A stretch of DNA of 64,000 nt from Chiloscyllium plagiosum (Eukaryota), in contig NC_057718.1 of NCBI RefSeq assembly GCF_004010195.1, forward strand, positions 49,687,239-49,751,238, in the 5' to 3' direction. The position numbers and the translations under genes were made by a program. Shown here piece by piece: positions 1 to 64,000 of the stretch. Each line of letters begins with the position of its first letter. Position 1 is the stretch's first letter. The notes beneath the pieces were generated by a model. That model was not told where the DNA came from, ran no database searches, and worked only from the letters and a program-made list of their open reading frames with translations.

Positions 1-1689
1 AAATCCCTTTAGTGGCTGTAAAGCCTGAAAATTAGGAATTACTTCATATCTCATTGTTTATCAAACAAATATTTCAGTGCTGATCACAATGTCATGCTGC
101 CAAGTAAATATTTTTTCCTATCCCGTTGGTATACTATATAAAATTATGTTTATTCATGCTTCTGCTATGGTGTAATCTAAGAACAATTAAATGAAAATAA
201 ATCAGCAGAAGTTTTCATGATTTTATTTGACAGGAGAATTCATTTCCAGCTTGAAAACTTCAGTGTCCACTCATACCAAGTATCTCCAACAATTAAGTTG
301 CTTGTAGTAAGGTCCCACAAAGAGCAGATTTATAACCAATGCAAAAATAGTTGGAGAAACTCAGCAGTACCTGTGAAGAGAAAGCAGAGTCAATGTTTTG
401 GCCCATTGACCCTCCTTCAGAACTGAAATTTATAACCTGTGAATCTGTGTTGGTGGGGTCGGCTGAGGGCAACCTACATACAGTACCATGCATCCTGTTT
501 ACAACAACAGCTTGCAGTTTTATCGGACTTTCAATGTACATCAAGATGTTATTAACAAAATTTAACACCAAATCACATAAGGAATTATAAGGGCAGATGA
601 CCAAAATACTTGGTTTATGAGATAGATTTTCAGAAGAGAAAAAGGGGAAAAGACAGGCAAATTGAATTCGGGATAGAATCCTGGAGCTCAATTGAAGACG
701 CAACCACCAATAGTGGAACACTTCAACTTGGGATTGTTCGTGAGGCCAGAACTAAAGGAGTGTAGCTATATTAGAGGATCATGTGGCTGATAGAAGTTAT
801 AAAGTTAAGGATAAGGAACATCATGAAGGGATTTGAAAACAAAGGTGAGAGTTTTAATATTTGGGGGATTGCTTTATGGGAAGTCACTCATGATCCTGAA
901 GCCAACTGTGCTCACTGTGAACGGTATAGCAACATAACTTACATCACAAAATGTAGACATTCAACATGATTTGTATCGTAAACACAGGGGTGATAAGTGA
1001 ATAGAATTTGGTGAGAATTAGGAGATAGGCACTGGTTAATGAAGAGGAGAATGTGGTCAGGCTGCCAAAATGACAGATTGTTTTAGAGATAACAAAGGCA
1101 TGAATGAGGACTACAACAGTCGATGAGCTGAGGCAGAGGAAGAGTTCAGTGACATAAGAGAAGAGGAACTAGGTGGTCTAAGTGATGCAGTGTTTATTTG
1201 GTTGAAAGTTCATCTCAGGTTTAAATATGACACTACATTTACGATGAGTTGCGGACAGTTGCTGAGGAGAGGGGTCTAATTAATGGCCAAAGAATTGAGT
1301 AGTTGTCATATTCAAGAGGTTATCAAAGTTGCAAAATCTTTCAATGAGTGGATGGATGGGAGAGCGAGAGGGTGACTGGGTGGCTGAGTGGTGTGCAGAT
1401 GAGTGGGTGGGTAGTTGAGTCAGTGTAGTTATTTGGTCAGTTGGAAGATGGACAGGTCATGTTGGAGTGGGGTAGTTGGTTTGTGCCAAGTCAAGGGTAC
1501 AGTTGGGTCAGAAAGTATTGGGGTCAGATTGGTGGGCAGTTCATCCAGGGTGGCAGCTGAATCAGTGAGTGATACAGTCGGAGGGTGTGGGGTTTCTAGG
1601 TTGGGTTATGTCAGGGGATGGTGTAATTGTGTTGAAGTAATCTTGTCAAAGGGCTGGTACCTGTCTTTTTTTAAAATTCCCACACGGAA

Positions 1690-2342
1690 TGCTGGCATCA
1701 CCAGCTCACCTCCCCCACCCCGGGGAAAAAACCTTGTGTATTCACCCTATCCATGCCCCTCATGATTTTATAAACCTTTAGAAGGTCGCCCCTCAGACTG
1801 CGATACTCCAGGGAAAATAGCCACAGCCTATTCAGCATCTTCCTGTAGCTCAAACCATCCAATCCTGGCAACATCCCTGTAAATCTCTTCTAAACCTTTT
1901 CAATTTTCATAACATCCTTTCTCTAGCAGGGAGATCGGAATTGCACACAAAAGTGGCCTATCCAATGTTCTGTACAGCTGCAACATGACCTCCCAACTCC
2001 TATACTCAATGCACTAGCCAATAAAAGCAAACATACCAAACACTTTCTTCACTATCCTGACTACCTGGGACTCAATTTTCAAGGAACTATGAATCTGCAC
2101 TCCAAGATCTCTTTGTTCAGCAACAGGACCTTACCATTAAGTACATGAATCTTGCTCCGATTTGCCTTTCTAAAATGCAGCACCCCATATTTATCTAAAT
2201 TAAACTCCATCTGCCACTCCTTACCCTATTTACCCATCTGATCAAGATCCCATTGTACTCTGAGGTAATCCTCTTCATGTTCACTCCACCTTCGATTTTG
2301 GTGTCATCTGCAAACTTACTAACCATACTCCTATATTCACAT
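1690..2342 (-). mobile_element. CR1-clade LINE, decayed 3' RT region
   Basis: Minus strand carries the CR1 RT motif SKFADDTKI (gtgtcatctgcaaacttact, ~2301-2320) and a GLFSLE..LRGDL-like segment (~1780-1830). Confidence 0.85.
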
Positions 2343-2878
2343 TCATAGAGTCATAGAGGCATAAGAGGTGTACAGCATGGAAACAGACCCTTCAGTTCAA
2401 CCTGTCCATGCCAACCAGATATCCCAACCAAATCTAGTCCCACCTGCCAGCACCCGGCCCATATCCCTCCAAACCCTTCCTATTCATATACACATCCAAA
2501 TGCCTCTTAAATGTTGCAATTGTACCAGCCTCCACCACATCCTCTGGCAGCTCATTCCATACACGTACCACCCTCTGCGTGAANNNNNNNNNNNNNNNNN
2601 NNNNNNNNNNNACTCTGACCAATAAAGGAAAGCATACCAAACGCCTTCTTCACTATCCTATCTACCTGTGACTCCACTTTCAAGGAGCTATGAACCTGCA
2701 CTCCAAGGTCCCTTTGTTCAGCAACACTCCCTAGGACCTTACCATTAAGTGTATAAGTCTTGCGAAGATTTACTTTCCCAAAATGCAGCACCTCGCATTT
2801 ATCTGAATTAAACTCCATCTACCACTTCTCGGCCCATTGGCCCATCTGGTCCAGATCCTGTTGTAATCTGAGGTAACC
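2343..2878 (-). mobile_element. CR1 LINE 3' end with (catagagt)-type tail, spanning an N gap
   Basis: ORFs MEFNSDKCEVLHFGK...QRDLGVQVHSSLKV and FTQRVVRVWNELPEDVVEAGT; short tandem tail at 2344-2366. Confidence 0.9.
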
Positions 2879-2879
2879 C

Positions 2880-3125
2880 GAAGAGCAGTGTATCTGCTGA
2901 TCTTGTCATTGTAGATGGAAGTGTTTGTGGGTTTGGAAGTTGCTTTGTGGCCTTAGTGAATTTCGCAGTCCATTTTATGGATGGTACATGCTGCTTCTGA
3001 TGATGAGTGTCAGTGGTGCAGGGAGTGGATGCTTGTGGATGTGGTGCCAATCAAGTGACTGCTTTGTTCTGTATAGTGTCAAACTTTTTAAGTGTTGTTG
3101 GGGCTGCATTCATCCCCAGGCATCC
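2880..3125 (-). mobile_element. Fragment of a second non-LTR retrotransposon family (as at 9230-10730)
   Basis: Reverse complement resembles 10330-10490 (gcagcatgtaccatccataaaatggactgc vs gcaacagtgtgaaccatctttaagatgaattgc). Confidence 0.55.
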
Positions 3126-3584
3126 AGCTGTAGAACCTACTCATGGGAGACATCTTCCTTTAAATTGGTGCAGGATAAGCCCCTTTGGCAAGAGTCCATT
3201 ATTCATCCCATATTCTGATTGTTAGCTGACAGGGAACTTGCCACCTTCTTCTTTCTGTTGACCACACCTGTTGCAAACTTTTGTTTCTCTCTTTCTCTCT
3301 CTTCTGTCCAAAAATTTAGAGACCAAAACGCTGTTGCTGTTGTTGTTAGGAGTAAATAATTTGCATATTTTTCCTATTCTTTCTAAACTGTCCCAACTCC
3401 CCTTATATTTAAACTTTACTGTCATATTTACAAAAGTCCTTATCACCATTACCTACACTATTTACATATCTTAATATACCTCCTTACTAATACCTCAAAG
3501 ATCCTGTGCTTTAGAGGAAAAGTTTCATTATCCTCCTGGAATATGTACTGAGACACTTTTGACATTGTGGAAGGTTTCTACATG

Positions 3585-3881
3585 TAGTCACAGAGTCATA
3601 CAGCATGGAAACAAACCCTTTGGTTCAACCAATCCATAATCCCAAACTAAACTAGTCCTACGTGCCTGCTCCTGGCCCCTATCTCTCCAAACCTTTCCTA
3701 ATCATGCATCTATCCAAATGTTTTTTAAACATTGTAACTGTACCCACATCCATCGCTTCCTCAGGAAGTTCATTCCACACGTGAACCACCCTCTATGTAA
3801 TACGTTTGCCTCTTCATGTTTTATTAAAATCTCTCTCCTATCACCTTAAAAATGTGACCCTAGTCTTGAAAACCCCCTATC
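3585..3881 (-). mobile_element. CR1 LINE 3' terminal fragment
   Basis: Same 3' UTR as other CR1 ends (cagcatggaaaca...ccctt; gttcattccacac). Confidence 0.75.
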
Positions 3882-4063
3882 TTAGATTAGATTAGATTAG
3901 ATTAGATTACAGTACAGTGTGGAAACAGGCCCTTCGGCCCAACAAGTCCACACCGACCCGCCGAAGCGCAACCCACCCATACCCCTACATTTACCCCTTA
4001 CCTAACACTACGGGCAATTTAGCATGGCCAATTCACCTGACCTGCACATCTTTGGACTGTGGG
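3882..4063 (-). mobile_element. HE1/V-SINE-like SINE, 3' half with (ttaga)n tail
   Basis: Matches the reverse complement of the full SINE copies (e.g. 39177-39488); ttagattagattag tail. Confidence 0.85.
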
Positions 4064-5524
4064 AGTTATATGAAAATATTTTGGTTTATTCTATTTTGTC
4101 TTCATAACTTTTCCATAATAAACTTCGGTTTTATTGATAAACTTGAGTCTGCAGCATTACATTTCTGTGTTTCAGTGAAAGATTACCTTGTTAAAGCAAA
4201 AAAGAATTATCAAGCCAGCTGTCTGTCTGGGATTTGACTTGCCAGTAACAAAATCAGCTGTGATCATAACAGCATTAAATAGACTGTAAGTGTCCTTTAA
4301 GGTAAAAATCTATAACTACTATATGCTCTTCAAATAAATGAATGGCTGCCTTCCATTTGAGGTTGCAAGTCAGATGTTAAGATTTGCTTGATTGACAGGT
4401 CAACTGATAATTTGGAGTCATTGAAATACCAATATATATGCAGAATGGGAACATGAACCACTCAACATTTTAAGATTACTTTTCAACTGCAGGAAAGAAA
4501 GCTGTGGGCAACAGATAGCAAGTGTCTTCTTAACTTGCAATTGATCCCTTAAAGGTTGAGCAAGTGAAAGCTGCAATTGGGAATCAATCAATCAGAAATA
4601 ATAACACAATCAATAACAACAAAATTCAAATGAACTGGCTTCTAAATTAGAATGGTACCGAGGTAGTGCACTAAAATATTATAGAAAATAAGACTTATAA
4701 CTATACATACCAGCAAGTGTAATGATATTCCCATTGGGATACCCATGACATTGTATATGGTGAGTTGTAGAATACATTGTTTCATGAGATACAACATACA
4801 TGATCTGCATTGCTGATATAAAATGACTGCATACCTAGAATGATGTTTGCATTATACAATATTGCAGTAATGTTAGTGATATATTCCAGTCCTAATATTG
4901 TGATCATGTCCATCATGTACAGTACTGAGTAACAGGAGAGCAGAATAACCCTCGCATATATTCAGAAATGATGAAGACTTTGTTTGAGACTAGTGCAGCA
5001 GAAATGCTAATGGTGTGAAAATGATGTGAGATTGATATTATGTGTGGAAGGACTGGTATGGAGAAGCAGGATGCAAGAAATTTATGGATGTGGTTTCTGG
5101 ATGTGACAGTAAAGCAACGTGGCTGGAGGGGTTTGGAAGCAATGGGCAAGGAGATTAGGCCTGAATCCATTACTAAGAGGTTTAGGACAATTGGGAGTTT
5201 ACAAAATATAACAGCACTGGAGAAGGAGATTGAATATCTGCTGGAACTTTGGAAGATAGATTATGGGTCTGAATGAGGAAAATCTGAAATTATTGACAGA
5301 AGTATACAACGTGATTATGGTGGAGGGACCTGGTAATATGTGCTGGAAAATCCAGTGATGAGGACAGAGAAGATTGAGTCCTCACTTTCCTAAAATATTT
5401 ACAATTGGGTTTCCCAAAACTGAACTGCTATATTAGTTAAAGCACATGTGCTTTTATTGGCAAATAAAATATAAAAATTCAACACCCATCAAACATTGTA
5501 TACATATCTTTAATCTATTTAAGA

Positions 5525-6170
5525 CCATTAGAATATAAGAAATAAGAGAGGAAGTAAGGCCATTCAGCCCATCGAGTCCACTCTGCCATTCAATTATGGC
5601 TGATGGGCATTTCAATGCCACTTACCCGCACTCTCCCTGTATCCCTTAATTCCTTGCGGGATTAAGAATTTATCAATCTCTGCCTCAAAGACATTTAATG
5701 TCCCGGCCTCCACTGCACTCTGTGGCAGTGAATTCCACAGGCCCACCACTCTCTGGCTGAAGAAATGTCTCATTTCCATTTTAAATTGACCCCCTTCTAA
5801 TTCTAAGGCTGTGCCCACGAGTCCTAGTATCCCTGCCTGACGGAATCAATTTCCTAGCATCCACCCTTTCTAAGCCATGCATTATCTTGTAAGATTCTAT
5901 TAGATCTCCCCTCAACCTTCTGAACTCTAATAAATACAATCCCAGAATCCTCAGCTGTTCATCATATGTTAGGCCTACCATTCCAGGGATCATCCGTGTG
6001 AATCTCCACTGGACACGCTCCAGTGGCAGTATGGCTTTCCTGAGGTGTGGGGCCCGAAATTGGACACAGTATTCTAAATAGGGCCTAACCAGACCTTTAT
6101 AAATCTTAATAGCACCTCACTGCTTTTACATTCTAATCCTCTTGAAATAAATGACAACATTAAATTTGCT
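5525..6170 (-). mobile_element. CR1 LINE 3' fragment
   Basis: ORFs LGLYLLEFRRLRGDLIESYKIM and FFSQRVVGLWNSLPQSAVEAG. Confidence 0.9.
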
Positions 6171-7284
6171 AACTTTACCACCCCCCCACTCAAATTTAGC
6201 ATCTCTTGTCATTTTCCTAACTGCATTCCATATACAATTTGACTTAAAACATTCAAGCCCTCCAGAAATGCAGATTATCTAGGTTAACTCAAGAACTTGT
6301 TTGCCAACATGAACTTAATAGAACAATATCTAATAAAATATATAACTTTTTGTGTATGGAGGAAACATAATCCTGCCAGTGAGTAAATGGTTTTCAAAAA
6401 AGTAATATGTATTGCTATTTGTGTGAAAAGTATAAAGCATGCATGAATTTAGGTCAGGAACATACATTTCTGGAGGAGATGAGATGAGTAGATGAGGCAA
6501 ATGAATAGGGTGAGAGTAAAGATTCTCAACATAGGGGCAAACTTTGTGGTTACATTCTCCAATTTTAAAGTCCAGGTCAGTGTTCGTGAGTGCAGGTTTT
6601 AGGAAGCTGATCATATTAAAACATATCAGAATGAATTTACTTCTACCCAGTTTTGAAAAACAAGGAAGTGATGACGGCTTCAAATGATGGTTACATTGAG
6701 GTGTGTGACCTATAAGTACAAGCAAAGCAGCTAAGGAGAGGAGGCAGATTGTATGTGTGAGGAATAGGGCACTAAAGTAGCTAATGGAGGCAGGTTGGCT
6801 GTGTCTATAGAGCTGGATAGAGTGAAAATGGCGAAGGAGAGGGAAGATCAGTATAGCAGGGATAGAGCACTATCTAGACAAGTATGTTGCATCGTCTAAG
6901 CAAGGATGGAGCAAGTCGGTGTGGTCTGTAAGCTGGAGAATGTTTTCATCACTTCAGTGTCCATCACTGAGGAGGTCATTCCTACTAACCAGGTAGTCAG
7001 CCCATTGACTATCTGAATGACCCTTAATTTCCTGAAAATCTTTTGTGGAGGAATTCTTCTCTCTGATCAAGGCGAAGTTATCCCACAACATCATCTGGAC
7101 CATCTTGAATCTCATGAATTTCCGTCAAGTTGAAGCAGATATTTTATCTCATGCAGTTTCCTATATTTGTGGAGCTGGCAATTTCTTGTTGATCATGTCC
7201 TGGATCTTAAATTGGACATATTTATTTACCTTCTTTGGTTATGTAAATGACGAGCCCAACATATTCCCATCATCAGTCACAGTA

Positions 7285-7520
7285 CAGCAGCATGGTGACT
7301 CAGTGGTTGGCACTGCTGCCTCACAGCACCAGGGAGCGACTGTCTGTCCTGCCCACTATGTCCAAGAGTCTGCAGGCTGGGTAGATTAGCCATGGGAAAT
7401 GCAGGGTTGGGGGATAGGGTAGAGAAGTGCATCTGGATGGGATGCTTTTCAGAGGATTGGTGTGGACTTGATAGGCTGAATGGCCTGCTTTCACACTGTA
7501 AGGATTCTAAAATTCTAATA
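7285..7520 (+). mobile_element. Decayed HE1/V-SINE-like SINE
   Basis: tRNA-like head gcatggtgactcagtggttggcactgctgcctcacagcacc; CR1-like tail. Confidence 0.7.
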
Positions 7521-8359
7521 AATATTCCTTTTGAATTTCTATTGATTCATCATCTGAAATCAAATTTGAATCCATTATCACAGTTTGTTCACCAGGCTGT
7601 CTTGCTGCATGGATGATTTTAGTTAAAGCTTGAACAATAATTTCAAGTGTGTTGGACTGCTCATTCTTTTCCTCCTTACCTGAATCTTCTTGTAAACTTT
7701 GCTGGTTTCTGTCATCTGAATTTTATTTACTGATGATAAAACTGTTTCTCAGTCCTAATAGCCCTGTTTAATCACAGATTTCACAATACATTCTGAAATC
7801 TTCAGTCTCTCTTCAGAGGTCTAGCTTCCACAGAGCCAACTGAGGCCTGGGTGTGCACTTTGATTTCCTAAGTGTCGCAGGTGCATCATTCCATGTTTTT
7901 GCTTTCAGCACAGTCTGAATGAATTTCTCTGAAGTCAGATCTTCTTTCTACTGCAAGAAATCTGACAAAGACTTATTAATATTTCAATCCACGATTCTGT
8001 TACTTAAACATTTTATTTCAAAACTCTTGAATCCAGTTTTTCACAAATCTGTAGAGAATATTGCTGAACTAAGATAAGGAAGACCTTAAATTTTGAACTC
8101 TTCTGTTAAATCATGGTCTTTCAAGAATTTTCATATTATTGTCCAAAAGCGTGGAGAACTCCATCAAAAGCAACTATGCCTTGATTCGTGACTTGATGAG
8201 CGATAATGAGGTCACTTGCTGATTCTATTGTGTTCACTAGATTACCATTTAGTCATCTTCTTAGATTTTGTCTGTTTTGGCGGCAAATCTACAACTTAAG
8301 AACTATTGTCCTTAAGATGACCAAGCCTGTGTTCTATTTCTCTCACGTCTGGGGGGAAA

Positions 8360-9188
8360 GGACCTCCCCTGCATCTCCTCCACTTCCCGCTCCTCCGCCC
8401 TTGAGCCCCGCCCCTCCAATCGCCACCAGGGCAGAACCCCACTGGTCCTCACCTACCACCCCACCAACCTCCACATACACCGTATCATCCGTCGTCATTT
8501 CCGCCACCTACAAACGGACCCCACCTCCAGGGATATATTTCCCTCCCCATCCCTATCCGCTTTCCACAAAGACTGTTCCCTCCATGACTACCTGNNNNNN
8601 NNNNNNNNNNNNNNNNNNNNNNNNNNNNNNNNNNNNNNNNNNNNNNNNNNNNNNNNNNNNNNNNNNNNNNNNNNNNNNNNNNNNNNNNNNNNNNNNNNNN
8701 NNNNNNNNNNNNNNNNNNNNNNNNNNNNNNNNNNNNNNNNNNNNNNNNNNNNNNNNNNNNNNNNNNNNNNNNNNNNNNNNNNNNNNNNNNNNNNNNNNNN
8801 NNNNNNNNNNNNNNNNNNNNNNNNNNNNNNNNNNNNNNNNNNNNNNNNNNNNNNNNNNNNNNNNNNNNNNNNNNNNNNNNNNNNNNNNNNNNNNNNNNNN
8901 NNNNNNNNNNNNNNNNNNNNNNNNNNNNNNNNNNNNNNNNNNNNNNNNNNNNNNNNNNNNNNNNNNNNACCTCCTTCCACCTATCGCATTTCCAACGCCC
9001 CTCCCCCAAGTCCCTCCTCCCTACCTTTTATCTTAGCCTGCTGGACACACTTTCCTCATTCCTGAAGAAGGGCTCATGCCCGAAACGTCGATTCTCCTTT
9101 TCCTTGGATGCTGCCTGACCTGCTGCGCTTTTCCAGCAACACATTTTCAGCTCTGATCTCCAGCATCTGCAGTCCTCACTTACTCCTC
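8360..9188 (+). mobile_element. Penelope-like element (Neptune-like), 3' part with pseudo-LTR, spanning an N gap
   Basis: Translates RTPLVLTYHPTNLHIHRIIRRHFRHLQTDP, typical of the PLE RT C-terminal region; pLTR with hammerhead core ends ...cagcatctgcagtcctcact. Confidence 0.8.
9056..9095 (+). ncRNA. Minimal type I hammerhead ribozyme motif
   Basis: CTGAAGA (9062) - gggc/tcat/gccc stem II - GAAA (9082) - CGTC. Confidence 0.75.
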
Positions 9189-9229
9189 GTACCAAGTGGA
9201 TAATCTATCTCAGCTTCCACTTTAGGTGC

Positions 9230-10730
9230 TCAGCATCACAGAGGCCAGTCTTCAGAAAATTTGATTCACGCCATGTGATAGCAAGGAATGATCAGAGGGC
9301 TTTGGTGCTCTGAAATTAATTGTACTCCTGTCATAGCTGTTTCTATACTGCGAAAGCACTAGCATTCACCCAGAGATAACATAAATTGCCCAGGTATGTC
9401 TGGTCCATAAAAAGGAGAACCTATCCAATCTACTGAATGACCACCTCAATTGACCAGTCTCAATTGTAAATGAAGTGATGGGAAAAGTCATCAATAGACG
9501 CATCAGTTGGCACTTACTGAACCACAACTTTCTCACTGACTGTTAGTCAGTTTGAATTCCCCAAGGGCTATTCAGTTCCATACTTTATTAAAACTTTGAC
9601 TAAAATATAGAGGAATGAGCTGCTTTCCAGAGGTGAAGTGAGAGAGATTGTCAGCAGTACTACCAGAGTTCATCGAGGAGCCCAAGCAAAATTGAAATCA
9701 ATAAAAATCATGAGGAGGGCTGATGGAATTTCCTACTGATTGGAATATCATCAAGCAAAGTAGATGATTGTAATTGCTGAAGGTCAATCCTCTTAAGCCT
9801 ATGGTATCACAGCAGGTGTTCCTCAGTTTAGTGTCTTAGACCCTCACTTGCAGCTGCTTCATCAGTGATCTTTCTTTGAACATAAGTTCATAAGTGAGGA
9901 TGTTTTCTGATGATTGTACAGATTTCAATATTGCTTACATCTTCTCAAATATTGAAACAGACTCTGCTCATATGCAGTGTGACCTGGGCAACATTCAGGT
10001 TTGGGCTGATAAGTGTTAAGTAACATTTATACCTCATCGATGCTAGGTAATGACCATTTCCAACAAGACAGAATCTAACCATCATTCATGATGTTCAATA
10101 GCAATACCATCACTGAATCACTCACCATCTAATGGGTTTAGCAGAAACCTAACTCAGCCATCTAAATATAGACTGTGCCTTCAGGAACAGAAATCCTGCT
10201 GTAAATATCTTATCTGCTGAATTCTCAAAGCCAGTTCATGATCTACAAGGCACAATGCCACAATGCAATGGAAGATTCTACATTTGCCTGGTTGAGAGCA
10301 GCTCCATCCAATATAAAGCAGCCTGCTTAATCAGCACTCAGCAACCCCCTCAAATATTCATTCCCTTTAGCTTTGACATACAATGGCAACAGTGTGAACC
10401 ATCTTTAAGATGAATTGCAGCAACTTGCCAAGTCTTTCAACAGTAGCATCCAAATTTGTGGCTTTTATCACTTAGAAGGACAAGAACAGAAGTCACAACT
10501 TGGAAGCTTTTCATCAAGTCACACATCACCCTGATGTGGAACTTTATTATTGTCCTTCACGATCATTGAGTCAAAATCCTGGAACTTCCTTGTGGATATA
10601 TCTGTCCTGAAGAGATTGTAATAGTTCAAGAAGGTTGTTCACCAAGACTTTCTCAAAGATAATTAGAAATGTACAAAACATGTTGCCCATTCACATGATG
10701 TCCACATTCCAAGTAGGACTGAAAAACAGC
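9230..10730 (+). mobile_element. Old non-LTR retrotransposon (CR1/L2 group, second family), decayed RT and 3' end
   Basis: RT motifs GVPQFSVLDP (~9815-9844) and VRMFSDDC (~9894-9917); many stops; 3' end resembles the SINE tail at 40720-40780. Confidence 0.7.
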
Positions 10731-12202
10731 CAAAAATAAAAATGGAATTCAAACCTTGGATGCACCTTCACAGATGTATTTTCAGATGTGAGTTCTTATT
10801 CTAGGTTTATGACCTTTAATACTTTTATATTTTTGTATTGCTTGGAAAAATCTGTTAACACTCCATATGATGGGTGGTCTAGTCAGAAGTGAATAAAGGC
10901 TGGGAGCAAATAAGTGCAATTCTTGCAGTTTTTTTGAAAAAAATACTGTTTAATTTAAGGGACAGGAATAACAACTGGGTGTTGAAGTTACTGAAGATCT
11001 GCAAGATAGGTTAGGTAGTGACATCTGGAAGGTCCCTTGGGAATAATTAGTAAGGGCATCCAAAGGTTGTATTCCTCATTGAGTAGATGATGTATTAACA
11101 GTAGAGGGATCAGAAAAGATTGCAGGAACTTGAGCGAACTTAAATTTAATTAGTTCAGTTAAGTGGTCCATTCAGAACCTAGTTTTGCTGATTCTTCTTT
11201 CACATGTAGGAAGTGTGTAAAGCTTGGATTTAAAACTACAAAGAAATCTCTACTTTACTCTTTGAAACCTTCCTTGTTAAAAAAAGCTACAGTTAATCAT
11301 GTGAGACTGTTTGCTGCAGAACACATATGAATGTTCCTGAAGTCTGCCTTCATTGTACTGCTTCACACTGGCACTGCAGTTATGTTAACGTGAAAGTAAT
11401 GTGTGGTCTAACATGAAAAATAAGTCTGATGCAGCACAGTGACAAACAAACATAAAACTAAAAAAGGCTAAACAAGGCTGAATTTCTCCCTCAACATATC
11501 ATCCTTCTGCAGGTCCCTCTACATCTCCTTGACGAATATTGTCTTTAATAAGTTGCGGCCATATCTATACCCATCAGATTCATGCAATACAAATGATGAT
11601 GATGGATGTTATACAAAAGTGACCATAGGCATGGAAATTATTTTATTAGTTGTAGACTCTGTCAAAGCAATATGCTGGTGGAGAGATTAAATCTGCATTT
11701 TTGCATTTATCTTTTACATCTTGAGACTGGCAGTTTCAAATTTCTTTATACCTAAACTCCCAGGGCTCTGATTCCTAGCAGTGCATAAAGGCACTAACGA
11801 TCCTTCAAAGAAGTCAAGGTAAGATCATGAGCTAAAATGACACTTCGCCCTCAGTTAATGTAAGGTCTTGGAAAAGAAATTGAAATGTAATCTTGGCGCT
11901 TATTAAATCACTCAATGTCACTAAAATACCTGCTTGTGCTCACTACATAGTCTGCCTTGCTTTTTAGTAGAGAGCACTTCAACTAAAAATGACTGTTTGG
12001 GAACAGAGGATTAATCATGGTTTCACCATTACTTAGAAAGGTAAACATCTTCTCATGTTTATTGCTGCTAAAACTGTGAAGAAGATTGCTGAAACACAGC
12101 GGGGCACTTTCTGCGACATTTGTTTTAGACTTCATTAATACTTAAGGAATATTTATTCGGCAAATTATCTGACAAACTCACCTGTAAAAATCGAATAAAG
12201 TG

Positions 12203-12778
12203 TGTAGGTATATGGCTTGGTGGGAGCGGCCTCGGTTGCGGTCGGGGGAACGAGATAAACAGCAATGGTGTTACCGCCCTGTGCGTACAGATACGGGATG
12301 TGTGGTGCTCTCTGGTTGCAAGAGGACGTCACGTGGAAACTGTTTCGCGCACAAGCGGAGGTCACGTGGAGACTGTTTCGTAGGCAGAAGGAGGTCACAT
12401 GGGGTTAGACATCCAGGAACGCGAGAAGGCGGAGAATGGAGTCAGATCAACAGCCAATCAGAAGACAATCCCTACGGGATGTGTGGAGACTGTTTTGCGT
12501 GCAAGAGGAGGTCACATGGGGTAAGAAATCCAGGAACGCGAGAAGGCAGAGAATGGAGTCAGATCAACAGCCAATCAGAAGACAATCCCACCTCAGTGAT
12601 TGCATGACGTTCTGTACTGTATAAAAGACTGGGTCAGGGACAGGAATAGGTCGGACTTCGTGAACTGACACACTTTGCTGTTTGTCAGGGACGGGAAGAC
12701 CTATTCATTGAAAGAACACGCAGGACCCGGCTCACACATAGAGGAAAGTAAGCTGGTAGATTGAGCCAAAGTCCAACA
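12203..12778 (+). repeat. ERV 5' LTR (576 bp)
   Basis: Starts tgtaggtatatggcttgg, ends agtccaaca; direct repeat of 18330-18845; two CCAAT boxes (agccaatcag) and TATAAAA at 12620. Confidence 0.95.
12620..12626 (+). promoter_or_regulatory. LTR TATA box (3' LTR copy at 18608-18614)
   Basis: TATAAAA about 50 nt downstream of a CCAAT box in both LTRs. Confidence 0.75.
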
Positions 12779-12781
12779 ATT

Positions 12782-12799
12782 TGGTGACCCCGACGTGAT
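12782..12799 (+). promoter_or_regulatory. Primer-binding site complementary to the tRNA-Trp 3' end
   Basis: TGGTGACCCCGACGTGAT just after the 5' LTR; I recognise it as the tRNA-Trp PBS 18-mer of avian sarcoma/leukosis viruses. Confidence 0.9.
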
Positions 12800-12882
12800 G
12801 AAGACGGAGAAGTGACGGAAAAAAAGAGAGAAAAATAGAAACAATGGACAACTGATGACAACAACAAGCGGCGCCACATAAA

Positions 12883-12891
12883 AAGGTGAGC
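12883..12891 (+). promoter_or_regulatory. Putative major splice donor (AAG|GTGAGC)
   Basis: Consensus donor ~85 nt downstream of the PBS; pairs logically with the acceptor at 17871. Confidence 0.5.
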
Positions 12892-13473
12892 AGACACCTG
12901 TTTATATCGAAGTTCTGCAATTGGAGATACCAAATTGATTGTTGTCATTATACTGCAAGTGTCCTAGTAATAGTAAGTGGATAAAGTATTGACTTAATAC
13001 GTACGGGTTTAAAGTCCCGTGGGGTTAGAGTCTCCATAAAAGCAACAAGGTACGCACGGGTTTAAAGTCCCGTGGGGTTAGGGTCCCCATAAAAGCAACA
13101 AGGTGCGTAAGCATGAGGAGGTTTAAAGTCCATTGAGCAGGATCTCATAAAAGCAACGCTCACAAATTTTGGTTTATGATTGATGTGTTGTAAGTTTTAA
13201 AATTATATTGGGGAACGTACGGAGGGTGGCAGAAAAGCCAGTAGTGTCTCGAAGACAAAGACGGTGGTGTCTCAGCGAGAGAGAGTCAGCAGTGGAAACC
13301 TAACGGTGACAACGAAACTGCTGATAATTCTCACTGAAAGGGTCAGTTGCTCGGGTGTACTCCATACAAACAGACTGGCAACCGGATTTGTCTCTGATTG
13401 GGTTGGTTGCTCGGTTATATTACATCCAAACCAACTGACTACTGGACGGGAGGATAAAAAAACCCCACATAAA

Positions 13474-13985
13474 ATGGAAGGGGAGATGTTCATCAGTGCA
13501 AGAGCCAGATGCTCACTCAACACCGTATAGTGCTGAGAGTGAAAAGAGGGGAAGATTACATGACTCAGGTCAGTTACTAGATGATGGGTTCTCAGACAGA
13601 AGAAGGAGAGATTTGAGGGAAGAAAGAGACAGAGAGAAATTGGTTGGGGAGCCATCTCAAAATAGTACGGAAATTAAAGACGAAGAATCCCTGACAGAGG
13701 ATGACCCACACACCACCCCATCACTTTGACAGGCTCACTCACAATGCATACGGGAACACGGCCCTCCACTGAAGCCCCTACCTGAAACAAGATATAACCT
13801 GTGTCAAAGAGACCCATTATGACAACCCACAAAGTATCAGCACCACCAAATGCCATTAATTTACAGAGGCTCCTATATGGGGGATGTTTATCAGCCCTTC
13901 ACATTAACTGACATGAATTGCATCCTGGATAAGATGCCCCCACCCACTGAGGGAGGTTGGCCCTGGATGACTAAATTTTGCCAAT
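13474..13985 (+). pseudogene. gag: gag remnant (frameshifted and deleted, includes capsid N-terminus)
   Basis: ATG in aaaATGG context at 13474; later frame reads MPLIYRGSYMGDVYQPFTLTDMNCILDKMPPPTEGGWPWMTKFCQL, resembling fish ERV capsid starts. Confidence 0.65.
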
Positions 13986-14495
13986 TGGTGTGACTTGTTT
14001 GCAGTGACCAACGTCTGTTGGACCTGCTGACCACAAGGTATCTGGTAGAGTGTCAAGCATCGCTGCAGCCTGTGGATAGTCTGTTTTTTCCCTGCCATGA
14101 AACCTTTCAATCTGCCTGTGTTCCAGCAGTACCTTGTCAATTGTCCTGTACATAATTCTGTAGGCTTCCTCTAATGCCCGGGTTGGCCACATTCAAAACA
14201 GGTATTGGGAGGCTGACCTCTGAGTCCTCCGCGGCCGACCTCCCTCAGTGGGTGGGGGCATCTTATCCAGGATGCAATTCATGTCAGTTAATGTGAAGGG
14301 CTGATAAACATCCCCCATATAGGAGCCTCTGTAAATTAATGGCATTTGGTGGTGCTGATACTTTGTGGGTTGTCATAATGGGTCTCTTTGACACAGGTTA
14401 TATCTTGTTTCAGGTAGGGGCTTCAGTGGAGGGCCGTGTTCCGTATGCGTTGTGAATGAGCCTATCAAAGTGACGGGGTAGGTGTGTGGGTCATC
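13982..14495 (-). pseudogene. Inverted gag-NC-pol segment
   Basis: Minus strand has a copy of gag 13700-13957, a partial zinc knuckle GRGGLRGQPPNTCFECGQPGH (14174-14200), then LPDTLWSAGPTDVGHCKQVTPI, which continues into the post-gap TPITFDL of pol. Confidence 0.8.
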
Positions 14496-15195
14496 NNNNN
14501 NNNNNNNNNNNNNNNNNNNNNNNNNNNNNNNNNNNNNNNNNNNNNNNNNNNNNNNNNNNNNNNNNNNNNNNNNNNNNNNNNNNNNNNNNNNNNNNNNNNN
14601 NNNNNNNNNNNNNNNNNNNNNNNNNNNNNNNNNNNNNNNNNNNNNNNNNNNNNNNNNNNNNNNNNNNNNNNNNNNNNNNNNNNNNNNNNNNNNNNNNNNN
14701 NNNNNNNNNNNNNNNNNNNNNNNNNNNNNNNNNNNNNNNNNNNNNNNNNNNNNNNNNNNNNNNNNNNNNNNNNNNNNNNNNNNNNNNNNNNNNNNNNNNN
14801 NNNNNNNNNNNNNNNNNNNNNNNNNNNNNNNNNNNNNNNNNNNNNNNNNNNNNNNNNNNNNNNNNNNNNNNNNNNNNNNNNNNNNNNNNNNNNNNNNNNN
14901 NNNNNNNNNNNNNNNNNNNNNNNNNNNNNNNNNNNNNNNNNNNNNNNNNNNNNNNNNNNNNNNNNNNNNNNNNNNNNNNNNNNNNNNNNNNNNNNNNNNN
15001 NNNNNNNNNNNNNNNNNNNNNNNNNNNNNNNNNNNNNNNNNNNNNNNNNNNNNNNNNNNNNNNNNNNNNNNNNNNNNNNNNNNNNNNNNNNNNNNNNNNN
15101 NNNNNNNNNNNNNNNNNNNNNNNNNNNNNNNNNNNNNNNNNNNNNNNNNNNNNNNNNNNNNNNNNNNNNNNNNNNNNNNNNNNNNNNNNNNNNNN

Positions 15196-17843
15196 ACACC
15201 AATCACATTCGATTTAATAGACCACACTCCGATTTGGCAGAGACAATACTCACACAAACCAGAGGCTGAAGCTAGCATTGCCGACACAATTGAAGGATTG
15301 TTAGCAGCAGGGGTGCTGGAACCCTCCCAGTCAGCCTGGAACACTCCTATTTTACCTGTAGAGAAGCAGAATACAGGTAAATATAGGATGGCACATGATC
15401 TTAGACGGATCAATAGTGTTGTCTCTACTCCAACAGTTCCAGTTCCAAACCCATACATTGCAATGCTGCAGACAAACAGTGTCTTTTCTGGGTAGAGTTA
15501 TTTCCGCTAAAGGAACAGGTGTGTTTCCGTCCCATAGATCCTCCATTTTGCATCATACCAAATCAGTCACTGTAAAAGACATGCTCTCATTTCTTGGGTT
15601 GGCAGGATACAGCAGACAATTTGTTGCATCATATGGGGAGCTCACTTTCCCTCTGAGGGCCATGGTATATGAGCAAGGCATGAGAAATTTGTCGGCCCAT
15701 TTGCAGTGGACCACAGAGGCAGACGAAAGTTTCATATCTCTCAAACAGGCCCTAACGCGGGCTGCTGATTTAGCGGTCCCGGGTTATAAAGAGCCATTTT
15801 TCCTCAATGTTTCTGAAAAATCATACACAATAAATGGTGTTCTTTTTCAGAAAAAAAGCGGGAGGCAGGCAGGTGCTGATGTATGTAAGTGTTACCCTTG
15901 ACCCAACAGAGGACAGACACCCGCCATGTACAAGGCATGCAGCAGGGGTAGCAAAAATTCTCCAAAAGGTAGCACATATAGTCATGAACTCAACAGCCTT
16001 CACAATGACGTCACTGTGGCAAACCAGGTTAGAGAAAATCCTGAATGCACCACATATAACTTTCACACATGAAGGAATCAACATGGCTGCCAACATGGGA
16101 GAAGGAGAACCACACATGTGCGAGGAAAGGGTACAGGAAGACATCAAAGTTAGGGCAGACTTACAGGCAAAACCACTAGTAGACCCAGAAGAAGTGCTGT
16201 TCACAGATGGTTGCCGTTACAGACATCCAACTGAAGGACTTAAAGCAGCCTAAGCAGTGGTGTGACAGACAAGTGAGGGATTTGAGGAAGTGTTGACAGG
16301 AAAAGTGACAGGCAAAGAATCAGTCCAGTTGGCTGAACTACAGGCAATAATAGCTGCGTTAGAATGGTCAGAGGGAAAAAGAGTGAACATCTACACTGAC
16401 TCTGTATACGTGGTAGGAGCTATACAGATAGAACTCAGTCAATGGATCAGAGCAGGATTCTTGACAGCAGCAAAAATACCAATCAAACATGAAAAAGATG
16501 TGAAAAGATTAGCGGAGGCCCTAATAAAACCTGCAGAAGTGGCAGTGGTCAAGTGTAGAGGACATGACAGAACTGATACAACAGTAGCTAAGGGCAATCA
16601 GGAAGCAGACTTAGCAGCAAAAAAAGCAGCAGGATATACACCCCAGTACATAATGATGCAAACAGAGAGAACAGTGTATGACCTGCTGCCCGCCTGCGAT
16701 GCAAATGTGTTAATAAAAGAGCAACAGAAAGCCTCTCCTCATGAACTGACAGTATGGAGAGAGGGGCCACAGAGTCAGAAGGGATTTGGAGGTCACCGGA
16801 CGGTAGACCAGTGCTACCCCCAGGTTTGATAGCTTCCATGCTCCAGGAAGCTCATGGGTTGACACACTGTGGAAAAACGCAGATGCAGGGGTATCTGACA
16901 CATTGGTGGCATCCGTTCTTGCCAGCAATGATTGAAAATTACATCAGAGGATGTAAAACGTGTACAGAATACAATGTAAAAGCAACAGTGAAACCTCACG
17001 AGGGAAAATTCCCTCTCCCAAGAATGCCAGGTCAGGAAATAGTGATTGACTACACTGACATGATAGAGAGAGTAAACGGATACCGGTACCTTTTGGTAGC
17101 AGTGGATGCATACACTGGTTGGCCAGAAATGATACCTACGAAAAAGGAAGACGCAAAAACAGTGATCAAATTCTTGATAAACCAATACATTCCAATGCAT
17201 GGGTTTCCAAAGCGAGTCAGGTCAGATAATGGCACACATTTCAAGAAGAATGACCTGCAAGAAGTTGAAGCAGCTTTAGGACTGAAACATGCGTTTGGAA
17301 CAGTGTACCATCCTCAGTCACAGGGAAAAGTGGAAAGAATGAATCAGTCCATAAAAGGAAAAATAGGAAAAGTGTGTGCACAAACAAAGTTAAGCTGGGT
17401 GGATGCCCTTAGCTTTAATGTCCATTAGAAGCTCAGTAAACTCTATCATAGGGTTCACCCCATATGAGCTAACAACAGGGCAGCAGCAGTTCCCGGGACC
17501 AGGAGCTGGAATACAGATGTTAGAGGGAGGAGGAGCCTCTCTAAGGTACAAACGTTACTATGACCAACTAACAGCTTGGGTGTCAGTTTTCTCTAAACAG
17601 GTTGGAACGGCAAATGGGGACCTACAGAGCCAGGCGCCATCTACCACGGACTGGGTCCTGCTGAAAGTGATCAAACGGAAGTGGTCGGAGCCAAGGTGGA
17701 CAGGACCTTATAAGGTGGTGGAGAGGACATCTCATGCGGTCAGACTACAGGGGAAAGGAGAAAGCTGGTACCATTGGAGCCAGTGTGCAGCCACGGAACC
17801 GCCAACGAGAACTCTAGAACAAATAAGAACAGAAAAAGTGTAG
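15196..17843 (+). pseudogene. pol: pol pseudogene: RT (catalytic core deleted), connection, RNase H, integrase
   Basis: WNTPILPVEK, YRMAHDLRRIN, FLGLAGYSRQF; RNase H LFTDG, QLAELQAI, NIYTDS, GNQEAD; IN HHCC (HGLTH..CKTC) and DDE (IDYTD, SDNGTHF, GKVERMN); several frameshifts and stops. Confidence 0.95.
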
Positions 17844-17854
17844 AAGGGTCTTAA

Positions 17855-17871
17855 ACTTTTAATTTTTGCAG
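17855..17871 (+). promoter_or_regulatory. Putative env splice acceptor
   Basis: cttttaatttttgcag|g immediately after the pol stop codon. Confidence 0.55.
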
Positions 17872-17881
17872 GAAGAGGGTT

Positions 17882-18217
17882 CTGGAAAAAGGGGGGAGTG
17901 TGCTCTATGTTCAGAGATCAATGTTGTACGCTCATCCCCAACAATACAGCACCTGATGGCTTGGTAACCAGAGCCCTGGAAGGACTAAGAACCTTGTCTG
18001 AAGAAATGCATGAACACTCAGGTATTGATAACCCTCTAGGAGGCATCTTCGACTCATGGTTTGGGAAATGGAAATGTGTTTATGTCCCTCGTTGGTATGA
18101 TGACTGCGTTAGTGTTGTGTGGATGTTGTTGTATCCCCTGTATTAGATCTCTGTTGAACTGGGTAATCATCACAGCAATTGAAAGGAAGGCTCTCTCGCC
18201 CTACCAGATGTCATAGA
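17882..18217 (+). pseudogene. env: env remnant (TM subunit C-terminal part only)
   Basis: EKGGVCSMFRDQCCTLIPNNT (end of immunosuppressive-domain-like region plus CX6CC); after a frameshift a hydrophobic anchor VFMSLVGMMTALVLCGCCCIPCIRSL. SU absent. Confidence 0.88.
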
Positions 18218-18317
18218 TGGAGACGGAAACCATGGCTCTGGCAGGAAGGGAAGACTATGCATCAGAGAGCGAATGTGATGTATAAAACTGGTTTGTTGGT
18301 CTCATTTTCATGAGACC

Positions 18318-18327
18318 AAAAGGGGGA
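18318..18327 (+). promoter_or_regulatory. Polypurine tract
   Basis: AAAAGGGGGA 2 nt before the TGT start of the 3' LTR. Confidence 0.85.
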
Positions 18328-18329
18328 CT

Positions 18330-18845
18330 TGTAAGTATATGGCTTGGTGGGAGTGGCCACGGTTGCGGTCGGGGGAACGAGATAAACAGAAAGGGTATTA
18401 CCGCCCTGTGCGTACAGATACGGGATGTGTGGTGCTCTCTGGTTGCAAGAGGAGACTGTTTCGCGCGCAAGCGGAGGTCACGTGGAGACTGTTTCGCGGG
18501 CAGAAGGGGTCAGACATCCTGGAACGCGAGAAGGCGGAAAATGGAGTCAGATCAACAGCCAATCAGAAGACAATCCCACCTCAGTGATTGCATGATGTTC
18601 TGTACTTTATAAAAGACTGGGTCAGGGACAGGAATAGGTCGGACTTCGTGAACTGACACACTTTGCTGTTTGTCAGGGACGGGAAGACCTAGACCCAGAG
18701 CTCTGTATACTTTATCCACTTACTGCTAAAATAAACTAAGAGTTTGAGACCGAATATCTTCTCCTATTGCTTCATTGAAAGAACACGCAGGACCCGGCTC
18801 ACACATAGAGGAAAGTAAGCTGGTAGATTGAGCCAAAGTCCAACA
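18330..18845 (+). repeat. ERV 3' LTR (516 bp) with AATAAA at 18730-18735
   Basis: Direct repeat of the 5' LTR; ends ccaaca, followed by TSD agtg. Confidence 0.95.
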
Positions 18846-19244
18846 AGTGATACTACCATCACACATGGTCAAGAGTGCAAAAGGAGTCCTTCATCATGGC
18901 TATTTTGCACATGGTCTGCACATGAGGAACATGTGAAGAATATTTTCCTACGGTAAAGCATGACCAGTTGCGGAAAGCGAGAGGGAGAGGTGACTGAAGT
19001 GTCATTCTTTCTGGTACAGATACAGGAGTTACCTGGATTTCCAGTGCAACATCTGAGTACTTTCTGTCTTGGCCACTGTAACATATTGCTGGGTGCCAGG
19101 CAATGCACTGAACATCTTCAAGTGTAAATGTGTGCATCAAAATTCTGTCTGGACATCACCTCAGTGTTCAATTTGTAGGTTTCTATTTAGCATTACCAGG
19201 CACATCCAAATCATGGTGATTGGAACTTAGAAACCATTCACAAA

Positions 19245-19850
19245 GACATGTCTTAGTACAATTGCACATTGACGCTATCGTCAAGAAAGCACAGCAGTGC
19301 CTCTATTTCCACAGAAGGCTAGGGAAATTTAGCATATCCACAGAGACTCATTCAAATTTTAATAGATGCACTACAGAAAGTGTTCTATATGGATAATGAC
19401 TTGCTATGGCAACTGCTCTTCCCAAGACCGAAAGAAACTACAGAGTTGTGAACACAGCCCAGTCCATTAAGCAAACCAGCTTTCCATCCATTTGACTTTA
19501 TCTATTCTTTCCACTGCCTCAGGAAAACAACCCACTTACTTAAAAACCCTTCCACAATGGTTTTACTCTCTTCCATCTTCTTTCATCAGGCAGAAGACTT
19601 AAAAGTTGCATACATGTACAAACAGATTCAAGAACTGCTTCTTCCCCATTGTTATCAAACTTTTTAATGAATCTCTTTAATGTTAATGTTGATCTCTCTC
19701 TGCTCCTTCTTGGCAGCTGTAACACTGTGTCCTGTACTTGGTTCTGTTCCTCTGATGCACTTGTGTAGTACAATCTGCTTGTAAAACACATAAGACGACA
19801 CTTTTCACTGTACCCCAGTATGTGTGACAGTAATAAATCAAATCAAACAA
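19245..19850 (+). mobile_element. Rex1/Babar-like LINE 3' fragment
   Basis: Decayed KAQQCLYF.RRLGKF...NRCTTESVL...CYGNCS, typical of the Rex1/Babar RT C-terminus; aataaatcaaatcaaa tail. Confidence 0.7.
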
Positions 19851-22051
19851 ATGAAACAAATCATATAGTGCCTGCTTTCACCTTTTGGCCAAAATAACCC
19901 ATGTATTATAAATAAGAATGAGGAAATGTTGGAAACACTTCTTTAGCAGTGTCTGCAAGGAGAGAAACAAAGTTGACATTTCAGGTTTGTGACCTTGCTA
20001 TGTGCTAAATTGATCTTTGTATAATTCCAGTTCTTTCTGTTTATATGAGATCAAAGTTTTAAACAAGTATCTGGAAATTTCAGCACTGCTCAATTACAAA
20101 AGTAAAACTGAAGTAGCTTTCAGTCTAGAGAATATGAAAAGCTAAGTTGCACGAGTTTAACAAAAAATCCCTGTGATCAACAGCCGCTTTCTCTGGTCTG
20201 TAAGTGTAGGTGGGAGGTACTTGGGAGAGAGCCCTTGATGAATTCACAAGCCCAGGTTGGCTTCAAGGGAAATAGTTAGTAACATCACTACCTTAGTTTT
20301 TAGACATTATGTTCCATTATTCTTACTTTTTATATAACAATAAGTTATTTAGTATTTGTCTTGCCTGCCTGTTGCAATAGAGCCTGGGGAAAATGGAATG
20401 ATAAATACAATTGAAGCAAGTAAAGCAGTTAAGGAGTGAACAGTGACAGAAAGCCATGACAATACTCACATATGATGCTGATTGTTCCTTTGACTAATTC
20501 AGACATTCAATTTGGAATGATTTGGTCAGACCTGCTGATGGACAATAATATGAGGCATTAGCCTGCAGATTTGAAGCCATAGAAGTGGCTACTGTATTAG
20601 GCTGGAAGACAGTTCAGTATTATAGGTGTTAAGGCAGCACTGGAAGAGGCATTCAGTTGGGAACTAGCTTACAGTAATGCTGAACAACCAGATAGCAATC
20701 CATTGTGCTGGACCTTTGCAAAGACAGACGAAGTAAGTTAAAAATGGAAAAAGAAATTAGGAGGTCTGAGGCAAGAGGAAGCACTTGAATCCAGGTTGGT
20801 AATCCATAAACAAAACCACTCAGGATTAGGATCAACAAGAATTTAGATGAAAGTTGATGGGATAGATGACTCAATCCTGAGAAAAGGTGAACAAAGTCAG
20901 TGGCCATCTTGAAAGAAATGAACAGAGGGGATTTGTGAATCCAAGATTTCAGGATTAACAAAGTTATCTGAAAGCGACCTAAGTGTGAAGATTTTAGTAC
21001 ATGTTGGAGGTTTGTCAGTCCAGTTTGATCATGAAGGTAAATACATAATGCAGCAAAAACCTTGACATCAGAAAACCTTTGTGAGTGAGAACAGCTCAAG
21101 AACTCCAAAGAGCTCAAGGAAAATTAGAGAGTGGAAAGGTGTCAGTGATCAGGAAGAGGTCAGAGATAACTAAAATAATTGTCTGTGAGGAGATTAGTTA
21201 TGCTACAGAAAGCAGAGAAAGGAACTACAAAGGATAACATTTATACTAGTTAGCAGGAGTAGAGCAGAAGTTATGGTCATAGAATTAAGAGGAAACCAGA
21301 GGAACAGAAGTAGCAACAGAAACAATGCTAGAAGCAAGAGCACACCAGCTGGAGCCTTCCAAATTTAATTGTCCCAGATTTGAGGAGGTAACCTCTGACA
21401 TTTTGCACTGGAGCTATAGTGGAAGGTCTAAATGAGGGAGAGTTTGCAAATATCCTATCACCAGCCAGCAGGTTCCCTTATTCTTTTACCTCATGATTAT
21501 ACATTTCAGGATAAATTTTTAAAGTGAAAAGTTCGTATAAAATGTCCTACAGCTCTTTAACCTTCATTGCAATATGTTGGAAACTTATTTCCCGCTTTTA
21601 TTTCTGTACAGTGTTGACAAAAAAAAAGACAGCTCATGATGGTAGCCGGTAATCAAACAATTCATAATCATTCATAAGTTCATTCTATTTACCTAAATTA
21701 TCTTCATTCATCCAAACTACTTAAATATTGAAACTGAGGCAGGCACAGAAGCTAAAAACATACAATACAAACGAAGGGAGGTAAATGCTGATGACAATTA
21801 AAGAACAATAAGTAACCACCCAGGTGTGGGGTTCACAAAACTCTTCGGCCTTTTTGGGTAATAGACTGGGTCTTTCTTCAGTCAGGAGACAACTGATCAC
21901 AAAAAGCCATTGGAGGATCCAATGAGACTGTCAAGAACACCCTGTAAAGATTGCCAAAGGCTGTACAGCATTTCCAAACTTTCAATGGTAAGATGTTAAG
22001 GAGAACTAGAATTACTGTGCAATTTGAAGTGTATGGAAACTTCACAGTGAT

Positions 22052-23500
22052 ATGTATGTAAGTTAGCTTGCTGAGCTGGAAGGTTTGTTTTCAGATGTTT
22101 CATCACCATGATTAGGTAACATCATCAGTGAGAGTCTCTGGTGAAGTGCTGGTGGTATGCCCTGACTCTCTATTTATAGGTCTTGGTTTCTTAAGGTGGG
22201 TGATGTCATTTCTGGTTCTTTTTCTCAAGGGAAGGTAGATAGGGTCTAAATTGATGTGTTTATTGATGGAGTTCTGGTTAGAATGCCATGCCTCTAAGAA
22301 TTCTCGTGCGTATCTTTGTTTTGCCTGTCCTAGGTGATGTGTGTTGTCCCAGTCAAAGTGGTGTCCTTCTTTGTCTATATGTATGGAAACTAGTGATAGA
22401 GGGTCATGTCTGTTGGTGGCTAGTTGGTGTTCATATATCCTGGTGGCAAGTTTCCTGCTTGTTTGTCCAATATAGTGCTTTTTCCAGTTCTTGTGTGGTA
22501 TTTTGTAAATAATGTTAGTTTTGCTGGTAGTATCTAATGGATCCTTTAGGTCTGAGTCGCTGTTTAAGTGTGTTGGTAGGTTTGTGGGCTACCATGATGC
22601 CAAGGAGTCTGAATAGTCTGGAAGTCATTTCTGATATGTCTTTGATGTAAGGTAATGTGGCCATAGTTTTTGACTGTGTTGTGTCTGAGGAATTGGCAGA
22701 TTATGTTTATTGTGTACCCGTTTTTCTTGAAAACATTGTATAGATATTTTTCTTCTGCTGTTTGTAGTTCTTGAGTGCTGCAACGTGATGTGACTCGTTG
22801 AAATAATGTCTTCATGCAGCTCGTTTGTGGGTATTGGGATGACTGCTTCTGAAATATTTGGTCTGTGTGTGTTGTTTTTCTGTAGACGCTGGTTTGAAGC
22901 TCTCTGTTAACTGTACGTTCAACTGCCACATCCAGGAATGGGAGTCTGTTGTTCTCCTCTCCTTTTGTGAATTTTATGTCTGTCAGGATATTGTTGATGG
23001 TGTTGTATGTTTCTTCTAATTTGTTCCATTTTGTGATGACAAAGATATCATCCAGATAAAGGTCTCAAAGTTTGGGTTGGATCAATGGGAGGGCTGCTTG
23101 TTCTAGTCTTTGCATTACTGCCTCCGCTATGAGCCCTGATATTGGTGATCCCCCGGGTGTCCTTTGACTGGGACAACACACACATCCTCGGACAAGTGAA
23201 ACAAAGGCACGCACGAGAATTCTTAGGGGCATGGCATTCTAACCGGAACTCCATAATAAACACATCGATTTAGACCCCACCTACCTTCTCTTGAGAAAAA
23301 GAAAATGACATCACCCATTTTAAGAAACTAAGACCTATAAATAGAGAGGTGGGACATACCACCAGCACTTCACCGGAGACACTCCCTAATGATGTTACCT
23401 AGTCATGGTGATTAAATGAATGAAAATGAATCTTCCAGCTCAGCGAGCTAATTTATATACATATCATCAACATGAGCTACAAATCTGCTCAAAAATCACT
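22052..23500. mobile_element. Penelope-like element (Poseidon-like) with inverted pseudo-LTRs and 14-bp TSD
   Basis: Minus-strand RT (YLDDIFVIT, TSVYRKTTHTDQ); GIY-YIG C-terminus HAREFLGAWHS on plus; 22052-22350 is an inverted repeat of ~23165-23465; TSD aacttcacagtgat at 22038-22051 and 23501-23514. Confidence 0.85.
22092..22134 (-). ncRNA. Hammerhead ribozyme motif in a PLE pLTR
   Basis: Minus strand: CTGATGA tgttacctaatcatggtgat GAAA catc. Confidence 0.6.
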
Positions 23501-23799
23501 AACTTCACAGTGATCTTAAGGGAATACAGGAAGTGCAGACAGACTAAATGCAAATGGTTTCATGCATACACACATGCTGTTGCAACATCTGTACAAATTT
23601 ATCAGAGAACTGTATGGCTCAATGGGTAGAATTCCACGCTCTGGACTCTCTGAGGGAGTGGGTTTAGTTGCAAGGAAAATTATGTTGAATGTTAAAGGAG
23701 AGTGCTCAGCAGAGGTTATTAAAGTTTACAGAATAGCTAATAGGACAGAGAATGGAAAGGGTCAGGAATACAACTTCAGGCACAGCAGATGAAGGGACA

Positions 23800-24120
23800 A
23801 TTCATAGGATCCCTACAGTGTGGAAGCAGGCCATTCGGTCAATCAAATACATACTGACCCTCCGAAGAGCATCCCATCCATACTCACACTCGACCCCTGT
23901 CTACCCCATGGCTAACCTCACCTAGCCTGTACATTATGAGCAATTTAGCATGGCCAAACCACCTAACTAGCACATCTTTGGATAGTGGGAGGAAACCGGA
24001 GCACCCGAGAGAAACCCACGCAGACCCTGGGAAAATATGCAAACTCCACACAGACAGTGACCCGAAGCTGGAATCGAACCCAGGTCCCTGGAACTGTGAG
24101 GCAGCAGTGCTAACCGTGAG
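23800..24120 (-). mobile_element. HE1/V-SINE-like SINE
   Basis: Reverse complement has the tRNA-like head (gttagcactgctgcctcacag...gggttcgattcc). Confidence 0.85.
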
Positions 24121-24465
24121 AATTATGAGAGCAGGGGCAGTAAACTCAGGACTGAAGGAGTTGGATTTAAATGCACACAGTATACAAAACAAGGTAAATG
24201 AGCTTGGAGCACAGATTGAACTTGGCAGGTAAAATGCTGAGGGTATCACAGAGTCGTGGCTGCAAGGGATCAAGACGGGGAACTATATATCAAGAACACA
24301 TCCTGCTGAAAGGACAGGCAGATGGGGACAGAGGGCGGTATTGTCTTGTTAATATGAAATAAAATTAAATCAAAAGCAAGATATGATATCGGGTCGGAAA
24401 CCATACAATCTGTGTGGTTAGAGTTGTGGAACCACAAATGGAAAACAAAACTATCCTGATGGGCA

Positions 24466-24660
24466 TGATTTGGAGATGCTGGTGTTGGACTGGGGTGGAC
24501 AAAGTTAAAAATCACACAACACCAGGTTATAGTCCAACAGGTTTAATTGGAAGCACTAGCTTTCAAAGTTGTTACCTGATGAAGGAGCAGTGCTCCGAAA
24601 GCTAGTGCTTCCAATTAAACCTGTTGGACTATAACCTGTTGTTTTGTGATTTTTAACTTT
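24466..24660. mobile_element. Small palindromic Penelope-derived element with a hammerhead motif
   Basis: Inverted arms 24501-24564 / 24597-24660; CTGATGA-ggagc/agt/gctcc-GAAA-gcta at 24576-24604; TSD-like atcctgatggg / atccagatggg. Confidence 0.8.
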
Positions 24661-24769
24661 ATCCAGATGGGTGTTGAGTATAGGCCTCCTAGCAGTCATC
24701 AGAATGTGGGAAAGAAAATAAATCAAGTTGTGGAAAAGGCATGTAAGAAAGGCACTATTGCAATAATCA

Positions 24770-26523
24770 AGGTGGGAAAAAGTGAGGACTGCAGATGTTG
24801 GAGATCAGAGTCGACAATGTGGTGCTGGAAAAACACAGAAGGTCAGGCACCACCTCAGGAGGAGAATCCACATTTCAGACATAAGCCCTTCATTAGGAAT
24901 GTGGCTTGTGGGCCAGGGAGAGCTGAGAGATAAAGTGACAGCAGCCTGACTTGCTGTGCTTTTCCAGCTACACACTCTTGACTGTAATATCCAGCATCTG
25001 CAGTCCTCACTTTCTCCTAGTTGATTTTAACCTCTTTCAAGGATGCCTACCTTGAAGAAGTTCTCCTCCTCTCTCTGCAAAGATCTCAGTGAGTGTCTCT
25101 TTCACTGCAACTCCCAGGTCATCTCCTCTGTCCTGAAGCTCTCTAGCCACGTTCTGAAGAAGACTCACTATCACAACCGCACTTCCTTCCTTAGCACCAG
25201 CCTACGGAACCGACTGATCCCACAGCGACTCTGGACTACATTCAGACCAACTCAATTTGGGACCTGAACAGGATAACCAGTACATACTACAAATCTGAAA
25301 CCTTCAGCAGCAATTATCTTCCTGGATCCTCCACTCCACGCTAGCAGCCATATGCTGCTACCTACTCTACCTGCAATCAGCCCTGCCTCAGCTCAGGGCC
25401 ACTCTCTCCCAGACCTGCAACAGACCTCTACAGTTCTACATCCTCAGAAGAATTCATACACTCAACAAACAGTTTTCTCCACTATATCGGACATAAAAGA
25501 ATGTAAATTAAACAAACTTTCATGTACTTACCTCAATACATGGGTTTCCTCGACCATTTCAGAGCCTTCCCCTGGCCTCTGGAACTGCCCTAATGCCATG
25601 AGCCACACGGCCACAGTGAATTATGATGTCACTTCTGCCCCTGCTGCCCCACAGGCAGCAGCCTCTGCCGATCACACCATCTTCACAATCGCCATCCAGA
25701 CAACCACTTCTGTGATTGCCAGGAAGTTGATTGCCTCTGCGACCACCGCCGGATCCACCGCTGCTGCTAGATTCACCACGTCTGGCACAGACGCGATACC
25801 TATTCTGCATGTCACTTCCACCCCCACAATTGCTGCTACCGCAGCCACTTCCACCCCTAAAGACGTCACTCACCTGGCCATGGATGACTCTATCGCCTAC
25901 ATCACTTCCATCACCAGTGACATCGCTCACTGGGAACCATCCCGCAATGTCACTGACACCCCCCCACGGACACTGCTGTCAGCCCCACTTCCGCCCCATT
26001 GTGAGTGTCACTTCCGTTGATGACGTCACTCTTGACCCTATAATCATGCCCACTCAAGTGACTGTCTCTGCCCTGACACCCAGCTCCAGCCCCACCCAGG
26101 TCCTAGTTCTCAGTCCTGCCATGTCTTTACTATTCCCCCAGACCTCACCCTCACTTAGTCCTCAGCAAAGGCCTCGCCTTCATCTCTCTACACTCCCAGA
26201 TAATGAGTTCAACAGTCGTTGCAACCTTGAATATTTCTTCCATCGCCTCCACTTCTGGGCCCACTTTTTCAATCAAGACTCTCGCCCACCCACCGAGGAC
26301 CCCTTCTCTCACCTCCAATACACCCCATCCACCTAGACATCTCATATTGGCCTGTTACCGGCCCTCGATTTCTTCATTTCTAACTGCCACAATTTTATCT
26401 GTCAGCCCACCCCCCCGGCCCACAAGCCTCATGCCTGATGAAGGACTTATGCCTGAAAAGTTGATTTTCCTGCACCTCACATGTTGCCTGACCTGCTATC
26501 CTTTTCCAGCACCACACTCTCCA
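24770..26523 (+). mobile_element. Internally deleted Neptune-like PLE with pLTR pieces, inserted in CR1
   Basis: LKKTHYHNRTSFLSTSLRNRLIPQ and FFHRLHFWAHFF resemble the PLE N-terminal domain; pLTR fragments at both ends; TSD caataatca at 24761-24769 and 26524-26532. Confidence 0.7.
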
Positions 26524-27690
26524 CAATAATCATGAGGGGCTTCAATTTGCCGGTGAACTAGGAAAATCATGTTGGTAGTAGATCTAAACAAAAAGGAACT
26601 TACGGATTGTCTATGAGATTTTTTTTAGAGCAGCTTATGGCAGAACCCACTAGGGAACAGATAATTCTGGATTTTGTGATGTGTAGTGAGGTAGAATTGA
26701 GTTGGAAACATAAAGTGAAGAAACCTCAAGGCAGCAGGAACCATAATATGATAGAATTCGCCCTATGATAGAGGGAGAACGTTGAATCAGATGTAGCGGT
26801 ATTACAATTGAGTAAAGGTAACTACAAAGACATGACAGAGTAACTGGTCAGAATTAATTAGAAGGGAGCCTAGCAAGGAAGATGCTGGAGCAGCAATGGC
26901 AGGAGTTTCTCAGGGCTAATTTGCGAGGCACGGCAGAAATTCATCCCAAGGAAGAACAAACATACTTTGGGGAGGACAAGGCGACCATGGCTGACAAGGA
27001 AAGTGGGCACAACATAAAAGCAAAAGAAAAAGCATACAACTTGGGAAATCATGGGAAATTAGTGGGAAATCAGAGGATTGAGAAGTCTTTAAAAAACAGC
27101 AGAGGATAACTAAAAAAAGCAACAAGGGGTAAGCCAGCTAGCAATATAAAAGAAGATTGCAAGAGTTAGTTTTAGATATATACAGGGTAAGAGAGAAGTA
27201 AGAGTGGATATTGGACCACTGGAAAATCTGGCTGGTGATGTAGTAATGGGAAACAAAGAAAAGGTGGAAGACCTGAAGAGGCACTTGGCATCAGTTTTCA
27301 CAGCAGAAGCCAGCAGCAGCATACTAGAACTTCAAGAGAATTGGGGGGGCAGAGGTGTATGCAATGGCCATCACTAAAGAGAAGTTGCTGGGGAAGTTGA
27401 AAGATCTGAAGGTGGATAAATCACCTGGGCTAGGTGGACTACAACCCAGAATTCTGAAGGAGATCACTGAGGAGATTGTTGATGCCCATACTAAACTGTC
27501 CATGGTGTTCAGGAATGTGTAGGCTAGGCGCATTAGTCGGAGTATTGGTGGGTATTGGTGGGAATTTTTCAGGAATCACTGGAGTCAGGTAGGTTCCCAG
27601 AGGACTCAGAGATGGCTAATTAAACACTCCTGTTTAAAAAGGGAGGGAGACAGAAAACAAGAAACAATAGGCCTCAGTCTATCATCCGAA

Positions 27691-28005
27691 GGGGCAGCAC
27701 AGTGGCTCAGTGGTTAGCACTGCTGCCTCACAGCGCCAGCCTCGGGTCACTCTCTGTGTGAAGTTTGCATATTCTCCTGTGTCTATGTGGGTTTCCTCCC
27801 ATAATCCAAAGATGTGCAGGTTAGGAGAATTGACATAAAACTAAACTGCCCATGGTGTTGAGGGATGTATAGGTTAGGTGCATTAGTTGGAGTAAATATA
27901 GAGTAATAGGGTAGGGGAGTGGGTCTGGGTGGGTTACTCTTCGGAGGGTCGGTGTGGACTTGTTGGGTGGCAGGGCCTGCTTCTACACTGTACGATTCTA
28001 TTTTA
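27691..28005 (+). mobile_element. HE1/V-SINE-like SINE inserted in CR1 RT
   Basis: ggcagcacagtggctcagtggttagcactgctgcctcacagcgcc head; CR1-like tail. Confidence 0.85.
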
Positions 28006-31000
28006 TTCAGTCATTGATAACATTTTAGAGTTCATTGCTGAGGATGAGATTGTGAAGTACTTGGAAGTGCATGGAGGTCATGCCTGACAAATCTGTTAGA
28101 ACTCTTTGGAGGAGGTAATTAGCACTTTAGACAAAGAAAAGCCAGTGGACGAGATCTATTTGATTTCCAGAAGGCGTTTGGCAAGGTGTCACATATGAGG
28201 CTGCTAAATAAGGTAAGAGTCCATGGTGTTAGGTATAAGGTAGACGACAGAGGATTGGCTGACTGGCAGAAGGCAGAGAGAAAGGATGAATAAGCCCTTT
28301 TCAGGACATCAGCCAGTGACCAATAGAGTTCTATAGGGGTCAGTGTTGGGACCACAACTATTCACATTATACATTAACAATCTGGATGAAGGAATTGAGG
28401 GCATTGCTGTTATATTTGCAGATGACACAAATACACGTGGAGGGGCAGACAGTGCTGAGGAAGCCGGGAGATTGCAGAAGGATTTGGACAAGTTCAGAGA
28501 GTGGGCAAAGGAGTAGATGGAATACAATATGGGAAAGTGTGAGCTTATGCACTTTGGTAGGAAGAAGGGAGGCATAGACTGTTTTCTAAACGGGGAATGG
28601 CTTTGGAAATCTTAAGCACAAACAGACTGGGAGTCTTAGATCAGGATCTCTTCAGGTTGACAGTTAGCAAACAGCAAGCCAAACACAATTTTTGCATTCA
28701 TTTCAAGATAACTAGAATACAACAGCAGAGATGTACTGCTGCAGTCAGACCGTATTTGGAATATGATGAGCAGTTTTGGGCACCATATATGAGGAAAAAT
28801 GTTTGGCATTGGAGCATATTTCCAAGAATGATCCTGGGGATGAAGGGCTTGTCATATAAGGAGAGGCTGAAGACTCTGTAATTGTACTCATTGGAGTTGA
28901 GAAGAATGAGGGGTTATTTGATTGAAACTTTCAGAATACTGACAGGCCTGGATAGAGTGAAAATGGAGATGTTTCCACTAGTAGGAGGGACTGGGACCGG
29001 AGGGCACATCCTCAGAATGAAGGGATAACCCTTTAGAACTGAGATGATGAGGAATTTCTTCAGCCAGAGGGTGGTTAATCTGTGGAACTCATTGCTAAAA
29101 AGGGCTTTGGAGGCTAAGTCATTGAGCGTCTTTAAGACAGAGGTAGATAAGTTTTGATTAGCAAGGCTTATGGGAAGAAGGCAGGAAAATGAGGTTGAGA
29201 AACATCTCTGCCATGATCAAATAGTAGAGCAGATTTGATGGGCTGAATGGCCTAACCCTACTCCTATTTTCTGGTCTTATGGACCAGAAACTCTGGATTC
29301 AAGTCAAGGATGGCCAAGGAAGGTGCATGCTCAACATGACCAAACTGGTTGAATATCAACCTGTAAATCCTTTCAACACACACCAATAGTAACAGCATGA
29401 CAGATTTCTGGTCAGCCATATTGAAGTTTCTACCACCATAGCTCCACACTACATGGAAAAGTGTGTGTTACCACTACAATGTGAACTCTTTGATTGCACT
29501 GTGTCACACTGCCACCTTAATGATGCTACACCAAATATGTAATGTGAAGTTGTTGGCATACAATGTAAGGGGATGTTGTTAGAAAGCACAAAGTGTCAGC
29601 ATGCTTGATCATTCTGAGATCAGCAAGTTTGTCCTGGGGCACACATGAAGCTGTTTTCATTTTTTCTGTGAAGCCTCACCAGGCTACATTGGGTACTGGA
29701 TGAAGGAATTGAGGGCACTTTTGCCAAATAATGTTGTCCTTTATTGAAGGATTTCCAAAGCTGCAGCTTTAGAAGCTACAGCTCTCCTTCAAACTACAGC
29801 CTAGCCATTTCTGCTTACTCATAAGCAAGACAACCAGCAGACATTTAAGAGCTCCTGACGCTAAATATCCGGGTTCTTTACCCAAGTAGATGTAATAAAA
29901 AAAACAGTGAAAGATGGTAAATTAGCTAACTAACTGATCTCACATTACAGAAGGAAGCCAGCTTACATCGTACAGAGTTTTAAAAGAGCCATCATTGATC
30001 ACCACTGCGGCAGTGTGCATTATTGTTCTCATACTGCTCTCACAAACAATGTTGCTTACTGAGGTCTTTCCTCTTCATAAAGATTCATGGATAACCACTG
30101 AAAACAGAGTTTTGCAATGGCATGTATAAAGTGTTTCTTCTTTCACACTTGCTCTGATTTTTCTGTGGTGTTCAACGCATTGTTATTGGAATAATTATAC
30201 TAGCAGAAATTTTGAAAATGATGCTCACAATTACTAACTGTTATTAATAACTGGTGTACAGTAGAGGGTGTTCAAAGAAACATTTAATGCCATTCAGAGG
30301 CAATTTGTACTCACAAGAAGGAAAAGCTCTACCTCACACAAAACAAAAAATAGCATGGACATTTTATGAGATAAGGGACGGGATGGAATTAAAAGAACAG
30401 GCTTATAAAAATACAAAGAACAGTACAGATCCCACAGAATGAAACAAATGCAACCAATGAAGGGTCACAAACAGGTTTATAAGATGGCTAAAAAGGATTA
30501 CGAAAGCCAACTTGCAAGAACCATAAAAGACAATAAGAGATATTATGGTTATATAAAAGGGAAAGTGACTGGTTAAGATTACTATTGGTCCACTGAAGGC
30601 TGAGAGTGGGGATATTGTCAATGACCATGGGGAAATGACAGACATGCTGAACAATAATTTTGCTTCAGTATTCACAGCAGAAAGGGAGAACAGCTTGCCA
30701 GAAGATCCAAAGAAATTAAGAGAGAATCAGGGACTGGGTCTAAATAAAATTAGCTGAAGTAAATCATCAGTAATGGGGAAATCCCCAGGAACTGATGGTT
30801 CCTAATCACAAGTGTCAAAGGAGATAAGACAGCACATTGCGGATGCCCTAATCATAATTTTTCAGAATTCACTGAGTTCAGGAGGTGTATCTCTGGATTA
30901 GAAATTTGCTCATCTCATTCTGATCATTAAGAAGGATGACAGAAGGAAATCAGGGAATTACAGAGCAGTTAGCTTGACATCTATAGTGGAGTCTATTGTT

Positions 31001-31439
31001 GGAATCTATAATCAAGGATAGGGTAACTGATCACCTCAGGGTCAGTTAATTTCAGTTAATCAGGGAGACTCAGCAGACAGTCAGGGCTTCATGAAGAGTA
31101 GGTCATGTCTGAAAAACCTCAGAGATTTTTGAAGAGGTGGCAAATGTGGTGGACAGAATTATGTCAATGGATGTTCTTTATATGGACTTAGCTAAGTTGG
31201 AACCTTTACAGAACTGAGGGCAAATTGTCAGCAAATTGCTGACATTGATAGAAAATTGATTGAGTGGTAGGAATCAGAGAGCTAGAATAATGGGTAAGTA
31301 CTCAAATTGGTAGAATGTAACTAGTGTTTCCCGCAGGGGCCTCAAGAATCACAATATTCATTCTTGATTTGAATAACGGCATAAAATATCAAATATCCAA
31401 TTTTGTTGATGACACAAAATTGGGCAGTATTGCAGCATT

Positions 31440-32015
31440 TTGGCTAATCAAGTGTGCACCAACCCTCAAAAGACCATTCCAGCTGGACCCAGCACCCCCA
31501 CCTTATTCCTATTACTCCACATTTACCATGCCTAGCCATCTAACCTGTGTCGTCCTGGACACTACAAGACAGTTTACCACTGGCAATCCACCTATTCTAT
31601 GGGAAGAAACCGGAGCACTCAGCAGAGATCCATGTAGACAGGAGGACAATGTGTAAACTCCATACAGACATGATGTGGAGGAGCCGGTGTTGGCCTGGGG
31701 TGGACGTTAAAAATCACACAACACCAAGTTATACTCCAACAGGTTTATTTGAAAGCACTAGCTTTTGGAGTGCTGCTCCTTCAACAGGTAGCTGTGGAAC
31801 AAGGCCATAAGACTTATGTGTCTTATGGTCCTGCTCTACAACTACCTGATGAAGGAGCAGTGCTCCGAAAGCTAGTGCTTCTAAATAAACTATTGGACAA
31901 TAACCTGGTGCTGTGTGATTTTTTAACTTTGTCCACACAGTCACACAAGGCTGGAATCAAACCCAGTTTCCTGGCGCTGAGGCAGCGGTGCTAACTACTG
32001 AGCCACCAGGCCACC
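31440..32015 (-). mobile_element. Decayed V-SINE interrupted by a palindromic element
   Basis: SINE head at ~31945-32013 and body at ~31530-31670 flank the insertion. Confidence 0.7.
31671..31931. mobile_element. Palindromic Penelope-derived element with a hammerhead motif
   Basis: Inverted arms ~31706-31815 / 31820-31927; CTGATGA..GAAA at 31846-31870; TSD-like tccatacagaca / tccacacagtca. Confidence 0.8.
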
Positions 32016-32267
32016 TATCTGAATATCTAAATGGCTGGAGTTCAAAGATGAAGATGTTGTGCTGCAGCTATACAAAACCCTAGTTAGAGCCCAACCAGAG
32101 AACTCTGAGCAGATTTAACATCATACCTTAGGAAAGATATTTTAGCACTGGAGGGAGTTTAAAGCAGGTTTTTGGAAATGGTACCTAGACTTAAATTTAT
32201 GAGGCGAGATTAGATTAGACAAATTACATCTTTATCCTCTAGAATTTAGAATGTTAAGGAATGATGA

Positions 32268-32615
32268 GTGACACAGCAGCTCAGTAATTAGCACTGCTAC
32301 CTCACAGTGCTCAGGACCCGGGTTCGATTCCAGTCTCAGGTGACTGTCTGTGTGGAGTTTGCATATTTTCCCCGTGTCTGTGTGGGTTTCCTCCAGGTGC
32401 TCCGGTTTCCTCCAGGTGCTCCAGTTTCCTCCCACAACCCAAAGATGTGCAGGTTAGGTGAATTGGCCATGCTAAATTGCCCATAATGTTGCTTATTAGT
32501 CAGGGGTAAATATAGGGTAGGGGGAATGGGTCTGGGTGGGTTATTCTTCAGAGGGTCGGTTTGGACTTGTTGAGCCGAAGGGCCTGTTTCCACACTGTAG
32601 GAATTCTAATCTAAT
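32268..32615 (+). mobile_element. HE1/V-SINE-like SINE
   Basis: A/B-box head (gggttcgattcc); internal 19-bp tandem duplication ggtttcctccaggtgctcc. Confidence 0.9.
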
Positions 32616-33784
32616 CAAGGTTTTTTAGGATATCAATGTGGAAAGACAGGGTACAAAATGATAAATTATTTCCATTTGTTGAAGATTTTAGAACTGGGGG
32701 CATAATCTAAAATAGAGGAGACATGTTAGAAAGTACTTCAATTTTGGAACTCTCTTCCTCAAATGGCGATCGATGTTATTTCAATTGTTTAATTTAAATC
32801 TGAGATAAACAATTTTTTATTAAGCAAGGGACTCAAGGGATATGGGCTTAGGGCAGGCATATGGAGATTGGCTACAGATCAGCCATATCTTAATAATGGT
32901 GGAACAGGCTCAAGAGGTTGAATGGCCTACTCCTGTCCCTACATATAAAATTCTGATGTCTACTATTCTTACAAAAGGGCTAACTGCCACTTTTGATGGA
33001 TTATAACCCATGTAAAATCTTGCCTTGCACGTTTCTCTACAGTTTGCTGCAAGATGAAGATTGCTTGCTGCAGTGGTTTCTCAGTTGATCACTCTGTATT
33101 CTAAGCACAGTTTACTACAGCTCCAAGCTGAACTACTATTTCAAGAAGGAATAGGTTCATTGTTTCACAGAATAATGCTATTCATTTGTATTAAGCTGCT
33201 GTTGAAATACTTATGAAAACAAGAGATAAGTATAGGATACAAACATATTGACACATTCCATAACCTATTTTATCCTTTGGAACTGAGCTGAGGCACATTT
33301 ATATTGCTCTAATTGCTTTCAGCCTCAGAGGATTTGTATCTCGCATTTTAACAACAGCTTATTGCAGGTCACGTACAAAATGCTGGCGTCTTAAATAAGA
33401 TAGAGACCTTTCGTATACTTGTGCATATAATGAGGATAACCAATCCAACACAATGTTTGCAAACCATGTGATTTTCAACTCTTCACTGTTTGACCTTATT
33501 TTCTCTTTTAGCAAAGTTTAAAGCCACTATTAGGTCTGATTTATTATTAACCATACAATTGAAAAAGGAATAGTGAAAGTACACCTGTCAGCTATGAGTC
33601 AATAAATAATTATACCATTTAATGCTAGATTGGCCTGCTGATACTGTTTCAAAAAATTACAACTAAATTTAATCATGGATGATTGTCCCCTGCTAGTACC
33701 TAACTGGACACACAACTACGTGTCTGTTTTGTTGATTTTCAGGAAGGGCTTCTCTTTGCGAGGTCTTGGGAAATCTCTTACTGT

Positions 33785-34300
33785 GGAGATAGCAAGGACT
33801 GCAGATGCTGGAAAGTTAGAGTCAATAAAGTGTGGAGCTGGAAAAAGCAATCAGGTCAATCAGCATCAGAGGAGAAGGGGAGTCAATGTTTCAGGTTGGG
33901 ATATTTCATCAGGACTGGGTGGCAGGGGGAAAGGGGGCTGAGAAATAAATAGAGGGAGTGAGCTGGAGCTGGGGGCAAAGTAGGTGGGATAGTGATAGGT
34001 GGATACAGATAGGAGGTGATTGTGATTGGTCAATGGGGCACATGGATGGAAAAGATGATGGACAGGTAGGGTCAAGTCAAGAGGGAGGGGTGGAGAGAGA
34101 GAGCTAGACCTGGGATGAGTTGGGGGGGTGGGGAGATTTGAAAGTTGGTGAATTCTCTGTTAAGGGCATGTGGCTGTAAGCTCCTGTCATGGAAAATGAT
34201 GTGCTGCCCCTCCGTTCTGTGTGGCCTTATTTTGATAGTGGAGGACGCCCTTGATGGACATGTTGTTGGGGGAGTGGGAGAGGGAATTAAAATGGCTGGC
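33785..34300 (-). mobile_element. PLE 3' end (GIY-YIG C-terminus plus pLTR)
   Basis: Minus strand QHIIFHDRSLQPHALNREFTNF; pLTR with CTGATGA..GAAA at ~33888-33911. Confidence 0.7.
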
Positions 34301-34526
34301 TGTCAGAAATTAATAAACTACTTACCCCATCTCTATAATGATGATGTCACCTGATTCTAACCCCATTCTATCACTCACCTGATGTGGAACAACTTGCCAT
34401 TGCTGACATATCCTGGTATGTACTGACATCCTTGGCATCAGCACTATCATTAAAAGTCTGTTGTAAACCTGGACAAGCACTGATAATCTGAAGTTGTCCT
34501 GTGTGGTTTCTGATGTTTGCCCTGAC

Positions 34527-36141
34527 ATGGCAGAGAAAGGAAAAATGGCACCCTGCTTTGCACACAGGGACCTAGATATCCTAATGGACAAGATGGTGCA
34601 GAGGCAGGATGCCCACTACTCCCAGGACTGGTGGTGGAGGACACAACACCAAGCCATGCCAGCCTGGTCTGAAGTTGCCACCCATATCAGTGTGTTCTCA
34701 GTGGTCTGAAAGCACAGCAATGTAGAGGTGAGGTCAACAACCTTCTCTACTCTGGCAATATAATTTCCATCATCTTCTGTCTAATATCTCACATTCAGTT
34801 TATCCGTACCCACCTCACACCAAGGCTCATGCTCTACCACACTCACTACCTTTTGCAATATCTTCCCTCTCTTGATCTCACCACCCCAGCCCTCGATACC
34901 ACTTACTATCCGTGCCCTCTGTGCTGCCAACGCAATTGCTCAGGACAACCCCGCACTTGTAATATGGATAACAGCAGTAGCACCCACTTCCATTTCCCTT
35001 AACATTTACTTCTTGTTCCAGGATGAATAGACAGAGAGACTCAAGATGGGTAATGGACTGCCTCACATTCAAATCCTCACTCCTTATGTGGAAAGCATCC
35101 TTTCTCGGTATTCTCCAAGCAACTTACTTACAATGTCAAAGCCCCTGGACTGGTATTGGATGCACTGGAAAAGCACAGCAGGTCAGGCACCATCTGAGGA
35201 GCAGGAGAGTCAACGTTTTGGGCATAAAGAATGATGAAGGTCTTATGCCTGAAACGTCAATTCTCCTGCTACTTGGATGCTACCTGACCTGCTGGGCTTT
35301 TCCAGCACAATACTTTTCAACTCTGATTTCCAGTATCTGCAGTCCTCACTCTCTCCTGGTGTTGGAGGCTGGCCTTGGCTCCCTGTGCTCGGGTCCCCTA
35401 ACTGAACATTATCTCCATGATGACTTAAGCTTATTGACTACCATGATAAGATTCCTGGCTTTGTGCCATGGCAATCCAGCAGGGAAACTGATATCCCAGC
35501 TGAGGTGAAAGGGGCAAAAAGACAATGAAAAGCAAAGCAAGACAGAAAAGTTGTGAGCATCCAAGTAGACTCAAAATGAGGAAATGCTAAGGGAGCAAGC
35601 AAACACCCAAAGTGCAGCCTTGTCCAGTGAATGAGCTGGGTGCATGTTACCTAAGGCAAAGTGTCCTTGTAGCAGCATTGCAATGATAGTTGCCCCTGAA
35701 GATGCAACAGTGAAGTGAAGAAGTAACCTGCAACTAGATTGGATATGTGCCATGAGGGCATGCCAAGGCGCGCAGATGTGAAGTTAATGTGGCTGGTGCC
35801 CTGAGGTGTTCATATCTGGTGAAGCTGAACCCACAAGTACCCACACTGAATTTCATGTTGAGAATTCTCAGCATGGAGTTTGCTCATGACAGATAGTAGG
35901 ATAGACATCTGCATATTGCTAAGGTGAGATGTGCAATTAATAAGGTTGTTAACAAGCAATGATCCACTTAATAGGTGATATGTTGCTGTCTAGTGAGAAT
36001 CTCGCCTCAACATCCCAAACTTAGTTCAAAGGTGCGGAGAGTTGCTCCTGACATCAAGATGGGCCTCATTGGACTGGTTGCATGATTCTGCCACATTTTC
36101 CACCACAGTCCACATTGTTTAGGCCCCCATAGATTATGCCC
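34527..36141 (+). mobile_element. Decayed PIF/Harbinger-like DNA transposon remnant with a Myb/SANT-like ORF
   Basis: MAEKGKMAPCFAHRDLDILM...AWSEVATHISVFSVV resembles the Myb/SANT-like domain of Harbinger ORF2; TIR-like end agattatgccc at 36131-36141. Extent uncertain. Confidence 0.5.
35162..35355. mobile_element. Hairpin PLE-pLTR-derived mini-element
   Basis: Inverted arms 35164-35226 / 35241-35306; TSD-like ctggtattgga / ctggtgttgga. Confidence 0.75.
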
Positions 36142-36329
36142 AATATCTTTGAAATAATCTTTTGGGTTACTGCTGCATGAACATTTAGTCAGTTTGTTTG
36201 AATATTCTGTGTCCGCTTTTTTAACAGAGGCATTAGTGTTTTTCAAATAATTTGCTGATATTGTTGTTAGAACATTACAGGGAAGGATGTGTGCATCTAG
36301 GAGTTTGTAATCAGGTAATAGTCAGGCTA

Positions 36330-36870
36330 TACCCATTGGAGATGGTCATTGCCTGCCATTTGCGTGCTACAAGTGCTATCAGACAAGCTTGAATGTTGTT
36401 TAGATCTTTTTGAAAACAGGCATGGACTGCTTCTAAGCTTTCATGAATCCTACTGAACATTATCCAAACATCAGCAAAAATATTTACTTCTGATCTAATG
36501 AAGGAGTGAAGGTCACTGATAAAGCAACTGGAAGTGATTAGACCTATGATGCTGTTCTGAGGAATTCATCTTATGATGTCTCACCGGAGATAACTGGCCT
36601 TCAACAAATACAGCCATCTTACCTTCGGCTAGGAATGATGTTGGCCACTTATTAGGTTTTCCTACTTCAATTTTTCTACAGCTCCTTGATGCTACAGTCA
36701 AGCAAATGTTGTCTGAAGTCAAGCACAGTCACTCACTGAAATTCAGCTTGTTTATCCATGTGAGACCAAAGCTGTTGCAATGCCTGGAAAGGAGTGGTCC
36801 TAATCAGACTCAGTGTTGTTGTGGTGTCAGTGTTGATGTGGTGATCAAAAGCCTCTTCAAGTTTGGGTTC
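36330..36870 (-). mobile_element. Decayed fragment of the second LINE family
   Basis: Reverse complement resembles ~9600-10070 (atggtcattgcc, catcagcaaaa, tcactgataaagca). Confidence 0.5.
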
Positions 36871-37114
36871 AGCAATTATGGACTTTTTTTCAAGTATATT
36901 CTGGAGACACGTTAAGTAAAAGCCTATCAAAGCCTCCCCCGGAAACAGTGTCAAGACAACATTTATATTCTTAGTTCTCACATTTCATTGTAATACTTTT
37001 GCAGTTCACTTGTCATTGACTGTCTTAGTACCTACACCTTATATAATTTTCAGTAGACAGGCTCTCTGATTCAAGCAGCGAAGGCTATTCAGTTTTAAAA
37101 TTCACATTCTTTCT

Positions 37115-38450
37115 TACATCTGTCAATGGGAAACCTATCTTAAAGAATGTAACAGCAGAGCATTTAGGAACATGTACTATGATCAAGCAGAGTCAGCATA
37201 GTTTCATTTAAGGGTAATCATGGCTGAAAAAATCTATTGAAATTCTTTTGAAGATGTTACAAACACTGTAGATAAAATGGAATGGTTAGGAGGTCATGGT
37301 ACTGAGGATATCATATTAGGATAGATAGAGGAATAGAGAGTTCGGATAAAGGGGTTATTTACAGCAGCCTGTAACTAGTGGAACGCTCCAAGGATCAAGG
37401 CTGGGATCACAATTATTTATAATATATATTAATGAATTGGATAAGAGAAACAAATATGATATCATCAAGTTTGCAGATGACACAATAATACATGGGAAGG
37501 CCAATGATGAAGATGATACAAAGACTCCACAGAGGGTCATCGACCCTTGAAGTGTTTGGGCAAAAACATGACAGATTGAAAATAATTTCAGAAAATGTGA
37601 GTTTATACTTTGTGAGGAAGAATAGAGAAGCTTAATATTATTTAAATGAATAAAGACTGTGGAAAGCTGCTGTAAAGAAAATACAATGCATTTACATTTA
37701 TGTGTCCTCGTGCATAAATGACAAAAAGCAATGTACAACCTTAACCCTAATACTAACCCTTAACCCTAATATGAACCTTAACCCTAATACTAACCTTAAC
37801 CCTCAACCTAAACCTAACTTTATAAAAGTTCAGCAAGTAGTATGGAAGATATATGGACTATTGACTGTTATTTCAAAGGAATGGAGTGTATAAAGAGGAA
37901 GTTCTTGCAAAAATTATATGAGATAATACTTGAGCTACACCTGGAATACTATGAAAAGTTTTGGTCCCCCATCTAAGAAAATATGCATTAGTATTGAAGT
38001 CAGACAAGGTAATATAGGTTGATCCTGGGTTTAGAGGGATTTTCTTAAGGGGAGAGATTGACTAGGTTGGAACTGAACTAATCAGAGTTTAGAAGAATGA
38101 GAGGACAATCTTGTGGAAACATCTAAGATTCTTTGGCGGCTTACAGAGTAAATGCTGAATCAGAGGGAACAAATTCAGAATTAGGGTTCACCCATTTAAG
38201 ATAGAGATAAGGAGGAGCTTCTTCTTTCAGAGGGTAGTGATTCTGTGGAATTCTTTACTGTAGTAGTTTTGCAGGCTGAATTGTTCAGTATATTCAAAGT
38301 CAAGATAGCTGTGGAATCCCTTATTGATTAAAAACCTATGGGGAAAAGGCAGAAAAGTGGATTTGAGCGTTATCAGATCAGCCTTTACCCTCATTGATTT
38401 GCAGAACAGACTCAATGGGCCAAATATGCCTCTGTCCTTCGTCTTATGGT
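37115..38450 (+). mobile_element. Old CR1 LINE RT and 3' fragment
   Basis: SGTLQGSRLGSQLFIIYINELD and IIKFADDT at ~37377-37483; CR1 3' UTR. Confidence 0.8.
37737..37819. repeat. Degenerate telomere-like (CCCTAA/CCTTAA) tandem array
   Basis: aaccttaaccctaatactaacccttaaccctaatatgaaccttaaccctaat... Confidence 0.8.
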
Positions 38451-38864
38451 TTATCCAGGTTTCACAGAATTGGCTTCATATCCCATCATACCTGCAATAT
38501 TGTCTACAGCTCCCTTCACAGTGGTCACAGTTACATTATCTACACTAAGGCAAAAAGTATGCATCTTAAGTAATTGTCTCATTTTATTGGTGAGCCAAAG
38601 CCCACAATAGCAATTTTGCTTTTGGTAGCAAGTTGAAAATCTACTGAGAATGAAGCAGTGAAGTAAGTCCAGCGCCATGTTATCTCACACTTATCTGTGG
38701 ATAAAATTAGATATTTTGCAAACACCATGAACAGTCTTTGCAAAGATTTCTCTGATCTGACTGTCTGTGGAGCTCATTGTGCTTAGGTAGTTGACTAATC
38801 ATGATGAGGAAAGCTCAATCATACTAGTTACCATTACTATTATTACTTACTATTAAATTGATGA

Positions 38865-39057
38865 AATAGAGATATACATCAAGGAAACAGACCCTTTGGT
38901 CCAACTTGTCCATGCCGACCAGATATCCTAAATAAATCCAGTCTCATTTGCCAGCATTTGGCCCATATCTCTCTAAATCCTTCCTATTCTTGTATCCATC
39001 CAGATGCCTTTTAAATGCTGTAATTGTACCACCCTCCACCACTTCCTCTGGCAGCCC
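38865..39057 (-). mobile_element. CR1 LINE 3' end
   Basis: Similar to the 3' UTR at 2370-2550. Confidence 0.75.
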
Positions 39058-39176
39058 ATTGACAGTTGTTTGTACATTAAATTAAACATTGCCCAAAATG
39101 TCAATGATCACTACCAATGTAAAACTATAGAGAATTCTCAAATGGCTAGAGAACCTTTCTTTTATTCATTTACAGA

Positions 39177-39488
39177 TGGGCGGCATGGTGGCTCAGTGGT
39201 TAGCACTGCTGCCTCACAGCACCAGAGTCCTGGGTTCGATTCCTGCCTGTCTGTGTGGAGTTTGCACATTCTCCCTGTGTCTATGTGGGTTTCCTCCGGG
39301 TGCTCTGGTCCCCTTCCACAATCCAAAGATGTGCAGGTCAGGTGAATTGGCCATACTAAATTGTCCATAGTGTTATGTGCGGTAGTCAGGGGTAAATATA
39401 GGGTAGGGGAGTGGGTTTCTCTTCGGAGGGGTGGTGTGCACTTGTTGGGCCAAAGGGCCTGTTTCCACACTGTAGAGAATCTAATCTA
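39177..39488 (+). mobile_element. HE1/V-SINE-like SINE, near full length
   Basis: Pol III A box (tggctcagtgg) and B box (ggttcgattcc), CR1-like tail, aatctaatcta end. Confidence 0.9.
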
Positions 39489-40424
39489 AAAACCTCCAGA
39501 AATTGTGTAATGCTATCTTACGACGAGCTTTGATTTTATTCCCTGTTCTGATATTAGTGCATTTTCCAATGATATATTTTTAGTGAAGTAGAAAAGTGCA
39601 TACCTTTCTTTTCTTCCTGAAGTAAAGGACTACATTAATTTATTATGATTCTTTTGTGTCTGACCATGAAGTACCTAGTAGCTAAATTTATAAAATCTTG
39701 TCAAAATAAACAAGTATTAAGAGTTTGTGACTTACTAAGTGTTCTTGCTCATAACCGTGGGTATAAATAGATTTTTTCTATGTGTTGAGCATCATTCTGA
39801 GTGAAGAATAACTATGTACTCTGGCTAAGAATAGTTGAACATGTAATTAGAAATCAGGCTCAGTTCTCTGATCATTTGCAGAGTTTTCACAACATGGTTA
39901 TAAATGAAGGTCACTTTCCTATGTACTGCAGATATGTAGATTAATGTTATCATACATTTCAACATAATAGTAATAGTGCAAGGATGTAACAGTGATGCAC
40001 ATCTGTATCAGAATAAGGCTTCTACAACAAAGTCAAAATACAGGCTATAAAGGACAACCTTACCCAGTCTGGAATTGAGACAGCAGTTCATATTAATATT
40101 GTAAGTTTAAATGAAAGGCCCTCTCTCAAGAGATTTGAGTTGATTCCAGTCAGTGGAATACCTCCTCAATGCCTATATAGATTACAAAGAGTACTGTAAA
40201 AGTCTGAACAATTGATTACTATTATATCAATTCCATAACAATCAATTCATTAAGATGTCTATACCTACCTATTGAGAGCAATGTTGATGGCTATACTGTT
40301 ATATATAAAAATCACATAGAATATGATAATTTTGCTGAAGCCATGATGAACCAAATATGGAACATAGTTTGTCCAAATTGAAAAGTTGTAAGTTTGAATT
40401 TGCATCTTTGAATTTTGGATGGAG

Positions 40425-40780
40425 GGGAGGCAACAGCATAGTGGTATTATCGCTGGACTGTTAATCCAGAGACCCAGGAAATGTTCTGGAGAGCTGGGTT
40501 TGAATCCTGCCATGGTAGATGGTGGAATTTGAATTCAATAAATACCTGGAATTAAGAATTTAATGATGACCATGAATCCATTTTCGGGAAAAAACACCCA
40601 TCTCGTTCACTCATGTCCTTTAGGAAAGGAAACTGCCATCCTTACGTTTGATCTGGCCTATATGTGACTCCAGGCCGACAGCAATGTGGTTGGCTCATAA
40701 CCTTCCTTTGGGCAAGTAGTGATGGGCAACAAATGCTGGTCTAGCCAGTGATGCCCTCATCCTGTGAATGAATAAAAAAA
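40425..40780 (+). mobile_element. tRNA-derived SINE of a second family
   Basis: B-box-like gggtttgaatcc at ~40496; A-rich end gaatgaataaaaaaa; tail resembles the end of the LINE at 9230-10730. Confidence 0.65.
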
Positions 40781-40789
40781 ATTGTTCAG

Positions 40790-41800
40790 GTGATGTTGAT
40801 GGTTGCTGGTCATTCCAGCTTGACTGTGGGAAGATACCGGAGAAAAGATTTATGAGGGGCAGAGCCAAGACTTGGTTGTTAGTGTAATAGGCAGAGATCT
40901 CAAAAGAGATCGAGCATCTTGATGCTGCCTGTGAAATGTGCATTCCTTTCAGGCCTGAGGAGTAAGAACTATTTATTCCAACCTCCTTTCTGGCCACATG
41001 TATTTAGATTTGACAGATGATTTTACTTTATTGCTGTTGACTACATTTCACACAGGATAGAATTAATAAAGTTATATACCATCATGACAAATGCCATTGT
41101 CTGAATCCTTCATAAAGGTTCAGACTATTCATGGGATCCCTGATGTGGTCATTTCAAAAATGAACCACAATTTGCTAATAAGTCTTTCGGCCATTTTTGC
41201 AGCTAGTTCTGGGTTTGAATGAGTCACAAGCTCATCAAAGTTAGCCCCAGGGCAGTTAAGCATGGGATCCAAGTGCTCAAGTCTCATTTTGAAGGAAAAT
41301 ATTGACATTAATACAGGCTTTCTAAATGACCAAATCACCCCATCCCATTGCAGTTTATAACCATTAGATTCATTGTTGGGCAGAAAATTGAAGGCTCAAC
41401 TCCCTATCCTGCCAAACTTCAGTTGACTCTATACTTAAGTCCATGGGACTATAATATATGCAAGAACAATGTTAGCTGGGGCAGCAAGCCACTCAATATA
41501 ATAGACTTCACTGCACATAACAGTTGATGCACATGGACTGATAGCAAAAATATGGAACTGGGACATTAACAAGAAAGGTAAAGTAATTCAAAAACCACCA
41601 ATCCAGAGCATTTGTACCTTGTTCATACAGCAGAGGAAATTGCACTGAAGAACTACAGGAACCTTGTCTGTTTGTCAAACATTTGTCAACCAATTATTGT
41701 TTGCTTCAAAGTCAGTGAAGAACATCATGAAAGTAATTATTTACAGTCCTCACAGGGTAAAGAATAGAATCAAGGCCAACAGTCCTTAAGCTAAAGACCT
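40790..41800 (+). mobile_element. Highly decayed Ty3/Gypsy LTR-retrotransposon integrase region
   Basis: HGIPDVVISK-EPQFANKSFGHFAASSGFE.VTSS (~41130-41235) matches the Gypsy IN core (GIPxxVxSDNGPQF); LLLLTTF/VDY-like segment ~41030-41050. Confidence 0.65.
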
Positions 41801-42804
41801 GGCAATTGTCCAACTCCAAAGAGAACAAATTTGGGAGGAATTGTGAAATCTCCAGATGACCTGAAGGTGTGAATTTAGAGAATGGGGGAAGATAGGGCAG
41901 TGGTAGACATAACTATATATATGAATGTATAAATATTAATTGGAAAGGAAAAAATCAATGGAGAGAGAAGTTGTACATTATCCTCGTTCTGAAAGCATTA
42001 GTATTGGAGTCTCAGAAAGCTCCACCCAAACAGCTAATGTCATAAGGACTTGGGTGGAGAAAGGCATAACATCTTAAGGAAACATCACAAAGGAAAGATA
42101 TGTTAGCCTGGATCTTCTCTTCGTCTTTGTACCAATGTTTAACATATTAATATAAATTGTACTTGATTATTGAAAAGGAATAACCTAAATATTATTTAAG
42201 ACACGACTCTCTTCATTTTAAGACTCACTAGTGAATTTCCTCTGTCATTGTCAACAAAGTAAGTCCTTAGATACAGTCAATGGGAACGGTGGCAGCAAAT
42301 TAACCCAACCACAAGCTGATGCTGGTTGGCATCACAGCAATATACACCGGCTAACAACACTTTAAATCATATTTTTTGCTTATTTATTTAATTGTTTCTC
42401 TTAATTCCTTGAATACAATTTGAATGCATCTAAATAACAGCGCTTCAAAAACATTTCATTGGCTTCGATGCTTTTCAAGATATCCTGAGGATACAAAAAC
42501 TAATATTTAAAATTAAGTTAGGCTGACTGAAATAGTCTAAAGGATCAATGTGATTTTCTAGCTCAATGGTGCTTCATCATTGTTCACAAAAAAAATCACA
42601 TTTCACAATCAATATGTTATACAGCATACGTGACATTTATCTCGAAGAATGCATATATCCTATTTCATTATCATAAAAGTAACATTGAAAAAACTTAATT
42701 TATCATTATTGACAGAAGTATCCAATTGAATTTCACCATTTATGTGCTCAATATACTTCCGTTTATCTTGATACTGTTATACAAACAACTGTTCCCTTTG
42801 TTCA

Positions 42805-43110
42805 AGGGTCAATCATAATGGGAGGCATAATTTTAAGATGAGAGACAGGAGCTTTACAAGGGATTTGAGGAAAATAATTTTCACCCAGAAGGAGGTGGGA
42901 AGCTGGAATGCATTAGCTTGAAGGGTAGTTGAGGCAGGTAACCTCACAACCTTTAAAAAGTACTTGGATAAGAATGTCATAATATCCAAGGCAGTGAGCC
43001 TAATACTGGAGAATGGGACACACGTAGATTTAGAGTATCTTTTTGTTGGTGCAGACTCCATGGACCAAAGGGCCTTTTCTGTACACTGTGACTCTATGAT
43101 TCTGTATGAT
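42805..43110 (+). mobile_element. CR1 LINE 3' end
   Basis: FTQKEVGSWNAL and a gactctatgattct tail. Confidence 0.75.
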
Positions 43111-44282
43111 TGATACATTTGAAAAAAACGTCAAAGTTTTAATTTCATTGGCAGGAGAATCAGGTTTCCAAATTGAATAGTAATTCATATTAGAGCATAG
43201 AACATTACAGCACAGTACAGGCCCTCGATGTTGAACTGACCTGTGCAACCAATCTGAAGCCCATCTATCCTACACTATTCCACTTGCATCCATATGTTTA
43301 TCCAATGTCCATTTAAATGCCCTTAAAGTTGGTGAGTCTACTACTGGTATTGCACCAGTTCATTTGACAAGAATGGGATTAATGGCGTCAAATGTCCTGG
43401 TAATTTATTAACACATTTGTTTTGACAGATTAATTATTTAGATCTTTAGTAATATTGATACGTAGTGTGGAATACTATTTTATTGTTTTGGAATTTCAGC
43501 TCAGTCTTAGCTTCCAATACACACCATGAATTGAGCACTCTTAATTATTCTGCATTTCCGTGCAACATATGGGGAAAGAAGATTGCTCTCAGTATATCTG
43601 CAGTCTATCTTGGTGTAGATACACAGCGTACTTTTAAAAATTCTGACAGTGCGAATGAACATTGCTGGCAAGGCCTTGAGAAGATGATGAGCCACTTTCT
43701 GAGGTGCTCCGGTCGGTCTGGTGTTAGGAAGGAAGTTTAAGGATTTTGGCCCAGCAACACCAATCCATCCGTGGTGAGAAATTTAGGAGAATTATACAAG
43801 AATTATAAAGCAGGAAAAACATGTTGCAATTTCAGCATTTCAGGCAACAAGTTGAGATTCTCACAAGGAATAATAATTGAGTTGGATGAAAATTTTAGGA
43901 AGTGCATAGCCTGTGGTGTTGGCAGGAGGGGCTACCGAGAAGGAATGTTTATGTTTTGGGGTTCACCAAAGGGAGAGACTGAGGCCTGAGACTCACTGTT
44001 CAAAGAGAGACCCTTGTTACCTTCCCTCATGCTTCATATAACTAGCGTACGATGGAGATGAAAATGCTGATGACCTCAAAAGCTGGAGTGGGTGGAGTAA
44101 GTGCTTCAATCAGAGAGTAAAGGGGGCTTTGATATCAAGCACGGTGAGGCCCTTCAAAGGGCAGCACATTTACACAGACACCCATAGACTGAAGCTAAAA
44201 CACACAGATTCGTACCTGCTTTGTGAACCTGAGGAATCAGCATTTTGTGTGCAGTTCAAATGCTTGTGCCAAGTTCTTCTGA

Positions 44283-45180
44283 TGTGTAGGTGCCGGTGTT
44301 GGACTGGGGTGGACAAAGTTAAAAATCACACAACACCAGGTTATAGTCCAACAGGTTTATTTGGAAGCACTAGCTTTCGGAACACTGCTCCTTCATCAAG
44401 TAGCTGTAGAGCAGCATCATAAAACACAGAATTTGTAGCAAACAATGTCAGTGTTATGCAACTGAAACGATGTATTGAACAAACCTAGATTGCTGTAAAA
44501 TCTTTCATCTTTCAGAATGGGTTGCAGATTTCAGTTCATTAATACGTAAATCCCAGAATTTCTTTCAAGTCACGTTCTCATGCGCACTCACATGCACACA
44601 TTCAAATGAACACACAAACTCTCTCTCATGCACGCACGCGCGCGCGCGCATGCACGCACACACACACACACACACACGTCTATGTGGTGAATTGCATTTG
44701 CAGAATTGTATTTCCAGATATCTTCTGTTTTGCTCAAAAGCACACAATCTGCAGGCAGTAAATGCAGGCACTCAATCCATATAACATTTTATGAATTCCT
44801 ACTTTGGAAATAGAACCAGTTTGACTCAAGGTTGGGATACAGATAGACTTAACTTCACACCTTTAATGCATTGTCTGAATTGAGCTGTCACCTTTGCTTA
44901 TAAAACCTTAAGTTACCTTAAGAATGTGACTCATAAGTGGTTCTGGGATTTACATATTAATGAACCAAACCCTGCAACCCATTCTAAAAGATAAAAGACT
45001 TAACAGCAATTTAGGATTGTTCAATATATCATTTCAGTTGCATGACACTGTCATCTTTTACTATAAATTCTGTGTCTTATGATCCTGCTCCACAGCTACC
45101 TGTTGAAGGAGCAGCACTCCAAAAGCTATTGCTTCCAAATAAACCTGTTGGACTATAACTTGGCGTTGTGAGATGTTTAA
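44283..45180. mobile_element. Long palindromic Penelope-derived element (~270-bp inverted arms)
   Basis: 44318-44579 is inverted relative to ~44919-45180; hammerhead-like cores in both arms; TSD-like ccaagttcttctga (44269) / ccaaattcttctga (45181). Confidence 0.8.
44628..44678. repeat. Compound (CG)n/(CA)n microsatellite
   Basis: atgcacgcacgcgcgcgcgcgcatgcacgcacacacacacacac. Confidence 0.9.
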
Positions 45181-46551
45181 CCAAATTCTTCTGACCATAT
45201 CATACAAGATAACAAATGAATCTCAAGAATGGCTGTCAGTAGCAATTTTTTTTGACTTAGAAAGATAGAGCAAAGTCACCAAATACCAGCAACCTCTGAG
45301 TTCCCTGTAGCCTGCACATGGTGCAGGAGCTGCCCAATTTACATCTCAGTCTATCGAACTTTGTGTCTAAAAAGGATAAGCAAGCTCCATTCTTTTAATT
45401 TTGCAGTTGTGCTCAGACAAAGGCTTGGACACATATCTGATGGTGAAGAGTGAACACATATTCATAAATGTGAAAATCCATTTCCGATGACATGTCGCCC
45501 TTGCCACCTTTGTTGAGGTGACCTTTTTTGTCTATAGACCCCAGGCTTGCTGACTACCCAAAGGCATGCTCACAATCCTCAGCCTGAATTCCCACCGGGT
45601 TGGAAGATGGCAGGCCAGCCATCTTTGGAGTGTCCTGAGAGGAAACTTCTGTGAATGGGGGGGGGGGGGCTGCCTGTGGTTCCTCCTTCAGCTGGGTGAC
45701 AATCTACTCGGCCCTGTCTTCTTGTGAGGAAGGGACACATACCTCTGTCTCTCTGACGCACGTGCTATTATTGCTGAGCAGCTATGGTTAGAGCGAAGAT
45801 GATCAGGTCTATGTGCATATCCAGCAGAGCCAGAATCTGCTGGAGCTGACTAATCCAAATCAGCCACCAATGTGACCATAGAGGTAGCCAGATACGCATG
45901 CGCCTAAGGTAGAAATGGCCCAAAGACACTGCTGCAATCCTGTGTCTGCTTGAGCAAATGTGAAGTCTTTCATTGCCTTAATGGAGGTCCTCTCTTGCCT
46001 GGGCCATGCAACAGTGACAGTGGTAAAGGATAGTCCTTGGTGACAAATGGGATGCAGTAGCAGCGATAGAATGAGTAAGAGATAGCAGATGGAGATAGAT
46101 TAGTGTTCGTGCATTGACCTTCTTCCTACTTTGCTGGGCGTTCCTCCAGACCATGAAGAATACTTTGAACTTGACAGCAACCTTGGTCCAGGCTGGCAAA
46201 GTCTGGAGTTATGGCATCCAATGTTGGTCCTGTGGAAAATGGATGGCCAACTCTATACCACCCTGTCCACCAGGATACGCAGGTCCTTCTCCACAAAATA
46301 GAGCAGCAATGTCCCGTTCTATCATGTCTGGGGTGAATGCCTGCAATGTGAATGTCTGGATGTGCAACAGCCTTTTAAACATGGCACTGATTGCAGGGAT
46401 GCCAATATATATCCCAGATATCCCAGCAATGGCAAGTATGTCCAACTACAGTGAATGGGAGAATTGGGCTAGCGTTGGATGAGAGGGCCACCATAGGGGC
46501 AAGGTAGTTTATGCTGAGATATGTTTGAGATGACTAAGAGAAAAAACTTTT

Positions 46552-47217
46552 GTGAGAAGATTTGTAGCTCGGGTGCTCATTGTTGTGGCTCTGTTTGCCG
46601 AGCTGGGAATTTGTGTTGCAGACGTTTTGTCCCCTGTCTAGGTGACATCCTCAGGCTTGGGAGCCTCCTGTGAAGTGCTTCTGTGTTGTTTTCTCCGGCA
46701 TTTATAGTGGTTTGTCTCTGCCACTTCCGGTTGTCAGTTCCAGCTGTCCGCTGCAGTGGCCAGTATATTGTGTCCAGGTCGATGTGTTTGTTGATAGAAT
46801 CTGTGGATGAGTGCCATGCCTCTAGGAATTCCCTGGCTGTTCTTTGTTTGGCTTGTCCTATAATAGTAGTGTTGCCCAGTCGAACTCATGTTGCCTGTCA
46901 TCTGCGTGTGTGGCTACTAAGGATAGCTGGTCATGTCGACACGACATGCCAAACAGAGAACAGCCAGGGAATTCCTAGAGGCATGGCACTCATCCACAGA
47001 TTCTATCAACAAACACATCGACCTGGACCCAATATACTAGCCACTGCAGCAGACAGCTGGAATTGACAACTGGAAGCGGCAGATACAAATCACTATAAAT
47101 GCCGGAGGAAACAACACAGAAGCCCTTCACAGGAGGCTCCCAAGCACTGAGGATGTCACCTAGACAGGGGACGAAACGTCTGCAACACAAATTCCCAGCT
47201 CGGCGAACAGAACCACA
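46552..47217. mobile_element. Poseidon-like PLE inverted pLTR pair
   Basis: 46584-46853 is inverted relative to 46947-47217; encodes AKQRTAREFLEAWHSSTDSINKHIDLDPIY (GIY-YIG C-terminus). Confidence 0.85.
47144..47183 (+). ncRNA. Minimal type I hammerhead ribozyme motif
   Basis: gca-CTGAGGA-t-gtcacct/agac/aggggac-GAAA-c-GTC-tgc; stem I gca/tgc; catalytic core intact. Confidence 0.8.
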
Positions 47218-48854
47218 AGAGAGAAAATTCATGAGGTCTCGCGGAGAGAAACGCTCCGTGATATTTAATGAAAATGATACTTATCCAAAATATGAGAAGA
47301 TTCAGACCTGCATGCTAAGACATGTGCAGAGTTGTTGGATTTGTTCAGTGTCAGTGGCCTGTGAGTCAGCTTCATCCAAAGTAACTAGAGAAAAGAAATG
47401 AAGAATATATCTTACATTGGTATTTTAAGAAACACCTTAAAAACAGCATTCAGCAGAATGAATAACATGAAACTGTATTTACAAATTGTTTTGTATTATT
47501 GAGTGAGTCAGAGAAAGTAAATAAATGAAAAAAAAGCATTGGAATAAAATATTATTTTCTTTAATTTTGTTCCATCATTAGATTTAATTATAACTGAAAG
47601 TAGGAAAGGTTGAATGCAACTCCTGAACCGTGACCTTGCTTCCTTCTTTCACAAACCGTGCTCTCTCAATAACCAAACTGCCAAAGCTATCCTAGGCTGC
47701 ACCCTCACCTGGTGTGTGAAGGAGAGATGAAGGATCTCTCTTCTATGCACTGTATGCTCAAGAAAAGTATTAATACATTGAACAGGAAAACGGATGCTGC
47801 TATGTGGACCTACACTGAAAGCTATGTCAGAGTGCAGTCCATATTTGTCTAATTATACAAACATGCATCATGCATAAAAAGGTAATATTGTGGGAAATCC
47901 AGTCAAGAAACTGAAGGAAAAAGCATATATGGAAAGTATGATTGTGCTCTGAAGTATCTTTTAATGGGTATGCTTTGAAAGGTATTGTGATACGCAAGTT
48001 TAATACACAGAATTGTTATAAGAGAATATTTTGTCTCTAAACTTGATCGAGCTGGTAGTTATTAAAATTTGTACAACTCTATAGTCTTGTCTGCAATAGT
48101 GTACAATATATTCTTATTTCCTTGTTTCTTGCCAAATACATTGAGATTCACTTTGAGAGCTTTTGGCTATCTCTTTCTCTCCTGAAAATGCTCCAATGAA
48201 ATCTCCACAGTCCCACCTGTAGATCAGAGCATTTTGCAAATTAAAATGACTTGATAAATAAAATGGTGATTAACTATATTTTGATGATTTTTGCCTACTG
48301 TCCCCCTACAATGCTATTGTAGAACTACAGAATGTTAATGGCACTGACCACTAAAAACATCAAAGAAAAAATATGCGCACACTCGGTTCGGAGAACATGA
48401 ATGATGCCATCAAAGGCACTTATTGAAATCAGGAGGATGTTGACTTGAAATAAATACCACTTTACATGTCTACATTTTTACTATATGGACTTCTCAAAAA
48501 ATGATTGCATTACATAAAAATAGAAGTCAATCATTCTAGGTTCCCAAGCTGCTATGCCACAATGCGGATGTTATCCCATTATCAGCAGATTTAAACTTGC
48601 TAAAACATCGGAAGTTACCTCAGGGACTAAACCAAAATAGGATTCTAGTGAATTGAGTGGCATCTTAAACAATATTGCCAACAGTTTATTAACCTAACAG
48701 GAACACTATCTTTGAAGTACAACTATTTAAATTTAGTGAATAGATCCACAATTGTTAGCTATTTTATTTATACTTTTATTTCAAATGCTATTTTGGCAGG
48801 TATTGACTGCTGAGTGTGACAGTGGGCCAACGTACGTGAATGGATAGAACCGCA

Positions 48855-49041
48855 TTAAAAATCACACACTACCAGGTTAGAGTCTAACAAGTTTATTTGG
48901 AAGTACAAGCTTTCAGAGCTACCTGATGAAGGAGCAGCACACTGAAAGCTTGTACTTCCAAATAAACTTGTTGGGCTATAACCTGGTGTTGTGGGATATT
49001 TAACTGTGTCCACCCCAGTACATCACTGGCACCTCCACATC
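48855..49041. mobile_element. Small palindromic Penelope-derived element
   Basis: Inverted arms 48857-48915 / 48943-49003; CTGATGA..GAAA at ~48922-48947; TSD atggatagaac at 48840-48850 and 49042-49052. Confidence 0.8.
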
Positions 49042-49644
49042 ATGGATAGAACTATGTTAGAACGCTTGAGGATTTATCGCAGCAAATAATGGAAATTGAA
49101 TTTGTTTTGAGGAGTAAACTAACAAAAAAGCAACTATCCAGGCTACGTTTAAAACGGGGAGTGTGAAAAATCTAAACTTGCTACAGAAAATGTTGGAAAT
49201 ACCCAGCAGGTCAGACTGGTGAAGCAGATTTAATGTTGCAGGTTGGTGAGCTTTGAGCAGCACTGGAAAATATTGGTTCATGTCATAAGTCTTTATCTAA
49301 TTCATTTATACATGATGTGAGTGATGCTAGTAGGGACAACCTTTATTGCTCATCCCTAATTGTCCTTGGAGACAGTGGTGGTGACCTAGGTTCATGAACA
49401 AAGCTACCAGACTATTTCAGAATATTGTGACAAATCAATCATACTGCCTTGGATCTGAACACACAAATAGATGAGACTGAGTCAGGAGTTAATTGTCACA
49501 ATTGATAAATAGAGAGCATTGACTTAATGGTAGCTTGAGCATATAGAAAGCATTACAAGAGTTAAATGGAGTCAAGATACAGCAACCTTTGTTTTAACTG
49601 GCAATTACAAATCAACACTCTCAATAAACCGGCAAGACATATAC

Positions 49645-50887
49645 CAATTAGCATGGTTTTGTGTGAGGAAAATTGTGTCTCACAAACTTCATTGAGTTTT
49701 TTGAGCAAGTTACCAAAACGGTTGATGATGGCTGAGCAGTAGATGATCTTTATTTGGATGTTAGTACAGCCTTTGACAAGGTTCCGCAGGAAGACTAATT
49801 AGTAAAGTTAGGTCACATGAGGTTCAGGGTGAGCTTGCCAATTGGACACATAATTGGCTTAACAGCAGGCGAGAGAGAATGGTGCTGGAGGGTTGCTTTT
49901 CGGACTGGAGGCCTGTGACCAGCGGTGATCCACAGGGGGTGGTGCTCTTTTGTTTAACATTTATATAAATGTTTTGGATGAGAAGATAGAAGGCATTGTT
50001 GCTAAGTTGGGAGACTACACCAAAATTGGTGGCATAGTGGACAGTGAAGACATTTTTCTAAGATTACAAAAGGTTCTTGATCAAATGAGTCAATGGGCTG
50101 AAAAATGGCAAATGGAGTTCAATTTGGATAAATACAAGTATTACATTTTGGTACAACAAACAAGGGTAGAGCCTGTTGTAGAACAGAAGGACCTACAGAT
50201 GCAGGTACATAATTCTTTGGAGTTTGCATCGCATAAAGACAGGGGCATGCTTGCTTTCATTGCTCAGTCCTTTACGTGTAAGAGTTGGGAAGTCCTGTTG
50301 AGGTTGTACAGCAATTGGTGAAGCCTCTTCTGGAATGCTGTCTCCAGTTCTGGTTGCCCAGTTATAGGAAGGATGTTATTAAGCTGGCGAGGTAAATCTC
50401 AGAAGAAATCTACCAGAATGCTGCCAGGTATGGAAGGTCTGAGTTATAAGGAAAGGCTGGTTAGGCTGGGACTTTTTTCACTGGATTGTCGAAGGCTGAG
50501 AGGCAACTTGATAGATGTTTATAAAATAATGAGAGGTATAGATACAGTTAATGGTAGTTATCCTTTTCCCAAGAATGGGGGAATTAAGACTTGGGGGACA
50601 CATTTTTAAGGTGAGAGGTGAGAGTTTTCAAAAAGATATATGAGATGCATTTTCTTTTTACAGAGTAGGTGGCTCATATGTGGAATGAACTTCCTGAGGA
50701 GGTGATGGATGTGGGTACAATTACAACATTTAAAAGACATTTCGCTAAGTACATGAACAGAAAAGATGTGGAGGGACATGGACCAGCAGCAGACAGATGA
50801 GATTAGTTTAGTTTGGGATTATGTTCAGCATGGACTGGTTGGAATGAAAAGTCTGTTTCCATGCTGTATGACTCTGTGAGTCTATGA
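49645..50887 (+). mobile_element. CR1 LINE RT and 3' end
   Basis: AFDKVP, WAEKWQMEFNLDK, LGLFSLDCRRLRGNLI; gactctgtgagtctatgac tail. Confidence 0.9.
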
Positions 50888-51609
50888 CCTCAAATACCGC
50901 AATGTTTATAATTCAGTCCAGTTATAACAGATTTTAATTTATGTGCCTCAATGTAAATATACTTGTTAAATTGAATGGCCACACAAAAAAAAAATCAATA
51001 ATTGATTCAATTTTGAGTCATTTCCTTCACAATACCATGATCTGCTGCAGTGTCCGAATAGTCAGTTGAGGGAGCGAGTGAGAAGGGTCTCTGCCAGTAC
51101 GTTTTATTTAAGGTAAAGTTGCATTATTTTTTAAGTGATTAAAGCTGTAAATAAAGTATAACAGTGATGAGCATACCCCCTTGCTGCAGACATTGCAGGA
51201 ATGGATGACAAAGAAGATAGAAATTAAGATCTAGAAAAAAATGGGTGTTTGTGACAGGTGTTAGGTAGAAAATATAATTGAAAAACAACAGGAATACAGA
51301 AGATTCTGAAGGGAGGTGAAAAATCTATGAAAGAATTATAAGAAAAGCCAAGCAGCTGACATAAATAGGAATTGCAAAGTCTTCTCCACTTATGTGAGTC
51401 ATGGAAGACTGGTAAGAGGAGTTGGGCCAATTAGGGACCAACAATGGGATTTCCAAATGGACACCACAGGCAGGCTGATGTATTAAGTACATACTTTGCA
51501 TCTGACTTCATAAAGGAAGTTGATCCTACTCAGAGATGGTGACACAGGAGGAAATTCTATTACTCAAAAGGTTCAAAATTGATAAGGAGGAAGGTTGGGA
51601 TGGACAGTT

Positions 51610-51935
51610 GTTAGATTACATTCCCTACAGTGTAGAAACAGGTCCTTCGGCCCAACAAGTCCACTCCAACCCTCCGAAGAGCAACCCACCCGAGACCCAT
51701 TCCCCTACATTTACCCCTGATTAATGCACCTAACACAACGGGCAATTTAGCATGGCCAATTCACCTAACCTGCACATCTTTGGACTGTGGGGGGAAACCG
51801 GAGCACCCGGAGGAAACCCACGCAGACACGGGGAGAATGTGTAAACTCCACACAGACAGTTGCCCGAGGCAGGAATTGAACCCAGGTCCCTGGCATTGTG
51901 AGGCAGCAGTGCTAACCACTGAGCCACCGTTGCCA
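51610..51935 (-). mobile_element. HE1/V-SINE-like SINE
   Basis: Full reverse-complement SINE with A/B boxes. Confidence 0.9.
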
Positions 51936-54264
51936 CACTGTTACTTAAAATTGACAAGAAACCGTGAGGATAAGATCATAGGAAGAAGTACATTGGTTGG
52001 TGAATAGCTACTCATTTGACAATCTCATAGGATACTTTCAGATGAAAGGTACACGCAGGAAACATTTACAGGTTACAAATTACAAGACCACTATGATTTT
52101 AGAAAAATCAGATCAAAAACAAAGTAGGTAAAATAGAGCTGCATTGTGCTTCATTGTGACTGCATCTGCTCCAAGTGTTGGGTATTTGAGGATCTCCTGC
52201 AGGAAAAGGAAAGATTGGATCCTGTGTGTTGTTCCCTAAGCAGACTGTCAAAGTCATTTGGCAGAATGCCTCGATTGCCAGAACTTTCCAACAAGTCAAG
52301 TCTGATGAAGAATCACCTAGACTTAAAACATTAATTTGCTCTCTCTCCATGGGTGCTGCTTGACTTTTCGTGACCACCAGCATTTTTTTATTTTCAGTAC
52401 AGATTCCAGTATCCGCAGTAAATCTGCTCCTAAGAATGGCCTTTGGTTTGTTTTCCGGATAGAGTCAAACTCAAATGTTCATTTGTTTCTTCATATGCTA
52501 CTGTACAGAACTGAACTGCTTTAGTGACTATATTAATATATTTTTATGAACAAAGTACATTTTTAAAATTAAATAAAACTTGGAGTTAAGCTTTGAACAC
52601 TGCGACAAATTGGAGAGTGGAACCTGGACGCTGTGTGTCAGGAGGCATGCACACCCCTTAGATTAACTGTCTCAAATTCAGTCAGTACTCAGGGATAGGA
52701 GAGTGTGACTGTGAGTGAGGCAGGTAGGGAGATTCAGGAGGTAGTGTTGAATGAGCCTTAGCCCCTGAGCTTAACTAACAGGTTTAAGATTCATGATTCC
52801 TGTGTGGATGTGGGAAGAAAGCAGGAGAATAGCGGGTAGTCATAGTACTCATTTAGAGAGCTGGTGTACATATGATGGGCTGAATGGTCTCATTCTGTGA
52901 TTTTGTGATGTGTCATATTCTGATTCTATAATTAGCATATAATTAAAATAGTTTCACAAGTTAAACAATGAATTTGATTGTGTTTCTGTATCATGTATCT
53001 TTTAGTCATGTTCTCTACAAATCTAAGTGTACAGCAATCCTGCGGAAACGTTTTGATACACTAAACAGTAAAGAAATCATTAAGTTTCTCAATGATAGGT
53101 GAAAGATTAGTGAACTCTGACCATTCTTCTTATACAGTATCATTTTTATGTTACATTTTAACTTGTTGACATGTTGCTTTGTTGCTGGAGTAGAATCTGA
53201 TTAATATCGAAAGCTGCAGTCTTCAGAGGTATAAATCTAATACATAATTCAGAGAACGTGTAACATACTTGCAGGTAAAGAAGGGTGTCTTTTAAATTTG
53301 CATCCCACATTTAGAGCGAGTTTTACCAGGTGGATTGTGACATTCACAATTTTGGATTAAATCTGATAAAACAGAGGACAATGAAAAAGGGAGTGATGAT
53401 TTAGACTGAGATCGACAGATATATGCTTATTAGAAAAGAAGTGCAGAATACAGATAAGAAAAATGAAGTACTGTGGGGATTGAAAGTTTTGACAGCATTT
53501 GAAAGTAAAAAGGTAGCAGACATATTGGCAGTTTCATGTTAATACAAACAGCCACACAAAAAGTTGGCATATTTCATCTGTCAGATCAGGTAGTCTCCTA
53601 ATATAAAGTATGTAAATCAATCTTGAGGTCATCTTTTAGCATTTGAAGTATATATCATGTATAGTTCCTAACTGCTTAAAGACATTTTAGAAGTTGAACC
53701 TGCTAGAAACTTTATCAATTTATGCTTCAATCTTTTCAAAGTCCTAAGTTAGGTAACATTGCTGATAATTTCCTGACATTAAAAAGTATTCACAGTCTCA
53801 GAGCAGCATGTAGAATTCACAGTTTAGAAAGAAGCCATTCACTCTTTAACAAATATTACGCTATACACAAGCCTCCTTTCATCCCACTTTATCTGAATTT
53901 ATCAGCATATCCTGTTGCTGCTTTCTTCTTCATGTGCTTATCTAACTTTCCCCTTGAAAGCACCAATGCTATTTACCTCAACTACTCAATGTATCTTTAC
54001 GTTCCATATTGTAACCATTCTTTGGGAAAATAACTTTTACCTGAACACCCATTTGATTTATTAATGGCTTTCTTATATTTGTATAAACTAGCTTTGGTCT
54101 TCCCCACATGTGGAGGTATCTGTTCCATGTCCACCCAATTGATCACCATAATTTTAAAAATGTCTATCAAGAAACTACCTAGCCTTTTTTTCCTAGATCT
54201 CTGCTTTAACTCTCAGCCTAATTGACCAGGTGCATAGGTCACAATGGACAAGCTTGTCTCACTT

Positions 54265-54596
54265 AGTTATTAGAATAACTTACAGTGTGGAAACAGGACC
54301 AACAAGTCCACATCGACCCTCCAAAGAGTATCCCATCCAGACCCATTCCCCTACATTTACCCCTGACTCATGCACCTCACCTACACATCCCTGAACACTA
54401 TGGGTAATTTGGCATGACCAATTCATCTAACCTGCACATGTATGGACTGTGGGAGGAAACTGGAGCACCCGGAGGAAACCCACGCAGACACGGGGAGAAT
54501 GCCTGTATGGAGTTTACACAGTCAGCCGAGGCTGGAATTGAACCTGGCTCCCTGGTGCTGTGAGGCAGTAGTGCTAACCACTGAGCCACCCTGCCA
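54265..54596 (-). mobile_element. HE1/V-SINE-like SINE
   Basis: Reverse-complement SINE head gtggctcagtggttagcactactgcctcacag. Confidence 0.85.
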
Positions 54597-54609
54597 CTAT
54601 GCCATCATG

Positions 54610-55060
54610 GAGTAAATAACAGAGAAGTTAGATAGCTGGGATCTTTGTCCCTGAAGAGTCGGTGGCTGAGGAGTGACCTTATAGATGTTTATAAAATCAT
54701 GACAGCATACATACGGTGAGTAGCCAAGTTCTTTTTCCAAGAGTACGGGAATATAAAACTAGAGGGCATAGGTTTAAGGTGAGAGGGGAAAGATTTAAAA
54801 CAGACCTGACAGCAACATTTTCACACAGAGGGTGGTGCATGTATGGAATGGGCTGCCAGAGGAAGTGATAGAGGTGGGTAGATTGCAACATTTAAAAGAC
54901 ATTTGGATGGGTACATGAAAAAGAAAGGTTTAGAGGGATGTGGGCTAAACACAGGCAAATGGGACTAGTTGGGTTTTGGAGATCTGGTTGGCATGGACAA
55001 GTTGGACCAAAGAGTTTGTTTCCGTGCTGTATAACTTTATGATTCAATGACTCTATAACT
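54610..55060 (+). mobile_element. CR1 LINE 3' end
   Basis: LRSDLIDVYKIM, TRGHRFKVRG, FTQRVVHVWNGLP. Confidence 0.85.
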
Positions 55061-56870
55061 GTACATTACACTTACTTATGTGATAAATAATTGATACAAT
55101 ATCCAGAAAAGCTCTTCCCAACAACTCTAAGATAAGTAATAAAAAATCATATCTGCAAAGTTAAAAGCAACTTCCAGCTCTATGAACCTGGTCAATTAGA
55201 TCATAGCTGAGCTGTGTCTGAATTCTATTGATCCATTTTTGTTCCAAATTGCCTTTTCCATGTCTAACATAACAAAAATCTACCAGTCTCAGTTTTGAAA
55301 ATTCCAATTGTTTCATCAGCCACAATATTTGGAAGAACAAGTTCGAGCCAGCACACATGGGCAAAATGTCTCGCTTACTTTCAGTTCAAAACTGAACACT
55401 CAAACATGCCCTTTAGACTGCTTTGTTCTAAATTCCCAGATTAAATAAAATAGGTCCTCTGGGGTTTATGTTGTACTGATTTCTGAATGTCAAATGCATT
55501 AAGTTAGCAGTGGAGCGGCGTATGCCCAATCTATTTTACTGGGTCCAAGGGTGGAAATTACTGAAGAGGGCAATATTTATTAACAGTTCCTGCTTGGCCT
55601 GTAAAGCGAATTGTGAGCTGCCTTCTTGAATCGTTGCAGTCTGGGGAGTGAATTCCTATGCTAATGTTAGCTAGAACATTTCCAGGATGTTGTCCCCGTG
55701 ATGACAAAGCAATAATGATGTATCTAGTTAGTACAATGCGTGACTTGGAAGGAACTTGGAGGTGATGGAGTTCCTATACAAATACTGTTCTAGTACATCA
55801 AAGTAATGGAGACTATCCATTACTATTCTGTAGACAGTCACTTCTAAAACAAGAATATAGAAAAGGTCCAATGGTGAACACCATAGAGACAAGAAAGAGA
55901 TGCTGTCAAAATTCAAAAATGCGGTCGAGCATATATTGTATAATTTCAGTGATGCAAAATAATTGAAGGCTTTGAGGCATAAATACTTGCCTCAGCATCT
56001 TTGTACAAAATGTGTTAAAGTCAGCATTTGACATATGAATAATAGAACTGATTTTTTAATCACTGATGGAATTGCAAATGCAGTGCACCAGTAAGATAAT
56101 GCTCCTGAAGCCTTATTGTGAATAATGTACAAAACCAAATTTTACGCATGACCTTGGTGCACAGAAATGAAAATAAAAGTACCATCATAAGTTTTAAGAA
56201 AAAGTTTTACTTTGTAAATTGTAATGAACCTGCCAAATTTTGGTATTCTAGGAAAAATAATTACTGAATTTGTGCTGTGCCAGATAAAATTTGTTTATAG
56301 TTCTAAAAGCCTGTGTTATGAAAAAAAACACTTGTCATCAAACAGACACACTGCTATTTCTCTAAAGGATTATGCAGATTGAAGAAGTCTTCAAAACTGC
56401 TTCTCAAAACTCTGTTTCCTTAGAGTTAAATATGTATGATATCGCTTCCAAGCCAGAAACTCATTCAGCTGATGCTGTCAGAAAAACATGACCAGGAGCA
56501 TTAAAGTGTAACACAAAATAAATTCATTATAAAGTACAATCCAATTGGTTTATTATCACACATGTGCTTGTGTTGTGAATTCTATGATGTAATGTGACTC
56601 AAGGTTTTACTATCATTTTGATCATAACTTCAATCCAACACTGGTAGTCACCCTCACAACAGACAATACCCAAACTTTCCTTTATTTATATGGGGATCAC
56701 ATTTTAAGCAATTATATAGAATTACCCCAAAACAGATTATTTAACCCAACTGGTCCATCCCAATGTTTCTGCATCATATCAGCCTCCTCCCATTGCTATT
56801 TATATAATCATTTGTATATCTATCCAGCTGCCTTTAAATGTTGCAACTGTACAAGTCTCCACCACATCCA

Positions 56871-57348
56871 CAAAAAGATTTACAAGGATATTGCCAGGGT
56901 TGGAGGATTTGAGCAATAGAGAGAGGCTGAATAGGCTAGGGCTGTTTTCCCTGGAGCGTCGGAGGCTGAGGGGTGACTTCATAGAGGTTTATAAAATCAT
57001 GAGGGGCACAGATAAGATAAATAGACAAAGTCTTTTCCCTGAGGTGAGGGAGTCCAGAACTAGAGGGCATAGGTTTAGGGTAAGAGGGCAGAGGTATAAA
57101 AGAGACCTAACTGGCAACTTTTTCACTCAGAGGATGGTACGTGTATGGAACGAGCTGCCAGAGGAAGTGGTAGAGGCTGGTACAATTGCAACATTTAAAA
57201 GGCATCTGGATGGGTATGTGAATAGGAAGGATTTGGAGGGATTATGGGCCAGGTGCTGGCAGGTGGGACTAGATTGGGTTGGGATATATGGTTGGCATGG
57301 ACGAGTTGGACTGAAGCATCTGTTTCCGTGCTGTACACCTCAATGACT
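56871..57348 (+). mobile_element. CR1 3'-terminal segment, inverted relative to the adjacent body
   Basis: ORF 56891-57346: LGLFSLERRRLRGDFIEVYKIM...FFTQRMVRVWNELP. Confidence 0.9.
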
Positions 57349-57349
57349 A

Positions 57350-60300
57350 AGTTTCACAACATCCTTCCAATAGGAAGGAGACCAGAATTGCATGCAGGAT
57401 TTCAAAAGTGGCCTAACCAACGTCCTGTACAGCCACATAGCCTCCCAATTCCTTTACTCAATGCTCTGAACAATAAAGGAAAGCATACCAAACGCCTTCT
57501 TCACTATCCTATCTACCTGTGATTCTACTTTCAAGGAGCTATGAACCTGCACTCCAAGGTCTGTTTGTTCAGCAACACCCCCTAGGACCTTACCATTAGG
57601 TGTATAAATCCTGCTAAGATTTGCTTTCCTAAATGCAGCACCTCGCGTTTATCTAAATTAAACTCCATCTGCCACTCCTCAACCCACTGGCTCATCTGAT
57701 CAAGATCCCGGTTAATCCGAGGTAACATTCTTCGCTGTCCACTAAACCTCCAATTTTGGTGTCATCTGCAAACTTACTAACTGTATCTCTTATACTCACA
57801 TCCAAATCATTTATATAAATGATGAAAAGTAGAGGGCCCAGCACCAATCCTTGTGGCACTCCACTGGTCACAGGCCTCCAGTCTGAAAAACAACCCTCCA
57901 CTACCACCCTCTGTCTTCTACCTTTGAGCCAGTTCTGTATCCAAATGGCTAGTTCTCCCTGTATCCCATGAGATCTAACCTTGCTAATCAGTCTCCCATG
58001 GGGAACCTTGTCGAATGCCTTACTGAAGTCCATATAGATCACATCTACTGCTTTGTCCTCATCAATCTTCTTTGTTACTTTTTCAAAAACTCAATCAAGT
58101 TCGTGAGACATAATTTAGCCATGTTGACTATCCCTAATCAATCCTTGCCTTTCCAAATGTAAATCCTGTCCCTCAGGATTCCCTCCAACAACTTGTCCAC
58201 TGCCGATATCAAGCTCAATGGACGATAGTTCCCTGGCTTGTCCTCACCACCTTTCTTAAATAATGGTACCATGTTAGCCAACCTCCAGTTTTCTAGCACC
58301 TCACCTGTGACTATCGATGATACAAATATCTCAGCAAGAGCCCAGCAATCACTTCCCTGGCTTCCCACAGAGTTCTGGGGTACACCTGATCAGGTCCTGG
58401 GGATTTATCCATTTGCATTAGTTTCAAGACATCCAGCACTTCCTCCTCTGTAATATGGACATTTTTCAAGATGTCACCATCTATTTCCCTACAGTCTATA
58501 TCTTCATAACCTTCTCCACAGCAAATACTGAGGCAAAATACTCGTTTAGTATCTCCCCCCCATCTCCTGTGACTCCAAAGGCTATCTTGCTGAGCTTTGA
58601 GGGGCCCTATTCACTCCCACGTTATCCTTTTGTCCTTAATGTATTTGTAAATACCCTTTGGATTCTCCTTAACCTTGTTTTCCAAAGCTACCTCATGTCT
58701 CCGTTTTGCCCTCCTGATTTCCTTCTTAAGTATACTCTTACTGCTTTTGTACTCTAAGGATTCACTCAATCTCTCCTATCTGTACCTGACATATGCCTCC
58801 TTCTTTTTCTTAAACAAACCCTTAACTTCTCTAGTCATTCAGCATTCCCTACACCTATTCGCCTTTCCTTTCACCCTAACAGGAATATACTGTCTCTGGA
58901 CTCATTTCTGAAGGCGTCCCATTATCCAGCCGTCTCTTTACTTACGAACATCTGAACCCAATCAGCTTTTGAAAGTTCTTGCCTAATACCGTCAAAATTA
59001 GCCTTCCTCCAATTTAGAACTTCAATTGTTAGGTCAGGTCTATCCTTTTCCATCACTATTTTAAAATTAATAGAATTATGGTCGCTGGCCCCAAAGTGCT
59101 CCCCCACTGACACCTGCCCTGCCTTATTTCCTGAGAGTCAGTCAAGTTTTACACCTTCTCTGGTAGGTACATCCACATACTGACTCAGAAGATTTTCTTG
59201 TACGTTCTTAACAAATGCCTCTCCACTTAAACACTTAACACTATGGCAGTCCCAGTCTATGTTTGGAAGGTTAAAATCCCCTACCAAACCACACTATTAT
59301 AACTGAAATCTCCTTACAAACTTGTTTCTCAATTTCCCGTTGATTATTAGGGGTCTATAATACAATCCCAATAAGGTGATCATCCTATTCTTATTTCTCA
59401 GTTCCACCCAAATAACTTCCCTGGATGTATTTCTGGGAATATCCTCCTGAAGTACAGCTGTAATGCTATTCCTTATTAAAAACGTCACTCTCCCTCCTCT
59501 CTAGTCTCCCTATTGTTTCTATAGCATTTGTATCATGGAACATTAAGCTGCAGGTCCTGTTCATCCCTGAGCCAGGCTGCTGTAATTGCGATGGTATCCC
59601 AGTCTCATGTTCCTAACCATGCCCTGAGATCATTTGCCTTCCCTGTTAGGTCTCTTGCACTCAAATAAATGCAGTTTAATTTATCAGTCCTACCTTGTTC
59701 TCTGCTTTGTCCCGGCCTGCCCTGACTGTTCGACTCGCTTCTATTCTCAACTGTACCAGTCTCAAATTGATCTCTTTCCTCAGTATCTCGTTGAGTTCCA
59801 CACCCCTCATTACTAGTTTAAATCCTCCCAAGTAGCTCTAGACAATCTCCCCGCCAGTATATTAGTCCCCTTCCAATTCAGGTGCAATCCATCCTTCTTG
59901 TATAGGTCACTTCTCCCCAGAAGAGATTCTAATGATCCAAAAATGTGAATCCTTCTCCCATTCACCAGTTCTTCAGCCACACATTCATTTGCTCTATCCT
60001 CCTATTCCTACCCTCACTAGCTCGTAGCACCGGGAGTAATTCAGATATTACTACCCTTGAGGACTTCCTTTTTAAATTCCTGCCTAATTTTCTACATTCT
60101 TCCTTCAGAATCTCATCCTCTTCCCTTCCAAAGTCATTGGTACCAATGTGTACAATGACCTCCTGCTGGGCCCTCTCCCCTTTGAGAACATTCTGCACCC
60201 TCTCTGAGACATTCTTGATCCTGGCACCAGGGAGGCAACACACTATTCTGATTTTTCGCTGCTGGCCGCAGATACGTCTGTCTGTGCCCCTGACTAGAGA

Positions 60301-61465
60301 GTCCCCTAACAATTGATCACTTGGAACCCGATGTACCCCTCATTACATCAGAGCCAGTCTTGATACCAGCAACATGGCTATTTCTGCTATATTCCCCTGA
60401 AAGTGCATCACCCCCTACATTTTACAAAACAGCATACTTGTTTGAAATGGGGATAGCCACAGAAGACTCCTGTTCTACCCACCTATCTCTCTTACCTTTC
60501 TCGGAGTAAACCCATCTGCCTGACTGCATCTGCGGCTTTTCTCCCTTCCAAATTCTCTATCCAGCACACACCATAGCTCTTGTAAATTCTTCATTGCCTC
60601 TGTCACTCCAACTGATCCATTCAATATGGCAGGATACACAACCTACATTTATTGCAGATATAATCCTCAGTAATATGTAAATTCTCCCTAAACTCCCATA
60701 TCCGACAAGAAGAGCATATCACTCTACTAAGGGCCATTTTGCTCCTTCCAAAATACAGTCCCAGAAAATAGCCTCATCTTATTGCTCTACAAAACACTGC
60801 TCCAGGCTAATTTAGTACATACGGCTTATATTTTTTTTAAATTTAATCAAGAGACAGATCTCAATAAAGACATTTAATCAAGAAAGAACCCACTCTACTC
60901 ACTATTGTAGATTTACAGCAAGGCTATATTTGAAACTATTTACTTCTCTGTTTCTGTGCTGTAACCTCTCCCAAACAGGTTCCTCCAAGATCAGTTGTGA
61001 ATTTCACTGTTTATTAATTTTCCCAGACACACTCTGATGTCCAGCGACATATGAATTCAAACAGCAAAGGCAGTAACTGCACAAATTCACTGCCGTGTCA
61101 GTTAGCAGTGTGGGTTTCTTTCTCTCTCTCCCTTAGAGACCATGTGCTTGCTGCCTTTGTTGTCTTTCTCCCTTTTAAAACTGCTGTTGAATTTAAACAG
61201 CAAAGGCTGCGTCAGTTTCTTTCTCTCTCTGTCTCCTGCACTGACCTCACCATGTGCTTCCTTTATCTGTTCTTCTTCTCCCTTTTAAAACTGCTGTTGT
61301 TTTGACATTTTTTTCCCCCAAAGTTCCAAAACAATGCAACAGCATATAAAACAGTAATTGCTGCTCCTGGAATTCGAGGAAATCACCTCCAACAACTGAA
61401 AGAACCTCAAAAAACAAACATCCTGCTACAGACAGAAATTTTTCCTGTCCTCCATCTTGGATGAC
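57350..61465 (-). mobile_element. Near full-length CR1 LINE (5' UTR, ORF1, APE, RT), disrupted
   Basis: [55 protein letters not shown]1 upstream. Confidence 0.92.
59813..60737 (-). pseudogene. CR1 ORF1 (N-terminal Cys zinc finger plus SGNH/GDSL esterase)
   Basis: MALSRVICSSC...YICNKC; GDSLVRG, CCLPGARI, VHIGTND, DGLHLN. Confidence 0.85.
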
Positions 61466-62004
61466 CTTTAAACGAAAACATTTACTTTTGTAATTCGACA
61501 TGTTAGTTTCAAACAGAAATAACCCAAAATGATTATGAATCATTTATCAGGTTTTTAAATGTTTTGAAAGATTCCTCGTTCTTTAATCAATCATTTATCT
61601 GATTTATTTCCCCTCCAATTTCTCAATGCTTGGAAGGAAACAGACCAAAAGCAATTACAAATTTATCTAACTGAAATAGCTGACCGAATCAGTAATCCAC
61701 AGTCTCAAGAGATTATAAACAGAAAAGGCTTGGCAATGCTCAAATGTAATATAAATTCAGTTATTCTAGGCTGTTTGGGTAAAACATAAATATAGCAAAA
61801 TTAGGTCACATTATGCCCATTCCTCTGACGTTGCAGGAGCTGTTTTGATTCCAAGACGGGCATGTGCATATACCTTTTGGAATTGCAAACACCTTGCATA
61901 GTTGAACAACACAAAGTACATTTAATATGTTTCATGTTCTCTTGGCAGAGAGAAGCATGTGGAATTAATATTTGACTACACAAGGGGGATAGGCTTTCCA
62001 TGAT

Positions 62005-63078
62005 ACAATAGACATACAGTTATACAGAATAGAAACAGACCCTGCAATTCAACTCATCCATGCCAACCAGGTTTCACAAACCGAACAAGTCTAATTTGTC
62101 TGTATTTGATACACATTTGACTTTCTAAACTTTTGCTATCCATGTACCTGTCCAAATGCCTTTTAAATGTTGCAATTGTATCTGCCTCTACCACTTCCTC
62201 TAGCAGCTCATTCCCTACATGAACAACCCTCTGTGTGAAAATGTTGCCCCTCAGGTCCCTTTTAAATCTTTCCCCTCTCATCTTAAATCTAGGCCGTAGT
62301 TTGGGACTCAATTACCCTGGCTATTCACCTTATCTATGTCCCACATGATTTTATAAACCTCTATAGGGACACCCCTCAGTCATCAAGGCTCCAGGGAAAA
62401 CAAGTCCCAGCTGATCCAACCTCTACCTATAACTCAAACCCTTCATTCTAGCAACATCCTTGTAATTTGTTTCTGTACCCTTTCAAGTTTAACAACAAAC
62501 TTCCCAGAATTATATGTGGTATTCCAAAAGTAGTCTCAACAATGTCTTGTACAGCCGCAATATGATGTCTCAACTCCAACACTCAATGCTCCTACCAATG
62601 AAGGAGGAGTTGAGAGGGTAGTGCTGGAAAAGGACAGCAGGTCAGGCAGCATCCGAGGAGCAGGAGAATTGAAGGGCTTATACCTGAAACATTGTATCTG
62701 CTCCTCAGTTGCTGCCTTTGCATTTCCACCACCACACCCTCGACTCTTACCAATGAAGGCAAGCATGCCATAGGTTTGCTTCACCACCCTGTCTATCTGT
62801 GACTCCACTTTCAAGGAGCTCTGAACCTGCACTCTTAGGTCCCTCTGTTCAACAACATTCCCCAGCGTCCTACCATTAGCTGTGAGTCCTGCCCTGATTT
62901 GCCTTACCAAAATGCAACACCTTCACATTTATCTCAATTAAATCCCATCTGCTACTTCTCAAACTATTGGCCCACCTGATCAAGATCCTGTTGTACACTT
63001 TGATAATCTTCTTCACAGTCCACTATATCACCGATTTTGGTGTCGTTTGCAAACTTACTAACGACACTTCCTATATTA
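62005..63078 (-). mobile_element. CR1 LINE 3' part with a nested mini-element
   Basis: SKFANDTKI, QRDLRVQVQSSLKV, FTQRVVHVGNELL. Confidence 0.88.
62605..62747. mobile_element. Hairpin PLE-pLTR-derived mini-element
   Basis: Inverted arms around a truncated tgaagggcttatacctgaaac core; TSD taccaatgaagg at 62593-62604 and 62748-62759. Confidence 0.75.
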
Positions 63079-64000
63079 TCATGACCTGATACACAATCTT
63101 AGCTCCCTGAACTGCTAATCTCTAGGCTGCTGTAATTGCAAAAACAACGGAGTTGAGATCAATGACAGCAATACAGAGGATATACCTGATGCCCTCCGTG
63201 GGGAAGGTTATTGCAATTGTCCTCAAAGTTTGGGGTTACAAGATCAGAGGTAGCAATGGCTTTTGTGTACCTCTGCCTTCTCCCCTTCAGGCCACACTTC
63301 CTTTACATTTTTCTGCGACTGTGTGGAAGGACCTTGCAGGTGGCCATGCAGCTTAGAGTGAACATTGTCCCACTTGATCTCACAGATCTCTCCACTTGCC
63401 ACCAATCACCCCCCACCCAGTCCTCACATTACGTTGGGGATTGTGACAATTTGCAAGCCCAAAACTGGGATTAAAGCGGAGAAAAAGTTTGGGAACCACA
63501 CTCTCTGAAATTATCCTGCAAACTTGATTTGTTTTACCTCTTTCTGTTTTTGCACCCCCAACTGTACCCTTCATTGCCCCTCCTGGTTCTCTCCACAAAA
63601 TGGAGCATTTTGTATTTCTCCCAATTCAATTTAATTTGCCAGTTGTCTGGTTGCTAATTTCCCCTGTCCTTTTAATACCATTGATCAAAATATGCTCCCA
63701 GGTTTTGCAAAATTCTGAATCTGGGTCCTGGGGGAGGGGATATTGGGTTGAACTGTGCAACAGATTAATGAATACAAGTGCTATATTCGTACATAAAATC
63801 ATATCAAGTCTACACCTCACCATATGGTCAGCTTGCTGCCACCATCCACTTTACGTGTAGAAACCCATACAGAGCCTGATTAGCCAAGTGTGTTGAGGAA
63901 ACTCACTTCCTGGTCTAACTAGAAGAGATGGTTGTACTGAACAAGAGGTAGTTCATTGCATGTTAGTAATTAGTTACAAATTTCTTTGATATAATAATGG

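Follow-up and report, generated by a model that had tools for sequence, protein, structure and literature searches.

What lies at positions 12203-18845 of the Chiloscyllium plagiosum sequence examined here, a stretch of 64,000 nucleotides referred to as the window, is a dead class I fish provirus with a tRNA-Trp primer binding site (PBS); its lineage probably passed between bony fish and sharks through infection and probably expanded afterwards in the germ line of bamboo sharks. A cross-class transfer between bony fish and sharks is well supported by the trees of the viral proteins; the virus is likely to have made this jump because the closest non-shark polymerase found is that of the Atlantic mackerel. 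Shark and bony-fish hosts parted more than 400 million years ago. Broad trees have already revealed retroviral jumps between classes of fishes, and close, named pairs are few in the literature covered; shark-teleost retroviral jumps have been published before and this case is a further clear instance of a type of host jump already known. Given a Pol identity of 82-85%, an entry into a ray and an insertion that is datable against a species split, the route, direction and timing of the transfer are testable, and LTR pairs offer a calibration for the slow molecular clock of sharks.

Integration anatomy

The element has the organisation of a Retroviridae provirus, with an LTR pair, a target-site duplication, a PBS, a polypurine tract and the order gag-pol(RT-RNase H-IN)-env, the genes being incomplete. 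All the features listed in the first-pass annotation (LTR pair, AGTG, PBS, polypurine tract, pol domains, CX6CC and CGCCCIPC) were recovered, on the forward strand. The duplication AGTG stands at 12199-12202 and 18846-18849, a 4-base agreement on both sides having a chance probability of 1/256, and the flank of a related organism (organism B) departs from the window exactly at the right-hand copy. Both LTRs run from TG to CA. The 5' LTR (12203-12778, TATAAAA at 12620) carries a 117-nt duplication in U3 (12366-12589) and lacks a 79-nt stretch that is present in the 3' LTR (18330-18845, TATAAAA at 18608) and holds the sole AATAAA (18730). Three bases past the end of the 5' LTR the PBS (12782-12799) matches 18 of the 18 bases of the human tRNA-Trp 3' end including CCA (sequence from bioRxiv 10.1101/400127), in agreement with the earlier reading of the site as the tRNA-Trp type found in ASLV. 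Its 18-mer is identical to the ALV/EAV PCR primer of PMC5029493. ARAGORN found no tRNA in the 86 viral loci that carry the PBS core, and tRNA and Rfam searches of the window gave no match. The leader (12800-13477) is CpG-rich, with a 53-nt tandem repeat at 12998-13104, and contains a putative splice donor, AGGTGAG, at 12884; the candidate acceptor, a pyrimidine tract with CAG (17857-17871), lies directly after the pol stop, and the polypurine tract occupies 18318-18327. The retention of CpG in the LTRs against a CpG-poor background, which had been remarked upon before, is borne out by observed/expected ratios of 0.77 and 0.75 for the LTRs and 0.83 for the leader, whereas the flanks (98 tiles of 576 nt) have a median of 0.23 and reach 0.62 at most.

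Coding remnants

A gag remnant with stops (13478-13984), 43% identical to residues 117-277 of the mackerel protein P0121, breaks off early in the capsid. It is followed by an inverted gag/pol piece on the reverse strand (13974-14495) beside an assembly gap of 700 N (14496-15195); this piece holds, in order, a second copy of gag 13700-13958, a zinc-knuckle fragment and the region immediately ahead of RT. Its end overlaps the first bases past the gap, and the piece may be either a true inversion or an assembly mix of two copies. The gag-pol junction, at which the SSSV/ZFERV-related fish clade has stop-codon read-through, is deleted or inside the gap and no protease was detected in the provirus (12203-18845). 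The pol remnant (15196-17843) comprises the RT start, the RT thumb/connection, RNase H, integrase and an MLV-type C-terminal domain. Pfam recognised the RT connection, RNase H and the integrase zinc finger and core, the match to the MLV-type integrase C-terminus being below the curated cut-off, and the integrase keeps its HHCC and DDE motifs. Measured against mackerel protein P0001, pol is broken into five frame pieces and carries two in-frame stops; RT has lost about 108 codons, YxDD among them, and 16 further codons are gone. Of env there remain approximately the last 130 codons, the bulk being missing just behind the acceptor-like site; this C-terminal part of TM (17886-18282) is spread over two frames and includes CX6CC (17901-17927), a membrane span and CGCCCIPC (18118-18141), with no Pfam match and no immunosuppressive domain in the piece. 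Neither a functional RT nor a functional Env can be produced by the window copy alone, and the copy is without evident function. Decay has gone far beyond the account in the first-pass annotation, in that protease, YxDD and most of env are missing and gag is partly inverted.

Retroviral class and nearest exogenous virus

The provirus is class I and belongs to the fish clade that includes SSSV (salmon swim-bladder sarcoma virus), being neither a gammaretrovirus nor a walleye-type epsilonretrovirus. The original class I assignment is upheld by the RT of family member P0110, which scores 274-280 bits against MLV/XMRV, 141 against foamy virus and 51 against HIV-2, and by an RT tree that separates the family from the rows of class II and spuma, though it leaves the base of class I open. 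It had also been proposed that both TM and Pol were of gamma type. This is true of Env, with CX6CC in the window and a TLV_coat domain in the shark relative P0229 (E 7e-10), but not of Pol, which groups with SSSV: in the RT tree six gamma-like references, presumably correctly named, form a separate 100/100 clade, and the family makes one clade with locus L087 (100/99). A WDSV-type epsilonretrovirus was defined by Pol grouping with WDSV, accessory genes and a non-gamma Env. Locus L125 (12,708 nt), which we take to be WDSV, falls outside the 98/97 fish clade, at 36% compared to 49% for L087, and there is no room for accessory frames as the gamma-type TM runs into the polypurine tract.

Among the exogenous viruses found, locus L087 (10,305 nt) comes nearest. 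At the gag-pol junction it has TGAAGA, the sequence reported for SSSV (PMC13517186), and it is 85% identical to a rainbow-trout protein. Its Pol is 45% identical to mackerel P0001 and its Env 43% to shark P0229, it has the LCGCCCIPC tail in common with the family and its env comes straight after pol. However, identity to L087/SSSV is only about 45%, the window copy is endogenous, dead and in a shark host, and the L087 primer site (TGGTAGCAGAGGATGG...), which we take to be Met, differs from the tRNA-Trp site of the window. ZFERV has been reported to be related to SSSV, and some members of this group have a CNPase-like insert between protease and RT (PMC4977317). Two HxT/S motifs were found in P0003, P0121 and P0007 and one in P0136 and L087, with no Pfam match; the window keeps only the tail of this region.

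Relatives of Pol and Env

The best matches to the integrase were from the mackerel (P0001) and Chiloscyllium punctatum (P0002), both at 89%. Over five pieces, 756 of 917 aligned Pol residues are identical between the window and P0001 (approximately 82%), and members of the Scomber scombrus ERV family are 77-91% identical per piece; for the shark protein P0110 the figure is 596 of 704 (84.7%) with P0001, as against 74% with electric ray P0136 and 68.5% for the mackerel's congener Scomber japonicus (P0007). A 50%-cluster search gave no closer relative, 3 of the 10 matches examined being teleost and 1 ray; a single-protein scan of viral contigs gave no match and a broad alignment no usable pattern, and the index of screened sequences contained nothing resembling the integrase. 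The family is thus far represented in two hemiscylliid genera and one ray, with shark Env relatives on contigs of 35-143 Mb in C. punctatum, C. plagiosum and Hemiscyllium ocellatum and mackerel copies on three different contigs of 30-33 Mb.

In a Pol tree of 26 rows the window joins C. punctatum (100/99), S. scombrus is their sister (98/97) and the ray comes next (95/96), the whole being nested among teleost rows, as expected from the initial impression that the proteins resemble teleost ERVs. The shark-mackerel grouping recurred in a 70-row tree and in an RT-only tree (99/97), in the latter of which a grouper row and not the electric ray stood next to the pair (83/63). The largest tree holds 70 of about 220 Pol matches, picked by hand, and its sampling is that of the protein databases. 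The AU test rejected a single clade of all teleost rows (p 8.7e-7) and a single clade of elasmobranch rows (p 0.0048 and 0.036), these groupings having been named after sight of the first tree and the trees having been built under LG+G4 without a mixture model, a setting in which the AU test errs more often. A tree that follows the hosts is therefore rejected, and the suggestion of cross-class transmission made at first sight of the sequence has gained weight. The Env tree placed the hemiscylliid Env with soldierfish, grouper and remora rows (98/97) and the mackerel Env outside, the four hemiscylliid rows forming one group at only 57/77. End branches in the 70-row tree were 0.002-0.008 for mackerel copies and 0.04-0.07 for shark copies.

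From general retrovirus biology, reverse transcription would have been primed by host tRNA-Trp, integration carried out by the DDE integrase, env expressed from a spliced RNA and entry mediated by the gamma-type Env. The trees suggest an origin in spiny-rayed teleosts, probably via unsampled carriers rather than the mackerel directly, with two or more transfers between classes if the electric-ray family is counted in; the lineage would then have multiplied in the bamboo-shark germ line after crossing.

A number of published surveys touch on these families. Chen et al. (bioRxiv 10.1101/2021.11.23.469661) screened Chiloscyllium for ERVs with gamma-type Env, such as ERV-GA.a-Cpu, and in the parts available described ERV-EA lineages in other hosts and 46 orthologous groups in Chiloscyllium, with mention of cross-class Env sharing. 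Those elements resemble ours in host genus and, as far as their description allows comparison, in combining an epsilon-related class I Pol with a gamma-type Env and no accessory genes, but the main text gives neither a mackerel or ray pairing nor a PBS. As that screen covered Chiloscyllium genomes, the family may be among its lineages, and the first-pass suggestion of a possibly undescribed lineage is unproven. The S. scombrus family (XP_062284313.1, XP_062282217.1 and XP_062289536.1), with Pol sister to that of the shark family and with Env and a Gag remnant that are also related, differs in its teleost host, near-identical copies, long open frames and an Env that is not sister to shark Env. 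Elephant shark, whale shark and little skate were the hosts studied by Han 2015 (CmiERV I-III, PMC4422223) and Xu et al. 2018 (PMC6001957), who likewise found cartilaginous-fish ERVs scattered through the tree, with frequent host switches and ray-finned fish as hubs; seven of their supplementary files contain no match to Chiloscyllium, Scomber or Narcine. The clade-typical peptides GMRNL and FTHEGINM occur in at least five places in the portion of the Xu 2018 sequence set consulted, none among its listed skate and whale-shark entries or near its elephant-shark part. In 12 of the 14 supplementary files that accompany Wang and Han 2023 (PMC10435555), the genome list is the sole place where Chiloscyllium, Hemiscyllium and Scomber colias occur. 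No report of a Chiloscyllium-Scomber or Chiloscyllium-Narcine ERV pair was found in the literature listings searched or in the papers cited here.

Age of the insertion and abundance of the family

The LTRs of the window copy differ by 3.4-4.4%, and the flanks differ from those of the related species at 114 of 3,695 positions (3.1%). In run X3, contig 28 (2,813 nt, depth 11.9) matches 18845-19434 and then continues leftwards for 2,223 nt that are unlike the LTR, the match ending at the base predicted for an empty site. The insertion site thus seems to be empty in organism B, the kind of site that the first-pass annotation had proposed to look for in other species, and the insertion is likely to be no older than about the time at which two closely related shark species separated, with decay since. 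The provirus had been called fairly young, which holds in relation to host speciation, but not in view of the distance between its LTRs and its heavily decayed genes. An LTR clock, which yields 8, 18, 35 or 80 million years at rates of 2.2e-9, 1e-9, 5e-10 or 2.2e-10 (the first and last from PMC4422223), was rejected as a firm date because the choice of rate shifts the age over this whole range and the differences are unevenly spread.

In the run search 20 of 24 rows held 0.22-0.33 of the words and came from two organisms only, and four runs were aligned. These contained 2,534-3,891 aligned family contigs per run, a count that includes a flank repeat, and the summed depth over the provirus was 295-24,647, compared to mostly 8-24 on unique flank. 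There was no sign of a near-identical copy in a third organism among the 24 rows, which is weak evidence, and both organism-A runs had no cover at 18882-19075 and are uninformative on polymorphism.

Alternative explanations

Descent of the shark and mackerel copies from a jawed-vertebrate ancestor, diverging with their hosts, would suit the occurrence of the family in two hemiscylliid genera and a ray and the slow evolution of sharks (7e-10 per base per generation; PMC10587355), but is very improbable, since a host-shaped tree is rejected, the mackerel ERV is separated from that of the shark by a shorter path (0.19-0.20) than from any of the named teleost rows, its congener included, and the insertion seems absent from a relative only 3.1% away. 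A further possibility is that a teleost virus entered elasmobranchs once and diversified in rays and sharks, and that a shark-borne branch gave rise to the young mackerel family. The mackerel rows do fall inside the elasmobranch rows, and mackerel copies are nearly identical whereas shark copies are older. However, a single elasmobranch entry with a later return to mackerel is no more and no less parsimonious than two separate entries, the electric ray moves on RT alone, Env points towards other teleosts and the youth of the mackerel copies dates only their own burst, so that this course of events is considered unlikely. The same doubtful standing is given to its fuller form, in which an SSSV-related lineage crossed the shark-teleost divide several times, entering electric rays as well as bamboo and epaulette sharks and leaving sharks again for Atlantic mackerel, the host of its present expansion; if true, it would document a return jump from shark to teleost and a marine retrovirus that is still mobile and has an Env that crosses between vertebrate classes.

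Contamination or mis-assembly that fused teleost viral DNA with shark DNA, or the reverse, might be suspected from the short-read style gaps, from the inverted duplicate adjoining a gap and from the LTR differences, which are confined to columns 1-278 of 437 (P about 0.001), and because of these features parts of the window copy may be mixed from family members. As an account of the whole it is scarcely credible, as the duplication matches at both ends, the family is abundant in four runs of two organisms and named relatives sit on contigs of chromosome scale in three shark species and the mackerel. Infectious transfer between bony fish and sharks is the preferred reading. The 18-mer is identical in 9 of the 86 viral loci retrieved by the PBS core, mostly in an ASLV-like context, which might mark recombination with an avian alpharetrovirus-like virus or descent from one. 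Such a link is very improbable: the 18 bases simply complement a conserved tRNA end, the bases around them differ and the class II references with YMDD stand far off in a clade of their own in the RT tree. The provirus shares the tRNA-Trp primer with alpharetroviruses but not a class II Pol, and its duplication is of 4 bases, that of ASLV being of 6. To judge from these comparisons the Trp primer is a real oddity with no sign of kinship with avian alpharetroviruses, because these fall far away in the RT tree, and the nearest exogenous virus has another primer.

Structure and decay of the provirus

The element at 12203-18845 is a real, dead class I endogenous retrovirus (ERV) of a fish clade related to SSSV (salmon swim bladder sarcoma virus); it carries a tRNA-Trp primer site. 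Both LTRs have the form TG...CA, and AGTG stands at each flank. The primer-binding site (12782-12799) is the reverse complement of the final 18 bases of human tRNA-Trp including CCA (3' end from bioRxiv 10.1101/400127) and is identical to the ALV/EAV primer in PMC5029493, which bears out the primer type named in the first-pass annotation. The polypurine tract, CX6CC and CGCCCIPC were likewise found at the positions that it gave, and its claim of CpG-rich LTRs on a CpG-poor background holds: observed/expected CpG is 0.75-0.83 in the LTRs and leader, exceeding all 98 flank tiles (median 0.23, maximum 0.62). The pol ratio is 0.33 in the window and 0.48 in the salmon virus. A tRNA-Trp primer is uncommon among human ERVs, since only one relic type uses it (PMC11905727); no primer data for zebrafish ERVs were found in the passages of PMC8672886 searched. 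A 3-base spacer (12779-12781) separates the LTR's CA end from the primer site, compared with 2 in ASLV-like loci, and the leader contains a 53-nt tandem repeat with a third, decayed unit (12998-13140), a candidate packaging element.

The copy is unable to encode a working reverse transcriptase (RT) or Env. Against the Atlantic mackerel (Scomber scombrus) Pol protein P0001, pol falls into five frame pieces with two stops, about 108 RT codons including YxDD are missing and a further 16 pol codons are also absent. No protease is present, the gag remnant ends early in capsid, and env is reduced to roughly its last 130 codons, immediately 3' of a splice-acceptor-like site. An inverted piece on the minus strand (13974-14495) comprises a repeat of gag 13700-13958 (96% identical), then a zinc-knuckle fragment and a pre-RT stretch, and its end overlaps the first bases 3' of a 700-N gap. 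Judged from sequence, the two unlike gag versions adjoining the gap look like a candidate assembly mix of family copies.

Classification

When the shark family member P0110 was compared with RT structures, MLV/XMRV scored 274-280 bits, foamy virus 141 and HIV-2 51. An RT tree of 39 rows that included IMG/VR reference viruses placed the window in a fish clade with L087, an SSSV-like exogenous virus locus (100/99), while six gamma-like genomes formed a separate group (100/100) and the reference locus L125 also stood apart. We take L125 to be WDSV and the other reference loci to be MLV, ALV and others. L087 shares the LCGCCCIPC Env tail with the window, and its gag-pol junction reads TGAAGA, as PMC13517186 states for SSSV. 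Because of this RT placement, together with the Env tail and junction of L087, the element is a member of the epsilon-like group related to SSSV and ZFERV (PMC4977317), being neither a Gammaretrovirus nor a WDSV-type Epsilonretrovirus. In some relatives the stretch from protease to RT carries HxT/S motifs in pairs, in line with the CNPase-like inserts described for some members of that group (PMC4977317). The element works like a simple retrovirus with a gamma-type Env; of the earlier assignment to class I with gamma-type TM and Pol, the class stands and the gamma-type Pol does not.

Evidence for a probable transfer between sharks and teleosts

Among named proteins, those of Chiloscyllium punctatum come nearest to the window, at 82-92% for the Pol pieces and 90% for a 63-residue stretch of Env, and Env relatives also occur in C. 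plagiosum and Hemiscyllium ocellatum. The host is accordingly taken to be a hemiscylliid, likely Chiloscyllium. An integrase search matched 137 proteins; of the 120 listed, one from Atlantic mackerel and one from C. punctatum ranked highest, both 89% identical. Aligned with mackerel P0001, the window is identical at 756/917 residues and P0110 at 596/704, whereas P0110 is 74% identical to electric ray (Narcine bancroftii) P0136 and 68.5% to chub mackerel (Scomber japonicus) P0007. The 26-row Pol tree united the window with two C. punctatum rows (100/99), the sister group of these being two S. scombrus rows plus an unnamed member of the S. scombrus cluster (98/97), with the electric ray next outward (95/96) and the whole nested among teleost rows. 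A quick tree of 70 rows hand-picked from about 220 Pol hits was consistent with this. Constraining all teleost rows to one clade cost 97 log units (p-AU 8.7e-7); constraining the elasmobranch rows together gave p values of 0.0048 (19 rows) and 0.036 (26 rows), which call for caution because the tests used LG+G4 without a mixture model and the groups were defined after the first tree had been viewed. The mackerel family is real and recent, since its copies occupy three separate contigs of chromosome scale and show hardly any divergence from one another. The proposed cross-class transmission is thus well supported, and we hold it highly probable that the lineage of this SSSV-related class I ERV passed between sharks and teleosts.

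Cartilaginous-fish ERVs are scattered across the retroviral tree with frequent host switches (Xu et al. 2018, PMC6001957), and in other clades shark ERVs cluster with those of ray-finned fishes (PMC10699275). Switching between sharks and teleosts was already known, and this provirus is a further probable case. Chiloscyllium, Scomber and Narcine are absent from the passages and 7 supplementary files of the Xu et al. study that were searched, and no report of the shark-mackerel pair was found in the literature searched, which covered only a minority of subscription journals. Chen et al. (bioRxiv 10.1101/2021.11.23.469661) looked for gamma-type Env in six cartilaginous fishes, Chiloscyllium among them, and found 46 orthologous groups; the present family may already be among the lineages that they list.

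Narcine bancroftii (P0010, P0095, P0136, P0138, P0146) has its own family in the same teleost-nested clade, with Pol 74% identical to the shark's, and this is a second cross-class event. The remora Echeneis naucrates (P0127, P0128, P0234), a fish that rides on sharks, has a near but not the nearest relative of the element in the Pol and Env trees. Two fish ERV Pol proteins (P0071, P0072) carry NCBI labels of bacterial MAGs (Cetobacterium, Plesiomonas), likely reflecting host DNA in gut assemblies.

Donor and direction

The Pol pairing was not repeated in Env. In a tree of 40 rows and 212 columns the hemiscylliid Env joined rows from soldierfish, grouper and remora and some without a name (98/97), and the mackerel Env fell outside. 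Compared along some 400 residues, shark Env shares 74-77% identity with mackerel and likewise 74-77% with soldierfish. With RT alone, a grouper-cluster row was closer than the electric ray (83/63). The present ranges of bamboo sharks and Atlantic mackerel are not known to overlap. Given this discord, the RT placement and the ranges, the likely donor is an unsampled lineage of spiny-rayed fishes, and env was probably exchanged along the way. Counted in changes, one entry followed by one return does as well as two entries from teleosts. A jump from sharks back into mackerel seems to us rather improbable. The Env of the horn shark Heterodontus francisci (P0291, given together with P0295, P0308, P0310 and P0334) stands apart from the fish rows, in a group with rows labelled as bird and human (100/100), and a separate shark-amniote Env link through this species is possible.

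Age of the insertion and its flanks

Across 437 aligned columns the two LTRs show 15-19 differences (3.4-4.4%), five of which are CpG-type transitions. This divergence corresponds to 8 million years at a mammalian rate, or to 80 if the shark rate that PMC4422223 assumes is used; a shark rate of 7e-10 per generation is given in PMC10587355. No difference falls beyond column 278, an unevenness that suggests conversion or a mixing of copies and so weakens the LTR clock. The flanks were compared with sequencing runs from two related organisms, A and B. The unique right flank shows 3 differences in 1,706 bases from organism A, apart from one indel stretch, and 114 in 3,695 (3.1%) from organism B. 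In run X3 of organism B, one contig of single-copy depth, its orientation inferred from neighbouring pieces of the same table, matches the right flank up to 18845 and continues leftwards with 2,223 bases unlike the LTR. The match ends exactly where an empty site predicts, because the two sides share the base that precedes AGTG and differ at the one beyond it. The site thus seems empty in organism B, and the window copy was presumably inserted around or after the A/B split. Since both organisms carry many copies of the family, its entry either preceded that split or took place in each of them. The description of the element as fairly young thus holds only in a relative sense: it agrees with the insertion timing and the apparently empty site, but less well with the LTR divergence.

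At 20833, contigs from X1 and X11 diverge from the window while others continue through; the flank likely has a structural polymorphism there. Roughly 400 bases beyond the right end of the provirus lies a high-copy repeat (19270-19850), with a summed depth of 3,000-13,000 across all four runs. Decayed retroelement frames at 22112-23064 and 56720-58090 (both minus strand), 26107-26529 and 49929-50321 are presumably Penelope-like and CR1-like, resembling the shark CR1 and Penelope elements, and a degenerate telomere-like (AACCCT) tract lies at 37737-37822.
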